Shown here: positions 1 through 64,000 of the stretch, in pieces
Position numbering within the stretch: position 1 is the stretch's first letter
Layout of the letters: each line of letters starts with the position of its first letter
From: Armatimonadota bacterium
GTDB lineage: Bacteria; Armatimonadota; HRBIN16
Direction: 5' to 3'
Assembly (NCBI GenBank): GCA_963677485.1
Contig: OY781964.1
Location: 3,808,001-3,872,000, forward strand
Length of the DNA stretch: 64,000 bases
Notes under the pieces: generated by a model
The model's input: only the letters and a program-made list of their open reading frames with translations
Told to the model about the DNA's origin: nothing
Databases searched by the model: none
Made by a program: the position numbers and the translations under genes

Positions 1-66
1 GGATGTGAATCATCAAGGTTCGGGATGGCTGCGAGCGGACATTTGGCTCATTTGTGTCGATCCGAT

Positions 67-95
67 TTGACAAGCATACTGAACACTGTTAAACT
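67..95 (+). promoter_or_regulatory. sigma70-type promoter of purA
   Basis: TTGACA(67-72)-17 nt-TAAACT(90-95), preceded by TGn extended -10. Confidence 0.7.
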
Positions 96-213
96 TCCGA
101 TGGAGTAGTGGCGCTGTTGGGCGATAATGGCCCGGCAGCGTTTCGCTGTCACTGAGTGGGATTTCAATCTCCCACCGCTGTAAAAGGAGGACGGCGGCTT
201 AGGCCGCTGTTGA

Positions 214-1536
<1,323 letters not shown>

Positions 1537-1563
1537 CTAGTCGCTTCGGACCTGATATCAAGG

Positions 1564-1591
1564 ACGCCCGTATTGTGACCGATACGGGCGT
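1564..1591 (+). terminator. hairpin after purA, possible terminator
   Basis: ACGCCCGTATT-GTGACC-GATACGGGCGT; weak U-tract. Confidence 0.4.
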
Positions 1592-1642
1592 ACACGGTTT
1601 CAATATGCGGTGGTGATGGCCGTGGTTGGTTGCAATGAATCC

Positions 1643-1706
1643 GTAGGGATGACCCTTGTGGTCATCCGCAATGCTTACGGATGACCACAAGGGTCATCTG
1701 TGTTAC
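1643..1706. repeat. GTAG-type REP doublet
   Basis: GTAGGGATGACCCTTGTGGTCATCCG followed by inverted copy CGGATGACCACAAGGGTCATC. Confidence 0.7.
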
Positions 1707-1789
1707 CGGAGTTGCATATGGCTAGTAGTCGCATGCAGTTACAATCACGGGGAGCTGCCCAAAGCCCCCTTCTATCTGGAGGTACGAAA

Positions 1790-2125
1790 ATGAGTGACGA
1801 AGTCAATAACGAACAAGAAATGCCTACAGAACAGGCAGATGAGCAAGCGCAACGAAGTTACGACCTTCCGCCCATTACCGCCATGTTGACGATGATGGTA
1901 CAAGAGATGGACTTTCGGGCGCAAATAGCCTTAGGATTCATGCCGGCCCCTGGTAAAGAGGTAGTCGTGAACATGGAAGAAGCAAAGGTGGCGATAGACA
2001 CCATAGAGGCACTGGCCAAAGTGGTGAAGCCGATTCTAGAATCGGACAGCGACCGCCGCGAATTTGACCGACATCTGGCTGACCTCAGACTGAACTACGT
2101 GCAGAAGTCCCTGAGCAGCAAGTAA
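1790..2125 (+). CDS. DUF1844-like protein
   Basis: GGAGG RBS before ATG 1790; AQIALG..P / EAKVAIDTIEAL / LADLRLNYV pattern. Confidence 0.75.
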   Translation: MSDEVNNEQEMPTEQADEQAQRSYDLPPITAMLTMMVQEMDFRAQIALGFMPAPGKEVVVNMEEAKVAIDTIEALAKVVKPILESDSDRREFDRHLADLRLNYVQKSLSSK

Positions 2126-2143
2126 TACCGAAACGTATTCGAT

Positions 2144-2168
2144 AGGGCGTCCTGCGGGACGCCCTTTT
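2144..2168 (+). terminator. intrinsic terminator
   Basis: AGGGCGTCC-TGCG-GGACGCCCT followed by T-run. Confidence 0.75.
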
Positions 2169-2187
2169 GACTTTTGGAGGCCGTGCC

Positions 2188-3144
2188 ATGCAGCTACGAA
2201 TGTTTCAGCCCACAGACATCAAGGCATTAGCTCAGTTGTGGGCAGCCGATATGGGCCCTGAGTGGCCGTTGAGCCCGCAAGTTGCCGAACAGCGGGTGTT
2301 TTGCCCCCGGCATTTTGTGTCAGGCGATGCCTGCATCGCCATGGAAGGTGGTTTGCCGGTTGGTGTCTGCGTTATACGCAGTATCCGTGAGCCGCTTTGC
2401 GCAGATGGAATGCAGCCAGATAAGGGCTGTATTCATCTTTTGGTAGGCACAGACCCGGTTGCCAAACAGCAGTTGCTGGATTGGGGCTTGGATGAGCTCA
2501 GTTCACGCGGAGCGAAACACATTAGCTTTGGCACTGACCCATTTCATCTCTTTCCCGGGATCCCTGAAGCTCACACCGATCTGCAGGAACTACTGAAAAC
2601 ACGCAGGTTCAAGATCGAAGGCGCAGCCTGGGACATGCATTGCGACATCCGAAACTACACTCTGCCAGAACGTGTGACGGCAATGCTGGAAGCACGCAAA
2701 GATGTGTCGATTTCGCCCGTCCAGCCCCATGAGCTGGAAGCGATGCTGGAGTTTTTTGACCGCGAATTTGGCGGACGCTGGAAGTACGAGGCGATGTGGC
2801 GTCTGCAGGCCGAGGGCAATGGTGACGGCATCCTGGTGGCACGAGTGGGTGAGCGGATCGAGGGCTTCTGTCAGATATTCAACGCACAGGCCAAAATGGT
2901 CGGTTCGTCTCAGTTGTGGGCCGGTGTTCACCGTGCTTCCTTCGGCGGACTGGGTGCCATTGGCTGCAGCCGCGGTGTGCGTGGGCAGGGCATAGGTCTG
3001 GCTTTACTGTGCCTGGGAGTTGAGATGCTGCGCCAGCAGGGTATAACTGAGATGTGTATAGACTGGACGAATCTGCTGGACTTCTATGGCAAGATTGGAT
3101 TTAAGCCATGGAAGAGATACATACATGCGAGTTACCACGAATAG
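2188..3144 (+). CDS. tandem-domain GNAT family N-acetyltransferase
   Basis: GGAGG RBS; acetyl-CoA motif RGQGIGLAL, IDWT..LDFYGKIGF. Confidence 0.85.
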   Translation: MQLRMFQPTDIKALAQLWAADMGPEWPLSPQVAEQRVFCPRHFVSGDACIAMEGGLPVGVCVIRSIREPLCADGMQPDKGCIHLLVGTDPVAKQQLLDWGLDELSSRGAKHISFGTDPFHLFPGIPEAHTDLQELLKTRRFKIEGAAWDMHCDIRNYTLPERVTAMLEARKDVSISPVQPHELEAMLEFFDREFGGRWKYEAMWRLQAEGNGDGILVARVGERIEGFCQIFNAQAKMVGSSQLWAGVHRASFGGLGAIGCSRGVRGQGIGLALLCLGVEMLRQQGITEMCIDWTNLLDFYGKIGFKPWKRYIHASYHE

Positions 3145-3156
3145 GAGATCATAGAT

Positions 3157-4449
3157 ATGCCATTTAAACCAGATGAGTCGAAACTTCAATTTGATACCCT
3201 TGCCTTGCATGGCGGGCATGTACCCGATAGCGACACACTAAGCCGTGCCGTGCCGCTATATCTGAGCTCGTCTTTTGTATTTGAAGATGCTGACCATGCC
3301 GCGCGGCTGTTTGGACTGGAGCAGGCGGGCAACATCTACACACGGCTGGGCAACCCCACCACGGCTATTTTGGAGAAGCGCCTGGCCTTGCTGGAGGGTG
3401 GAGTCGCGGCATTAGCGACCGCCAGCGGACAGGCCGCGGAGCTGCTGGCGATCACCAACATCGCCCAAGCTGGTGACCATATAGTGGCGGGATCGACGCT
3501 CTACGGCGGCACCTACGCGCTTATGAAGCACACACTGCCTCGTATGGGCATCGAGACCAGCTTTGTGGACCCAGATGATGTGGAGAATTTCCGGCAGGCG
3601 ATCCGGCCAAACACCAAAGCATTGTATGCGGAAACACTGGGCAACCCACTGTTGAATGTGATCGACATCCAAGCCATCGCTGATATCGCTCATGAGGCGG
3701 GTATCCCACTGATCATTGACAACACAATGGCGACCTGTGCTCTTGTCAAACCGTTAGAGCATGGGGCTGACATCGTGGTCTACTCAGCCACAAAATACTT
3801 GGCAGGGCATGGGGCGGTGATCGGTGGTGCGATTATCGACAGTGGAAAGTTTGACTGGAACAACGTGAAATTCCCCGGTTTCACTAAGCCTGACGCCAGT
3901 TATCATGGGCTTGTTTTCGCCGATATGGGTGCGATGGCATTCATCAACAAAGCACGCTTATGCGGCCTGCGCGATCTGGGGGCTTGTATCAGCCCGTTTA
4001 ATGCCTGGGCTATCATGATCGGCGTTGAAACACTCGGACTGCGTATGGAACGGCACAGCAGCAACGCGATGAAGGTGGCTCAATACCTGGAGGCGCACCC
4101 AAATGTGGCCTGGATCAGCTATCCTGGTCTGGCAAGCAGCAGCACGCATGAGATCGCCAAGAGATACTTCAAAGATGGCCAGTATAGCGGCATGATTGGC
4201 TTTGGTATCAAGGGCGGCTTGGAGGCCGGCAAGGCCTTCATCAACAAGCTGAAGTTGATCAGTCTGCTGGCAAACATCGGTGACGCCAAGTCGCTGGTGA
4301 TTCACCCTGCCAGCACCACGCACCAGCAGTTGTCCGCTGAAGAGCAGGTATCTAGCGGAGTGACGCCTGACTTCATCCGGCTCTCTGTCGGGATTGAGGA
4401 TGTGCAGGACATCATAGCGGATTTGGAGCAGGCACTGACCGTAGGGTAG
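3157..4449 (+). CDS. metY: O-acetylhomoserine aminocarboxypropyltransferase (sulfhydrylase)
   Basis: IYTRLGNPT, ASGQAA, PLP lysine in SATKY, LANIGDAKSLVIHPASTTHQQL. Confidence 0.93.
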   Translation: MPFKPDESKLQFDTLALHGGHVPDSDTLSRAVPLYLSSSFVFEDADHAARLFGLEQAGNIYTRLGNPTTAILEKRLALLEGGVAALATASGQAAELLAITNIAQAGDHIVAGSTLYGGTYALMKHTLPRMGIETSFVDPDDVENFRQAIRPNTKALYAETLGNPLLNVIDIQAIADIAHEAGIPLIIDNTMATCALVKPLEHGADIVVYSATKYLAGHGAVIGGAIIDSGKFDWNNVKFPGFTKPDASYHGLVFADMGAMAFINKARLCGLRDLGACISPFNAWAIMIGVETLGLRMERHSSNAMKVAQYLEAHPNVAWISYPGLASSSTHEIAKRYFKDGQYSGMIGFGIKGGLEAGKAFINKLKLISLLANIGDAKSLVIHPASTTHQQLSAEEQVSSGVTPDFIRLSVGIEDVQDIIADLEQALTVG

Positions 4450-4469
4450 AGCGAGTTCCCGATTGGTGA

Positions 4470-4499
4470 GAGGGGCAGGCGCATATGCGTTTGCCCCTC
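4470..4499 (+). terminator. hairpin/terminator after metY
   Basis: GAGGGGCAGGCGCA..TGCGTTTGCCCCTC stem followed by T-rich tract. Confidence 0.6.
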
Positions 4500-4520
4500 G
4501 TCGTTCGTTGCTTTCCAATG

Positions 4521-4582
4521 CCAGGGGGGTCTGTCTGACGGCCTGCAGTAACTACTTGCTACAGACCACCCCGGACTTTGCC
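4521..4582. repeat. partial copy of nested-palindrome element family A (outer arms only)
   Basis: CCAGGGGGGTCTGT...ACAGACCACCCCGGACTTTGCC resembles ends of copies at 23537 and 29271. Confidence 0.6.
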
Positions 4583-4941
4583 GATTTCAGGGAATACACG
4601 GTTACAGTATAGGATTTGATACCAGCTCGGGTGGACATTTGGGATATTTTTGGCGGATTCATGAACGCATGTGAACCGCATAGGTGCTCCAGATAACGTG
4701 GTTTTTCGTTGTGTGGTCATTCAACGTCGATATGTGTAAAATGTAGATTGTGTGCGCCGTGATTCCGCGCAGCCCTCCCCATACGGGAGACGCAGGACGA
4801 AGGAATACACGTCACTCCCCCAGGTGCCTGGTTTGACTGATGGGATGATACCCATTAAGAAGTGCGTAAGCCACCAGACGAGCCTCGGCTGCAGCAATAC
4901 GCTTGCAGGAACCAAATACCTATAAGAGGTTATAGACTAAG

Positions 4942-5319
4942 ATGAACAAGCAAGCGATCATCATGGCACTCGAGAAGGAACAGATGAAGACCGATGTTCC
5001 CTTCTTCCGCCCTGGTGATAACGTCCGCGTCCACGCCAAAGTGGTGGAGGGCAACAAAGAGCGTATTCAGGTTTTCGAGGGTCTCGTTATTGCTCGTAAG
5101 CATGGCGGCTCCCGCGAGACCTTTATGGTTCGCAAGATATCCAATGGCGTCGGTGTAGAGCGTGTCTTCATGGTGCATTCGCCCCGTGTTGACAAAATCG
5201 AAGTACTTCGCCGCGGTAAAGTCCGACGTGCGAAACTTTACTACCTGCGCGCCAAGATTGGTAAGGCTGCCCGAATCAAGGAGCTCCGCACCGCCAAGTG
5301 GGATAAGCTGACTAAGTAA
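4942..5319 (+). CDS. rplS: 50S ribosomal protein L19
   Basis: [38 protein letters not shown]. Confidence 0.98.
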
Positions 5320-6056
5320 TGACTGGTGGCTGGGTAGAGACTATAGCGAACCTCAACGTTCGCAGCGTCGTGGTCATCGCATTAGTACTCACCTTATTGC
5401 GTTGGGGGCTGTGCTTCAGCACTAGCCCCTACGCACGATGGGTCGCGGAGCTGTTTGAGTCCGCAGCAATGGCTGTTGTCATCGTGTTTATGGTGATACG
5501 TCCCTTCGCCGTGCAGTCTTTCTACATCCCGTCCGAATCTATGGTGCCCACCCTACAAGTGAATGACCGCATCATGGTTGACAAATTGAGCTACCGCTTA
5601 CGAACCCCGAGTGTTGATGAGATTGTGGTATTCAAAGCACCTAAGGAAGCCGACCCAAATGAGGTTGAGTTCATAAAACGGTGTGTTGGGGTGGCTGGGG
5701 ATATTGTTGAGGTTAAAAAAGGTGTGCTCTACCGTAACGGTAAGCCGATCAAAGAACCTTTTATCGCGCAGCAGCCTGACTATAGTATGAAGATTGTTGA
5801 TGGCAAAATCTATCGTACGGATTCCCGCGCTGCTGGTATCTTCCTTAACTTAATGCCCGTAGGCGATCCCAATGAAGTAAATTATGTCATCGCAGCGAAG
5901 CCTTCTGTTGTGCCGAAAGGTTGCATATTGATGTTGGGCGATAACCGCAACAATAGCAATGATGGCCACATGTGGGGCTTTGTACCGGTTGAAAGGGTAG
6001 TGGGGCGTGCGTGGCTGCTCTACTGGCCTGTGCAGCGGGTGCGTGTCGTTAAGTAA
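5319..6056 (+). CDS. lepB: signal peptidase I
   Basis: N-terminal TMs; catalytic Ser IPSESMVPTL, Lys FIKRC, GDNRNNSNDG; TAATG coupling to rplS. Confidence 0.93.
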   Translation: MTGGWVETIANLNVRSVVVIALVLTLLRWGLCFSTSPYARWVAELFESAAMAVVIVFMVIRPFAVQSFYIPSESMVPTLQVNDRIMVDKLSYRLRTPSVDEIVVFKAPKEADPNEVEFIKRCVGVAGDIVEVKKGVLYRNGKPIKEPFIAQQPDYSMKIVDGKIYRTDSRAAGIFLNLMPVGDPNEVNYVIAAKPSVVPKGCILMLGDNRNNSNDGHMWGFVPVERVVGRAWLLYWPVQRVRVVK

Positions 6057-6642
6057 CTGCTTGATAGGCGGCGTGGATGAGGCGGGGCGAGGATGCCTCG
6101 CCGGCCCCGTCGTGGCAGCCTGTGTGGTTCTGCCCCAGATCGTTGTCCCTCCCTTCATCAAAGATTCCAAAAAACTCTCCGCAGCACAACGCGCCGTCGC
6201 GTGTCAGTGGGTTTTTACAAACGCGCTCTCGGTTGGCATCGGGCTGGCCGATGTGGCGGAGATAGAGCAGATCAATATCCTGCAGGCCGCCATGCTTGCT
6301 ATGAAACGCGCGGTAGAAAAGTGCGATCCCCAGCCTACGGAGCTGCGCATCGATGGTAACACACTTCCCCGCGGCTTGACACTGCCTGCAGTCTGTATTG
6401 TGGGTGGTGACGACCTGGATACCTCCATCAGTGCCGCTTCAATCGTCGCCAAAGTAACTCGAGATCTGCTGATGGTCCGACTGGACAAGATTTATCCTGG
6501 CTATGAGCTGGCGAAACACAAGGGCTATGCCACAAAGCTGCATAGGGAGGCCATCAAGCAGCTGGGGCTCACTGTGATCCACCGCCACAGCTTCTGTGGC
6601 TTCCTGAAGCAACTGGAGCTCGATTTCGATGGCAGCACGTAA
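6043..6642 (+). CDS. rnhB: ribonuclease HII (start uncertain, GTG 6043 chosen)
   Basis: GVDEAGRGCLAGPV, DSKKL, SISAASIVAKVTRD, HKGYAT. Confidence 0.95.
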   Translation: MSLSNCLIGGVDEAGRGCLAGPVVAACVVLPQIVVPPFIKDSKKLSAAQRAVACQWVFTNALSVGIGLADVAEIEQINILQAAMLAMKRAVEKCDPQPTELRIDGNTLPRGLTLPAVCIVGGDDLDTSISAASIVAKVTRDLLMVRLDKIYPGYELAKHKGYATKLHREAIKQLGLTVIHRHSFCGFLKQLELDFDGST

Positions 6643-6973
6643 AGGCACTTGGGCTGAGGAAGCCGCCTGCCGCTACCTGCAGGCAAGGGGACTGGTTATT
6701 CTTCAACGCAACTGGAAGAGCGGCCATTTTGAGGTTGATATCATCGCCCATGACGATGAGTTGATTGTGTTTGTGGAAGTGAAGCAGCGCGAAATGAGCT
6801 TTTTCGGACGGCCCAGTGAAGCGGTCAATATATCCAAACGGCAGCGTCTTGTTTCAGCAGCCGAGCAATACCTTGCGCTTTTCGCGCCAGAAGCAAATGG
6901 GCGGATGGATATTGTTGAAATCTTCGGCACCGAGGGGAACCACCGCATAAACTGGATACCTGAGGCGTTTTAA
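6629..6973 (+). CDS. yraN: YraN family (UPF0102) nuclease-like protein
   Basis: G..AEE.A..YL, EVDIIA, VFVEVKQR; typical position after rnhB. Confidence 0.88.
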   Translation: MAARKGTWAEEAACRYLQARGLVILQRNWKSGHFEVDIIAHDDELIVFVEVKQREMSFFGRPSEAVNISKRQRLVSAAEQYLALFAPEANGRMDIVEIFGTEGNHRINWIPEAF

Positions 6974-7020
6974 TATTAGAGATTGCTGGGGCTTGGCCGT
7001 TCGCATCAAGCGTTGCCAAT

Positions 7021-7135
7021 GTCCGCGCCGGTCGGGTGGTTAGCCCCTCAGGTTTGGTATCGCGAACAAGACCGGCGCGGTCTGTAGCTAGTGGTGATCA
7101 CGAGTGTACTGACAGACCGCCCCGGACATAGCCAA
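7021..7135 (-). repeat. nested-palindrome element family A, inverted copy
   Basis: reverse complement matches 29271-29434: GGCTATGTCCGGGGCGGTCTGTCAGTA..AGACCGCGCCGGTCTTGTT..GACCGGCGCGG. Confidence 0.8.
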
Positions 7136-7167
7136 CACTATACTCTCAAAACCAAGGCTCGCCTGCG

Positions 7168-8106
7168 TTACTCTCCCGAGGTCTGCTCGCGGTCGACCAC
7201 AGCCTGAAGGGCGGTCAGCGCCACTTCGATCTGGTCTTCGCTGGGTTCGCGGGTGGTGATGAGCTGGCTGGCTAATCCAGGCGCGACCATAATCCGTGCC
7301 CACAAGTGCTGTCGGTATCGACCGGCTAACTTAATGATCTCGTAGCTGATCCCTGCCACGACAGGCATCAACGCTAAGTGGTACAGGATTCGCAGCGGTA
7401 ATATCGGACGCCCTAAGAACGAGAAGACCACAACGCTGACCATCAGCACTACCACGATAAAACTCGTGCCACATCGGGGGTGGATGCGGGTCTGCTTAAG
7501 TGCGTGTTCCATATCCAGCGGTTCTCCGGCTTCCCAGGTGTTGATCGCTTTGTGTTCGGCACCATGGTATTCAAAAACTCGTTTGATTTCCGCCATACGG
7601 CTGATCAGGCCGATGTACAACATAAAGATGATTACCTTGACTATACCGTCCAGCAGATTTAGTATGAGTGACTTCAGCACGGGTGCTTGCTTGATGACAC
7701 CCTTGAGCAGCTCTGTGAGTGACGTCGGTATGACCACAAACAACAACATTCCAAAAACTAGGCCGAGGATCAGTGTGCCGGTGACGGCAATGTCATTGAT
7801 GGCGTTCTTGGGTTTCGATGGCGCTTCCTGCTGCTGCGCCTCTTCCTCCAATTGAATGTTGGCGGAAAACCGCAGTGCTTTGGTGCCGAGTGCCATGGCG
7901 TCGATCAGGGCGAACATGCCTCTCAAAAAGGGCCGCTTCATCCACGAGAGTTTGGATATCCACGAAAGGTTGAGATCCTCCGTGTCGAGTGCGATGCTGC
8001 CATCTGGCTTTCGGCAGGCGACCGCAAACACATGAAGACCGCGCATCATCACGCCCTCTATAATCGCCTGACCGCCATACGGTGGACGGTTGTTTTGCTC
8101 TGACAT
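7168..8106 (-). CDS. DUF1385 membrane protein (YqhQ-like)
   Basis: GGQAIIEGVMMRG, YHGAEHK, HPRCGTSF, TTREPS; follows rpmE. Confidence 0.9.
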   Translation of the reverse strand: MSEQNNRPPYGGQAIIEGVMMRGLHVFAVACRKPDGSIALDTEDLNLSWISKLSWMKRPFLRGMFALIDAMALGTKALRFSANIQLEEEAQQQEAPSKPKNAINDIAVTGTLILGLVFGMLLFVVIPTSLTELLKGVIKQAPVLKSLILNLLDGIVKVIIFMLYIGLISRMAEIKRVFEYHGAEHKAINTWEAGEPLDMEHALKQTRIHPRCGTSFIVVVLMVSVVVFSFLGRPILPLRILYHLALMPVVAGISYEIIKLAGRYRQHLWARIMVAPGLASQLITTREPSEDQIEVALTALQAVVDREQTSGE

Positions 8107-8128
8107 ACGGTACCTCCATGTGGAATCT

Positions 8129-8168
8129 AAAAACAGAAATGGGCGAGAGCGTATACGCTCCCGCCCAT
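8129..8168 (-). terminator. intrinsic terminator after rpmE
   Basis: ATGGGCGGGAGCG-TATA-CGCTCTCGCCCAT then TTCTGTTTTT on minus strand. Confidence 0.7.
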
Positions 8169-8194
8169 AAACTCTTGTGGCTGGGTAGAAGAGA

Positions 8195-8404
8195 CTACTT
8201 GTCCTGCTTCATACCGTAGCGCTTCATGAACTTTTCGACGCGTCCTGCGGTGTCCATCAGTTTGGACTTGCCGGTGAAGAACGGATGGCAATTGGCGCAG
8301 ATTTCAACGCGGATCTCAGGGGTCAAGCTGTGCGTCTGGAATGTGTTGCCACATGCGCAGGAAACTTGACAAATAATATATTCTGGGTGAATACCGGCCT
8401 TCAT
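8195..8404 (-). CDS. rpmE: 50S ribosomal protein L31 (Zn-binding type)
   Basis: [29 protein letters not shown]. Confidence 0.97.
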
Positions 8405-8474
8405 AGTCTATCTCCTATACCTGGTACGTACACTCATGCGGCGCACGCATTGAGTATTATACCATGTTTCTAGT

Positions 8475-11159
8475 TCACGCGTTATTTGTAGTCAGCTTGT
8501 TGATGACCATCTGCAGAATGCCTCCACTGCGGAAGTAGTCCACCTCAGCCGGGGTGTCTATGCGCACCAGCACGTTGAATGTCTTGACTGAGCCGTCGGT
8601 CTGCTTAGCCTTCATGGCAAGTTGGATTTTGGGTGCCAGCTGGCTGAGACCACAGATGCTGTAGCTCTCTGTGCCTGTTAGTCCCAAGCTTTCCCGATTC
8701 TGTCCAGCAAGGAACTGCACCGGAAGGATGCCCATACCGATCAGGTTGCTGCGGTGGATGCGCTCGAAGCTCTCCGCCAGTGCGAGTTTCATACCAAGAA
8801 GGAACGGGCCTTTCGCGGCCCAGTCTCGGGAGCTGCCCGTGCCATATTCCTTACCGGCAATCACCATCAGCGGTGTACCGGCCTGCTGGTAGGCCATCGC
8901 GACATCAAAGATGGGGGCTTGCGAGCCATCTGGCATCATCGAGTAACCGCCCTCCACACCGTCAAGCAGTTGGTTCTTGATGCGGATGTTGGCAAAGGTG
9001 CCCCTCATCATCACGTTGTGATTGCCTCGGCGGGAACCGTAGCTGTTGAAGTTTGCTGGTATCACGCCTAAGCTCTGGAGGTAGACCCCGGCAGGGGTGC
9101 TGGCGGCGAAGGATCCGGCGGGCGAGATGTGGTCGGTGGTGATGCTGTCACCAAATACCGCAAGCGGTCTCAGGTTGTTGATGGAGTCTTGCGTGTTACC
9201 TTCGGCATTCAGGAAATAGGGTGGTTCCTGTATGTAAGTGCTGCTTGAGTCCCACTGGTATACATCACCAGTGGGGGCCTGCAGCGCCTGCCAGAACTCG
9301 TCACCAAGGAACACCTTGGCATATTCATCTTCAAAGAGTTCGCGACGCACACTCGACGCGCAGGCATCGCTGATCTCCTTCTGGCTGGGCCAGATGTCTT
9401 TCAGGTAGAAGGCCTGGCCGTCACTGCCCATCCCAATGGGCTCTGTCAGCAAGTCAACCGTTACATTTCCGGCCAAAGCATAGGCAACCACCAGCAGAGG
9501 GCTTGCCAGGTAGTTGGCGCGGGTGTGCGGGCTGACGCGGCCTTCGAAATTGCGGTTGCCGCTGAGCACACTGGCGGCTACGATGCCTTTCGCTTTGATC
9601 GCATCCACAATCTCAGCGGCAAGCGGGCCGCTGTTGCCGATGCAGGTGGCGCAGCCGTAGCCCACCACATTGAAGCCAAGAGCATCCAGAGCTGGCATCA
9701 CACCGGCCGCTTTCAGATACTCGGTGACCGCGCGTGATCCTGGCGTGAGGCTGGTCTTGACCCATGGTTTGGTCTTCAAGCCCAGCGCCAGAGCCTTCTG
9801 AGCCAGCAAACCTGCTCCCACTAGCCCGCTGGGGTTACTGGTGTTGGTGCAACTGGTGATGGCTGCGATGACCACATCACCATGACGCATTTTGTATCCC
9901 TGGCCGGCGACCTCAGATATATCGGCAAGGTGCTCTTCTGCCAGCTCAAAACCGCGCTCTTTGACAGGGGCCGTGAGGGCCTTCTCAAATTCGATCTTCA
10001 TACCGGCGAGTTCCACACGGTCTTGCGGGCGTTTTGGCCCAGCGAGGCTGGGTTTGACGCTGCTGAGGTCGAGCTCTGCCACCTGAGTGTATACGGGCTC
10101 GGGCGAATCAGCGGTGACAAACAAACCCTGGGCACGGAAATAGGCTTCCGCGATCTGACAGGTCTGTTCAGGCCGTCCGGTCTGCCGCATATAGCTGATG
10201 GTCTGCTCATCGACCGGGAAATAGCCCATGGTGGCACCATATTCGGGGGCCATATTGGCGATGGTGGCGCGGTCTGCCAGGCTGAGTGAGCTCAATCCAG
10301 AACCAAAGAACTCTACGAATTTCCCAACTACATTGAGCTTGCGCAGCATCTCCACGATGGTGAGCACCAGGTCGGTAGCGGTGGTGCCTTCGGTCAGCGA
10401 ACCAGTCAACCGAACTCCCACCACATCAGGGCAGGGCATCACATAATGCTGGCCCAGCATCACCGCTTCGGCTTCGATGCCGCCCACACCCCAGCCCATC
10501 ACGCCCAGGCCGTTGATCATAGTGGTATGGCTGTCTGTGCCGATGCAGGTGTCCGGGTAGAGCATATGCTGGCCATTTGTGACCGTATCATGCACCAGTG
10601 GGCTCAGGAATTCGAGGTTGACCTGGTGGCAGATGCCCATACCTGGCGGTACGATGCGCACATTCTGAAAGGCGGTTTGCGCCCACTTCAGGAAGCGGTA
10701 ACGCTCGGAGTTCCGCTCATACTCTTTGGAGACATTGGCGGTGTAGGCCTCATTCGATCCAAATTCGTCTACCTGCAGCGAATGGTCAATGACCAGGTCC
10801 ACAGGCACCAGCGGATTTATCTTCAGAGGGTCGTCACCGCGGCGGGCCACCTCACTCCGCATCGCGGCCAGGTCTACCATGGCCGGCACACCGGTGAAGT
10901 CCTGCATCAGCACTCTGGCGGGCATGAAGGGGATTTCATCGGGGGCATTTGGAGTCCCCCAGGCTGCTAATTGCGTCACAGCATCAGATGAGATGGTGCC
11001 GAGGTACTCACTGCGGAGCAGATTCTCCAACAATACCCGTATAGAATACGGCAGGTTGGTCACATATGGGTTATTTAAAGCCAGTTGTGGCAGGCTGAGA
11101 TACGCATATTGATTTCCATTAATATTCAGTAAATCAAGAAACTCGTTTGATTTATTCAT
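8475..11159 (-). CDS. acnA: aconitate hydratase AcnA
   Basis: QDFTGVPA, DLVIDHS, GTDSHT, AAITSCTNTSNP, GCATCIGNSG, GSSRDWAAKG. Confidence 0.97.
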   Translation of the reverse strand: MNKSNEFLDLLNINGNQYAYLSLPQLALNNPYVTNLPYSIRVLLENLLRSEYLGTISSDAVTQLAAWGTPNAPDEIPFMPARVLMQDFTGVPAMVDLAAMRSEVARRGDDPLKINPLVPVDLVIDHSLQVDEFGSNEAYTANVSKEYERNSERYRFLKWAQTAFQNVRIVPPGMGICHQVNLEFLSPLVHDTVTNGQHMLYPDTCIGTDSHTTMINGLGVMGWGVGGIEAEAVMLGQHYVMPCPDVVGVRLTGSLTEGTTATDLVLTIVEMLRKLNVVGKFVEFFGSGLSSLSLADRATIANMAPEYGATMGYFPVDEQTISYMRQTGRPEQTCQIAEAYFRAQGLFVTADSPEPVYTQVAELDLSSVKPSLAGPKRPQDRVELAGMKIEFEKALTAPVKERGFELAEEHLADISEVAGQGYKMRHGDVVIAAITSCTNTSNPSGLVGAGLLAQKALALGLKTKPWVKTSLTPGSRAVTEYLKAAGVMPALDALGFNVVGYGCATCIGNSGPLAAEIVDAIKAKGIVAASVLSGNRNFEGRVSPHTRANYLASPLLVVAYALAGNVTVDLLTEPIGMGSDGQAFYLKDIWPSQKEISDACASSVRRELFEDEYAKVFLGDEFWQALQAPTGDVYQWDSSSTYIQEPPYFLNAEGNTQDSINNLRPLAVFGDSITTDHISPAGSFAASTPAGVYLQSLGVIPANFNSYGSRRGNHNVMMRGTFANIRIKNQLLDGVEGGYSMMPDGSQAPIFDVAMAYQQAGTPLMVIAGKEYGTGSSRDWAAKGPFLLGMKLALAESFERIHRSNLIGMGILPVQFLAGQNRESLGLTGTESYSICGLSQLAPKIQLAMKAKQTDGSVKTFNVLVRIDTPAEVDYFRSGGILQMVINKLTTNNA

Positions 11160-11419
11160 AGACGGCCTCCGATGATATATCAGTTTCGGTGCGATTTCAT
11201 TTTACCGGTGCGCCCGATGAGTGTCAAACGCCGTTAAAACCATTGATATTTGTGGAAATGCCCAAAAACACCCGCAAAATTACCAGAATATGGCTGATAT
11301 CGCGGTTTAGGGTAGAATATGTACACAATAAGATATTTGCCAGGTTGGAATGACACCCTTGATGGTGGAAGGTGAACACTTGGCCGCCAAGCAAGGGTTT
11401 CTTACATCCAAGGAGATGA

Positions 11420-11983
11420 ATGATGAAGGTTGAAGTGGGCGAGAAGGCTCATGATCTGCAACTAATGGACTTTCATGGTGATGCTGTTCAATTAAGCTCA
11501 CTGTGGGCTAATACGCCGGTCATGTTGTTTTTTCACCGTCATCTGGGCAGTATATTTGCCAAACAGGCGTTCAAACGACTCGACTGCAGTGTGGGACAAC
11601 TAGAAACCCACGGTGTTCGCCTGGTATCCATAGTGCCTGCTTCGGCGGCTGATGCCTGCGCATACTGCACTGAAGGCGACTTTTGGCATACGTGTCTTGC
11701 TGATGCCAAACTCAATTGTTACCGTGCTTATGGTGTTGGAAACGCGAGTCTGCTTCAGATGATTGGGCCCCAAACACTCCGTAGCTATAAAGAGGCTGTC
11801 ACCCGCGGATACCGGCAGTCTATGCGGCCTATCGGCCACGCGTTTGTGATGCCTGCTGTGGTTGTAGTCGATACAGATGGGGTCATTACCGCCATCCGTT
11901 ATAGCAAACATGCGGGTGACATTCCGTCAGTCAGCGAACTATTACAAATGGTGAGCGGTATTTCTCAATCCCCTTCCAGTTGA
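11420..11983 (+). CDS. AhpC/TSA peroxiredoxin-like protein (CxxC missing)
   Basis: VGEKAHDLQL..G.AVQLSSLW...PVMLFFHRHLGSIFAKQ, PAVVVVDTDG thioredoxin-fold pattern. Confidence 0.7.
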   Translation: MMKVEVGEKAHDLQLMDFHGDAVQLSSLWANTPVMLFFHRHLGSIFAKQAFKRLDCSVGQLETHGVRLVSIVPASAADACAYCTEGDFWHTCLADAKLNCYRAYGVGNASLLQMIGPQTLRSYKEAVTRGYRQSMRPIGHAFVMPAVVVVDTDGVITAIRYSKHAGDIPSVSELLQMVSGISQSPSS

Positions 11984-12008
11984 CAATGGTACAGATGCGT
12001 CATACAAT
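11980..12008 (+). promoter_or_regulatory. sigma70-type promoter of recG operon
   Basis: TTGACA-17 nt-TACAAT. Confidence 0.75.
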
Positions 12009-12044
12009 ACAGCCGATAGCCTGAGCGAAGGAGTGTTGTCATAA

Positions 12045-14159
12045 GTGTCTGACCCTAGAAGCCCGTCACCTTCAGCAACCTCGACTCGGAGGTTGTCGCT
12101 GTCAGACAAGGTTCAATATCTGCGCGGTGTGGGCGAAGCTCTGGCTGTGAAGTTCCGCAAGCTGCAGATTGAGACCGTATTTGACCTATTGATGCATATC
12201 CCGAGCCGGTATGAGGATCGCTCTCATCTGCGGCGGCTGGCGGATGTCGTCGTCGGTGAAAACAACACCGTTAAGGGCCGTTTGATAGCGGTCGAAAACA
12301 GCGAAACAAAGCGCGGTTTCAAGATCACCCGAGCAGTGATCAATGATGGTTCAGGCTCACTTGAGCTGGTGTGGTTCAATCAGCCGTATATGCGTGACAC
12401 TCTTTGGAAAAAGAAAGAACGCGAACTTGTCGTTTACGGCATGGTGCAGCAGGGCAGCTATTACTGGCAGATGAATACTCCCGAATGGGAGGAACTGATC
12501 GAAGACGACCCCCAGTCGCAACTGCGAATCGTGCCTGTTTACCCTTCAACGGACGGGCTGCAGCAGGCCCGCATCCGGCTTGCTACCAGCAACGCTTTGA
12601 CGCTTTACCGCGATGTGATTGCTGAATACCTGCCTGGACCGATCATAGCAAGACGCGGTTTGATGCCGCCCTTACAAGCCTTACTCCAGATTCACTATCC
12701 AGAAAACCTGAATGATGTAGACGCTGCCCGTAATCGGCTGGTATACGATGAGTTCTTTACATTACAGTCGTATCTCGCTTTACAGCAGCAGAATGTCAAA
12801 CTGCGGCATAAAAACCCATTTACCATTGACACCCCGAAACTCAACGAACGCCTTACCCAGATGCTGCCATTCAAGCTGACCGATGCGCAACGCAGGGTGA
12901 TGGGCGAGATATGGGCCGATATGCAGCGTGACGTGCCGATGAACCGGCTGCTGCAGGGTGATGTGGGTTCAGGCAAGACGGTGGTGGCCGCCTCTGCCAT
13001 GTTGGCATGTATAGAGAATGGGCGGCAGGCAGCGATCATGGCCCCGACCGAGATACTCGCTGAGCAGCATTTCATCGGGCTCTGTCGGCTGTTTGCCAAG
13101 AGCGGCGTAGTGGTCGACTTGGCAGTGGGTAGTTTAACTTCAACCCGTAAGAAGGCCTTCCGCGAACGGTTGGCACAGGGTGTTTCACAGATTGTGGTGG
13201 GCACTCATGCCTTAATTCAAGAGGGTGTCGATTTCCGCAGCCTGGGGTTAGTGATCATCGACGAGCAGCACCGATTTGGTGTTCTGCAGCGCGCAGCTTT
13301 GATGAATAAGGGCGAAAACCCCGATGTGCTGGTGATGACGGCGACACCGATACCTCGAACGCTGACGATGACTGTCTATGGCGACCTTGATCTATCTGTG
13401 ATCGACCAGATGCCGGCGGGACGCAAGCCGATCAAGACGCACATGAAGTGGCATACCCAGCGGACCGAGGTCTACGAGGCTTTACGGAAGCTGTTGCAGA
13501 CCAAACGACAGGCCTACGTGGTGTGCCCGCTGGTGCAGGAGTCAGACAAACTTCAAAAGCAGGCCGCGGAAGCACTGGCTGTGGAGCTTCAAACCGAAAT
13601 ACTCCCGGAGTTCAAGATAGGACTGCTGCACGGGCAGTTGAAACAAAAAGACAAAGAGCTAGTGATGGAGGAGTTCCGCACTGGCTTGATCGATGTGTTG
13701 GTGTCGACAACCGTGATTGAAGTGGGAGTGGATGTGCCGAACGCCACCGTGATGGTGGTTGAAGACGCCGAACGGTTTGGCTTGGCTCAGCTTCACCAAC
13801 TGCGGGGTAGAGTAGGGCGTGGTGAGCATCAAAGCTATTGCATACTCGTCACTGAATCCAACTCAGAGGTGGCTCGGGAACGGCTGGATGTTTTGGTCAA
13901 GACGAACGATGGCTTCATCATTGCCGAACAAGACTTACGGATCCGAGGGCCTGGTGAGTTAACTGGAACACGTCAGAGCGGTGTGCCAACACTGCGAATC
14001 GCCAACATTTTGGAAGACCAACTCATGTTGATGTGTGCTCGTGAAGATGCGTTTGAACTGATCGCGTCTGACCCTCAGTTGGCACAGACACAGAACCAGG
14101 GCGTAAAATGGATGCTGGAACAACGGGCAGACCGGGCACAGTTGGCATCTGTCAGCTAA
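12045..14159 (+). CDS. recG: ATP-dependent DNA helicase RecG
   Basis: MNRLLQGDVGSGKT, IDEQHRFG, MTATPIPRT, QLHQLRGRVGRG. Confidence 0.97.
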   Translation: MSDPRSPSPSATSTRRLSLSDKVQYLRGVGEALAVKFRKLQIETVFDLLMHIPSRYEDRSHLRRLADVVVGENNTVKGRLIAVENSETKRGFKITRAVINDGSGSLELVWFNQPYMRDTLWKKKERELVVYGMVQQGSYYWQMNTPEWEELIEDDPQSQLRIVPVYPSTDGLQQARIRLATSNALTLYRDVIAEYLPGPIIARRGLMPPLQALLQIHYPENLNDVDAARNRLVYDEFFTLQSYLALQQQNVKLRHKNPFTIDTPKLNERLTQMLPFKLTDAQRRVMGEIWADMQRDVPMNRLLQGDVGSGKTVVAASAMLACIENGRQAAIMAPTEILAEQHFIGLCRLFAKSGVVVDLAVGSLTSTRKKAFRERLAQGVSQIVVGTHALIQEGVDFRSLGLVIIDEQHRFGVLQRAALMNKGENPDVLVMTATPIPRTLTMTVYGDLDLSVIDQMPAGRKPIKTHMKWHTQRTEVYEALRKLLQTKRQAYVVCPLVQESDKLQKQAAEALAVELQTEILPEFKIGLLHGQLKQKDKELVMEEFRTGLIDVLVSTTVIEVGVDVPNATVMVVEDAERFGLAQLHQLRGRVGRGEHQSYCILVTESNSEVARERLDVLVKTNDGFIIAEQDLRIRGPGELTGTRQSGVPTLRIANILEDQLMLMCAREDAFELIASDPQLAQTQNQGVKWMLEQRADRAQLASVS

Positions 14160-14186
14160 TCACAATATACTTCATAAAGGTATACC

Positions 14187-14687
14187 ATGAAAAAAGGAAT
14201 ATATCCCGGATCTTTTGATCCGGTGACTAATGGGCATCTTGACATCATAAAGCGCAGCGCGCAGCTTTTCGATACACTAATAGTAGCTGTGGCACCTAAC
14301 TCCTCAAAAACGCCGTTATTCAGCGTATATGAGCGAGAAAGGCTTCTTTCTGAAGCGTGTGCTGAGATACCCAATGTGCAGATTGAACATTTCGATGGAT
14401 TATTGGTTGACTATGCTGTGAAAAGCGGCTGCCATGTGATCATCAAAGGTCTGCGTGCGGTCAGCGATTTCGAATACGAGCTTCAGATGGCACTTACCAA
14501 CGCACGGCTATGTCCGGAAGTGGAGACTGTATTCATGATGACATCATCTGAGTATCTTTTCTTGGCTTCTAATATCGTGAAAGAGATAGCAAGGTTGGGC
14601 GGTAGTGTAAGCGGGCTGGTGCCGTCCGCAGTCGAACCCTTGCTCTACGCTAAATTCACATCGGTGCAGCAAGAACCGGAGGACTAA
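14187..14687 (+). CDS. coaD: phosphopantetheine adenylyltransferase
   Basis: YPGSFDPVTNGHLDII, GLRAVSDFEYE. Confidence 0.97.
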   Translation: MKKGIYPGSFDPVTNGHLDIIKRSAQLFDTLIVAVAPNSSKTPLFSVYERERLLSEACAEIPNVQIEHFDGLLVDYAVKSGCHVIIKGLRAVSDFEYELQMALTNARLCPEVETVFMMTSSEYLFLASNIVKEIARLGGSVSGLVPSAVEPLLYAKFTSVQQEPED

Positions 14688-14688
14688 T

Positions 14689-15192
14689 ATGGCTGAAAAA
14701 TACGAAACCCTCGGTATTATCGAGAACCTGAAAGAAATGCTTGAAGGTGCTCGCCACTTCATGGGTAACATGATCGTGCTTGGTCTTGATTTGGACGAAT
14801 GCTACGCCACACTTGAACGTTTGAAGGCGACGATACCCACAGAGATTCAAAAAGCTCAAAGCATAATACAGCGTCAAGATAGTATCACTCAGAACGCCAA
14901 TGATCACGCTCAGCATACCATTTCATTGGCACAGTCTCAAGCCCAGCAGATGGTAGATAATGCCTCTGCACAGGCGGCGGCCATGGTGGAGCAGAACACC
15001 ATTGTGGCACAAGCCATGGATCGAGCGAATCAAATCATAGCAGAAGCGGAAGCTAAATCCTACGATCTACGCACTGGAGCCGACGATTACGCTCGCGATG
15101 TTCTGAACCGTGTAGAGGAATATCTTGCTAAATCCCTTAGCACCGTGCAGCGTGGCAAGGAACAGCTAGGGCCTTCACAGCGGACTCGGTAA
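14689..15192 (+). CDS. coiled-coil protein (DivIVA/ATP synthase b-like) conserved after coaD
   Basis: Ala/Gln-rich helical repeats, P.EIQKA, GADDYA..VL pattern. Confidence 0.7.
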   Translation: MAEKYETLGIIENLKEMLEGARHFMGNMIVLGLDLDECYATLERLKATIPTEIQKAQSIIQRQDSITQNANDHAQHTISLAQSQAQQMVDNASAQAAAMVEQNTIVAQAMDRANQIIAEAEAKSYDLRTGADDYARDVLNRVEEYLAKSLSTVQRGKEQLGPSQRTR

Positions 15193-15237
15193 CCGAGGCG
15201 CAGCAGAGACCATAATCGACGATACGGAGAAGATAGA

Positions 15238-16401
15238 TTGAAGATCCTAGTTATCAACTGCGGAAGCTCGTCTTTGAAATACCGCCTCTTTGAGGACGAT
15301 ATCGAGCTTGCCAAAGGCATGGTAGAACGCATTGGTCAGGCCGAAACACCTGATCACAATGTGGCCGTGGAGAAGATGTTCTCCCAGTTAACAGACCCAG
15401 GAAATCCAGCTAAGATAAGTGTCTCAGAAATAGAGGCCATCGGGCACCGCGTGCTTCATGGCGGTGAGTGGATGACCTCACCAGTCATTATCGACCGGGA
15501 TGTCATCAGCACCATTGATGCCTGTATTCCGCTTGGGCCGCTTCACAATCCGGCCAACCTGCAAGGCATACGCGCCTGCATCAAGCAAGCTCCTCATGCC
15601 ACCCAGGTTGCTGTTTTTGACACCGGATTCCACCAAACAATGCCCGACTATGTTTACACCTACCCCATTCCTGAAAATCTGCGAAAAGAACACGGTATCC
15701 GGAGATACGGGTTCCATGGAACCAGTCATTTCTATGTGTCCACCCGTATGGTAGACATACTGAAGAAAAATGAAGGCATCACGTCCGGCAGTAAGGTGGT
15801 ATGCTGCCATCTTGGTAATGGCTCCAGCATGGCTGCGATAGTGGATGGAAAGTGCGTGGATACTTCCATGGGGCTTACCCCGGCTGAAGGGCTGATGATG
15901 GGCACCCGGTGTGGAGACATCGACCCGGCTGTTTTGATCTACCTTCAGCGTACACAAGGCTGGGATGCAGACAAGCTGGACAAGCTGATTAACAAGCAGA
16001 GTGGACTGCTGGCGGTTGCTGGCGTGGTGGACATGCGCGATGTTGAAGACCGCTATATGGCTGGTGATCCTAAGGCACGTCTGGCATTTGATATATTCTG
16101 CTACCGCATTATCAAATATGTTGGTGCCTATGCTGCGGCAATGAACGGCCTTGATGCCATAGCGTTTACTGGCGGTATCGGTGAGAACAGTCCGTTAGTG
16201 CGCGACCGTGTCTGCGCCTCACTGTCATATATGGGCATAGTCATCGATAATGCCATCAACGAACCTCGCAGCAAACAGGAGCGCCGTATCAGCACACCTG
16301 AGAGCAAGGTGAAGGTATACGTGGTGCCGACAGACGAAGAACGCGTGATCGCACGTGAGACGATGCGGCTGACGAACGACAAGAAGGCTGTTCTCGCGTA
16401 A
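15238..16401 (+). CDS. ackA: acetate kinase
   Basis: LVINCGSSSLKY, GHRVLHGG, PLHNP, YGFHGTSH, FTGGIGENS. Confidence 0.96.
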   Translation: MKILVINCGSSSLKYRLFEDDIELAKGMVERIGQAETPDHNVAVEKMFSQLTDPGNPAKISVSEIEAIGHRVLHGGEWMTSPVIIDRDVISTIDACIPLGPLHNPANLQGIRACIKQAPHATQVAVFDTGFHQTMPDYVYTYPIPENLRKEHGIRRYGFHGTSHFYVSTRMVDILKKNEGITSGSKVVCCHLGNGSSMAAIVDGKCVDTSMGLTPAEGLMMGTRCGDIDPAVLIYLQRTQGWDADKLDKLINKQSGLLAVAGVVDMRDVEDRYMAGDPKARLAFDIFCYRIIKYVGAYAAAMNGLDAIAFTGGIGENSPLVRDRVCASLSYMGIVIDNAINEPRSKQERRISTPESKVKVYVVPTDEERVIARETMRLTNDKKAVLA

Positions 16402-16467
16402 AGCGTGATATAATAAACAGGCGTTTTTCGGATCGCTGAGTGATTTACAGCCCTTGGAGGTTCAGAT

Positions 16468-17043
16468 ATGAGGCTTGATCTCAATGAAGTTGTTCTGAAA
16501 CCAGGGGCTATTTACAACTACGAAGTGAATGAAGCCCCTGGCACGGTTCCTGAAATTGAGTTAGCAGCTCCGGTGACTGGCACCATTGCTTTCTCTAATA
16601 CAGGTGACTGTTTAGTGATACGCGGCCGGATCAAGGCCGATATCCTGCTGGAATGCAGCCGATGCCTGCGTCCGACAATCATCTCTACCTTGGTGGCTGT
16701 TGATGAAGCTGCTAATGTGGAGTACAGCGGAGGTCATGGGAACCCCACCTCTGCCAGGCTGAAGCCGATTGATGATGAAGATACATTGCTGTTTGAAGGC
16801 AACACTTTTGATCTTTCGGAGCTTCTGCGACAACTGCTGTTAATGGAAATTCCGCTGCAGCCGTTACATGCACCTGACTGCAAAGGGATTTGTCAGCGAT
16901 GTGGTGCAGACCTGAACGATGGGCCTTGCGATTGCACGGATGACGATGACGACGCACCGCTGCGCTGGACCGATCTCGCCAAACTGGCTTTGGATGCTAA
17001 AGAGCTGAAGCAGCTTGACGATGACGAAGATTTGAATTCATAA
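16468..17043 (+). CDS. yceD: YceD/DUF177 family protein
   Basis: CSRCL and DCKGICQRCGADLNDGPCDC; directly upstream of rpmF. Confidence 0.88.
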   Translation: MRLDLNEVVLKPGAIYNYEVNEAPGTVPEIELAAPVTGTIAFSNTGDCLVIRGRIKADILLECSRCLRPTIISTLVAVDEAANVEYSGGHGNPTSARLKPIDDEDTLLFEGNTFDLSELLRQLLLMEIPLQPLHAPDCKGICQRCGADLNDGPCDCTDDDDDAPLRWTDLAKLALDAKELKQLDDDEDLNS

Positions 17044-17063
17044 CCAACTGAGGAGATTATACA

Positions 17064-17276
17064 ATGCCGCTGCCAAAAAGAAGACACTCGCACGCACGTG
17101 GAGCGAAGCGACGAACTCACTACACTCTATCTGCTGTGACCGTAGTGGCCAGCAAGTGCCCAGGTGACAATCCCGATTGTCCTGGTGCACGTGTTTCACA
17201 CACCGCATGCCCTGTGTGTGGCTGGTATAATGGCCGTCAAGCCGTTCCAGTCAAACAAAAGAAAATCCAGGAATAG
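17064..17276 (+). CDS. rpmF: 50S ribosomal protein L32
   Basis: MPLPKRRHSHAR..KRR, HTACPVCGWYNGR. Confidence 0.95.
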   Translation: MPLPKRRHSHARGAKRRTHYTLSAVTVVASKCPGDNPDCPGARVSHTACPVCGWYNGRQAVPVKQKKIQE

Positions 17277-17294
17277 GCTTCCGGAAGCAAACGA

Positions 17295-18362
17295 ATGCCT
17301 AATTCGAACAGGAAACCGCGGATTGCTATAGACGGCATGGGCGGTGACCACGCTCCCGCCGAAGTTGTAATAGGCACCGTTGCCGTCGCTCTTGAGAATC
17401 CAGATGCAGATTGGATTCTAGTCGGCGATGAGAGCCTCATGCGTGAGTGCCTTAAGGGGCGCACACTTCCCAAGAACGTCATAATCAAGCACGCTTCGCA
17501 AGTGATCAAAATGGACGAAAGCCCGGTCACTTCGATCCGCAAGAAGAAAGACGCTTCTCTGGTGGTGTGCGCCCGTCTCGTCAAAGAGGGTCAGGCTGAC
17601 GGGTTCTTTAGTGCCGGCCATAGTGGTGCCGCCCTTGCCGTGGGCGCGCTTATCATAGGCCGCATACCCGGTGTAGACAGACCGGCCATCACTGTTCCTA
17701 TGCCCTCCGTCAAGGGACACTATGTGTTGATTGATGCGGGAGCCAATGTCGATTGTGATCACACCCATCTAGTCGAGTTCGCCGTGATGGGTATGGTATA
17801 TGCTCAGACCATTCTCGGTGTTAAAGAACCTCGGATTGGGTTGATCAGCAACGGCGAAGAGGACACCAAGGGCAACCAGCTTGTGAAATCCGCTAATCGC
17901 CTTCTTCGAGCCTCCGGTCTGCCGTTCATAGGCAACATTGAGGGGCGCGAGATGTTCGAAGGTAAAGCCGATGTGGTGGTTTGCGACGGGTTTGTTGGGA
18001 ACCTGGTTCTGAAAACCGCTGAGGGTGTGGGCTTGATGCTCATGAAGCTGATACAGAGAGAAGTTGAACATAACCCGCTGCTCAAACTGCCCATGGCGTT
18101 GATGATGACTACCCTGAAGAGACTGAAACGTCACACTGACCCGGATGAGTACGGCGGCGCGCATCTGCTCGGTGTGAACAGTGTGGTTGTCATAGGACAT
18201 GGCTCGTCACACGCGAGAGCGGTGACCAATGGCTTAAAAATCACCCTGCGTGCGGTGAAACAAGACATGGTCGCTCGAATTTCCGAAGCCATGGCTGAAC
18301 GTGCTGAGATGGTCAGCTCCCTGCCATTCCTGCTGCAAGAGGGCGGTCCTGTCAATAACTGA
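17295..18362 (+). CDS. plsX: phosphate acyltransferase PlsX
   Basis: IAIDGMGGDHAP, DAGANVD, NGEEDTKG, CDGFVGN, IGHGSS. Confidence 0.96.
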   Translation: MPNSNRKPRIAIDGMGGDHAPAEVVIGTVAVALENPDADWILVGDESLMRECLKGRTLPKNVIIKHASQVIKMDESPVTSIRKKKDASLVVCARLVKEGQADGFFSAGHSGAALAVGALIIGRIPGVDRPAITVPMPSVKGHYVLIDAGANVDCDHTHLVEFAVMGMVYAQTILGVKEPRIGLISNGEEDTKGNQLVKSANRLLRASGLPFIGNIEGREMFEGKADVVVCDGFVGNLVLKTAEGVGLMLMKLIQREVEHNPLLKLPMALMMTTLKRLKRHTDPDEYGGAHLLGVNSVVVIGHGSSHARAVTNGLKITLRAVKQDMVARISEAMAERAEMVSSLPFLLQEGGPVNN

Positions 18363-18424
18363 CTGCACAGTCAGTGCCACCGCCATCACCACTAATATCC
18401 ACACGAAAGTGAGGCTGACACGGA

Positions 18425-19369
18425 TTGTCAAAGCTTAAATACGCACTGCTTTTTCCGGGGCAAGGCTCACAGAGTTCAGCCATGGGAGCCGATCTGCTCG
18501 CGCATTACCCTGAAGCTGCCGATATGGCTGCTCAAGCCGACACGGTTCTGCGACGCTCGGTCACTGATCTTCTGACGACGGCCGATGATGCGACACTGAA
18601 GCAGACCCTCAATTCCCAACCCGCACTCTATTGCCTTAGCCAGGCCATCCTGGCTGTTTTACGCAGAATGGCCCCCGTGGCGCCAGTTGTGGTCGCTGGC
18701 CACAGTCTGGGCGAGTATGCTGCACTATCAGCGGCGGGTGTCATAGACTATCAACAAGGCCTGAAGCTGATCGATGCGCGCGCACAAGCGATGGACCGAG
18801 CTGCTTCAGCCCATCCGGGAGCCATGGCAGCAATATTGGGTCTAGACGATGGGCTGATATCTGAGGCTTGCAAAGATGCCAGTATGGACGGAATAGTCGC
18901 CCCTGCGAACTACAACAGCCCTGGCCAGGTCGTGATCTCAGGCGAGAAGGCTGCCGTTGAAGCGGCTTGCATTTTATGCAAGCAAAAGGGTGCTAAACGA
19001 GCACTGATGCTGCCTGTCTCCGGCGGGTTTCACAGCCAGTTGATGACTTCGGCCGCAGAGGAGCTTAAAGACCTTTTTGCGCTCACTGAATGGAAAGAAC
19101 CTCACACAACGCTGGTGATGAATGTCACAGCAGAACCTCCTCATAATGTTTCGGATATCCCAGGGCTTATGCTCAAGCAGATCACCAGCTCGGTGATGTG
19201 GAGCCAAAGCCTCATCTATATGCAACAGATGGGGGTTGAGCTGTTTATCGAAGTTGGTCCCGGAGAGGTGTTGTGCGGTTTGGTTAAGCGCACGCTCCCG
19301 GGAGCTCAGACAATGCGGTGCAGCAAGCCAGAAGAAATACTGGCTGTAGCCGATAGAATAGGAGTATAA
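18425..19369 (+). CDS. fabD: malonyl-CoA:ACP transacylase
   Basis: FPGQGSQ, GHSLGEY, ANYNSPGQVVISG, SGGFHS. Confidence 0.96.
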   Translation: MSKLKYALLFPGQGSQSSAMGADLLAHYPEAADMAAQADTVLRRSVTDLLTTADDATLKQTLNSQPALYCLSQAILAVLRRMAPVAPVVVAGHSLGEYAALSAAGVIDYQQGLKLIDARAQAMDRAASAHPGAMAAILGLDDGLISEACKDASMDGIVAPANYNSPGQVVISGEKAAVEAACILCKQKGAKRALMLPVSGGFHSQLMTSAAEELKDLFALTEWKEPHTTLVMNVTAEPPHNVSDIPGLMLKQITSSVMWSQSLIYMQQMGVELFIEVGPGEVLCGLVKRTLPGAQTMRCSKPEEILAVADRIGV

Positions 19370-19370
19370 A

Positions 19371-20123
19371 ATGCGTTTCCAAGGAAAGATCGTATTAGTG
19401 ACCGGTGGTGGAGCAGATACACGCGGCATAGGTTACTGCATTGCCAGTGCCTTTGGACGTGAAGGTGCTCATGTTGTCGTGGCTGACTATGTGGCAGCAA
19501 ACGCCCAGCGCGTGGTCGATGACATCATAGCCGCTGGTGGCCAGGCCGAGGTTCTACAGATGGATGTCAGTAACGCCGATAGCGTGAATACAGGCTTCAA
19601 ACAGTTACTCGACAAGCACGAACGCCTCGATGTGCTGGTGAATGCCGCAGGGATCACCAAAGACGGGTTGATCATGCGTATGTCCGAAGCGGATTGGGAT
19701 GCTGTGATGAATGTGAACTTGAAGGGTGCTTTCCTAACCACTAAGGCCGCCACACGCCCAATGATGAAACAGCGTTGCGGTGCTATTGTGAATATTGCTT
19801 CGATCATGGGGCAGATCGGCAATGCCGGGCAGGCGAATTACGCCAGCTCAAAGGGAGGGCTGATTGCCCTTACTAAGTCAACCGCCAAGGAGCTGGGTTC
19901 ACGAGGAATTCGAGCGAATGCGGTGGCTCCAGGCTGGATTGAAACAGCCATGACCGACAAGCTTCCTGACAGCGTGCGCGATGGCATGATGACCAACATC
20001 CCGTTGGCGCGGCTGGGCAGCGGTGTTGATGTCGCTAAAGTGGTGCTGTTCCTGGCAAGTGATGATGCGGGTTATGTAACCGGTCAGACCTTGACTGTTG
20101 ACGGCGGGCTGGTTATGATATAA
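19371..20123 (+). CDS. fabG: 3-oxoacyl-ACP reductase
   Basis: [33 protein letters not shown]. Confidence 0.95.
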
Positions 20124-20199
20124 ATTGAGCTGCGTCGCGCAGTTTAAACAGAAAATCAAATATCCCTTACATACCATAAATGGAGGATACCAGAATCTC

Positions 20200-20433
20200 A
20201 TGGAAATTTTCGATCGAGTGAAAAAAGTCGTCGTAGAGAAACTCAATGTCGACGCCGGTGAAGTAACCGCAGATGCAGCATTCATGGACGACTTGGGTGC
20301 AGACTCGTTGGACCTCGTCGAATTGGTGATGGCTCTTGAAGAAGAGTTCGAAATTGAAATTGCCGATGAAGATGCAGAGAAAATCCGCAAAGTATCCGAT
20401 GCAGTCAGTTATGTCGAAAGCAAACTGAGCTAA
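20200..20433 (+). CDS. acpP: acyl carrier protein
   Basis: GGAGG RBS; [21 protein letters not shown]. Confidence 0.97.
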
Positions 20434-20441
20434 GTCACAAG

Positions 20442-21677
20442 ATGTCCAATTCCCGAAAGACAATCGTAATCACGGGGCTGGGGGCTGTGACCCCTTTCGG
20501 TAAGAGTATTCCCACTCTGTGGAGTAATCTACTGGCAGGTGCAACCGCCTCGAGGCGTATCGTCGATATGGATGTTGAACACAGCCCTGTACAGATTGCA
20601 TGTCAGGTGCTGGATTTCGATCCCTTGCCATACGTTGACGCTAAGGCGGCTAAGCGTATGGACCGGTTTTCGAAATTCGCCGTGTGGGCTGCCTGTGAAG
20701 CGGCTGCCGATGCTGGGATAACGGAAGGGTCTGTTGACCCTGAGCGGTTTGGTGTTGTGGTAGGATCTGGGATGGGCGGCATTATCACCATCGAAGAGCA
20801 GCACATCATCTTCCTTGAGCGTGGTGCCGGTCGGCTGAGCCCGTTTATGGTACCCAACATGATCTCCAACATGGCCGCTGGCCAGGTGAGCATGGCCTTG
20901 GGTGCCAAAGGGATCACCCTGTGCGTAACCACAGCCTGCGCGAGCGGTGCTAACAGTGTAGGTGAAGCCGCGGAGGTAATACAACGGGGTGACGCAGACA
21001 TTATGATAGCCGGTGGGTGCGATGCGACCATCAGCCCATATGCTCTGGGCGGGTTCAATGCGTGCAAGGCACTGAGCCGTAGAAATGATGCTCCTGAACG
21101 GGCCAGTCGTCCTTTTGACAAAGATCGCGACGGCTTTGTGATGGGTGAAGGAGCAGGGGTCGTTGTGCTTGAGACACTTGAACATGCGCAAGCCCGTGGT
21201 GCCAAAATCTACGCTGTGTTAGCGGGATATGGCTCCACCTCAGATGCTTTTCATGTGACATCACCCGATCCGGAGTGCGTCCAAACCTCACGCTGCATGA
21301 AAATGGCTATCCAAAAGGCTGGCTTAAGCATGTCTGATGTGAGCTATGTGAACGCACATGGAACATCAACCCAAACGAATGACCGACTTGAAACAAAAGC
21401 GATCAAAATGGCACTTGGCTGTAATGTGCCTGTCAGCTCCATAAAAGGCAGCACAGGGCACCTTATGGGTGCCGCTGGCGCAGTGGAAGCGATTGTTTCA
21501 ATACTGGCTATTCGTGACCAGATATTACCACCTACAGCCAACTACGAAGTTCCAGACCCAGAGTGCGATCTGGACTACGTGCCGAATGTTGCTCGTAAAG
21601 CGGACGTGAAAGCTGTAATCAGCAACTCGTTCGGATTTGGCGGTCACAACGCCAGTCTATTGTTTACGAAGCATTAG
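20442..21677 (+). CDS. fabF: beta-ketoacyl-ACP synthase II
   Basis: TACASG, NAHGTST, GHLMGAAG, NSFGFGGHN. Confidence 0.96.
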   Translation: MSNSRKTIVITGLGAVTPFGKSIPTLWSNLLAGATASRRIVDMDVEHSPVQIACQVLDFDPLPYVDAKAAKRMDRFSKFAVWAACEAAADAGITEGSVDPERFGVVVGSGMGGIITIEEQHIIFLERGAGRLSPFMVPNMISNMAAGQVSMALGAKGITLCVTTACASGANSVGEAAEVIQRGDADIMIAGGCDATISPYALGGFNACKALSRRNDAPERASRPFDKDRDGFVMGEGAGVVVLETLEHAQARGAKIYAVLAGYGSTSDAFHVTSPDPECVQTSRCMKMAIQKAGLSMSDVSYVNAHGTSTQTNDRLETKAIKMALGCNVPVSSIKGSTGHLMGAAGAVEAIVSILAIRDQILPPTANYEVPDPECDLDYVPNVARKADVKAVISNSFGFGGHNASLLFTKH

Positions 21678-21698
21678 ATTTCGGCCTCAAGTGTGTAG

Positions 21699-21739
21699 CA
21701 CACCCCCGACCACAGACTGGTTGGGGGTGTGGTTATTTT
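21699..21739 (+). terminator. intrinsic terminator of fab operon
   Basis: CACACCCCCGACCA-CAGAC-TGGTTGGGGGTGTG then GTTATTTT. Confidence 0.75.
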
Positions 21740-21846
21740 CTGCCATCTGAATGCCTTCATGAAAGCAGGATTTACCCTTTATGGTGCCCAACATGAATCT
21801 GTTGCGCAGTTATCTACAATAGTATTTCTGAACAAGGGGTGCCCCA

Positions 21847-23475
21847 GTGAATTTGGTTCCTAATGGTGACTTCAGAAGTCTTGCAGGGTGGAAACTCTCC
21901 AACCCCGCTTTGATACAACTCGGCACCGATACGGCAGATGGTGTGCCCCGTGTGAAACTCAGCTCTGACCCTCATGCCTCAGATGGTTCAGAATCGACCG
22001 CCATTTGGCAGTTCCTCGATATCAAGGGCTTTGACGCAAAAGCCGAATACCGGTTGAGGTTCCGTGCCAAGTCGGACCACTTCCCGCAGGAATACAACCT
22101 GTTTCTGGGTATGATGCAGGGAGAACAGCTTCCGTTCACGGTGGGGTATGAGTGGCGGCAGGTGGGTTCCGCCTGGCAGGATGTGCGGCTTGACTTTCGA
22201 GATGTAAACCCAGTCGCAACCGCCATCAAGCTGATGATCCAAGTGAAGGCCCCTGGTAGTGTGTGGATCAGCGATCTACGCATAGAGCAGTTACCAGCAG
22301 GCACGATCGGTGCTGAGGAGCGACTGCTGAAGGACTTGCCGAAATTCGTGGGCTCGTCTCAGAATGTGAGAATCCTTGCCGACCGTCGATTTGAAGTCAA
22401 CGGCAAGCCATTCTTCCCAATTGGACTGTGGGGTATCGACTACCCTAACGAAAGACAGATGGACGACCTACAGTCTTACGGCTTCAACATCACCGGAACC
22501 GGCCATCTCTCTGCCCGGGGAGCCAACGGTGTGAAGGCGTTCCTTGACCAGCTTCAGATACGGGGTCTGATGGCCATTGGAGTGATGCGGTATGCACTCA
22601 CCCCCCAGACACCTGAGATAGTTACTGAAGTGGAACGCATGAACGGCATGCATAAGCCGGTGATGGAGATCACCCGTTTGCATCCTGCCTTCTTTGCCTA
22701 TGACATCGGCGATGAGGTGGCGTGGGCCGGGAATGACATCTCCGCACTGGCCAAAGGAGCGCACTATATACGTGAGTGCGACCCACACCACCCGATATTC
22801 ACCAATGCGGCACCTCGGGGGAGTATCGCCAGTCTGCAGCGATATTACCGGTTTGCCGACATCGGCGGCAGTGATATCTACCCATGGTGGAACGGCGAGC
22901 CTGACAAGCATTCGGATCTGCCCAACAAGAGCTTGTCGGTGGTCGGGGACGAAACGGTAAAGAACCTGCAAGCGATGGGCAAGAACAAACCGGTGATGAT
23001 GACACTGCAGGCCTTCGGCTGGTCAGAGGGCACACCCGATGAGGCCTTGAAGGCGAAAGGCTACACCTACCCGCCGCAGAACCTCATCCGGTATATGGTT
23101 TATGATGCCATCGTGTGCGGAGCTACGGGGATACTGATGTTCCAAGACGGCCGTTACGACTACATCAATCGCAAGGTGAAGGCGATAGGGCTTGAGCTGA
23201 AGGCGATGCACAACGTGTTGGCATCACCGAATGACCCCAAAGGAGCCAAATCAGCAGATAAACGGCTCAAGCTGATCACCAAACTCTACCGAGGCAAGCG
23301 CATCATCATCGCAGTTAACCAATCGGAAAGTGGCATGAAATGCCGTATCACCGTGCCTGCAGGCACCAAAGTCTGGCTGGAGAAAGCCACGCGCCGGAAG
23401 CTGGATATCACACGGCAGGGCTTCACCGAGAGCTTCGAGCCCTGGGGTGTGGGTATCTACGAGCAGATGGGGTAG
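21847..23475 (+). CDS. CBM4/9-like domain plus glycoside-hydrolase-like TIM barrel
   Basis: NLVPNGDF..W / GSVWISDLRI jelly-roll; VNGKPFFPIGLW, YDIGDE, DIYP, PVMMTLQAFG, GATGI. Confidence 0.65.
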   Translation: MNLVPNGDFRSLAGWKLSNPALIQLGTDTADGVPRVKLSSDPHASDGSESTAIWQFLDIKGFDAKAEYRLRFRAKSDHFPQEYNLFLGMMQGEQLPFTVGYEWRQVGSAWQDVRLDFRDVNPVATAIKLMIQVKAPGSVWISDLRIEQLPAGTIGAEERLLKDLPKFVGSSQNVRILADRRFEVNGKPFFPIGLWGIDYPNERQMDDLQSYGFNITGTGHLSARGANGVKAFLDQLQIRGLMAIGVMRYALTPQTPEIVTEVERMNGMHKPVMEITRLHPAFFAYDIGDEVAWAGNDISALAKGAHYIRECDPHHPIFTNAAPRGSIASLQRYYRFADIGGSDIYPWWNGEPDKHSDLPNKSLSVVGDETVKNLQAMGKNKPVMMTLQAFGWSEGTPDEALKAKGYTYPPQNLIRYMVYDAIVCGATGILMFQDGRYDYINRKVKAIGLELKAMHNVLASPNDPKGAKSADKRLKLITKLYRGKRIIIAVNQSESGMKCRITVPAGTKVWLEKATRRKLDITRQGFTESFEPWGVGIYEQMG

Positions 23476-23536
23476 AGGGTGTGATATGGTCTCGAGCGTT
23501 GACGGCTGTGGACTTTCTTGTAAATAACTGGTTTGT

Positions 23537-23698
23537 CTGTGTCCGGGGCGGTCTGGCTGTAAGCTGAAAATCGCCACTGTTTACAGACCGCGCCGGTCTT
23601 GTTTCCGAAACATAACCAGGGAGGCTATCCGCCAGACCGGCGCGGTCTCGAGTCTTCTGCATCCGCTAGCCTGCACACAGACCGCCCCGGACTTAGCC
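23537..23698 (+). repeat. nested-palindrome element family A, full copy
   Basis: GTCCGGGGCGGTCTG...AGACCGCGCCGGTCT...AGACCGGCGCGGTCT...CAGACCGCCCCGGAC. Confidence 0.85.
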
Positions 23699-23922
23699 CG
23701 ATTGAAGGGAACGCTTCAGTTACAATATGGGCTGCCGTGCCAGCACGGTCGGCTGCTCTCGTGTGTGTTGCCTCCATTATCTAATGTAAGAGCGGCGTGA
23801 TCCCATGTGCCGAACATCGTTCCTATGAACCTGTGTTCTGTGTGCCTTTATGGGTATACAACACGACGATCCAGTAATATAGAAAAAAGTATGATGTTAA
23901 TATAAAGTAAGTATAATACTAA

Positions 23923-24150
23923 TTGGATGGTGTGATGTGTTACAACGATCTGGGATGCAGCAAGTCTTGCAGGCTCTTTGGAGGTGCAGATCGACACCTG
24001 TCCGATCTGTTAGTGCTCAATCCTACTGATGATGAGATGCTGCTCGCAGCTCGCTGGTGCTTGACACAAGATGCATCAGAAGTCTTTCCGCAGATAGTGG
24101 AAAGTTTTCTCAGGAAAGTCGGGTGGGATCACATTGCTGAGCTTGTGTAG
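23923..24150 (+). pseudogene. remnant of DUF6036-like nucleotidyltransferase
   Basis: RHLSDLLVLNPTDDEMLLAARWCLTQDASEVF resembles the DUF6036 C-terminus; catalytic N-terminal half absent. Confidence 0.55.
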
Positions 24151-25165
24151 ACGGGCATTTAGGGAAGGATTACTGGGATTTCTGTGGAACCACTGGTCCC
24201 AGCTAGGTGCTTCGGGTTATAGGCAAATCAGTCCCGGTTGGATCATTGATCCTGAGGTGCTGCTATTGATGACACTGGACTTTGGGAGAGACGATCCGCG
24301 CCTCTTTGACTGCATGATGGACTGGGTCGTAGATTACCAAGACAAACTGAGTGTTCATCGACTAAAAACCATCATGAAAGGCCAAAGCGAACTGATACAG
24401 CAGCTACTGAGTGCAGTCGCCACCTCAGTAGACACCATCAGCAGCCATCCCCGTTGGTCTGCGCTTACCCGAACATCCACGGCACCGCCGACAAATACAC
24501 AGCCGTTGTTTGTCAGTAGCTCAGGAGATGACTTACCTACCATCGGTGAGCCTGACCCTGTGTTTTTACTGCATGGGTTTCTCCGAGACAGGTGGCAACC
24601 GAGGACTCAGGCTAGTTACAAAGCGAATAGTGAAGCTAGCTCGTTGATCATCTCCTTAAGATGTCTGTTCGGCATATCACCTCGCGCTGAAATCATCGCA
24701 TTTATGTTAACTCAGAATGCTGTCAGGCAAAAAGCCATAGCCACTGCTTCAGGGTATTCTATACCATCTGTGCAGTCGATATTAAAGGACATGGTGTCAT
24801 CAGAATACATATACCAAGCATCGTCAGGTCTGTATGAGATAGATAAACCGCGATGGTCTAGTTTTTTCCGGCTAGATTCGAGATCCCTTATATGGAGGTC
24901 GTGGACACAGCTGATGACTGCGATCCGAATTATAGATGACTTTTATGCCGTATCTGAAGCGGCTAAGTGGTCTGAATATATGCAGAAATCCATGGCGCTC
25001 ACTGTGATTTCACAGGTGCGTGATATATTGTCAGGATCAGGAATACTACATCGATTTAATGAACCATGTGATTTGGATCACGCACCGGCGTTACTAAGCA
25101 TCTGCATCGATGCGTTGTTACAAGAGTTAAATCCAAGCCATGCGGTACCTCTGCAGAGTGCATAG
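24134..25165 (+). CDS. hypothetical winged-HTH protein, putative partner of the nucleotidyltransferase
   Basis: LLGFLWNHWSQLG, IIDPEVLLL, DPRLFD; HTH-like segment QKAIATASGYSIPSVQSILKDM; overlaps upstream remnant. Confidence 0.65.
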   Translation: MLSLCRRAFREGLLGFLWNHWSQLGASGYRQISPGWIIDPEVLLLMTLDFGRDDPRLFDCMMDWVVDYQDKLSVHRLKTIMKGQSELIQQLLSAVATSVDTISSHPRWSALTRTSTAPPTNTQPLFVSSSGDDLPTIGEPDPVFLLHGFLRDRWQPRTQASYKANSEASSLIISLRCLFGISPRAEIIAFMLTQNAVRQKAIATASGYSIPSVQSILKDMVSSEYIYQASSGLYEIDKPRWSSFFRLDSRSLIWRSWTQLMTAIRIIDDFYAVSEAAKWSEYMQKSMALTVISQVRDILSGSGILHRFNEPCDLDHAPALLSICIDALLQELNPSHAVPLQSA

Positions 25166-25192
25166 TGCTGATTTACTGCATGGCTAGACGGT

Positions 25193-27604
25193 TCAGTCTC
25201 CCTGAGCCCCGAAGTTTCGATTAAGCACCACGTAGTCAAACAGGTTCACGCTGCCCGTGCCATCCATATCCGCCAGGGGATCGTTGGTGTTGAAGTGGAT
25301 ATCAAGCTCCACATAGTCAAACAGGTTCACTCGACCATCCCCATCGGCGTCACCCGAAAGTAGAGTGAGCGGCACGATCTGCTCACTTCCTGAGGGGGTG
25401 AGTTGGAGCCTTCGCCTGAGGAAAGGGCGTGCCGAAATCTCAATCGTGAGAGCTTGCTGGGGCAGCACACCGAGGGGCAAGGTGCCGTCGCCTAGCGTGG
25501 TTGCGGTATAGCGTTTTGAGTAGCCAACCCCGGTCACCGCAATATTGAATATCCGGCCAGCCATACTACCATCCCAGTAGTTGACGGTCGGGTTTAAGAT
25601 CACGTTGGTCTGTTGGTCGATGCCGCGGATCACCACATTATCGACGTATCCGTAAGCCGTGGCCGTGTTGGTGGTTCGGAATCTGATTTTGAAGTTCGTG
25701 TTATCGCTGGCACCGGCAGGAAGGCCGAACTGCTTGTAGCTCCATGCACTGTTGCCGGCCACATCCTCTAGCGTGTTCCATGAGTTTCCATCATACCACT
25801 CGGCGATCAAATGACTGCTTGAGGTTCCGTTGGCTGTCTGACGGGCGTATTCCACGATGATATCGTGCTTCGCTACCGTAGAGTATGACCTGGTGATCGA
25901 GTCTGTAGAGTTCAGATTCGCAGTATAGGTCTGCATGTACTTGCTTGTGGATTGCAGCGTCGCTCCGGTGTTTGTCCATCCACCGGTGGTGAGGTTGTTG
26001 CTCTCGAACCCGTCTGACCACAATACGGTGTCTAGCACGATGTTGTCTGCAACGACGCCAGAGATGTTTCCTGTATTATCCTTGAATTGCGCATAAACCA
26101 CTTTGATACCGCCCACGGATCCCAGATCATAGAGTTTGCTACCGGCATACGGCTCCCATGCACTCCAGTTGATCTCATCTGTGCTGAAGCGCATCTGCGA
26201 TATGGTACCGCCGGGTAACTGCGAGGAGGCGTTGAGTGCCAGGCTGACCGTGCCGTTGGTGGTTGTGGGGCTATCGCTATTGATGGTGATGCTGCCAGCT
26301 ATCGGGTCCGAGTTGATGCACATGATGTTTGCCCGGGCGCCCGACACCCCTCCATTGGATGGATCGAGGCGGATCCGGGTGATGTTCCCCGTCCAGTTTG
26401 CGTTGGTGGACATCGTCACCGCATAGTCATGCATCTGGCCATCGGCAATGGCGTTAAACACCACAGAATTCGCCTGTGTAAACTGTCCGCCTTGAGGGGC
26501 AAAGAATAACTGGCAGCTTCCATCGTTAGTGCCCACAAAAGCCATGCGTATATAGAGCTTCGGAACGCTCGAAGCGGTGAAGAACGTCGGTGGGCTGGTG
26601 ATATATGGGTCGGATGTGTCGAGTTTCATCTGCATCTGATGTTTTACCCAAGGGAAGCCGGTGTCTGTGCCATTCATTATGAAGTTCTGGCGGTCGTGGG
26701 CGAATACGAAATTCGGTCTAGTGTTAGGCGCATGTGAATACACATAGCTTCGGATGCTCGACAGACTGCCCAGGATCAGCGTCGCCTCGAAGTCATATGT
26801 GATATTGTGGTCTAGAATGTCGGTGCTCAGCGGAGCAATGTATCCGGTGTTGCCGCTGGTCGGACCGCCTGAATTCTTCGTTCCCGCAAATCCGCCTACA
26901 AACGAGTAAGAGCCCTTCTTGTAGGTGCCGACGCCCCAGCCGCTGGCATCCACTTGGGCTGCCCAGTTCTCGGTAGCCGTCCAGTAGTTCCAGGGTGGAC
27001 CCTGGTTCACCACTTCATTCATTGCTCCGTTAGTGAATGGCGCGTTTCCATTATAGGAGTATAGTTTGTATAGTGTCGCCACGGTGTAAACCGCCGGTTT
27101 TTCTTGTTCACGACCGCCATACGACGTGGTATCGGACCGGGCGTTGTTGATGCGGCAGTAGACATTCACTGATGATCCATCTATCGTGGTCCATTGCTCC
27201 AGCGTGCCCTCCTGGTCGACATTGTTGAGTGCCCACTGTTTGCCTATGCTTTTGGTATAGATGGTCTTACCATCGTTGGTATGTGCCAGGATCGTCGCGC
27301 TGTTACCGTAGCAGTCGCCCACTTGAATGGGGTTCCATGACCAGTTGGGCCAGCTCGAGCTGGGATTTCCATATGGCTGCGGACCTGAATAATAGGACTG
27401 CTGAACATAGCGCCCTTTGTCTGCGATGTTGATCTGGTTAGCCCCACCCGAAGTGCTGAGCCAGTAGATCGCTCCTCCGGATTTCAAGTCGATCCCGACC
27501 TTAATGATGCCGTTGTCTAAAAAACTGGATGACTGGGCCCATGCACCGGACGCTGAGATAATCATTATCAAGCTGATGGCTAGCGTAAGTGTCTTTCGAG
27601 ACAT
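25193..27604 (-). CDS. secreted multidomain protein with C-terminal X-module/dockerin-like tail
   Basis: signal peptide MSRKTLTLAISLIMIISASGAWA; CBM-like DGQMHDY..WTGNITRIRLDP; ends GDADGDGRVNLFDY..ADMDGTGSVNLFDY..NFGAQGD. Confidence 0.85.
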   Translation of the reverse strand: MSRKTLTLAISLIMIISASGAWAQSSSFLDNGIIKVGIDLKSGGAIYWLSTSGGANQINIADKGRYVQQSYYSGPQPYGNPSSSWPNWSWNPIQVGDCYGNSATILAHTNDGKTIYTKSIGKQWALNNVDQEGTLEQWTTIDGSSVNVYCRINNARSDTTSYGGREQEKPAVYTVATLYKLYSYNGNAPFTNGAMNEVVNQGPPWNYWTATENWAAQVDASGWGVGTYKKGSYSFVGGFAGTKNSGGPTSGNTGYIAPLSTDILDHNITYDFEATLILGSLSSIRSYVYSHAPNTRPNFVFAHDRQNFIMNGTDTGFPWVKHQMQMKLDTSDPYITSPPTFFTASSVPKLYIRMAFVGTNDGSCQLFFAPQGGQFTQANSVVFNAIADGQMHDYAVTMSTNANWTGNITRIRLDPSNGGVSGARANIMCINSDPIAGSITINSDSPTTTNGTVSLALNASSQLPGGTISQMRFSTDEINWSAWEPYAGSKLYDLGSVGGIKVVYAQFKDNTGNISGVVADNIVLDTVLWSDGFESNNLTTGGWTNTGATLQSTSKYMQTYTANLNSTDSITRSYSTVAKHDIIVEYARQTANGTSSSHLIAEWYDGNSWNTLEDVAGNSAWSYKQFGLPAGASDNTNFKIRFRTTNTATAYGYVDNVVIRGIDQQTNVILNPTVNYWDGSMAGRIFNIAVTGVGYSKRYTATTLGDGTLPLGVLPQQALTIEISARPFLRRRLQLTPSGSEQIVPLTLLSGDADGDGRVNLFDYVELDIHFNTNDPLADMDGTGSVNLFDYVVLNRNFGAQGD

Positions 27605-27700
27605 TGTTAGATTCTCCAAAATATGTACGTCATAAAGTGCGCGTTCGATCACCCAATGTCAGACGAACTCCAGCAGGAAATAGTTGCATATCGGCTGTGT

Positions 27701-29224
27701 TCAGTCGGCCTGTGCTCCAAAATTCTGATCCAGCACCACGTAGTCAAAAAGATTCACGCTGCCACTGCCATCCACATCCGCCAGGGGGTCGTTGCTATTG
27801 AAGTGCATGTCCAGCTCCACATAGTCAAACAGGTTGATTTGGCCGTTGCCATCGGCATCACCCGATAACAGGCTGATCGGCACGATCTGCTCAGTTCCTG
27901 CGGGCGTGATTTGGATCGTGCGCTTCAAGAACGGTTGGGCTGTGATGTCCACCGTCAGGGGCTGCTGGGGCAGCACTCCGAGCGGGATGGTGCCATCACT
28001 TTGTGCTGTGACCTCGTAGCTTTTTGATAGACCAGTTCCAGAAACTTGGATCTGGAACAGCCTGTCAGTCAGTGCGCCTTTCCACTGGATGATCGTGGGG
28101 TTGAGTATGACGCTGGTCTGCTGCGCAGGAACAAACTCGAAACGCCTGACGATGACCTCAACGGTCGCATTGTCGGATGGCGGAACGGTAGACCCGCCGA
28201 CAATCCATATGTTGATGTGCGTTTTCTCGGCGCCTGGTGTGGGGATGCCCGAACCTGTGTATGTCCATGACTGAAGCGGCGTGCTGCCGGTGTTGCTGGA
28301 AAAGGTGAGGGCGTTCTGGCTCCAAGTCAGGCTGTGGGTAGATGAGTTTGTCAGCGACGGCAGATTGAACCGGTGTCTGTGATTCGGCTGATCCCATAGT
28401 TGCAATACATACTGCGAGTTAGGATCACCAGCCGTGCCCCAACGGGAAAACTCGATGTCGATCTCTCGGTAAGGTGACGGGGCCGTGTCATCCCAGGTAA
28501 ACAGGCCAAACACGGCGTTGTAGTCGACGGCGGCAGGGTCACTATCGAGCACAAACCGGTAGGTTCCATACCCAAAGCTGTTTTTGCCGATCACTTCTGA
28601 GCAATACCAGCGGCCATTGTGGTTGCTGATCCTCAAGTGGAGCCGGCCAAGGGCGTCCGCCCAAACATCCTCAACCCGGTCGGAAAAGTAGTTGCCAGCA
28701 CTTGGAGGGCCAACTAAAAACTCACTTTTCTTGACCGTCCACTTCAGGCCTGAGAAGTCGATCTCACGAGGCGGTTCAGGGTTCGTGCGTGTCACCTGGA
28801 CGTTCGCCACGGCATGCTGTGATACCTCAGCGGGTATCTCCTGGTAACCCTGGGATATGGGCGGCATGTAGCCTGCGGGCAGCAGATAGGCCGCGATGCG
28901 GGTGGCAGCCTCGTCACCCTCTCCAGTGGTGATATCACACACCCATGTACCATCGGTGTTGATAGGCACGAGGCGCAGGCTCTCATCGAAGTTTGGTTTG
29001 GTCCACCAACCTTGGGTATATATAAACACCGCGACCCTGTAGTCATTGGGAGTGACATTTGTGACATGCCCAGTGAGGTTATCGTTGGAACCATATGGTG
29101 GCACATGGTCAAACACGATGGTGGGGGTTGCGCCTGTGGTCACTATCTGACCATCTGTGCTGCTATGACAGATAAGCGGTGCCGAAAGCATGGAGATGAG
29201 TGCTATGAGGCGTATCCAGTTCAT
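27701..29224 (-). CDS. secreted GH16-like glycoside hydrolase with dockerin-like tail
   Basis: signal peptide; GH16 motif EIDIE; duplicated Ca-loop C-terminus. Confidence 0.8.
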   Translation of the reverse strand: MNWIRLIALISMLSAPLICHSSTDGQIVTTGATPTIVFDHVPPYGSNDNLTGHVTNVTPNDYRVAVFIYTQGWWTKPNFDESLRLVPINTDGTWVCDITTGEGDEAATRIAAYLLPAGYMPPISQGYQEIPAEVSQHAVANVQVTRTNPEPPREIDFSGLKWTVKKSEFLVGPPSAGNYFSDRVEDVWADALGRLHLRISNHNGRWYCSEVIGKNSFGYGTYRFVLDSDPAAVDYNAVFGLFTWDDTAPSPYREIDIEFSRWGTAGDPNSQYVLQLWDQPNHRHRFNLPSLTNSSTHSLTWSQNALTFSSNTGSTPLQSWTYTGSGIPTPGAEKTHINIWIVGGSTVPPSDNATVEVIVRRFEFVPAQQTSVILNPTIIQWKGALTDRLFQIQVSGTGLSKSYEVTAQSDGTIPLGVLPQQPLTVDITAQPFLKRTIQITPAGTEQIVPISLLSGDADGNGQINLFDYVELDMHFNSNDPLADVDGSGSVNLFDYVVLDQNFGAQAD

Positions 29225-29270
29225 TGTGACCCTCCTGGATAAGAATGATTATCGCATGTAAGTTCATGTT

Positions 29271-29434
29271 GACTATGTCCGGGGCGGTCTGTCAGTAGGA
29301 TCATTATCACTACTGGATATAGACCGCGCCGGTCTTGTTCCCGACACTAATCTTGTATGGCTAACCGCCAGACCGGCGCGGTCATCGGCCATATGCAACC
29401 GCTAGCATCATGCCAGACCGCCCCAGACTTAGCC
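29271..29434 (+). repeat. nested-palindrome element family A, full copy
   Basis: same four-arm architecture as 23537-23698. Confidence 0.85.
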
Positions 29435-29566
29435 AACGCTAGTTGTTCGTAATGACAGCGCATCGAGCCATATCATTACTATCAGGATACCTTTTTAAAT
29501 ATGGGCGTAGTCATCGGAGTTGGGGGATGTACATTAGCGGAAATTGCGGGCACTCAGGCAGCTCTA

Positions 29567-29592
29567 AGGGGCGGTGTAGATCCACCGCCCTT
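29567..29592 (-). terminator. hairpin after ThuA-like gene
   Basis: AAGGGGCGGTG-TAGATC-CACCGCCCTT. Confidence 0.5.
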
Positions 29593-29614
29593 GTTCGAAT
29601 TACAGAATAGCAGG

Positions 29615-30262
29615 TTAGCGGGCTGCCCAGAGCATACCGCGCTGCATGATGGTCTTTACTTCGGGTACCTGGAAGTCAGATGCGACATGCCCCAGCGAAC
29701 TGTAGAACACGCGGCCTTCGCCGAACTTGCGCTTCCACACGGCGGGCATCACGGTGCCGGCAACCCATGGGTAGGTATCACCGCTGATGGTGGTGGTGGC
29801 CAGCACTTCGTTGCCGGGATCAGTGTGCATGTAGTATTGCTCTGAGTGCATTGCGAACTCACCCAGGCCAGCTACGATGGGGTCTTCCGGCTTGGATATC
29901 TGCACGGTGTAGCCAATGATGCCGCCGGGATGCTCTACCCAGTTGCCGCCGGTCATGAATTGATACATGGTGTTGTTACGGAAGCTGTCGCACATTCCGC
30001 CGTGCCAGCCAGCCAGGCCAACACCGCTGCGGACGGCTTTCAGTAGCCCGGCTTCTTGTTCGCCGCTGATCTGGCCCATGGTCCAAGCGGGTACGATCAG
30101 GCTGAGGCTGCTCATGAACGCCTCGTCTGTATAGATATCCATGCTGCCATCGACTACTTTAACGTCGAAGCCGTTCTCTTTCAGGAAGGGGATGAAGATG
30201 TCGGTTGTCTGCACGGGTTCATGGCCATCCCAGCCGCCGCGTACTACGAGTGCTTTTTTCAT
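29615..30262 (-). CDS. ThuA domain protein
   Basis: [33 protein letters not shown]. Confidence 0.85.
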
Positions 30263-30283
30263 GTGGTTACTATTCCTTATTTG

Positions 30284-31384
30284 TTAGTCGATTTGTCCGG
30301 TGATAAGGCCCATCTTCATGGGATCTGGCTGCTTCACCGTATTGGTGATGGCGATGGATTTCCCTTGGTCACTGGCTTCGTGTATGCTCTGCATGATGTC
30401 GAGCACGTGAAGCGCGAGCGCTCCGCTGGCGCGGTGAGGCCGCTCTAGCTGGATGCCTGCGCTCATGTCGGCCACACCCAGCATACGCCAGTTGTCGCTG
30501 TAGATATGGCTGTAGGGGATCACCTGCCAGCCGCTGCCGGGTCGGAACAGTTTGGGCTCGCCGCCGAATCCATTGGGGTCTGGCACGGAGATGGTTCCTT
30601 CGGTGCCGTAGATTTCGATCCAAGGAAGGTTGGCAGCCCACACATCGAAGCTGGTGGTGATAGTGCCAACGGCGCCGTTCTCAAATTCCAGAAGGCCGTT
30701 TACGTGGGTAGGAACATCCACATCCACCACCTTGCCGTATTTGCCGGCGCTGGTGATGGTTCTTGTGGGAAAGCTCATTCGGTTGGCTCCAGCAACTTTC
30801 GCCACTGGACCCATCAGGTTCACAAGCGCGGTCAGGTAATAGGGACCCATGTCGAACATCGGTCCGCCGCCCTGCTCATAATAGAATTCGGGATCCGGAT
30901 GCCAGCTCTCATGGCCATGGCAGGTCATGAAGGCGTTGGCACCGATGGGACGGCCAATCCAACCGTCATCAATCAGCTTGCGGCAGGTCTGAATACCCGC
31001 ACCCAGGAAGGTGTCGGGAGCGCAGCCCACCCGCAGGCCCTTCTCCGTCGCCAGTGCCAGCGTAGCTTCACCATCCTGGCGATTCAAGGCCAATGGCTTT
31101 TCGCAGTAGACATGCTTGCCTGCCAACAATGCGGCCCTATTCACGGCAAAATGCTGTTTCGGTACGGTGAGATTCAGCACAATCTCGATTTCTGGGTTGG
31201 CCAGTAGCTCCTCGGTGCTGCAGACCAATGGTACGTTGAACTCCGCCGCACGCGCCTTCGCCTTCTCCGTGATCAGATCGGCGCAGGCTACGATGTCGAC
31301 CATCGGTAACTTCGATCCGTTCGTGAAGTAGATGCCGCTGATGTTGCCGCATCCCACTATTCCAACTTTCATGGGACGTATCAT
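30284..31384 (-). CDS. Gfo/Idh/MocA oxidoreductase
   Basis: GIVGCGNIS, KHVYCEKP, APDTFLG, DMGPYY; RBS GAGGT before ATG 31384. Confidence 0.92.
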   Translation of the reverse strand: MIRPMKVGIVGCGNISGIYFTNGSKLPMVDIVACADLITEKAKARAAEFNVPLVCSTEELLANPEIEIVLNLTVPKQHFAVNRAALLAGKHVYCEKPLALNRQDGEATLALATEKGLRVGCAPDTFLGAGIQTCRKLIDDGWIGRPIGANAFMTCHGHESWHPDPEFYYEQGGGPMFDMGPYYLTALVNLMGPVAKVAGANRMSFPTRTITSAGKYGKVVDVDVPTHVNGLLEFENGAVGTITTSFDVWAANLPWIEIYGTEGTISVPDPNGFGGEPKLFRPGSGWQVIPYSHIYSDNWRMLGVADMSAGIQLERPHRASGALALHVLDIMQSIHEASDQGKSIAITNTVKQPDPMKMGLITGQID

Positions 31385-31417
31385 GTATTTACCTCTATGG
31401 TGAATGGAACTGGGTTG

Positions 31418-31446
31418 AGTATGACTCAATGTTTACCGTGATTCAA
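31418..31446 (-). promoter_or_regulatory. promoter overlapped by palindrome TTGAGT-N3-ACTCAA
   Basis: minus strand TTGAAT-17 nt-CATACT; core also present at 32616-32631. Confidence 0.55.
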
Positions 31447-31472
31447 GGTCTTATGGCAGTGCCACCTGACTG

Positions 31473-32579
31473 CTAGTCTATCTGACCTGTGATGAGGCCC
31501 ATCTTCATCGGTTCTGGCTGCGCCACAGTATTGGTGATGGCGATAGACTTGCCCTGGTCACTGGCCTCATGGATGCTCTGCATGACATCAAGAACATGCA
31601 GGGCAAGAGCTCCGCTGGCGCGGTGCGGCCGTCCCAACTGGATTCCTGCGCTCATGTCGGCCACGCCCAGCATACGCCAGTGGTCGCTGTAGATATGACT
31701 GTGCGGGATGACTTTCCAGTCACTTCCGGGGCGGTATAACTTCACATCACCGCCAAAGAAGTTGGGGTCGGGTAATGACAGGGTTCCATCGGTGCCGTAG
31801 ATTTCGATAAACGGAAGGTTGGCGGCCCAGATATCAAAGCTCTGCATGATGGTGGCAACTGCACCATTTTCGAACTCAAGCAAGCCGTTGACATGGGTCG
31901 GAATCTCCACGTCAATCTTCTGACCGTATTTGGGCTGGCTGGTGATGGTGCGCGTGGGGAAGCTGATCCGGTTGGCTCCCGCTACCCGTGCGATGGGGCC
32001 CATCAGGTGTACCATGGCTGTCAGGTAATACGGGCCCATGTCATACATAGGACCGCCACCAACCTTGTAGAAGAACTCTGGGTCTGGATGCCAGTTTTCA
32101 GGTCCACGGTGCGGGGCAGGCATGAAGGCGTTAGCACCGATGGGACGGCCTATCCAGCCATCGTCAATCACTTTTCGACAAGTTTGTAAGCCTGCTCCCA
32201 GGAATGTGTCAGGAGCACAACCGATCCGCAGCCCCTTTTCTTCAGCCAGCGCGAGGATCTTAATGCCGTCCTCGCGGGTCAATGCCAGAGGCTTTTCGGT
32301 GTAGACATGTTTCCCCGCCATTAAGGCCGCTGTAGTGACTGCAAAGTGGGCCTGCGGCACCGTAAGATTGATGATGATCTCGATTTCGGGATTCGCGATG
32401 AGTTCTTCGGTGCTGCATGCGATGGGGATGTTAAACTCCGCCGCTCTGGCCTTGGCCTTCTCGAGATTGAGATCGGCGCATGCTATGACATCAACCATAG
32501 GTAGTTTGGGACCGTTCGTGAAGTAGATGCCGCTGATGTTGCCGCATCCCACTATTCCGACTTTCATTGCACGTATCAC
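31473..32579 (-). CDS. Gfo/Idh/MocA oxidoreductase, tandem paralog of 30284-31384
   Basis: very similar protein along its whole length; GTG start after GAGGT. Confidence 0.92.
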   Translation of the reverse strand: MIRAMKVGIVGCGNISGIYFTNGPKLPMVDVIACADLNLEKAKARAAEFNIPIACSTEELIANPEIEIIINLTVPQAHFAVTTAALMAGKHVYTEKPLALTREDGIKILALAEEKGLRIGCAPDTFLGAGLQTCRKVIDDGWIGRPIGANAFMPAPHRGPENWHPDPEFFYKVGGGPMYDMGPYYLTAMVHLMGPIARVAGANRISFPTRTITSQPKYGQKIDVEIPTHVNGLLEFENGAVATIMQSFDIWAANLPFIEIYGTDGTLSLPDPNFFGGDVKLYRPGSDWKVIPHSHIYSDHWRMLGVADMSAGIQLGRPHRASGALALHVLDVMQSIHEASDQGKSIAITNTVAQPEPMKMGLITGQID

Positions 32580-32621
32580 GATTATGACCTCGCTGGTGTT
32601 TATAGGAATGGTACCGGGTTG

Positions 32622-32651
32622 AGTATGACTCGAATGGGTGCCGATATGCAA
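32622..32651 (-). promoter_or_regulatory. promoter of upstream paralog
   Basis: minus strand TTGCAT-18 nt-CATACT, with the -10 inside the conserved GAGTCATACTCAACCC. Confidence 0.5.
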
Positions 32652-32819
32652 GGCAATATTGACTAATCACAGGATAGTCTGCGAAATATGTATTACCGAA
32701 TGATATTTCACCGGTAAGCAGGGAATCACCTTTGTTCTGGCGAAATATTAGGCTGGCAGTAGTATACTGCTCACCAATTTCAGAACAACATGATGTGTTC
32801 TTGAGTAAGGATGTTTCCA

Positions 32820-33605
32820 ATGATCGCTTCACAGATCGTTGCGCAGCTCTATACTGTTCGTGACTATATCAAAACCCCACCGGAAATCGCGAAGTCCCTC
32901 AAGAAAATACGGGAGATCGGTTATGATGCCGTGCAGGTCAGCGGAATGGGGCCCATCCCTGAAGCTGAGCTGAAATCCATGCTGGACGGCGAAGGGCTGG
33001 TGTGTTGTGCAACGCACGAGGGTGCAGAACGCATCTTGAACGACACGCAGCAGATCGTTGACCGGCTTAACGCGCTCAACTGCCAGCATACCGCTTACCC
33101 GCATCCGGCCAATGTGGACCTCAGCTGCCTGCAGGGTGTGGATGCGCTGGCCTCTCGCCTTGATGCTGCCGGTAAACTGCTGTATGCCCACGGCATGACC
33201 TTGAGCTACCATAACCACCAGATTGAGTTCCGCAAAGTCGGCGGTCAGACGATTTTGTCGCGGCTGATGGAAAAGACAGATCCCCGGTATTTGAAACTCG
33301 AACTGGACACTTACTGGGCTCAGTATGGGGGCGGTGACCCCGTGACATGGTGCCAACAAAGTAATGGCCGGTTGCCGTTACTGCACCTAAAGGATTACGA
33401 AATCGGTGAGGACAACCAGCCGCGATTCGCAAGCATCGGCCGAGGCAACCTGGACTGGCATCGCATCATCGTCGCTGCTGAGGCATCCGGCTGCCAGTGG
33501 TTTATCGTGGAGCAAGATACCTGTCCTGGCGACCCATTTGATGCGCTAAAGCAGAGTTATGAATATCTATCGGCGACATTCTGTTCAAAAGAGGTGGAGA
33601 TGTGA
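32820..33605 (+). CDS. sugar phosphate isomerase/epimerase (IolE-like TIM barrel)
   Basis: QLYTVRD, YHNHQIEF, ELDTYW, LHLKD, IVEQD. Confidence 0.88.
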   Translation: MIASQIVAQLYTVRDYIKTPPEIAKSLKKIREIGYDAVQVSGMGPIPEAELKSMLDGEGLVCCATHEGAERILNDTQQIVDRLNALNCQHTAYPHPANVDLSCLQGVDALASRLDAAGKLLYAHGMTLSYHNHQIEFRKVGGQTILSRLMEKTDPRYLKLELDTYWAQYGGGDPVTWCQQSNGRLPLLHLKDYEIGEDNQPRFASIGRGNLDWHRIIVAAEASGCQWFIVEQDTCPGDPFDALKQSYEYLSATFCSKEVEM

Positions 33606-34789
33606 GTATGAAGGAAGTACGTTTAGGTATCATTGGCTTCGGAACGATGGGGCAGGGTCATGCCTGTAATGTGCGCGATGGCAAGGTGGCACGTTGCCGT
33701 ATTACCGCCATATGCGACCTGGTTCCCGAAAAGATGGAGACCTGGGGTGCAAAGCCATACACCCTGCGTACCGCCCGTCAACCCGGCGAAGAAGAGGAAC
33801 TGATTGAAGGGCCTCCCATCAATGCGAAGCACTACACCGACTATAGAGAGCTGATCGCCAGCGGCGAGGTAGATGCTGTGCTGATCGCGACTCCGCATTA
33901 TGACCATACCACGGTAGGCATCGCTGCATTGAATGCAGGTCTTCATGTGATGGTCGAAAAGCCGATCTCAGTCGACAAGTATGATGCTCAGAAGCTGGCG
34001 GCAGCGCACAAGAACCCGAACCAGGTGTTCGCAGCGATGTTCAACCAACGAACCAATCCGATGTACCAAAGGCTTCGCTCGATGATGCAGAACGACGAAT
34101 TGGGCGAATTTGTGCGTGTGAACTGGATCGTATCCAACTGGTTCCGCACAGAGGCCTATTACTCATCTGGGGGCTGGCGGGCCACCTGGGTCGGAGAAGG
34201 CGGCGGCGTGCTGTTGAATCAGTGCCCGCATAACTTGGACTTGCTGCAGTGGATATGCGGAATGCCCAGCGCGTTGACTGCTAATTGCGGGTTCGGCGTC
34301 AAGCATAACATCGAAGTGGAAGATGAGGTGACGGTGAGCCTGGAGTATCCCAACGGGGCCACCGGAGTGTTTGTCACCAGTACCGGCGAATGGCCGGGAG
34401 CTAACCGACTAGAGGTAGTGGGTGACAAAGGCAAGGTGGTAATCGAGGACGGCAAGTTTGATGTCTGGATGAATGAAGTCGGCGCTGCTGAGTTCTCTCG
34501 CACCACCGACCAAGGGTTTGGTGCTCCTCCATGTCACCATGAGACGCTGGATATCCCCTCTAGCGGTGGAGAGCATGTGGAGACACTGACCATCTTCGTG
34601 GATGCGATTCTAGATGGTAAACCGCTGCTCGCTCACGCAGAAGAGGGTATCAACAGCGTGGAACTGGCCAATGCGATGATCTGGAGCGGTTTGACGAAGC
34701 AGCGCGTTGCACTACCAATCGATGCAGACGGATATCATGAGGTGCTTGCTCAACTGAAGGATGGCCGTTTGAAGAGCAAGGAGGCTTAG
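33602..34789 (+). CDS. Gfo/Idh/MocA oxidoreductase
   Basis: GIIGFGTMG, ATPHYDH, VEKP, GGGVLLNQCPHNLD. Confidence 0.9.
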   Translation: MSMKEVRLGIIGFGTMGQGHACNVRDGKVARCRITAICDLVPEKMETWGAKPYTLRTARQPGEEEELIEGPPINAKHYTDYRELIASGEVDAVLIATPHYDHTTVGIAALNAGLHVMVEKPISVDKYDAQKLAAAHKNPNQVFAAMFNQRTNPMYQRLRSMMQNDELGEFVRVNWIVSNWFRTEAYYSSGGWRATWVGEGGGVLLNQCPHNLDLLQWICGMPSALTANCGFGVKHNIEVEDEVTVSLEYPNGATGVFVTSTGEWPGANRLEVVGDKGKVVIEDGKFDVWMNEVGAAEFSRTTDQGFGAPPCHHETLDIPSSGGEHVETLTIFVDAILDGKPLLAHAEEGINSVELANAMIWSGLTKQRVALPIDADGYHEVLAQLKDGRLKSKEA

Positions 34790-35659
34790 ATGTATTTCAC
34801 CGGTTTTGCCGATGAAGCCTCGTTCGAGCTAGCTGGTCAGATTGCCGTTACAAAGCAGCTAGGCTGGGGAAATATCGAGGCGCGCGGGATCACCCGTATC
34901 AACATCCATGACCTGTGCGACGAACACTTCGAGGCTGTGGCGCAGGCCCTTGATGAAGCGGGCATCAAGGTGAACTGCTTTGGCAGTGCGATAGCCAACT
35001 GGGCTCACAGCATTGAGGAGCCGTTTGAGGTCACCGAGCAGCAGATTGAGCGGACCATTCCGCGTATGCAGCGGTTGAACAGCAAGCTGATACGAATCAT
35101 GAGCTATGCCGTGTTACCGGACCGCGATGTGGATGATCAGATGGAGCAGGAGCGGTTCGCGCGGCTGCGCATTATCACCAACCGCTTCCTTGAGGCTGAT
35201 ATTCAGCCTGTTCACGAGAACTGCATGAACTATGGTGGTATGGGCTGGGTATACACGCTGCGCCTGATACAGAATGTGCCCGGCTTGAAGCTGGTTTACG
35301 ACACCGGTAATCCGGTGTTTACGGTGGATCGAACAAAGCCTCAGCCTTACCCGCAGCAGAGCAGTTGGGATTTCTACCGTCATGTCAAAGATCATATCGC
35401 CTATATCCACATTAAGGATGGCACGTTTGATCAAACCACAGGGCGGCCGGTGTTCAGCTTCCCAGGCGAAGGGTTCGGTGATGTTCGACGCATTCTGGCC
35501 GATCTACTCGCCTCTGGCTACAACGGGGGCATATCTATCGAACCGCACATGGTCAGCGTGGCGCACGAACCGTCTGACGCAGATAATGAGGCGATGTATA
35601 ACAACTACCTGGAGTATGGCCAGCGCATCATGAAGATGGTGGATGAGTTGCAGAGATAG
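34790..35659 (+). CDS. sugar phosphate isomerase/epimerase family protein
   Basis: TGFADEA, HENC, DTGN, HIKD, SIEPH. Confidence 0.87.
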   Translation: MYFTGFADEASFELAGQIAVTKQLGWGNIEARGITRINIHDLCDEHFEAVAQALDEAGIKVNCFGSAIANWAHSIEEPFEVTEQQIERTIPRMQRLNSKLIRIMSYAVLPDRDVDDQMEQERFARLRIITNRFLEADIQPVHENCMNYGGMGWVYTLRLIQNVPGLKLVYDTGNPVFTVDRTKPQPYPQQSSWDFYRHVKDHIAYIHIKDGTFDQTTGRPVFSFPGEGFGDVRRILADLLASGYNGGISIEPHMVSVAHEPSDADNEAMYNNYLEYGQRIMKMVDELQR

Positions 35660-35691
35660 GGCTAGTGCGTGTTTGACTATCAGATCGCTAA

Positions 35692-35722
35692 GAGGCCGAG
35701 ATGGGATATCCCACTTGGCCTC
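35692..35722 (+). terminator. hairpin after epimerase gene
   Basis: GAGGCCGAG.TGGGA..TCCCACTTGGCCTC. Confidence 0.5.
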
Positions 35723-35802
35723 AATTCATGCGCTTACGGCGTATACACAAACAAGCACCAGCCCGTGGCGGAACGGCTGCCCAAGCTGCAACTGATACTG
35801 TC

Positions 35803-35883
35803 GTAGGGGCGTCCCTTGTGAGCGCCCTAATCGGTGTCCATTCGATAGTTCATTTTTAGGGCGCCCACAAGGGACGCCCCTAC
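35803..35883. repeat. GTAG-type REP doublet (REPIN-like)
   Basis: GTAGGGGCGTCCCTTGTGAGCGCCCT ... AGGGCGCCCACAAGGGACGCCCCTAC. Confidence 0.85.
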
Positions 35884-35909
35884 GACCAGTCACCTACAAG
35901 AGGTAAAAC

Positions 35910-37043
35910 ATGCAATTGAACGAACTACGGGTTCAGGATGCGGCAACGCGCACCTACCTGGGCAGCCCGAGCCTGGTGAGACTGCCAGATGGCGCACTTC
36001 TGGCGACACACGATTACTTCGGTAAAGGGTGCCCACGGAACCACGAAAATGAGGAGCATCTCACCAGTGTCTACCGGTCAGATGACGATGGACTCAGCTG
36101 GCGGAACCTTACCCATATCGCCAATGCCTATTGGAGCTCGTTGTTTGTCAACCGCAGGGCTGTCTATTTGCTGGGGTGTTCGCAGCAGTACGGCTCGATT
36201 GTGATCCGGCGCAGCGACGATGGCGGTTACACCTGGAGCCACCCGACAGATAGCCATACGGGGTTGTTGTTCAAAGGCGGCTATTTCCATGAGGCCCCTA
36301 ACTACCATTGCGCCCCTGTGCCCATACTGAACCACAAAGGGCGCCTCTACCGTGCCTTTGAAGATTGCGATCCATGCGTGTGGGGCAGCGGCTTCAGGTC
36401 CTGCGTCGTATCCATCGCCGACACCGCAGACTTGCTGGAGGCTGACAACTGGAGCATGAGCAACAAACTGGCCTTCGACCCAGCCTGGCTTCCTAAAGAG
36501 TGGGGCGAGATACCCATACCCGGTTGGCTGGAAGGGAACTGCGTGGCGACCCCGACCGGCGAGATATGGAACATCTTGCGCTTCAATTCGGCACCACACG
36601 ACGATATAGTTGCTGTCATCAACGTGACCGATGCCGGAAAGACAGTTGCATTCAACCCTGAGACAGGATTTATCAGCTTCCCCGGAGGAATGACCAAGTT
36701 TACGATCAGGCGCGATCCCCTCACAGGCAGCTACCTGACACTGACGAATCCGCGGACCGACACGGCCGTTTTTGGTCAGAATCAACGCAACCGGCTGGTG
36801 TTGTGCGCATCAGATGACCTGCTGCAGTGGCGCGAGGTGAAGCTGTTGATGGAGGACGATCTGGGGTATGACGAGAGGCAGTCACGGCGGTCGACAGGCT
36901 TTCAGTATGTGGACTGGCAGTTTGACGGCGAAGATATCATCTACCTGGTTCGGACCGCATATGACGGTGCTCATAACTACCATGATTCTAACAGGATCAC
37001 CTTTCACAGATTGGCGGGCTTTCGGAGGCTTATCGTGCAGTAA
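35910..37043 (+). CDS. sialidase-family (BNR/Asp-box) beta-propeller protein
   Basis: Asp boxes SDDDGLSW, SDDGGYTW, SDDLLQW; FQYVDW; no signal peptide. Confidence 0.8.
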   Translation: MQLNELRVQDAATRTYLGSPSLVRLPDGALLATHDYFGKGCPRNHENEEHLTSVYRSDDDGLSWRNLTHIANAYWSSLFVNRRAVYLLGCSQQYGSIVIRRSDDGGYTWSHPTDSHTGLLFKGGYFHEAPNYHCAPVPILNHKGRLYRAFEDCDPCVWGSGFRSCVVSIADTADLLEADNWSMSNKLAFDPAWLPKEWGEIPIPGWLEGNCVATPTGEIWNILRFNSAPHDDIVAVINVTDAGKTVAFNPETGFISFPGGMTKFTIRRDPLTGSYLTLTNPRTDTAVFGQNQRNRLVLCASDDLLQWREVKLLMEDDLGYDERQSRRSTGFQYVDWQFDGEDIIYLVRTAYDGAHNYHDSNRITFHRLAGFRRLIVQ

Positions 37044-37109
37044 TCGGATGATCTCGTCTTCGTGTGTAATGCACCGGATGTGGACTGTATAGCTGGTAGT
37101 TTTGCGGGG

Positions 37110-37139
37110 TTGACATATTGTTCGATATTCGTTCATAAT
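37110..37139 (+). promoter_or_regulatory. sigma70-type promoter
   Basis: TTGACA-18 nt-CATAAT upstream of IPT/TIG gene. Confidence 0.55.
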
Positions 37140-37223
37140 AGGTGCATTAAGGTGATGAAGTGTATGATGGTGTACTCCTAGCTGCCATATAATGCATCGC
37201 TATACACAATACAGGAGATCGAC

Positions 37224-39149
37224 ATGAACAGGATATTGACATCGCTGTCATCAGTATGGCGCATGGTCGTGGCATTATCTGTAATGGTGATGCCTACATA
37301 CGCAGCCAGTCCTGCGATCACCTCCTTCTCGCCAACGAGTGGAGCCGCTGGCGTAGAAGTGATCCTCACCGGCACGAACTTCACGGGAGCGACTTCGGTG
37401 CAATTCCATGGAGTGTCAGCGGGCTTCACCTTGCGTAATTCGACCTCAATTGCCACTGTCGTCCCTGAGAAAGCCACCACAGGGGAGATTAAAGTGATAT
37501 CGCCTAGTGGAACGGCCACTAGCGCGACTAACTTCACTGTCTTGCCGACGATAACTAGCTTTTCCCCATCTTCAGGCATTGTGGGAGATTCCGTCACCGT
37601 ATCAGGAACGGCATTTCTCGGTGCTACGGCAGTGAAATTCAACGGGGTAACGGCCACTTTCAATGTGTCAGACTACAAAACTATACTGGCCACTGTGCCT
37701 GTTGGTGCCGAGACAGGCAAGATATCGGTGACAACACCGAGCGGATCGGCAACGAGCGTAACGAACTTCAAAGTAAAGCCGGTCATCAGTTCGTTTGCTC
37801 CCGAATCTGGCAAAGTAGGGGCTTCCGTCTCGATCACGGGCGCTAGTTTCACCGGCGCGACTGCAGTGAAATTCAATGGTATCACAGCGAGCTTTACCGT
37901 CAACAGTGCTACATCCATCACCAGCACTGTACCACTGGGAGCCACGACCGGGAAGATCACCGTGACCACCGGTAGCGGCACCGCCACGAGCAATGCAGAC
38001 TTTCCCGTGCTGCCGACTATTACCTCTTTTACGCCCTCCAGCGGCCAAATCGGATCAGAGGTAACCATCACAGGTATGAACTTTACGGGAGCGACCGAGG
38101 TGACCTTCCGAGCGTACCATGCGAGCTATACGGTCATCAATGACACAACGATCATTGCTTATGTGCCTGTTCAATCCACTACCGGTAAAGTCGCCGTGAC
38201 TACGCCAGCAGGCCATACCTTAAGCGACATCGAATTTACGGTGGTGGAAGGCACAAAAATCACCTCGTTTACGCCCACTAGTGGTATAGCTGGCCAGTCT
38301 GTGGTCATCACTGGTCTCCAATTCAATGTCGTGACGGGTGTCAATTTCAACATTTACCCAGCTCAGTCCTACACGATTAATAGTGATACTCAGATAACCG
38401 CAGTCGTGCCTGCCAACGCGACGACAGGAAAGATAAACCTGGATATCCCTCATGCTTCTAAATCAAGCCCAGCCACATTCACTGTCTTGCCGACGATCAC
38501 CTCATTTACACCGGCAAGTGGAAAACCGGGTGACACTGTGGTCATACAGGGTACTGCTTTCGTTAATGTACTAGGGGTGAAGTTCAACGATATCGCTGCT
38601 GCCAGCTGGTCGCGTAATAGCAACACTTCTGTCAATGCCGTGGTACCCGTAGGTGCCGGAACGGGTAAGATACAGATCACGACCCAGGATGGAGTGGCTA
38701 TCAGTGATACCGGTTTTGTGGGGTATGATCCCGCGCAGCTTGAACTATCCGTTGATCTAGGAGCCGAATTCATAGGCGCTCCGAACCAGGTCCAACTGAA
38801 CTATATTCTAAGCGGGCCTCAGGAATATAACGGTGTGCTGCCGATGGATGGCGGAGGGATAGCTCTTCTTACGGATCTTCAGCCAGGTAATTACAAACTG
38901 ACGATATTTGGGAACCACTGGCTCAAACGCGTGGTATCTGGCCTCAACATAGATGGGTTCCTCCATGAGAACATCGCCTTAGCGAATGGCGATGCTGACG
39001 GAGATAGTCAAGTGAACCTGTTCGACTTCGTGGTGCTGGATATCAACTTTAACAAGGCTCACGCCATGGCTGATTTGGATGGCAACGGAGCCGTAAACCT
39101 GTTCGACTATGTGATCATCGACCAGAATTTCGGTGCTCAAGGAGACTAG
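37224..39149 (+). CDS. secreted protein with six IPT/TIG repeats and dockerin-like tail
   Basis: signal peptide; six ITSF.P.SG..G..V.I.G repeats; GDADGDSQVNLFDF..NFGAQGD. Confidence 0.88.
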   Translation: MNRILTSLSSVWRMVVALSVMVMPTYAASPAITSFSPTSGAAGVEVILTGTNFTGATSVQFHGVSAGFTLRNSTSIATVVPEKATTGEIKVISPSGTATSATNFTVLPTITSFSPSSGIVGDSVTVSGTAFLGATAVKFNGVTATFNVSDYKTILATVPVGAETGKISVTTPSGSATSVTNFKVKPVISSFAPESGKVGASVSITGASFTGATAVKFNGITASFTVNSATSITSTVPLGATTGKITVTTGSGTATSNADFPVLPTITSFTPSSGQIGSEVTITGMNFTGATEVTFRAYHASYTVINDTTIIAYVPVQSTTGKVAVTTPAGHTLSDIEFTVVEGTKITSFTPTSGIAGQSVVITGLQFNVVTGVNFNIYPAQSYTINSDTQITAVVPANATTGKINLDIPHASKSSPATFTVLPTITSFTPASGKPGDTVVIQGTAFVNVLGVKFNDIAAASWSRNSNTSVNAVVPVGAGTGKIQITTQDGVAISDTGFVGYDPAQLELSVDLGAEFIGAPNQVQLNYILSGPQEYNGVLPMDGGGIALLTDLQPGNYKLTIFGNHWLKRVVSGLNIDGFLHENIALANGDADGDSQVNLFDFVVLDINFNKAHAMADLDGNGAVNLFDYVIIDQNFGAQGD

Positions 39150-39256
39150 TAGAAATTCTACAAATCCATGGGTGTCATGCATTCATGATCTAGGTGGCAA
39201 GCTGCAGTAGCACTCTTGCCACGATGGCATTATTTGCGTAGTAAAGGAGTGTAATT

Positions 39257-40318
39257 ATGCGTCATATACATTCTGCGGCCTTATCTGGCTTGATAACGCT
39301 GCTGTGCTTGCTTTCTTTTTCGATGGTTACCAGTGCCGTCACCATATATCCTGACCTGACCGGTGTATGGGAAACCACCTGTAACGGCCATTGGGGATAT
39401 ACCAATATCACGTCGCAAAGCGGGGCGTCATTTTCTGGAACGACGCTTGATAACCCCCTAATCAATGGCTTTATCAGCGGCCGAACGGTCTCCTATACCC
39501 GTGACATTGGCACCATACACCAGGATTACGTGGGAACACTGACCATAGATGCAGTTGGTAATGCTGCGATGTCAGGCACCTTCACACAGAATGATACCGG
39601 CCAATGGAACTGGACAGCGGCCAAACGCGACCCAATCCGTGAGGTTACTGCTCCCACGGTATCCTCTTTCACTCCGGGAAATGGAGCGGCTGGTCATACC
39701 ATCACGATCAATGGAACCAACCTGCAATGGGTATTTCGTGTTTCGTTCAATGGCACAGTTTCTTCTTCGGTTTCAATCAACAGCGATACTTCCATCACCG
39801 CAATAGTGCCTACCGGGGCTACGACGGGCAAGATCGCAGTCACATCTGCCGGTGGGACTGGCACTAGTGCAGATGACTTCGCTGTGTATGAGGCCGCTCA
39901 ATTGGAAGTGATGCTCGATCTTGGGGCGGAATACATTGGCGATCCAGGTCAGGTTCAGTTGAACTACACCCTGGTTGGTCCCCAGACTTACAATGGTGTT
40001 CTGCCGATATTTGGCGGAATTGGGTTGCTGGTCGATTTAGAGCCCGGCACTTACACGCTGACACTGTCTGGCAGCCACTGGCTTACGCGGGTCGTTAAGG
40101 ACATCGTTGTTGAAGGCGTCAAGCTGGTGAATGTCTCACTGGTGAATGGCGACTCCGATGGCGACAACCAGGTAAACCTGTTTGACTTCGTGGTGCTGGA
40201 CATCAACTTCGGCAAGGCACACGCCATGGCTGACCTGGATGGCAGCGGCACCGTCAACCTGTTCGACTACGTGATCATAGACACCAACTTCGGGGCGCAA
40301 GCAGACATCTCACCATAG
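39257..40318 (+). CDS. secreted protein: small beta domain, one IPT/TIG repeat, dockerin-like tail
   Basis: signal peptide; DLTGVW domain; VSSFTPGNG repeat; GDSDGDNQVNLFDF..NFGAQAD. Confidence 0.87.
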   Translation: MRHIHSAALSGLITLLCLLSFSMVTSAVTIYPDLTGVWETTCNGHWGYTNITSQSGASFSGTTLDNPLINGFISGRTVSYTRDIGTIHQDYVGTLTIDAVGNAAMSGTFTQNDTGQWNWTAAKRDPIREVTAPTVSSFTPGNGAAGHTITINGTNLQWVFRVSFNGTVSSSVSINSDTSITAIVPTGATTGKIAVTSAGGTGTSADDFAVYEAAQLEVMLDLGAEYIGDPGQVQLNYTLVGPQTYNGVLPIFGGIGLLVDLEPGTYTLTLSGSHWLTRVVKDIVVEGVKLVNVSLVNGDSDGDNQVNLFDFVVLDINFGKAHAMADLDGSGTVNLFDYVIIDTNFGAQADISP

Positions 40319-40354
40319 CCGGTATGGTTCGTGTTTGGCTGATGTCATACGGAC

Positions 40355-40390
40355 ACTGCGCTGGTGTGTGAGCACCGGCGCAGTATGTTT
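40355..40390 (+). terminator. intrinsic terminator
   Basis: ACTGCGCTGGTG-TGTGAG-CACCGGCGCAGT-ATGTTT. Confidence 0.6.
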
Positions 40391-40448
40391 CAGGACGAAA
40401 CTACAGGCGTAAGGAAACCTTGGCCTACTATATTTTATATAATGTTAA

Positions 40449-40476
40449 TTGACGCAAGTAATGCCGAGTGTAAAAT
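40449..40476 (+). promoter_or_regulatory. sigma70-type promoter
   Basis: TTGACG-16 nt-TAAAAT with AT-rich upstream tract. Confidence 0.5.
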
Positions 40477-40509
40477 CCACGACGCACGCCGCGTCAGATT
40501 GTTGTTGGA

Positions 40510-40986
40510 GTGTGCCTTCGTATGAGCGCGGCTGTGTTTTCTGAGATGACCGATCAGCATCGCAGAGGTATCTCAGTCACACTGGTGATGCTCGATCAGA
40601 ACCTTTGCAGAATCGCGCGCTGGGCTGAAGGTCGCGAAGCGCAGTCTGTGATGTTTGAAGAGCGTAACGAATTACGCCCGGAACAACGCACGCTACTGCT
40701 GGAACAGGTCGCGGAACTTCGAACCAAAATCGCTCAGATCAAAGAGTGCTGTGGCCTGAAAGAAGAGGCTGCCAGCGTGGTGAACAGCATATTCACCATC
40801 TGTTTTGGGCTCAGAGATGATCTGGTGGACCTTGAGCCTACTTTTATGAGGCGGTATGGCGAGCTCAGTTCAGAGCTTGCCGAGTTCTTGGATGGTGCGT
40901 CCAAGGAGATTCTACAGAAGATGGACGGGCTAGCCAGCATTGTAAAAAACCGCAGCCTTGTCGAAAACCAAGCTGAGAGGGAATAG
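40510..40986 (+). CDS. hypothetical helical protein
   Basis: GGAG RBS; abuts thrB start; MRRYGEL motif. Confidence 0.7.
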   Translation: MCLRMSAAVFSEMTDQHRRGISVTLVMLDQNLCRIARWAEGREAQSVMFEERNELRPEQRTLLLEQVAELRTKIAQIKECCGLKEEAASVVNSIFTICFGLRDDLVDLEPTFMRRYGELSSELAEFLDGASKEILQKMDGLASIVKNRSLVENQAERE

Positions 40987-41922
40987 ATGATATCAGTACG
41001 AATACCTGCAACCTCCGCCAACCTAGGGCCAGCTTTTGACTGCATGGGTGTGGCACTGGACTTGTGGAACACATTTGAACTTCGGCGGCAAGGCCCGGCA
41101 GGTCAGGTGGCTGTGCGCACCCTGGGCGAGGGCGAAGATCGGCTTCCTGGTGACGAAACGAACCTGATCGTGACCATCATCAAGCACGAACTAGGGGCGA
41201 TGTATAGTCAGCTTCCTCACGGTTTGCACATCGCGTGCTATAACAGCGTGCCCTGTGCCAGCGGTCTGGGCAGTAGCTCGACGGCGGTACTGGCCGGGAT
41301 CATCTTCGCTGAGGCGTTGCGGTTAACCCCGCACAATGAGGATTTCGACCCGGACTGCATCGACATGCAGTTGGTGCTTCAACGCGCCCTTGAGGTAGAG
41401 GGGCACGGCGATAATGTGGGCCCAGCGCTGAAAGGTGGCGTCGCTCTGATCATGCCCGACAAAGAGGGCATTGTGGCGCAGCAGATGGAATTTACACCTT
41501 TCCGAGTGACGGTGTGTGTGCCCGATTTTAACTACCTCACGGAAACGGCACGAGCCCGCCTGCCCAAAGAGATTCCTTACCGTGATGCGGTGTTTAACAT
41601 CGGTCATGCGATGCTGACAGCCCAGGCTCTGCGATTTGGCGACATGGAGCTGTTGCAAAAGGCTATGCGTGACAAACTGCATGAACCATACCGAATCCCC
41701 GACATCCCCGGTGCAAATGAAGCCCGTCGGGCTGCTCTGGATGCCAATGCGGTGGCCGTCGCGTTGTCTGGTGCAGGACCTGGCTTGATCGCATTCGCTG
41801 CCGAAGGCCATGCGGCTATTGGCAAGGCGATGAGCGAGGCGTTTGGCAAGGCCGGCTTGGTGGCTCGCTGGTGGGCTATCGACGCGGTTGAGTCCGGGCT
41901 CAGCGTCCGCAGACTACCGTAA
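40987..41922 (+). CDS. thrB: homoserine kinase
   Basis: RIPATSANLGPAFDCMG, P.ASGLGSSS, EGHGDNV, LSGAGP. Confidence 0.95.
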   Translation: MISVRIPATSANLGPAFDCMGVALDLWNTFELRRQGPAGQVAVRTLGEGEDRLPGDETNLIVTIIKHELGAMYSQLPHGLHIACYNSVPCASGLGSSSTAVLAGIIFAEALRLTPHNEDFDPDCIDMQLVLQRALEVEGHGDNVGPALKGGVALIMPDKEGIVAQQMEFTPFRVTVCVPDFNYLTETARARLPKEIPYRDAVFNIGHAMLTAQALRFGDMELLQKAMRDKLHEPYRIPDIPGANEARRAALDANAVAVALSGAGPGLIAFAAEGHAAIGKAMSEAFGKAGLVARWWAIDAVESGLSVRRLP

Positions 41923-41929
41923 GCCGTCG

Positions 41930-42547
41930 TTGAGCCTTCTACAGAGACGGATTCAACAAGCAGCCCCACTGTCACCCTATCTAGCGGTGATGGTGGGGCT
42001 GTTAGCATTCAGGAGCGCCTGGCTGGCCGTGTTGTGCTACCAGATACTGGCGCTGCTGGTGGTGTTGGTCTGCCGTCCTTCGGTTGGAGTGCTCAAGCCG
42101 AAGTCATCGGCAATCACGGGTGTGGCGCTGTTATTTGTGCTCACAGGAGTGCTACTTGCAGTCATCGCACCTTTCATTCTAGAAACCGGACAGTTATCCC
42201 AGCGGATGGGTGCGGTCGGGTTGAATGGCGGGAACTACATAGGATTTGCGGTGTGGTTCAGCCTGATAAACCCTGTTTTGGAGGAGCTGCTCTGGCGTGG
42301 TGTTCTTTTACGGCACGGACTGAGGCCATGTGCCATGGATGCCGGTTTTGGCGGGTATCACGCCGTGGTGATTTTCAGCTTGCTGTCATGGCCATGGGCG
42401 GTGGCTGCATTTGCGGGCTGCAGCATAGCAGGATGGTTGTGGCGGGTGATGTGCCTCAAAAGCGAAGGCCTTGTGCTGCCGATGCTGGCTCATTTCCTGG
42501 CAGACGCCAGCATCATGGCGGCGGTGTGGTGGTTTTGCTACCGGTGA
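41930..42547 (+). CDS. CPBP family intramembrane glutamic endopeptidase (start uncertain)
   Basis: multiple TMs; EELLWRG, FGGYH, HFLAD motifs. Confidence 0.8.
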   Translation: MSLLQRRIQQAAPLSPYLAVMVGLLAFRSAWLAVLCYQILALLVVLVCRPSVGVLKPKSSAITGVALLFVLTGVLLAVIAPFILETGQLSQRMGAVGLNGGNYIGFAVWFSLINPVLEELLWRGVLLRHGLRPCAMDAGFGGYHAVVIFSLLSWPWAVAAFAGCSIAGWLWRVMCLKSEGLVLPMLAHFLADASIMAAVWWFCYR

Positions 42548-42616
42548 GTGTTATTCGGCGGCACTGCATCGGACGGATTGGTCTCATCCGTCCAGTGCAG
42601 TGCCAACCTTGAACAG

Positions 42617-44791
42617 CTACTTTGCTGACAACTTGAACCAGCGGGTATCACCTTTGATGAAATTCGCGGTGATGATCTGGCCCGACTGCTTCACAATGCT
42701 GCCAGTGAGCGGTTTGGCCTTGATACCTAACGGCAAGTAAATGCTCTTCGGACCGGGTTTGTCGGTATGGATCATCAGCCACTGACCGTCTGTCTGCACC
42801 ACTGAGCCGTCACGTGTCCAGGTGTGTACACCGGCATTGGTAAACAGTTTGGTCAGTAGCTGCGATGTCAAACCCAGGCTGCCTAGGTAGATGCTGGTGT
42901 GTTGGCCTGTCCGTTTGATAGCCGCGCTTGGCTTACCATCAGGATAGTGTCCCACTATTTTCGCTGCTTTGTCTGCGATGACCAGACGGGGCTTAAGCGT
43001 CAAGTCCGGTGCCCACTTCAATCCCTTCAACAACCCTTCACCGATGCTGTTTTGCTTGCCGTTAAGCTGTCGAAGAAATATGCCCGTCAGCCGTGAAGAC
43101 TGCCTGGCGTCGATGGCATTCCCATTCAAGCATCCTGAGGCGTAGTGCCAGATCGCTGTGGCCTTCTCGCGATCCAGCCGTGCATTGATGAGGCTTGTTT
43201 GTTCGGGCGTGACAGCAAATGTGTTGGGGAACAGGTAGAGCTTGCACTTGGGTACCAACCCAGTAATGAAGTCCTGCAGGGTGTAGTATCCCACGGAGGC
43301 ACCCGACCTACCGCACTGGTTACGCAGGTCGATCAATGACCAGAAGAAGGCATCCCAGTCGCTCTTGACATAGAGCTTGGAGTGTTCGTCCAGGATGACA
43401 GCCACTTCAGGCCGGTAGGGTTTGGGGTTGTTGTAGACATCTTGATACATCGGGAGCCGCTTCTTCAACATTGCCCAGGGCGCTGGGTCGTTGAAAGCAC
43501 CAGCGCCCGACAGGTCCATCCACCAGGTGGCCGCGCGGTGAACCAGCAGGTTGCCGAAGTTGCGGTCCAACAAATTGATGGTAGTTTGCGTGCTTTGTGA
43601 GCGCACGCCAAACAGATCGTCCACCAGCCAAGAGGGCACGGCCGTTTGATCAACCAGATTCGTGCGGATGTCATCTTCGTTCAGCCAGAGCTTCTTGTGC
43701 AGCGGGATGGAGTCGACCGGCGACATGAACCCGGCCGGTTCGCCTACGGTTCGACCGTAGTAGGGGACCGGGCTCATCAACACGTCCACATCAGGCGACT
43801 TCATCAGCTTTTGAAGTGCGCTGTGTGCGCCGAAGCTGCCGATCAGCTCAGAGGTGTAGCCGTAACAAAAGATGGAGAGCTTCTTTCGGTTGGTTTCACG
43901 CTTAATCAGTTTCGCCCAGTCCTGCAGCCGGCTGATGGCCAGCTCACTCACATATTCGCTGTAGTCCACCCACGCGCGCTCACGGGGCAAGCTGTAGAAA
44001 ACATTAATCATCTTGCCCGGCCCTTGATAGTGCATCGGGAAGCGGCCTGGCTCACCCACCGGCACCTCGGCGGTGTCAAGCCTGATTGCTCGGTTTGCCC
44101 AAGCCTTTTGCAGCTTCGCATCCGAGCCGTAGCGGGCAATCAGCCACTGCCGGAACCGCACCTGGCTGGGACGGCTAACATCTGGCCCCTTCTCACGGAA
44201 CTGGTAGGGGAACATCTCAAACTCAGGCCCGCCGACATGGTAGCCGACGATGCGGTTGCCATAAGGACCGTCCTCAACATAGCGGATGAGCTCGGAAAGA
44301 CCGCGGTTGGAGAGCTTCCAGTAGTAGTCTGACGCCAGCGATATGGGACCGCGGGTGCCATCGGCGTAGAGCATAGTCTCTTCATTTGGAATGTCCTTCC
44401 ACTCCGGCCAGGAAGGGTTCGGTCCGGGCCAGATGCGTAGGATGAACAGTGCCTTGCTATCCTTATCTACAAACGACTGCATGATCTCGTTCAGGCCGGT
44501 GAAGTCTTTCCCGTTTGGTATAAAGGAGGTTGGGATCAGCATAGAGTATATATGCACACCCGCAATGGCGGAGAGCACCACCTGAGGGTTCTGAAACCGC
44601 TCAATATACCCCGTGCTTTGATGCGTGTTGTAGAAGAACACGAAAGGGAGCGTAGGCTTGTTGTTGATGATCAGTCGCGATACGCCGTTTTGTGTAGACA
44701 CACTCGCCGTTAAGCCTGAAGCTGATTGCGCGATAGACGATACCAGCAATAAGGTGGTTGCCAGCCCGATACATATTCGAAGCTTATTCAC
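42617..44791 (-). CDS. secreted GH42-like (beta-galactosidase-like) protein
   Basis: signal peptide; FRQWL..RYGSDAKLQKAW, NEDDIRT, EVAVILDE; homologous to 54534-57317. Confidence 0.7.
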   Translation of the reverse strand: MNKLRICIGLATTLLLVSSIAQSASGLTASVSTQNGVSRLIINNKPTLPFVFFYNTHQSTGYIERFQNPQVVLSAIAGVHIYSMLIPTSFIPNGKDFTGLNEIMQSFVDKDSKALFILRIWPGPNPSWPEWKDIPNEETMLYADGTRGPISLASDYYWKLSNRGLSELIRYVEDGPYGNRIVGYHVGGPEFEMFPYQFREKGPDVSRPSQVRFRQWLIARYGSDAKLQKAWANRAIRLDTAEVPVGEPGRFPMHYQGPGKMINVFYSLPRERAWVDYSEYVSELAISRLQDWAKLIKRETNRKKLSIFCYGYTSELIGSFGAHSALQKLMKSPDVDVLMSPVPYYGRTVGEPAGFMSPVDSIPLHKKLWLNEDDIRTNLVDQTAVPSWLVDDLFGVRSQSTQTTINLLDRNFGNLLVHRAATWWMDLSGAGAFNDPAPWAMLKKRLPMYQDVYNNPKPYRPEVAVILDEHSKLYVKSDWDAFFWSLIDLRNQCGRSGASVGYYTLQDFITGLVPKCKLYLFPNTFAVTPEQTSLINARLDREKATAIWHYASGCLNGNAIDARQSSRLTGIFLRQLNGKQNSIGEGLLKGLKWAPDLTLKPRLVIADKAAKIVGHYPDGKPSAAIKRTGQHTSIYLGSLGLTSQLLTKLFTNAGVHTWTRDGSVVQTDGQWLMIHTDKPGPKSIYLPLGIKAKPLTGSIVKQSGQIITANFIKGDTRWFKLSAK

Positions 44792-44967
44792 GTTGATCTC
44801 CGGTTGTGGGATGTATCCTAATATTAGGTAGATTCAGTCATACTTCCTGCATACTTTACTATGAGTTTGTGTAAAATCGTAAACCGGTAACGTTAGGCAA
44901 GCGCATCCTTTAATGAGTGTGATATGATGCTTACAGACAATATTGCTTCGAGTGGAGAATAAACGAA

Positions 44968-46491
44968 ATGCCATTCAAAAATCCCATCATTCCAGGCTTT
45001 CACCCTGACCCCAGCATCTGCCGAGTGGGTGACGATTACTACCTAGTGACCAGCTCATTCGAGTATTTCCCAGGGATACCGATACATCACAGCAAGGACC
45101 TGGTGAACTGGCGGCTGATAGGGCACTGCCTGACGCGCGACAGCCAGCTTGATGTGAATAGATCCGACTTCAACAGCGGCTTGTACGCCCCTGCACTGCG
45201 GTATCACGATGGGTTATTTTATATGGTTTGCACCAATGTGAGCCGACGTCCCCAACGAGCTCACTTCTACGTGACCGCCACCGATCCGGCTGGCCCATGG
45301 AGCGACCCGGTTTGGATAGAGGGGGAGTGTTTCGACCCTGACCTGTTCTGGGACGATGATGGCCGATGCTACTTTTTGCACATGGACCACATCCAGGGCG
45401 GTATCTACATGCAGGAGATCGACTTGCCAAGTGGCGAGCTGCTGGGTGAGGAGCGGCAGGTGTGGGCTGGTTTTGAAGACCCCGCGTGTGAGGGGCCGCA
45501 CCTGTTCAAGATCAATGGCTGGTACTATCTCTTTTGCGCCGAGGGTGGCACCGGGCGGGGACATATGTCTTGTGTCAGCCGCAGCCGCGAGCTGTGTGGG
45601 CCATATGAAGGGCATCCCGATAACCCCATCGTCAGCCATCGCTGCGCCGTGTTTGACTATGTGAAGAACGTGGGCCATTGCGATGTGGTGCAGGCTCAGG
45701 ACGGCCGGTGGTGGGTGGTGACCCTGGGTGTACGCACCCATGGCGAACATCATGTGATGGGCCGTGAGACCTTCCTGTCGCCGATGGAGTGGAACGATGA
45801 AGGCTGGCCAGTGATACCAGGCAAGAGGATGCTTCATGAGTGCGAGTTAACGCCGCTGCCGGAGCATCCCTGGCCGGCCAAACCTGAGCGTGATGACTTC
45901 GATTCCGATCAGCTCGATCTTGAGTTCGTCTTTCGGCGAAACCCGCACCGAGAGGACTACAGTCTGACGGCCCGGCCGGGCTATCTCCGGATCATCCCGT
46001 CTTCATCGGGCTTGAACGGCATGAAAACCGGTCGAGTTAAGAGCGTGAACATGGTGTGCCGGCGGCAGGAGCAGTTCCGGTTCGAGGCGAAGTGTTTGAT
46101 GGAGTTTACAGGCGGCAACCATGATGAAGAGGCCGGCCTGACGGTATTCATGAACGATCATTATCACTACTCGGTGTGCATTCGGTATATGGCTAAAGCG
46201 GCCCGGATATTGGTGCATAAAGAGGTTGGTGATATCTCGATCAATGTCGCAAACAAGGCCGCCCCTGCCAGTCCTGTGACGCTGGTGATCAGGGGTGATG
46301 AGGACGCCTACCATCTGGGTTATGAGCTGGATGGCGAGTTTGTGACGCTTGCCAGCGGGATGACAAAGTGCCTTGCTTCTGAGTTTACTGGTGGCTTTGC
46401 CGGCGTGATGATTGGCATTTACGCCACCAACAACGGTAAGCCGAACTACACACCGGCTGACTTCGACTGGTTTGAGTATCGCAACCTGTAG
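44968..46491 (+). CDS. GH43 beta-xylosidase/alpha-arabinofuranosidase
   Basis: NPIIPGFHPDPSICRVGDDYY, FDPDLFWDDDG, EGPHL, AEGGT, GRETFL; C-terminal ConA-like domain. Confidence 0.93.
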   Translation: MPFKNPIIPGFHPDPSICRVGDDYYLVTSSFEYFPGIPIHHSKDLVNWRLIGHCLTRDSQLDVNRSDFNSGLYAPALRYHDGLFYMVCTNVSRRPQRAHFYVTATDPAGPWSDPVWIEGECFDPDLFWDDDGRCYFLHMDHIQGGIYMQEIDLPSGELLGEERQVWAGFEDPACEGPHLFKINGWYYLFCAEGGTGRGHMSCVSRSRELCGPYEGHPDNPIVSHRCAVFDYVKNVGHCDVVQAQDGRWWVVTLGVRTHGEHHVMGRETFLSPMEWNDEGWPVIPGKRMLHECELTPLPEHPWPAKPERDDFDSDQLDLEFVFRRNPHREDYSLTARPGYLRIIPSSSGLNGMKTGRVKSVNMVCRRQEQFRFEAKCLMEFTGGNHDEEAGLTVFMNDHYHYSVCIRYMAKAARILVHKEVGDISINVANKAAPASPVTLVIRGDEDAYHLGYELDGEFVTLASGMTKCLASEFTGGFAGVMIGIYATNNGKPNYTPADFDWFEYRNL

Positions 46492-46700
46492 CGGTTCTTT
46501 GCCATATACCCTGGCCTATAGCGATGGGTTCGGTGGCCCGTCCGTGACTTCGTCGCGGTACGGGCACTGTCACCCATCGCTGATCATTACCGGCCTGCGT
46601 TCCGGCAGGCGTTGGGAGCGGCCATGCGTTGGCCGGAGCGAAGCGACGTCGACCTTTACTCAGGAACCCTGTCTAATAACAACAAATCGTTTATTCACCC

Positions 46701-47111
46701 CCGCGCCTTAAAGGACAGTCTATTACCCACAAATATTGCATGGCCAGTAGGTCACCGATTCCGCGACATAAATGTCTCGGCTATTGAACACCAAGACTTC
46801 TGAAGCAGTCTTCATTAACGTTATCTTTGTCGGCAAGGAGCTCCGCAGCCCGGTTTAGCGGGCTTGTTGATCAACAGCCGAGACATTTATGTCGCGGCAC
46901 ATGGTCGATACGATCCCAATCTGGATTTTTGGGTAATAGACTGCCCTAAAGGACGCGGCTTATTATCCGAAAAGCCGGCTCGAAGCCGGCTGCGATACGC
47001 CGTACGTCGTATTTTGGCAAGCCATCCCTTCTCACACCCGGCCACAGAATTCCGGTAGCCGGCTTTGAGCCGGCTTTTCGTCCAATTAGCCGCAGGGCTT
47101 TCAGCCCGCGG
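46701..47111. repeat. REP doublet (family B) interrupted by MITE
   Basis: left arm CCGCGCC(C/T)TAAAGGACGCGGCT..CGAAAAGCCGGCTCGAAGCCGGCT; right arm AGCCGGCTTTGAGCCGGCTTTTCG..AGCCGCAGGGCTTTCAGCCCGCGG. Confidence 0.7.
46716..46943. mobile_element. 228-bp MITE-like element
   Basis: 14-bp perfect TIR CAGTCTATTACCCA/TGGGTAATAGACTG; flanks CCTTAAAGGA / CCCTAAAGGA (9 of 10 match). Confidence 0.75.
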
Positions 47112-47220
47112 CAGGCCATCAATCGATTCATTATCTATGGATGCCTCAGATATATATGTATGGGTAATTGGCTAGTGGCATCATTCACGGTATGTTGCCC
47201 CTGATATCGTTCCGAACTGA

Positions 47221-47355
47221 GCCGGTCTAGTTGCGCATTCCATCATTGGCCCCAGAGTCGCTGCGGCGATTGGATTACAATCACTGCGCGCTGCCTGTTC
47301 CCACTTCAACGAATGGCTCAACAAGCTTGAGGCACTTCCGCAGCAAACTGTCTAG
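47221..47355 (+). pseudogene. 3' remnant of DUF4276-like gene
   Basis: frame from 47248 reads GPRVAAAIGLQSLRAACSHFNEWLNKLEALPQQTV*; in-frame stop at 47218, no start codon. Confidence 0.6.
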
Positions 47356-47424
47356 TCCTTCCCCCTCACATCCGCAAGTTGCTATACTGAAAGGGTGAGA
47401 AAATGCCCTGGAGGTCTATCGTTT

Positions 47425-48870
47425 ATGCCCGAATATGAAGCCATTGTGGGGATGGAAGTTCACGCCGAACTCCTGACCGAGAGCAAAATGTTCTGCCGTT
47501 GTGCCAACTCCTTTGCCGGTGAGCCCAACAGCCGCTGCTGCCCTGTCTGCATCGGTTTGCCCGGCGCGCTGCCTGTGATGAACAAGAAGGCGGTGGAGCA
47601 TGTGGTGCGCGCCGCGCTTGCACTCAACTGCGATATCTCGATGATTTCCCACTGGCACCGCAAGAACTATTTTTACCCCGACCTTCCCAAGGGCTACCAG
47701 ATTTCCCAATACGGCCTGACCCCAGTAGGCGTAAACGGGCACCTCGACATTGAGGTGGACGGTGAGGCGACCTGTGTGCGCATCAACCGCGTGCATCTGG
47801 AGGAGGACACCGGCAAGCTGTTCCACGTGGAGGGCAGCGACGAGTCCGCAGTCGACTACAACCGCTCGGGTGTGCCGCTGATGGAGATCGTGACGGAGTT
47901 CCCTCCAGATATCCATACCTCCGATCAGGCGAAGGCCTATCTGCAGAAGCTGCGTCAGGTGCTGGTCTGGGTGGGGGCCACCGATGGCCGTATGGAAGAG
48001 GGCAGCCTCCGTTGTGAGCCCAATATCTCCGTGCGCGTGGCGGGTGCGGAAAAATACGGCACCAAAACGGAGATTAAAAACCTGAACTCGTTCCGGCACG
48101 TTCAGGATGGTGTGGAGTTTGAGGTCAAACGGCACATCGCGCTGCTGGAGGATGGTCAGCGCGTGGTGCAGGCCACCCGCGGCTGGAACCCGGACCGCGG
48201 CGAGACCTTCCCCATGCGGACCAAAGAGAGCGAACAGGACTACCGCTATTTCCCCGACCCTGATCTTCTACCGGTGCAGTTCACCGAAGAGTGGCTGGAA
48301 CAGATACGGTCAACCATGCCCGAAATGCCTGAAGTGAAGATGGCGCGCTATATGTCTGAGCTGGATCTGCCCAAGGAGGACGCGACGCAGTTAACCGCAG
48401 AGCGTGTGCTCTCTGAGTTTTTTGATGCGTGCGTGGCGGCCGGTTGCGATGCGAAGGCGGCGGCCAACTGGATCACCGGTGAGCTTTCCCGGCTGATGAA
48501 CCTGGCGGGCATCGGCATTGCAGACCTGAAGGTGACGCCGGAGCACCTGGCAGATCTTCTTGGGCTGTTGAGTGCCAAGAAGATCACCAGCACCGCAGCC
48601 AAGCAGGTGATGGAGCAGTGTTTCGGCACCGGAGACGCTCCGAAGGTGGTGGTGAAGGCTCTGGGGCTGGGTGCCATCAGCGACAGCGGTGAGGTTGAGA
48701 AGATGGTGGATGATGCCATAGATGCCAACCCTGACGTGGTAGAGAAGATCAAGAGCGGTAAGATACCACCAGTGAAGTTCCTGGTCGGCCAGGTGATGAA
48801 AGCGGCCCGCGGGCGCGCAAACGCAGCCGATGTGGAGACAATGATCCTCAAAAAACTTGGCGTTGGATAG
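47425..48870 (+). CDS. gatB: Asp-tRNA(Asn)/Glu-tRNA(Gln) amidotransferase subunit B
   Basis: [51 protein letters not shown]. Confidence 0.97.
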
Positions 48871-49789
48871 ACGTCGGGTTTCCCACAGCAATTCGCGAGG
48901 TGCGGCCCGAAGCTCCGGCATCGGGCCACCGCCATCACGCAGATCGGTTCAAGACCAAGCCAAGCGAAGGTTCATCAAACGGGCTATCTTCGGTGCGGTT
49001 GGTTTATGGTGTGGATATGAAGCGGTCACATCTCAGCAGATTGATGTCAACAGCTTCAATGTAGTGCTGCCTCAGCTTCCGGCCAATCTCGACGGCTTTC
49101 GCGTGGTGCAACTGAGTGACCTGCACCGTCGGGGGGCGGCCTCTGATATGCAAATCACGACTGCACTCAAAATGGCGGAAGGGCTGAAGCCTGACATTTT
49201 GGTGCTTACCGGCGACTTTGTGGCCTCAAAACCGGAGAACCTACTGCCTGCCGCAAAGCTGTTGGCAACAGCTCAAGCAAAGCATGGCGTGTATGCGGTA
49301 CTCGGTAACCATGACAACTGGATTAACGGCTCCGTTGTGGCGAAGGCACTGCGCTCTGAGGGTATCAACGTGCTGGTCAACCGCGGCACGCGTCCGGTTG
49401 AAGGACTTTACCTTGCTGGTACCGATGACTGGTGGACGGGGCACCCCGATGTCCCTCGCGCTTTTTTGAAGAAGCGGCCAGATGAGGCAGGTATCTTGCT
49501 GGCGCACAGCCCCAAGAGCAGCGAATCGGTGCCTGAAAGGCCTGTGCTGGTGATCTCTGGCCACACTCACGGCGGCCAAATCTGTATTCCGTTCATCCCC
49601 CGCAACTGGCTGCCTGGTTTGATGGGCTCGCACTACATCGCTGGGTGGTACCGCAACGGCCGCAACATGGTATATGTCAACCGCGGCATCGGCATGGCCG
49701 GCCCGCCCGTGCGGTTCTACTGCCGGCCTGAGATCACCGTGTATGTGTTGCGCCACGAGGCAGGTGCGTCTGAGCTGAAGGTCTGGTAG
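48857..49789 (+). CDS. calcineurin-like metallophosphoesterase (YkuE-like), possible Tat signal
   Basis: [20 protein letters not shown]; KRRFIK followed by hydrophobic stretch. Confidence 0.88.
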
Positions 49790-49960
49790 GGCAACTCCTA
49801 GTGGTTGCCCTGGTCGGATTCATAACCGCAGATAAACGCAGATGGACGCGGAGGGAGGGAAGGCCAATCGGGAGATTGGCGTGCCCAGGGGGCATCTGGT
49901 AGGGGCAGGCCCCTGTGCCTGCCCTTAACCCTGCGGCCTGTGCCTGCCCCAACGTTGTGG
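49786..49960. repeat. cluster of GTAG-type REP palindromes
   Basis: GTAGGGCAACTCCTAGTGGTTGCCCT (its TAG is the stop codon) and GTAGGGGCAGGCCCCTGTGCCTGCCCT at 49899. Confidence 0.7.
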
Positions 49961-49976
49961 ACGCCCCCTTAACCCC

Positions 49977-52778
49977 TTACCGCATGATCCGCAGTGTCGC
50001 AGCGTATTCGGGCACGATCTGCACATCGGTGAAGGCCGCGGCATTGTCGGTCGATGTCTCTGGCGACTTGAAGGTGATGCCGTCGAAGATAATCTTGCTG
50101 CTGTCACCGCTCCAGGGCACGATCCGCACGAACAGCCCGCTCTTGTCGATGCTGTGCTGCCACCGTTTGAGCCCAATCTCCCAGTGCGTGCCGTTGTTGA
50201 AGTTATCCGCCACCAGCTTGCCGTCGATGAAAGCCCAGCCGCGGTCGCCGTTGTAGTTCATCCTCAAGAACAGGTCGTTGATCCCCGCATATTCAGACGC
50301 CGGAAGCTTGATGAGAAGTTTGTCCGGGCTGACCTTCTGCAGCTTTGCCTTCGACTTGTGTTTGGGAAACACCACCGAATAGCGCGTGAAGACACCATCC
50401 GATGTGCCCCTGAGCGCGCCACCGGCTGTATGCAGCACCCCCGATGGGTTGGGGTAGATGCTGACCTCCAGCCTTTCATTGCCGATCGCAGAGACGTGCA
50501 GCGCCTCGCGGGTGCTGATCACCGTGTGGTCAGAGAGCACAAGCCGCTCGGTACCGCCCAGCTCATTCACCTTCAGGCAGTGGCGTGCTTGTTCGTGGGT
50601 CAGAGTAAGTATGCGGAAGGGCTTGCCAGTCACCGGCGTGACGTCTAACACGCAGGACGTGCCTGGCTGTTTCACCGTCACGCGCCATCCACCGCTATCA
50701 CGCGTCACATGCGCTCCAGCACCTGTGACCGCAGTGACCGTGGCGGCATCGAAGAGGTACTCGGTGTTCATGCCTGTGGGCGCGAAGAACACGTAGTTCT
50801 GACAGCCATCGACCATGAGCTTGGTCATGAGCTGTGCCGTGGCGTATTTTAAATTCACGCGGCCGAGAGGCAGGTTGAAGGGCAGGATTGCCATGATGTT
50901 TGACTTCAAGGAAAGGCCTTTGCCGCTTGGCAGCACCAGCTGTTCATCTTTTAGTTGCAGCGTGACCTGCACATCAGTGCGGTCGGGAAGCACCAGTTTG
51001 TCCTGGAAGTTATTCAGGAACAAGAAACCGCTGTCGCCATTGGCTCGCACGATGTAGCGCAGATCCGTGGTGTTGGTAGGCGGGACAGAATCGTCAGGCC
51101 AGACGGTCACCATGGGTGAGAGAGCATCGCCAAAATCCTGCAGGAACTGCTGGATCGGCCGCAGGTGGTAATAACTTGGTTTGGTCTGGCCGTATTCGCC
51201 GATGGGTGCCTGGAAGTCATAGGAGATGATGGGCAACCCCCCGGAGACGTTTAGATAACCGTGTTTGCCAAGCGGATTGCCGCCGCCGTGATACATGTAG
51301 ATACCCGTGATATTGCCTCCGCAAGCCACGCGGGTAAAGACTCCCACTTCCACGCTTTCTGGTGGCACGATCGGTCGCCATGTAGATTGGGCCGGGGTGC
51401 CGCCTCCGAGTTCGCAGAACGCGAGCGGATACTTCCGGGCGTAGTTGCCGAACCCGAATGTCGAGGTATCCGTTGGTCCACCTGGTCCAAGGTAGGCGTA
51501 GCATCCCCATGTAGCGAGGAACTCCCCCTCAGGCACAGGTGACCCCCACGCGGTGCAGGTATAGAGAGGTGCGATTAGACCGGCTTTGATGGCCAGAGCT
51601 TTCAGCTTCATCATGTGGCTTTCGCCGTCGCTGCCCTTGTTACCGCCACCGGCCCCAGGGAATGGGTTATCCCAAAAGGGTGTGGCGTGTTCATACTCAT
51701 TCTCGCATTGAATCGCGATCACAGGCCCGCCGTCTTTGAACATCAATCCTTTGAACTGCTTCCCAAGTTCACGGTAAAGCCGCTCCACATAGAAAAGGTA
51801 GCCCGGGTCGTTGCTGCGTTCCTTCACCGGTTGCCCATATAGCCACGCCGGTAATCCGCCCGCCAGCACCTCGGCGTTGCAGAAGGGACCTACCCTCAGC
51901 CACACCCAGACACCATGCTTTGCACACAGCTTGACGATTTGGCGCAGGTTGCGGTTTTCGGTGAAGTCGAACACCCCGGGGTCCTGTTCGATATGGTTCC
52001 AGAGCACATACATCGAGACGGTATTCAGACCACCCGCCTTCATCTTGAGGATGGACTCCTCCCACGAGGCCTCATCGGTGCGGGTAGGATGCAGTTCACC
52101 AGCGACCAGTATCAGCGGCTTGCCGTTAAACTCCACGCTCTGGCTGGTGACGGTGATACGGTCACCTTTCGGATTGACCCCGCCCCAGGAGTTTTTGCCG
52201 ACTGGCACCACTGGTGGGGGATTGCGCAGATCGAGTTTGGCAGGCATCGTGATGGACCCATCGAGAGCTATTGGAGAGGTGCCGTTGAATTCGATGCGTG
52301 CCTCTGCCCAGTCGGCGTGGTCCATGCCGTTGCCATTTCCGCCATCGCCGATGCGGAGGGCGAGGATCTTTACCCCACGCAGGTCGACATTGACCTCCTT
52401 CGGAGGTTCACCTGCCAGCGTCACTCCTGAGCTCCACAACAGGTTACCGTCGCCAACGATCTTGAAGGTGGCAGAACCTGGTGTTTGCGCATCATCATCA
52501 ATCCCCACCCAAGCTGTAAATCTGGTTGCATGACCGCCCAGATCGATGATGAACGAACCTGGCGTATGGCTGCCTACGCCGTGAGCAAACATCCGTCCGC
52601 CTATCGATATGGGCTGGCCGTTGATGGACTTGTCGACCATCGGCGTGCCGTATCCCTGTTTCATCTTTGTGAGGTCGAGTGCGGAGAGCCAGATGGTGTC
52701 GGCGGAGCACCGCCTGGGCGCCAGCAGCATCGTTGCGCAGATAAGGACTGTGACGAAGGAAAAGAGTTCTGTGTGCAT
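49977..52778 (-). CDS. secreted GH35 beta-galactosidase with N-terminal NPCBM/NEW2 domain
   Basis: GELHPTR, KMKAGG, RVGPFCNAE, QCENEY, ELGGG; NPCBM HGVGSH..DHADWAEA. Confidence 0.9.
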   Translation of the reverse strand: MHTELFSFVTVLICATMLLAPRRCSADTIWLSALDLTKMKQGYGTPMVDKSINGQPISIGGRMFAHGVGSHTPGSFIIDLGGHATRFTAWVGIDDDAQTPGSATFKIVGDGNLLWSSGVTLAGEPPKEVNVDLRGVKILALRIGDGGNGNGMDHADWAEARIEFNGTSPIALDGSITMPAKLDLRNPPPVVPVGKNSWGGVNPKGDRITVTSQSVEFNGKPLILVAGELHPTRTDEASWEESILKMKAGGLNTVSMYVLWNHIEQDPGVFDFTENRNLRQIVKLCAKHGVWVWLRVGPFCNAEVLAGGLPAWLYGQPVKERSNDPGYLFYVERLYRELGKQFKGLMFKDGGPVIAIQCENEYEHATPFWDNPFPGAGGGNKGSDGESHMMKLKALAIKAGLIAPLYTCTAWGSPVPEGEFLATWGCYAYLGPGGPTDTSTFGFGNYARKYPLAFCELGGGTPAQSTWRPIVPPESVEVGVFTRVACGGNITGIYMYHGGGNPLGKHGYLNVSGGLPIISYDFQAPIGEYGQTKPSYYHLRPIQQFLQDFGDALSPMVTVWPDDSVPPTNTTDLRYIVRANGDSGFLFLNNFQDKLVLPDRTDVQVTLQLKDEQLVLPSGKGLSLKSNIMAILPFNLPLGRVNLKYATAQLMTKLMVDGCQNYVFFAPTGMNTEYLFDAATVTAVTGAGAHVTRDSGGWRVTVKQPGTSCVLDVTPVTGKPFRILTLTHEQARHCLKVNELGGTERLVLSDHTVISTREALHVSAIGNERLEVSIYPNPSGVLHTAGGALRGTSDGVFTRYSVVFPKHKSKAKLQKVSPDKLLIKLPASEYAGINDLFLRMNYNGDRGWAFIDGKLVADNFNNGTHWEIGLKRWQHSIDKSGLFVRIVPWSGDSSKIIFDGITFKSPETSTDNAAAFTDVQIVPEYAATLRIMR

Positions 52779-53008
52779 GAAAGCCCCATGTCCTGGTTAT
52801 TTAGGCGCCTGTGTTATAGCAAGAAGCCTATGTTAATACTGTGACCTATGTTGGCATCAGAGGCAAGTGTGTGTAGCCAATGATCACCGGAAATGACATG
52901 GCTCATTTGTCATCGCTTTATGCTTGTGTGCGATGCGCGTGTATCAGTGTGATATTTGCTTTATAATTTACCGTATATAGCATTGTCTACGCTAGTTGGA
53001 GGCATCAT

Positions 53009-53563
53009 GTGATGACGAAATATGAATGGATCATACGCCTTTTTATCACCGCAGGCGTATTAGCACTGTTTATTTCGTTGTGTGTGCCCAATCTATTGGC
53101 AGCCTGGTTCACTTATAATGCCCTCACTGGCGACGGTTCTATTTCTGGAAAACTGACATGTGGTGATCTTACAACCTACGAATTGTGTGAACCAAGCCAT
53201 GAAAAAGAAAGCATTTGGGGGCAAAGGCACCAGTCTAGTGGATCGAACTCGATCGACCGATTCTTCACTATCGATGAACATGGGAGAAAGCTGTTAGTCA
53301 ATGATCTTTCTGTGGAACGCATCGCCGGTTATCGCAGTCTTCCCCGCATGTTGATTGGCGCCAGCCGAAGCGGGTATTTTATATTTGACAATGCCGCGAG
53401 AACAGCAACCGTATATGCCCACCACGATCATTGGATGAAGGACCTGAAAAAACTGAGTATCGCTCCCAATACACTGTTGCTTCCAGGGCCTATTCGCGAG
53501 AGCTACGAGGGCCGTGGATGGTTGGGAGCCCATATCAATCCCGATAAGGAGTGGTACCAATGA
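53009..53563 (+). CDS. membrane-anchored hypothetical protein
   Basis: GGAGG RBS; N-terminal TM; paralog of next gene. Confidence 0.7.
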   Translation: MMTKYEWIIRLFITAGVLALFISLCVPNLLAAWFTYNALTGDGSISGKLTCGDLTTYELCEPSHEKESIWGQRHQSSGSNSIDRFFTIDEHGRKLLVNDLSVERIAGYRSLPRMLIGASRSGYFIFDNAARTATVYAHHDHWMKDLKKLSIAPNTLLLPGPIRESYEGRGWLGAHINPDKEWYQ

Positions 53564-54093
53564 GACTGCGGTGGCTTAAGGCTAATGTCGCGATTTTTGG
53601 GATACTCCTTCTGATCCCTTGGCTGTTTGTGGCCGGTAAGGGGCTTCGTGTATTGTGGTCTAATTGCTTTGACCCACGAATCACCGCGACCATCTCTACG
53701 CCGTCAGGTGATAGGTTTTGGTATCAGAACCCAGATACCGCGTGGAATATGATAGCACCGGCAAGTGCCGATACATTCGGATATGCAGTGGTCAATCATT
53801 CGAAATCCCTGGATACCCAGCTGAAAACGGATATTGAACAAGCAGGCTGTTTGTGGAGGGTGCCATACCCGATCAACTACTGCGTGGTTCGAAAGGGCAT
53901 AATCGGACGCGCTAAGGACGGATATTACATCATCGATACAGCGCAAAGACAGGTGCATCTCAATCTGTCAAAATCCGATTGGCTTCGGCAGGTTCGTGGA
54001 CTTGGTGGTGGTGCCAGCTATAAACTGCATTGGTTTCCATTACATCGCAGCCACGCGAAACGGGGATGGCTGCATTACAGCGGTGCCCAGTAA
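53560..54093 (+). CDS. membrane-anchored hypothetical protein
   Basis: ATGA overlap with previous gene; N-terminal TM; shares IG....GY.I.D and RGWL. Confidence 0.7.
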   Translation: MRLRWLKANVAIFGILLLIPWLFVAGKGLRVLWSNCFDPRITATISTPSGDRFWYQNPDTAWNMIAPASADTFGYAVVNHSKSLDTQLKTDIEQAGCLWRVPYPINYCVVRKGIIGRAKDGYYIIDTAQRQVHLNLSKSDWLRQVRGLGGGASYKLHWFPLHRSHAKRGWLHYSGAQ

Positions 54094-54188
54094 TGCGCCA
54101 GCAGAGCAGATAGAACCTATCAGGTGACAGATACATACGTGATCCCGATGACACGGAGCATCGTCGACCGGCCGTGTGCTGAAAGCCC

Positions 54189-54497
54189 CAGTCTATTACC
54201 CACTAGTTTTGCGCGGAGTATTATCGTTGTATATCGATGTATACCTGCCCTACCACGCGCTCAAGCACGTGGCTATTGACCGGCCAAGCCTGCTGAAGCA
54301 GGCTGCAGGGCTTCGCCCTGTTTGTGAAGCTGGCGAATGCAGGCTGTTGTAACGATACTACGGTCGACTCCCGGAACAATTGATACGGTGCGATGTCCCG
54401 TAGGCCGCTTTAGCGGTCTTGATGATCAATAGCCGAGACATTTATGTCGCGGAATCGGCGTCTACTGGCTCCGCAGATATTTGTGGGTAATAGACTG
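54189..54497. mobile_element. 309-bp MITE-like element, same TIR family as 46716
   Basis: CAGTCTATTACCCAC...GTGGGTAATAGACTG; right ~90 bp is the reverse complement of the left end of the 46716 copy. Confidence 0.7.
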
Positions 54498-54533
54498 TGT
54501 TTTAGCGCGCGGAAGGGCAGGTGGCATTGCCAC

Positions 54534-57317
54534 TCACCTCACGCCAGCCCGCTGTCCCAGGGCCTGCCATTGCGCCTTCGTGCCGCGGTAGAAGAAGTAA
54601 GTGCTCATCCTCTGCACTGCGACCGAATGTCTAGTGGAAGCTGGATACTCTTTGTTACCGAACACATCGTATAAGCATCCAGATGTAGGCAGACTGATAT
54701 GGATGATGCCTGTTCGTTTGGTGTGTAGCCCGACGAACGTGTTGTTGACATAGCAGATATCATCGGTATCCACATATTCGAAGCTTCCAGCTAGCCTCAG
54801 GGCGTAGCGAAGCAGGTTGGGGGAGAAGTTATCCGATGCGGTGTAGATGCTGGCCCATGTTGGTGTCTGTTTGATGGCAATGCCGACGTCGGGGCTGCCA
54901 GTAAATCGGGCAATGGGTGTTGCTTTGGAATCTGTGATCTTAAAGCTGGGAGCATAGGTGATATTGGCGGCATCTTTGTCGCTGGGATCATAGTATTCCA
55001 GTGTACCCATCTGGTGGTCTGACTGGATGCCCATCTGTTTAACGAACCAATCCTCAGGTGTCAGTTTCCAGTTTTCCGGTGTTTTCGACATTGCGATTTG
55101 AATCCCCGTCAGATCGCTCATGTTAGCTGCACTCATATCTCCATCGATCAATCCGTCGGCCCATGCGAACAAGCCCACCCGTCCATCGCGGCGAACCACC
55201 TTTTTGATCATGGCCCGTTGTCTCGCATTGAGGCCGACCGTGTTGAGGAACAGGTAGACCTTGTAGGGCTTGGCCTTCGGGAGCTGATCAAGGAAGATCA
55301 TGTCATACGGGGCACCTGCCCGGGCGACCGTCTGCCGGATGTAGTCAAACAGTGGAAAACTGCGTGCCGGTGCATCCTTCAGGGGGTCATAGCCGAAGTA
55401 TTTCTGGAAGCCTTTGTCGAACACCAGTGCGATTTCGGCACCGGAGCGGCGGTCGGCATACAGCGAACACATGAAGATATCATCCTGCATTCGGTATTCG
55501 GCAATAAGCTCCGGCATGTCGTAGGAGTAGCTCATCTGCCACAGGTAGGGATACATACCCAGCACCATCGAGTTGACGAAAACCCGCCGCTGGGTAGATA
55601 TCGTCTCCGCCATGTTCTTGGTGGCGCCAAAGCCCATATCGGGGCCGGTGTGCGTGCGGACATCATTTTGGATGACCACTAACTTGTTTGTTTTTGCCAG
55701 ACCGAGGGGCGGGATGATGGGTGCTCCGCTGCCCTCGACGCCGATGGCATTCCTGCCGACATACGGCTCCTGCACATCAAAGAAGTCGAAATACCGGCTA
55801 TCCACCAGCTCATCGATGGGGTTGGTGTCATTCTCCTCAAAACCTCTGGTCCAGCTCCATAGGTTGCCGGTGAAGTCACCCGTCCGAGCGCCCACCAAAG
55901 CGCGATCATGGGTGGCCTCTTTCACCACTTTTCCGAAGTTAATGATGATCTGTTGAAAGACGTGCTCGCGGAACGCCTTGCTGTCCATGTAAGCCGGTCT
56001 GGATTTTGGCACCACAAGCAATGACATCGTGTCGTTCTTGTCGCTAGGGTGTTGGTCATTCAGCAGTGCCTCTGGTTTGGCTGATCCAAACGAAGCGGAC
56101 GAATCATTCCATGCTTTCTTAAGTGCAGATTCGGTCTTGTATTTCGCCTTCAGAAAGTCTCTGTAGCGGCTGATTGCTGCAGGAGTTGAATCATTCACCT
56201 CAAAGTTGCAGTCCATGCTTCGCCCATTGAAGAGCTCATACCCGATCACCATATCGGCATATGGGCCAGACTGGATATGGGCGATCATCTGGCGCAGGGC
56301 GTCGCGGAAGTCCTTTTGCCACTCGGGGGACAGGTAGTCAGGTATACCCAGCTTGGCATCCGTCCCCACAGCATTCGGATGCAGCCGGTTCCACCATCGA
56401 GCTCCATCGCTGGCCAGCATTAGGATCATCTTGCTGTCTGGGTTGGCCTTTTTGAACTGGCCCAACTGCTTATCCAGTTCCCAGAAGTCGAAGTGATCAG
56501 GGCCTAGCCAGTTGGGCGAATAATAAGCACCTATATCACCGCCATACAGGTGCTCACCCAGTGTGTTGACCACTCTTTGGAGTTTATAGCCGGTGTCATT
56601 GGTGAGTGTCTTGAGATACTCCTCAGTGGTGTGTACCATCACGATCACCGACCATCCTTGCCCTGTGATCGGCTGGCCATTCAGATACATGGCTGGCATA
56701 CCGTTGCAGTCGGCGATTTTCGCACTGTATGGCGGAGGGGTGGAGAGTATCTTGTCGGCATCGATGCGGGTATTCATACGCGGTCGGTAGACGTCGAACT
56801 TGTGCAGCCTCATCGTTAAAGTGCCTAGGTCAGGGTTTGAGATGATTATCCAGAGTGCGCAGAGCTGCTTGCCATTAGCGGAAGCGGGCAGCTTGAACTC
56901 GAGGGTGTGCCTGGCTCCGTCGGCGATTAAGTTTGACGCACTGGCGATCTGGAGGTGCTCACCGCCGTAAAACTGGATCGAGAAGGAGGTGCCATCCCAC
57001 AGGGAGGCTGCAGTCGAGATTGAGTAGTCCAGCCGGATGGTCTCGTTACCGTAGGTCTTGAAATGGGGGATATTGACGCCTTCGAGCCCAACATCATAAT
57101 ACCCACGCCAGACGCCAGTGCTCTTTACCGTCACCACGGAGGCACCGTCTTGTTTCGTGCTCTCCACAGACTGAGCCACCGAGGCCAGGTTGTTCACCTC
57201 GGTGATAGGATTGCCGATTTCCGAAAACTCGAAGCCCCTGACCCATATCAGTTCGTCAGCCGCATGGGAGGTGCTTATAACTGCCAGTGCAGCCAATATC
57301 GCTAATAGTAGCTTCAC
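54534..57317 (-). CDS. secreted GH42-like protein with extra N-terminal beta domain
   Basis: GTG start overlapping upstream TAG; signal peptide; FLKAKYKTESALKKAW, QNDVRTH, EIALVFD. Confidence 0.72.
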   Translation of the reverse strand: MKLLLAILAALAVISTSHAADELIWVRGFEFSEIGNPITEVNNLASVAQSVESTKQDGASVVTVKSTGVWRGYYDVGLEGVNIPHFKTYGNETIRLDYSISTAASLWDGTSFSIQFYGGEHLQIASASNLIADGARHTLEFKLPASANGKQLCALWIIISNPDLGTLTMRLHKFDVYRPRMNTRIDADKILSTPPPYSAKIADCNGMPAMYLNGQPITGQGWSVIVMVHTTEEYLKTLTNDTGYKLQRVVNTLGEHLYGGDIGAYYSPNWLGPDHFDFWELDKQLGQFKKANPDSKMILMLASDGARWWNRLHPNAVGTDAKLGIPDYLSPEWQKDFRDALRQMIAHIQSGPYADMVIGYELFNGRSMDCNFEVNDSTPAAISRYRDFLKAKYKTESALKKAWNDSSASFGSAKPEALLNDQHPSDKNDTMSLLVVPKSRPAYMDSKAFREHVFQQIIINFGKVVKEATHDRALVGARTGDFTGNLWSWTRGFEENDTNPIDELVDSRYFDFFDVQEPYVGRNAIGVEGSGAPIIPPLGLAKTNKLVVIQNDVRTHTGPDMGFGATKNMAETISTQRRVFVNSMVLGMYPYLWQMSYSYDMPELIAEYRMQDDIFMCSLYADRRSGAEIALVFDKGFQKYFGYDPLKDAPARSFPLFDYIRQTVARAGAPYDMIFLDQLPKAKPYKVYLFLNTVGLNARQRAMIKKVVRRDGRVGLFAWADGLIDGDMSAANMSDLTGIQIAMSKTPENWKLTPEDWFVKQMGIQSDHQMGTLEYYDPSDKDAANITYAPSFKITDSKATPIARFTGSPDVGIAIKQTPTWASIYTASDNFSPNLLRYALRLAGSFEYVDTDDICYVNNTFVGLHTKRTGIIHISLPTSGCLYDVFGNKEYPASTRHSVAVQRMSTYFFYRGTKAQWQALGQRAGVR

Positions 57318-59224
57318 TAGGAAACTCCTTCTGAAGGCAGTTTTCCGTAGCACCGCACTTCCAGCACTGAGGCGAATGGAGCACCCCAGGTCTCCAGGCA
57401 GTTGATGCGCAGCCGCTGGCATCGCCTGGCAGGGAACTGCACACGCACGAGACGTTGGTAGGTGCCGTCCACTGTGGCGAGTGTTTCCCAGGAGCCATCG
57501 TCCGTTTGCACATCAACAGTGAATAGCTTCAAGGTGACCGCCCGTGGCACCGGGCCAACAGCCTTCTGGTGGCAGGGCTCCTGCGTGAGCATGAGCTGCG
57601 AATCGAAGTCGGTGTCGCACACCACCATTACGGTGTCGATCTCGACCGCTTCATCCCACGCGAGCTCCAACAAGGCTGGTATTGAGGCACTTCGCCAGGC
57701 ATGGTAATTACCATCCAGCACAGGATCAGGGTGGTTATAGCCGTCAATCACTTTGCCTGCTTGCCACTGGCCGTCGTCACCCAGTGTGCTTGACGCGGTC
57801 ACTTTGGCTAGTTGGGCTAGATCATGCGGGTCGGTGTTAAGTATCTCCGGCAGGTAGACGCCATCGGCCAGAAGCTGTTGCTGCAGCAGGGGCATATGCT
57901 GGGCCACGATCTGCTGCGGCGCCAATCCCTGATGAACACCAAGGGCGGCGGCGGTGCCCACGGCTTGGCCGATGGAGGCGCAGCTGGCCATGATGCGCGT
58001 GGAGGCAAAGGCGATATGGCTGGCACTGATGTTGCGTCCGGCCAGATACAGGTTGCTGAAATCGCGGCAATAACAGCTTCGCAGCGGGATTTGGTAGATA
58101 TTGGGCAGCCGTATCTGCTGGCAAGGGGTGTTTTGGGTATCACGAAAGCCGAGTGGCGGGTGGGTGTCGATGGGCCAGCCACCGTAGGCGATCTGGTCAT
58201 CGAAGCTGTGCGCTGTCGGGACACTGCGCAGTTCGTTCTCGGTGAGGATATGGTCACCCAGGAAACGTCGGCTCTCACGCCGGCCGGGCAGGAAGCCGAA
58301 CCAGTTGAGAGCGTAGTTCTCCATAGACTGGGGCTTGCCATCGACGGTGGTCTGCGAGCGGTTCTTCATATAGTCCCAGATGCCCAGTGCCGCTGCGATC
58401 AGCTCCTGGTTGATGGCTTCCGTGTCGGTGACCGTGTCCATCGTGCCACCCCATTCCACCCACCAGAATCCGAAGGAACGGTCCGGCTTGCGGAAGGGCA
58501 GCAACTGCTCGTCATCGAACTTCATCGCCCAGATGGGTGGGGTGAAGGGAACAGGACGGCCCACATCGACCACATCGAACAAGATGGTGTGACCGAGGGT
58601 GCAATCATCGGCCTCAGCAGGAGCCAGGCTCTCACCGAATTCGGCCGATGCTTCGCGGCCCTTGGTGTAAGCGGCTCCCGCGAGGTAGGCGAGGTTGCCA
58701 TCACCTGAGGCATCGATGAACTGCTGCGCCTCAAAACGCAAAATGCGGTCGCTGGTCAACTCCCGGGCAGTGCAGCTTGTGAGCTTGGTGAACCCGCCAT
58801 CATCAGCCGTCTCGCACGAGATGACCTGTGCGTTCAGGAAGAGCTGAAGGCCGGCTTGCGACCGCACCGTATCGTAAAGTGCGAGGTCCATGATGGAGAT
58901 ATTATGTTCGCTGTTATGCGACAGGCTCTTCAGGCGCAGCTCCTCCAGAATGCCCGTCTCGCGGGCGCGCAGCCGCGGGGCGGTTTCGCCCTCGTAATAG
59001 CTGTCGGATCCGCAGATGTGCATCCTTATCTCCGAGGAGGCGTTGCCGCCCAGCATCGGGCGATCCTGCACCAGCGCCACGCTAGCTCCGTGTCGGGCTG
59101 CGGCCAGCGCGGCGCAGACTCCCGCCATGCCTCCGCCCACCACGCAGACATCAACGACGATATTCAGAGATGGGCCTTGCGAGATACTGGCTGCAGCATG
59201 TCTGTAGAGCTTGTGAAACACCAT
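57317..59224 (-). CDS. FAD-dependent oxidoreductase with C-terminal discoidin/F5-8-like domain
   Basis: VVGGGMAGVCAA, LGGNASSEIRM, IDASGDG, GRRESRR, AGRNIS; VTASS..IDG..W..EVRCY. Confidence 0.88.
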   Translation of the reverse strand: MVFHKLYRHAAASISQGPSLNIVVDVCVVGGGMAGVCAALAAARHGASVALVQDRPMLGGNASSEIRMHICGSDSYYEGETAPRLRARETGILEELRLKSLSHNSEHNISIMDLALYDTVRSQAGLQLFLNAQVISCETADDGGFTKLTSCTARELTSDRILRFEAQQFIDASGDGNLAYLAGAAYTKGREASAEFGESLAPAEADDCTLGHTILFDVVDVGRPVPFTPPIWAMKFDDEQLLPFRKPDRSFGFWWVEWGGTMDTVTDTEAINQELIAAALGIWDYMKNRSQTTVDGKPQSMENYALNWFGFLPGRRESRRFLGDHILTENELRSVPTAHSFDDQIAYGGWPIDTHPPLGFRDTQNTPCQQIRLPNIYQIPLRSCYCRDFSNLYLAGRNISASHIAFASTRIMASCASIGQAVGTAAALGVHQGLAPQQIVAQHMPLLQQQLLADGVYLPEILNTDPHDLAQLAKVTASSTLGDDGQWQAGKVIDGYNHPDPVLDGNYHAWRSASIPALLELAWDEAVEIDTVMVVCDTDFDSQLMLTQEPCHQKAVGPVPRAVTLKLFTVDVQTDDGSWETLATVDGTYQRLVRVQFPARRCQRLRINCLETWGAPFASVLEVRCYGKLPSEGVS

Positions 59225-59425
59225 ATGCGAATGTGACCTCTATTAGTGCTCATGGCACCGTGTTGTTTTTAAGTTTATGCCCATGATACCACAGCAATAC
59301 CCTCACAGTTTGGTATTAGTGGCGTTATTGTAATCTGCGGGTGTAATTTACGCAGGATTTCGGTCTGGCGTAGGTCAATTATGAGATGATGACTGTTACA
59401 ATGACATCGTGTTACAAGTTTCATC

Positions 59426-60934
59426 ATGAGGTTGCCTTCCATGCCTGATAACGAAAACGATAATTTGATTGTGCAGGACCAGCCTGTATGTAGCCAGATA
59501 AGCGAACCAATGGGGTTAGGATATAACCCGGATCACGTGATAGGTGGTGTATGGCCGGAGAATGCCGTGGGCCCATATGGGATGCGTGCGCTGGTAGGCA
59601 TCTCCAGCGGGTTAGGCGGACGTGCAGTAGCACCTAAGGCGAGTGAGCTCTGCCTGGATGTGCTGCGGGAGCGCCTTCGTGTGGAGTGCGAGAACGCCAT
59701 CGGTAAGGTCATTGACCGCGGCAGCACGGAGGCCAACGCCGCCTCGCTGCAGGACATTCTAGTCGAGGCATTTGGCGAAGCGAACGGCCTGATGATCGAT
59801 CAAGCGGATGGCACGCCACTCGCCTGCAGTTGCACCAGTGCGATGGTCACCGGCGATGCGCTGATCTGGATACATGTGGGCAACTGCCGGCTGTATTACT
59901 ATCGACAGGGACGGATGCAACAGGTCACACGCGATGACTACCCAGTGATCGAACCTGGCAGCCAGCCTTATGACGCCGATCCTACCTCTAACCCTTCGGA
60001 ATTAACAAAAAGTCTTGGGGTTCAACCCGAGGTAGCTCCTTCAGTTGGTAGAGTGGTGCTGCGTCCTAAGGATGTCATCCTTGTCTGTTCTGACGGTCTG
60101 TGGACCACGGTGAATGACAACCAGATGCGTCATATTTTGATGAACTCCAGCTCCTGCGAAGCGGCAGCCTCTGCATTGCTTGACTGCGCGAAGGAGCGGA
60201 ACGCCCATGATGCCGTCAGTCTGGTGCTTTACTGCCACGGCCGCTGGCCACATGGTGAGCGGGGCATCCGCGACGCGAAAACGGAGAAGTCGGCCGTCGG
60301 CCCCAGTGAGACGGTGGTGATTCGCTCTCAGGTGTCCACCCCGCCGGCATCTGAGGTCTTCGCCGCAGCTTCGTCGGAAACACCGGAGAAGCCGTCCGCA
60401 CCGATAGCTAATACGCTGACTGGACTTCCTGAGCCCAACCGTTTTGCACCAATGCTTGAGTGGCTAAACTCACACAAGATGATAGTGATCATCGTGGCCA
60501 TTCTGCTGGCTCTAGCCACCGGTATGATCCGCAGTGGATGCAAGGCGAGGAAGCCAGAGCCGACCGTCGCCGCCAAGCCTGTGGTGGTAGTCGAGACGAT
60601 GCCTGCGAAGGGTCTGATTATGTTTGCAGCGAAACCGAGCTGGCGATTGACATACCAGCCTGAACCAGGATTGAGTGCCTGGAAGATCGTCAACAGCAAG
60701 CCGAGCTACCGGTTCCAGACCTCGCCGGCTGATCGCATCAACGCCTTGCTGGCGGGTAAACAGACGCTCGTTCTGACAGGCCCACTAGATGGCAAAGCCT
60801 CGACGCTGAACTTCACAGCCTCATCTGGAGCATTATCGGTCAACGCCCCTGGCCCAGGCCGGTATAAGTTGTTCTACAAGGCCAAGAGCAAGGACAAGGG
60901 GCTGCTCATCGGGCGATTTTCGATTGCAAGATAG
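59426..60934 (+). CDS. PP2C/PPM-family phosphatase-like membrane protein (degenerate active site)
   Basis: HVGNCRLY, QVTRDD, LTKSLG, CSDGLW; Pro/Ser/Thr linker, TM helix, C-terminal domain. Confidence 0.8.
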   Translation: MRLPSMPDNENDNLIVQDQPVCSQISEPMGLGYNPDHVIGGVWPENAVGPYGMRALVGISSGLGGRAVAPKASELCLDVLRERLRVECENAIGKVIDRGSTEANAASLQDILVEAFGEANGLMIDQADGTPLACSCTSAMVTGDALIWIHVGNCRLYYYRQGRMQQVTRDDYPVIEPGSQPYDADPTSNPSELTKSLGVQPEVAPSVGRVVLRPKDVILVCSDGLWTTVNDNQMRHILMNSSSCEAAASALLDCAKERNAHDAVSLVLYCHGRWPHGERGIRDAKTEKSAVGPSETVVIRSQVSTPPASEVFAAASSETPEKPSAPIANTLTGLPEPNRFAPMLEWLNSHKMIVIIVAILLALATGMIRSGCKARKPEPTVAAKPVVVVETMPAKGLIMFAAKPSWRLTYQPEPGLSAWKIVNSKPSYRFQTSPADRINALLAGKQTLVLTGPLDGKASTLNFTASSGALSVNAPGPGRYKLFYKAKSKDKGLLIGRFSIAR

Positions 60935-61012
60935 AGGGAAGCTCGAATGTATCATTAACAGGCACCATCACGATGGAGTAGTTGGTGCCACACATATGTG
61001 GGGTGATATGAA

Positions 61013-61609
61013 ATGCAGCCGAAAATTAAGTCGTGTTTGGTCATTATCGGTCTTTTCGTTCTCGCAGGGGTCATCTCCTTGCAGTTTTGGATGAACTACC
61101 AAATGCAGAATAACATTATCTCATACTTCGATAACAGCAAAAATAATAGTAAGATGCCTGCTATATCGATTTGGCAGGACACGGCACCAAACCCACAGTA
61201 CTACTGCACTGATATGCCAAGCCATAATGGACAAATCACACTGAGTGGTCGGTTGTTGAAGCTCGTGACCCGTGTGCCTGACGGCAAGACTGTGTTATAT
61301 TACAGCGACCGAATTCGTTGTGAAGGTGCTGCGTGGCGCAGTTATGGCGGCACGATACGCAGGTACCCGCATGAGCCAGCGCACTACCTGGTTCAACTGC
61401 TAGACGAAGACTACTACTACCTATACAAAATGGATATCTCGGCGAATGGCCAAGCCATTCTCAAGCGAAGACCAGCCTTCATGCCAATGATGGCTACCTT
61501 CTATTTCGCGCTATTTCTGGTTTCCACTCCCATTTTGTTTGCTTTCATGATGCTGCTTCGTGCCATTTGGCTCAAGGTGAAGGCACGGCGGTTGGCACAA
61601 CCGAGTTAA
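61013..61609 (+). CDS. two-TM hypothetical membrane protein
   Basis: GGGGTG RBS; N- and C-terminal TMs; paralog of next gene. Confidence 0.75.
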   Translation: MQPKIKSCLVIIGLFVLAGVISLQFWMNYQMQNNIISYFDNSKNNSKMPAISIWQDTAPNPQYYCTDMPSHNGQITLSGRLLKLVTRVPDGKTVLYYSDRIRCEGAAWRSYGGTIRRYPHEPAHYLVQLLDEDYYYLYKMDISANGQAILKRRPAFMPMMATFYFALFLVSTPILFAFMMLLRAIWLKVKARRLAQPS

Positions 61610-61724
61610 GTTGCTTCAATAGACGGGCGATTTTCAATCGCAAGATAGAGGGAAGCCTAACCATACCATACAGGCACCAGCACGATGAAGTAGCTGGTGC
61701 CATACATCAAAGGGGTGATATGAA

Positions 61725-62324
61725 ATGCAACCAAAAACCAAATCGTGTCTGCTCAAGATCGGAATCTTCGTTCTAGCGATGGTCATCTCCTGGCAGTTCT
61801 GGATAAATATCTTACTGCCAGCTTCGCTCCTGAGCCAGTTCGAAAGACGATCTACGTTCAAGAACAAACTACCCGATGTGGAGATATGGCAGACACTCGA
61901 CACAAACCCCCAATACGTGTGTGTAAAAAAGCCAGGGGTTGGTAGCAAAATGTCCATAGGGCCATTGACGTTAAGGCGTGTCGCCATCAAGCCGAACCAC
62001 AAGATAGTATTCATGAGTGATGAAACCATCAGTTGTGATGGCCAAAAATGGGCTAGTTTTGATGGGGAACTGGGTGTTTTTCCGCGCGACCGCGACCACT
62101 TATTATTACAGATAGTGTGGGATGACTACTACCGGTTTTATAAAATGGACATATCGCCCACAGGGCAATCAGTGCTGATGCGCGCGTCGTATTTTCTGCC
62201 AATGACCTATTTTATGTTTGTCAATTGCAGCTTGGTAACCACGCTCATATTGTATGCCGTTTTATTGAGGCTGCATTCATATTGGCTCAACGTGAAGGCA
62301 CGGCGGTTTGCTGCATCGGATTAA
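61725..62324 (+). CDS. two-TM hypothetical membrane protein, tandem paralog
   Basis: MQPK.KSCL, IWQ, NPQY.C, DYY..YKMDIS, WL.VKARR shared. Confidence 0.75.
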   Translation: MQPKTKSCLLKIGIFVLAMVISWQFWINILLPASLLSQFERRSTFKNKLPDVEIWQTLDTNPQYVCVKKPGVGSKMSIGPLTLRRVAIKPNHKIVFMSDETISCDGQKWASFDGELGVFPRDRDHLLLQIVWDDYYRFYKMDISPTGQSVLMRASYFLPMTYFMFVNCSLVTTLILYAVLLRLHSYWLNVKARRFAASD

Positions 62325-62342
62325 GCCGCTTCATAGGACAGA

Positions 62343-62396
62343 TTGGACGGATCGGACCGATGTAATCGATCGGTCGGATTCGTCCGATCCGTCCAA
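62343..62396. repeat. 15-bp perfect inverted repeat
   Basis: TTGGACGGATCGGAC ... GTCCGATCCGTCCAA. Confidence 0.7.
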
Positions 62397-62463
62397 CTAT
62401 GTATTTATACGCTGCTCAGGTAGCTAAACTTGGCGGAGTTATCCGAATATTCCGGAAATTTTG

Positions 62464-62492
62464 TGGACGCCATACATTATTGATCGTATAAT
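62464..62492 (+). promoter_or_regulatory. promoter of valS
   Basis: TGGACG-17 nt-TATAAT. Confidence 0.55.
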
Positions 62493-62538
62493 GAAAAAAG
62501 AGTTTACCGAGATTTAGTAATACCTGGAGATTTTCACC

Positions 62539-64000
62539 ATGTGCGACTCACCTAACATACCCAAAGTGTACGATCCCTCCGCCAGCGAGGCGAAGTGGTA
62601 TAAATACTGGAACGAAAGCGGTTGTTTCAAACCTCGACCCGCCCGCAACGGCAAAGGCAACTACTGCATCACCATCCCGCCGCCCAATGTCACCGGCTCA
62701 CTGCATATCGGCCATGCGCTGTGCTACACCATCCACGACGTGCTGCTGCGTTGGAAGCGGATGCAGGGCTACGAGGTGCTTTGCGTGCCGGGTACCGACC
62801 ATGCGGGCATCGCCACCCAGAACGTGGTGGAGAAGCAGCTCCGTGCGAAGGGCATCAGCCGCCACGACCTGGGCCGTGAGGCCTTCCAGGAAGAGATTTG
62901 GAAGTGGGTCGATGAGTCGGGCGGCACCATTTTGAACCAGTTCCGCCGGATGGGCTGCTCGTATGAGTGGGATCGCACCCGATTCACCATGGATGAAGGC
63001 TACGTGAAGGCGATCCAGCAGTGCTTCATCGACTGGTGGGAGAAGGGGCATATCTACCGCGGTAAGCGCATCACCAACTGGTGCCCTCGGTGCCTGACCG
63101 CCATCAGCGATATCGAAGTGGAGCATGTGGACGCCAAGGGCAAGCTGTATCACCTGCGGTATCCCTACGCTGACGGCAGCGGTAACGTGGTGGTGGCCAC
63201 CACCCGCCCCGAGACGATGCTGGGTGACACCGCCGTGGCGGCCAACCCGGAAGACGCGCGTTATCAGAGCCTGTTCGGTACGATGGTGAATCTGCCATTG
63301 ACTGGCCGGCAGATACCCATCATCGCGGATGAACACGCCCGGGCGGAGTTCGGCACCGGTGCGGTGAAGATCACCCCGGCTCATGACCCCAACGACTTTG
63401 AGGTGGGTCTACGACACCATCTGCAGCAGATTGTGGTGATCGACCAGCACGGCAATATGTCTCCGGAGGCAGGCGAGGCCTACGCTGGCTTGAGCCGTGA
63501 AGAGGCGCGCAAGAAAATTCTGGTGGACCTGGAAGAGCTTGGTCTGCTTGACCACGAAGAGGACTACACCGTGCCGCAGGGCACCTGCGCACGCTGCCAC
63601 ACCGTGATTGAGCCCAGTATCACCGAGCAATGGTATGTGCGCATGAAGGAGCTGGCCCAGCCCGCCATCGATGTGGTGAAGGAAGGCAAGGTTCGGTTCA
63701 TCCCCGACCGCTTCAACCGGCTCTACCTGGAGTGGATGGAGAACATCCGCGACTGGTGCGTCAGCCGTCAGCTATGGTGGGGTCACCGCATTCCGGTCTG
63801 GTATACGGAGGATGGCGAGGCCTTTGCCGCCATCACCGAAGAGGAAGCACTCGTGAAGTCGGGCGGCCGCGCTGTGACCCAAGACAACGACGTGCTAGAT
63901 ACCTGGTTCTCATCTGGACTGTGGCCGCAGGCTGTTCTCGGCTGGCCTGAACCCACGGAGGATTTGAGGAAGTTCTATCCGACCTCAGTGCTCATCACCG
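62539..64000 (+). CDS. valS: valine--tRNA ligase (partial, runs off window; absent from ORF track)
   Basis: manual translation MCDSPNIPKVYDP..PPPNVTGSLHIGHAL..GTDHAGIATQ..ATTRPETMLGD..DWCVSRQLWWGHRIP..DVLDTWFSSGLWP. Confidence 0.97.
   Translation, partial: MCDSPNIPKVYDPSASEAKWYKYWNESGCFKPRPARNGKGNYCITIPPPNVTGSLHIGHALCYTIHDVLLRWKRMQGYEVLCVPGTDHAGIATQNVVEKQLRAKGISRHDLGREAFQEEIWKWVDESGGTILNQFRRMGCSYEWDRTRFTMDEGYVKAIQQCFIDWWEKGHIYRGKRITNWCPRCLTAISDIEVEHVDAKGKLYHLRYPYADGSGNVVVATTRPETMLGDTAVAANPEDARYQSLFGTMVNLPLTGRQIPIIADEHARAEFGTGAVKITPAHDPNDFEVGLRHHLQQIVVIDQHGNMSPEAGEAYAGLSREEARKKILVDLEELGLLDHEEDYTVPQGTCARCHTVIEPSITEQWYVRMKELAQPAIDVVKEGKVRFIPDRFNRLYLEWMENIRDWCVSRQLWWGHRIPVWYTEDGEAFAAITEEEALVKSGGRAVTQDNDVLDTWFSSGLWPQAVLGWPEPTEDLRKFYPTSVLIT

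Follow-up and report, generated by a model that had tools for sequence, protein, structure and literature searches.

Predicted exported Armatimonadota proteins with diverse cargo share an X-module and dockerin-like tail: a candidate docking system

Four predicted exported proteins encoded in the 64,000-nucleotide stretch of Armatimonadota DNA analyzed here (the window) end in a common type of tail that, as judged from profile alignments, is a homologue of the X-module plus type II dockerin (XDoc) dyad of cellulosomes. The tail is a modular unit carried on many unrelated cargoes, mostly RCC1 propellers and TIG arrays. We put the probability at roughly one half that it belongs to a non-cellulosomal XDoc docking system, in which one shared putative receptor would serve a large Armatimonadota family of exported proteins.

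Tail-bearing proteins of the window

The four genes form two tandem pairs. On the minus strand, P0001 (25193..27652) is an 819-aa ORF, with a true start that is probably M17 at 27604, and comprises a signal peptide, a cargo of ~660 aa, an X module, and a dockerin. The cargo has no assigned family and no match in Pfam, NCBIfam, or the PDB; an orthologue (90–96% identical) is present in locus L001 of a relative. P0002 (27701..29224, minus strand) encodes 507 aa and consists of a signal peptide, an N-terminal beta region, a weakly GH16-like domain, an X module, and a dockerin. On the plus strand, P0003 (37224..39149; 641 aa) carries a signal peptide and six IPT/TIG domains ahead of its X module and dockerin, while P0004 (39257..40318; 353 aa) has a signal peptide, a beta region of ~100 aa, one TIG domain, an X module, and a dockerin followed by ISP.

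Inspected by eye, all four N-termini have the look of Sec signal peptides, with a positive n-region, a hydrophobic core, and an AxA-like site. The initial annotation's description of four ORFs with signal-peptide-like N-termini and unrelated cargo is therefore accurate, as is its count of TIG domains, since a Pfam scan returned six stretches in P0003 (E = 5.8e-44) and one in P0004. The proposed GH16 identity of the P0002 cargo is weakly supported by its sequence. The protein does contain EIDIEF, which we take to be the GH16 catalytic motif (ExDxxE). On the other side, matches to NCBIfam beta-glucanase models (E = 1e-3 to 3e-3) fall far under their cutoffs, with 18.6 bits for ExoK (cutoff 350) and 17.2 bits for BglS (cutoff 300), and when six orthologues were combined into a profile, its PDB matches at E <= 0.1 included no GH16 chain.

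The dockerin-like modules lie at 25196..25354 in P0001 and 27704..27862 in P0002 (both minus strand), and at 38988..39146 in P0003 and 40148..40306 in P0004 (both plus strand), just as originally placed. A dockerin has two tandem segments of ~22 residues, and in each a 12-residue EF-hand-like Ca loop (DxDxDGxhNxxD) leads into a helix. All four modules have two such segments spaced 27 residues apart, an arrangement kept in 88 of 88 family members; in P0001 the two repeats read DxDGxGxVNLFDYV, and the pattern DxDxDGx[VI]NxxD fits both Ca loops in all four proteins. A six-frame regular-expression search of the window found exactly eight sites that combine a Ca loop with NLFD, all within the four tails. 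At the DNA level, a degenerate pattern encoding V-N-L-F-D-[YF]-V had seven matches, versus 0.00 expected from 100 shuffles; the eighth NLFD loop reads I where the other seven have V. The initial reading, that a beta module of ~85 aa and two NLFD Ca loops end all four proteins, with NLFD in all eight loops, is thus borne out. Pfam Dockerin_1 (PF00404) scores were 19.6 bits for P0001, 19.8 for P0002, and 15.6 for P0003, with no match for P0004 at E <= 0.1, so all four window proteins miss the gathering cutoff of 22.9 bits. Several paralogues exceed it, namely P0055 (24.2 bits), P0058 (25.6), P0035 (25.3), and L040:8375-10189 (26.3).

The X modules that precede the dockerins occur as two subtypes, one per tandem pair, as had been recognized at the outset. 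Subtype A is found in P0001 (25355..25615, minus strand; 87 aa) and P0002 (27863..28123, minus strand; 87 aa), and subtype B in P0003 (38736..38987, plus strand; 84 aa) and P0004 (39899..40147, plus strand; 83 aa). Identity is 60% within each pair, and similarity between the subtypes is undetectable (BLASTP E = 3.1; hhalign probability 1%). A common origin of the two subtypes is not supported by either program, so what is demonstrably common to all four proteins is the dockerin plus a module of equal length and position. The X modules of more remote relatives score as a CarboxypepD_reg-like beta sandwich (PF13620).

Homology to solved X-module and dockerin chains

Profile searches of the PDB point to the same relatives for both parts of the tail. 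With profile A4, built from 23 tails with P0004 as lead sequence, the six best matches were all XDoc chains, 4wi0_B (2e-15), 4u3s_B (1.6e-14), 2b59_B (6.3e-13), 3kcp_A, 5k39_B, and 5g5d_B, and spanned E = 2e-15 to 2.8e-11. These alignments cover profile positions 34–141 and run through both the X module and the dockerin, and dockerin-only chains rank below the XDoc chains. A profile of subtype A tails (A7) was aligned over positions 23–138, with 5k39_B as the best match (5.6e-6), 2b59_B at 5.2e-5, and others ranging to 6.7e-3. The same XDoc-first ranking was obtained from a four-sequence profile, from subtype A alone, and from the P0055 family. These alignments through both parts corroborate the initial description of the tail as an X-module plus type II dockerin-like dyad.

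The tail in relatives

In the window and 43 loci of two relatives, 88 distinct tail-bearing ORFs were counted, 66 of them in a single 5.3-Mb genome of which about a tenth was sampled. The module is C-terminal in 86 of the 88; the exceptions are L028:9881-11119 and L012:7841-10507. In P0012, P0019, and P0029 it stands before an FGE-sulfatase domain, and in these three and L028:9881-11119 it either follows the signal peptide immediately or lies inside the protein. Signal-peptide-like N-termini were assigned, by a crude rule, to 70 of 80 complete tail ORFs. Among the 24 of 88 that were scanned for cargo, eight carry RCC1, three TIG only, two papain plus lectin, and two beta-helix domains, with laminin B, subtilase, alkaline phosphatase, and FGE-sulfatase represented once each. 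The remaining five include four with no assigned family and one 218-aa mini protein without a cargo domain; proteins of this size have little beyond the signal peptide, X module, and dockerin. Tandem arrays of up to ~ten tail ORFs occur in L011, L005, L016, L022, and L024. Such reuse of one tail on unrelated cargoes is what the initial annotation had envisaged.

Its claim of lineage specificity is supported by the names available. All organisms named in the sources are Armatimonadota (12 names in one list of relatives and 24 in another). The cultivated phylum member F. sacchari, according to the excerpted text of PMC11535203, is diderm by cryo-EM and is without cohesin and dockerin domains, so that the system is not a phylum-wide trait.

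The dockerin is strongly conserved. The four window proteins share 34–48 of 56 dockerin residues, with codons that differ at 13–21 of those 34–48 identical residues and a nucleotide identity of 0.65–0.81. Gene conversion was considered as the source of the invariant motif and rejected, since identical residues often use different codons; purifying selection keeps the dockerin near-invariant. Across the 88 ORFs, the second repeat, which lay outside the search pattern that gathered them, retains L, D, and Y in 87 ORFs each and F in 84. Judged from these sequences, a near-invariant dockerin among paralogues and orthologues fits with one shared partner.

Gene neighborhood

Between the two pairs (29615..37043) lie genes for ThuA, three GFO/IDH/MocA oxidoreductases, two xylose-isomerase-like TIM barrels, and a BNR-like protein, and the tail is absent from all of them. 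The association with a sugar-catabolism cluster proposed in the initial annotation looks incidental: in the relatives, tail genes are found at 43 loci with varied neighbors. No non-tail partner gene recurs next to tail genes at these 43 loci, and a recurrent neighbor as receptor or machinery was rejected on this ground. Downstream of the second pair is an Rce1-like CPBP protease gene (41843-42547), with synteny kept in L013 and L020. Scans for Rfam families, tRNAs, tandem repeats, and promoters or terminators returned nothing relevant to the tails.

Search for a cohesin or other receptor

As had been stated for the window, no cohesin was detected there by Pfam in 42 ORFs at E <= 1e-5 or in 12 ORFs of no assigned family at E <= 1. 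Extending the search for this partner to about 10% of one relative's genome gave the same negative outcome. Of the 465 non-tail ORFs that flank tail genes at the 43 loci, 113 were picked by a crude signal-peptide/TM rule, and cohesin PF00963 was detected neither in these 113 nor in the tail-bearing proteins scanned (10 at E <= 1, 24 at E <= 1e-3, 48 at E <= 1e-5, and 20 at E <= 0.05). None was present among the precomputed Pfam domains of the 120 relatives listed.

The P0055 family could be a candidate receptor or adaptor, from a reading of its strand pattern. This conserved protein of 348 aa has a ~190-aa N-domain followed by an X module and dockerin. A search of proteins of 191–609 aa gave five sequences with this domain, including the query, that are 69–100% identical over it. 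The N-domain, considered as a candidate cohesin, has no Pfam match at E <= 1, only noise in the PDB at E <= 10, and no paralogue in the 800 kb of DNA examined.

A literature search found nothing linking Armatimonadota with cohesin, and no work on dockerin-tailed proteins of this kind for Armatimonadetes or Armatimonadota. Queries that combined dockerin, RCC1, and secretion led only to giant genes of Omnitrophota, those on PDB 8X39/8X3A only to unrelated literature, and the excerpted text of a review (PMC12484212) held nothing relevant.

Possible functions of the tail

In the docking system that we favor, the signal peptide would carry each protein over the cytoplasmic membrane. Signal peptides alone would leave tail proteins in the periplasm, given that the cultivated phylum member is described as diderm in the excerpted text of PMC11535203. 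Going by its motif, the dockerin would fold round two Ca2+ held on two 12-residue DxDxDGxVNLFD loops, and the two near-identical helices that begin from LFDYV, buttressed by the beta module, would offer a docking surface to one shared receptor. The latter may be a cohesin or a protein of analogous function, located either on a scaffold or on the envelope of the cell. Varied cargo, including RCC1 propellers, TIG arrays, a GH16-like enzyme, proteases, a phosphatase, and lectin-like domains, would thereby be gathered at one place. A more specific formulation, which we regard as doubtful, is that a lineage of diderm Armatimonadota practices a cellulosome-like but non-cellulolytic docking, with dozens of XDoc-tagged proteins per genome seated on a receptor not recognizable as a cohesin. 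The cargo in that formulation consists of adhesin-like proteins, proteases, and glycan-active proteins.

The lack of cohesin in any scan would also suit a tail that has no dedicated protein receptor, and that, stabilized by Ca, ties exoproteins to a glycan of the envelope or matrix or to a substrate polysaccharide, or just stabilizes them outside the cell. Glycans that come into consideration are LPS, exopolysaccharide, and cell-wall polymer. The PF13620 scores of distant X modules accord with such a role, as this fold often stands beside carbohydrate-active or surface domains. We nevertheless judge it unlikely, for the near-invariant helix pair is a protein-interface signature in known dockerins, the best PDB relatives are all cohesin-binding XDocs, and we know of no glycan-binding dockerin.

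It is quite improbable that the tail serves as a domain for secretion or sorting, recognized in a diderm cell by a translocation or attachment machine of the outer membrane, similar in function to the T9SS CTD. Such a sorting role, which the initial annotation had entertained alongside anchoring, is weakened by the FGE-sulfatase fusions, where the module is N-terminal or internal, even though all but two of the 88 tails stand at the very C-terminus. Dozens of signal-peptide proteins that end in a beta sandwich and a conserved motif do recall sorting domains, and both the diderm envelope of the cultivated phylum member (excerpted text of PMC11535203) and the syntenic Rce1-like CPBP protease gene would be in keeping with one. 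Nonetheless, the tail has clear homology to XDoc docking modules and neither a C-terminal TM nor a basic tail, no machinery gene is conserved beside tail genes, and no NCBIfam model, sorting signals included, matches the tail of the four proteins at E <= 0.1.

Least probable is a self-assembling mesh or set of oligomers with no separate receptor, in which tails bind each other or family domains (dockerin-dockerin, X-Doc, or Doc-TIG/RCC1), for although TIG or RCC1 repeats plus XDoc mimic the scaffoldin layout [repeat]n-X-Doc, tail ORFs are grouped in arrays of up to about ten, and the 218-aa proteins are nearly signal peptide, X module, and dockerin alone, to our knowledge there is no precedent for TIG or RCC1 domains as dockerin receptors.

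Significance

Our best understanding of how cohesins pair with dockerins comes from the cellulosomes of monoderm Firmicutes. What the many non-cellulosomal dockerins do is still called unknown in the excerpted text of PMC5244752. The window provides a well-defined case, an X-dockerin dyad under strong selection that, in the tenth of one Armatimonadota genome that was sampled, is found on 66 different secreted proteins with no visible cohesin, and with cargo that is mostly adhesin-like repeats rather than plant-cell-wall enzymes. The partner's identity would show whether a diderm phylum can use dockerins as a general tag for surface display, and protein engineering could gain from it a new orthogonal docking pair. 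Should it be an ordinary cohesin encoded elsewhere in the genome, the system would be an unremarkable extension of a known one; should the P0055 family prove to be the receptor or adaptor, it would represent a new class of dockerin receptor and a new way of decorating the outer membrane.

Comparison with known systems

The nearest structures are cellulosomal XDocs, annotated as Cellulosomal scaffolding protein A (2b59_B, 3kcp_A, 5g5d_B) or Cellulosomal scaffoldin (4u3s_B, 4wi0_B). As in these, a beta module of ~85–100 aa directly precedes a duplicated Ca-loop/helix dockerin that ends in FGA, and hydrophobic residues, LF in the window tails, follow the loop asparagine. The cellulosomal XDoc stands at the end of scaffoldins that themselves bear cohesins, and its partners are type II cohesins on SLH-anchored proteins in monoderm Firmicutes. 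In contrast, window-type tails are found on enzymes, TIG arrays, and RCC1 proteins, with no cohesin-bearing scaffoldin among the proteins scanned, and their host phylum includes diderm cells. The window-type dockerin is also shorter, being without insertions of ~4 and ~6 residues in the A4 alignments, and its two repeats are nearly identical in the family consensus, a feature of type I dockerins with a dual binding mode.

For subtype A, the best structure is 5k39_B / 5m0y (Dockerin module from protein of unknown function / Ig domain protein group 2 domain protein), which aligns across both X module and dockerin and also has INLFD in its second loop. It differs in that it was solved with a partner chain, and its overall similarity to subtype A is low.

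Peer et al. in 2009 reportedly described non-cellulosomal dockerin and cohesin modules. Such dockerins, in the excerpted texts of PMC5244752, PMC10066038, and bioRxiv 10.1101/2023.11.21.568195, occur on non-cellulolytic cargo, with adhesion proposed and function unproven. ANME archaea have large dockerin counts per genome and many cohesin domains as well (PMC5244752, excerpted text), and the dockerins of Omnitrophota are repeats inside single giant proteins (PMC10066038 and bioRxiv 10.1101/2023.11.21.568195, excerpted texts). Unlike ANME, the scanned Armatimonadota proteins yielded no cohesin, and unlike Omnitrophota, they carry one XDoc dyad per protein on dozens of separate secreted proteins.

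The T9SS CTD is a beta-sandwich-containing C-terminal sorting domain of signal-peptide proteins in a diderm lineage. The tail resembles it as a beta-sandwich-containing C-terminal tag common to many signal-peptide proteins. However, no sequence relation to that domain was found, and the tail is sometimes N-terminal or internal and has docking modules as its nearest relatives.

The four window genes and their cargo

The four tail-bearing genes form two head-to-tail pairs, with intergenic gaps of 48 and 107 bases. P0001 (25193-27652) and P0002 (27701-29224) are encoded on the minus strand, and P0003 (37224-39149) and P0004 (39257-40318) on the plus strand. All four ORFs were confirmed on inspection, and M17 is probably the true start of P0001. 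By eye, their N-termini show a positive charge, a hydrophobic stretch and an AxA-like site, and are read as putative Sec signal peptides. The description in the initial annotation, of four ORFs with signal-peptide-like N-termini and a shared beta module and double-loop tail, thus held. Its claims for the cargo stood in part. Six TIG stretches occur in P0003 and one in P0004, as stated, while the putative GH16 domain of P0002 depends on NCBIfam hits below threshold and on EIDIEF, the GH16 catalytic motif; no GH16 structure was retrieved with a 6-sequence profile. Family and structure searches with the P0001 cargo returned no match.

The C-terminal tail

At the C-termini of P0001-P0004, a beta-looking module of ~85 aa leads into the motif D-x-D-G-x-G-x-[VI]-N-L-F-D-[YF]-V, present twice at a spacing of 27 residues, and then into NFGAQ[GA]D. 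A six-frame regex search found eight sites combining the Ca-loop with NLFD in the window and none outside the four tails, in keeping with the earlier observation that NLFD is retained in all eight loops. At the DNA level, a degenerate pattern encoding VNLFD[YF]V had seven matches in the window, versus 0.00 expected from 100 shuffles.

Pfam Dockerin_1 gave a sub-cutoff match in three of the four tails and none in that of P0004. With a four-sequence tail profile, the best PDB chains were X-module plus type II dockerin (XDoc) constructs of cellulosomal scaffoldins (2b59_B, 1.2e-7). With a 23-sequence profile, the top six chains were all XDocs (4wi0_B, 2e-15; 4u3s_B, 1.6e-14; 2b59_B, 6.3e-13; 3kcp_A, 2.9e-12; 5k39_B, 2e-11; 5g5d_B, 2.8e-11), aligned to profile positions 34-141 and hence to X and dockerin both; dockerin-only chains ranked below these, at 1e-9 and weaker. 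Judged from these profile matches, which run through both modules and bear out the tail type first proposed, the tail of P0001-P0004 is predicted to be a true XDoc dyad.

The X modules are 60% identical inside each gene pair and show no alignable similarity from pair to pair (BLASTP E = 3.1; hhalign probability 1%), so that the division into two subtypes, one per pair, was upheld. Profiled on its own, subtype A, that of P0001 and P0002, still gives alignments that span X, with 5k39_B at 5.6e-6 and 2b59_B at 5.2e-5. More distant relatives score against CarboxypepD_reg at the X position.

Family size and conservation

A search with the P0004 tail retrieved 60 proteins of 194-618 aa. Among these there are 13 source names, 12 of which give an organism, in each case Armatimonadota bacterium. 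Longer proteins contributed 154 profile matches at E <= 1e-5; among the 120 matches listed of these 154, 24 were named, all Armatimonadota. At least 23 tail clusters lie on the window's own 5,220,040-base contig (22 in the two search lists, plus P0001). An exhaustive search of representatives, whose clusters carry no taxon labels, yielded 4759 clusters at E <= 1e-3; of these, 383 remained at 1e-10 and 32 at 1e-30. The match starts at or before profile position 53, and therefore takes in X, for 133 of the best 150 of the 4759. Some relatives have already been named 'dockerin type I repeat-containing protein' by NCBI.

A genome scan keyed on exact motif patterns found 43 loci in two assemblies only, OW818647.1 (5.3 Mb) and the MAG CAZFLA01. 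The tail HMM and hit count that had been proposed as a check were run on these loci and the window, and gave 92 ORFs, 88 of them distinct: 66 from OW818647.1, of which the fetched loci represent about one tenth, 18 from CAZFLA01 and 4 from the window. The tail lies within 12 residues of the C-terminus in 86 of the 88, and tail genes frequently occur in tandem arrays (loci L011, L005, L016, L022, L024 and L014).

Compared with one another, the four window dockerins agree at 34-48 of 56 residues, and different codons are used at 13-21 of the identical residues (nucleotide identity 0.65-0.81). Recent gene conversion as the source of this invariance is ruled out by the differing codons; identical residues on different codons point instead to purifying selection. 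The second repeat, absent from the search pattern, is near-fixed in the 88 ORFs (L 87, F 84, D 87, Y 87); the first is likewise fixed, a count biased by its inclusion in the pattern. By a hand count from the 88-ORF table, the two repeats are nearly alike, with 16 of 22 consensus positions identical.

Genomic neighborhood

Loci L001 and L020 are syntenic with the window. The TIG-XDoc array has two genes in the window (37224-40318) and in L013 (1379-3718), and five in L020 (1562-10984), with the same genes on either side: upstream a BNR-like gene, and downstream a small ORF, a GHMP kinase, an Rce1-like protease, a 724-aa GH-like protein and GH43. Two versus five genes between the same flanks indicates rapid turnover of the array by tandem gain or loss.

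Several other features were observed in the window. The gene for the Rce1-like CPBP intramembrane protease (41843-42547, plus strand), which follows the TIG-XDoc pair, keeps its position in L013 and L020; some C-terminal sorting signals are processed by members of this enzyme family. Two secreted paralogues, 724 and 962 aa long (42617-44791 and 54534-57422, both minus strand), have no firm family, with a weak Glyco_hydro_42 match (E = 0.015), and their orthologues in L013 and L020 adjoin GH43 and GH35/NPCBM genes. Two tandem pairs of small, family-less paralogues with an N-terminal hydrophobic segment lie at 61013-61609 and 61725-62324, and at 53009-53563 and 53551-54093, the latter pair having homologues in L033. 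The window's sole tandem repeat, an AT-rich 22-base unit in 2.2 copies, is intergenic at 23875-23923, between 23475 and 24134.

Cargo and architecture in relatives

Proteins with RCC1 and/or TIG repeats make up one similarity cluster containing 60 of the 88 ORFs. Among 24 scanned ORFs, the cargo was RCC1 in eight, TIG only in three, papain plus lectin in two and beta-helix in two (one of 2944 aa), with one each of laminin B, subtilase, alkaline phosphatase and FGE-sulfatase; four were family-less, and the last was a mini protein of 218 aa without a cargo domain. Further domains, found in larger representatives, are M6 peptidase, GDSL lipase, WD40, RHS, cadherin-like and PKD.

The module is not invariably a tail, since in four FGE-sulfatase fusions (P0012, P0019 and P0029, all on the same 5.22-Mb contig as the window, and L028:9881-11119) XDoc directly follows the signal peptide or lies between TIG domains and a C-terminal, SUMF1/EgtB/PvdO-like FGE-sulfatase domain.

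The 218-aa proteins consist of a signal peptide, ~55 aa, X and dockerin. Their genes, at L030:4856-20277, L032:4964-15320 and L036:9695-12323, are interleaved with those of nine paralogous secreted proteins of 638-790 aa, none assigned to a Pfam family. One of the nine, P0194, has an N-terminus that weakly matches a Bdellovibrio family, the 'mosaic adhesive trimer family chimeric fiber protein' of NCBIfam (score 24.3 bits versus a cutoff of 60). The mini XDoc proteins may be adaptors for fibre-like adhesins.

Search for the binding partner

The absence of a visible cohesin from the window was confirmed by a Pfam scan. Likewise, no Pfam Cohesin was found in 113 of the 465 non-tail ORFs of the fetched loci (picked by a crude signal-peptide/TM rule), in any scanned tail-bearing protein, or in the precomputed Pfam domains among the 120 matches listed of the 154 longer relatives. 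In the fetched loci, the fibre-like secreted proteins are the only non-tail family that recurs next to tail genes.

One candidate adaptor or receptor is a family of which only five sequences were found (P0055, itself on the window's contig, P0053, P0056, P0061 and P0193). These 348-aa proteins carry a ~190-aa N-domain, 69-100% identical among them, followed by X and dockerin. The N-domain of P0055 has no Pfam or PDB match and no local paralogue in the fetched DNA, so that none of these searches supports the cohesin-like look that its strand pattern has to the eye.

Function of the tail

The best-supported reading is that the XDoc tail is a putative docking module for one shared receptor, given its homology to cohesin-binding XDocs, its reuse as a module and the fixation of its two helices. 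Counted against docking are the lack of a detected cohesin in the scanned proteins and the fact that the tail carriers are not scaffoldins. It is doubtful that the receptor is something other than a cohesin. A further point against docking is that one cultivated member of the phylum is described in PMC11535203 as diderm by cryo-EM and without cohesin and dockerin domains; docking would hence need a further export step, and the system would be restricted to some members of the phylum.

It is unlikely that the tail serves to attach the proteins to a glycan or simply to stabilize them. A function as an outer-membrane sorting tag is quite improbable, and a strictly C-terminal tag is at odds with the FGE-sulfatase fusions in which XDoc is internal or follows the signal peptide. 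Self-assembly of the tail-bearing proteins is the least probable.

Comparison with known systems

Compared with solved XDocs, the window dockerin is shorter and is without the insertions that they carry. Dockerins outside cellulosomes have been described before, with a function given as unknown (PMC5244752, citing Peer et al. 2009; PMC10066038; bioRxiv 10.1101/2023.11.21.568195). A literature search for dockerin or cohesin in Armatimonadota and for RCC1-dockerin proteins returned nothing on this XDoc family. What is new, within the regions read, is such an XDoc set without a visible cohesin. Also new is the predicted true XDoc dyad itself at the end of dozens of non-scaffoldin, mostly adhesin-like proteins of one Armatimonadota lineage.
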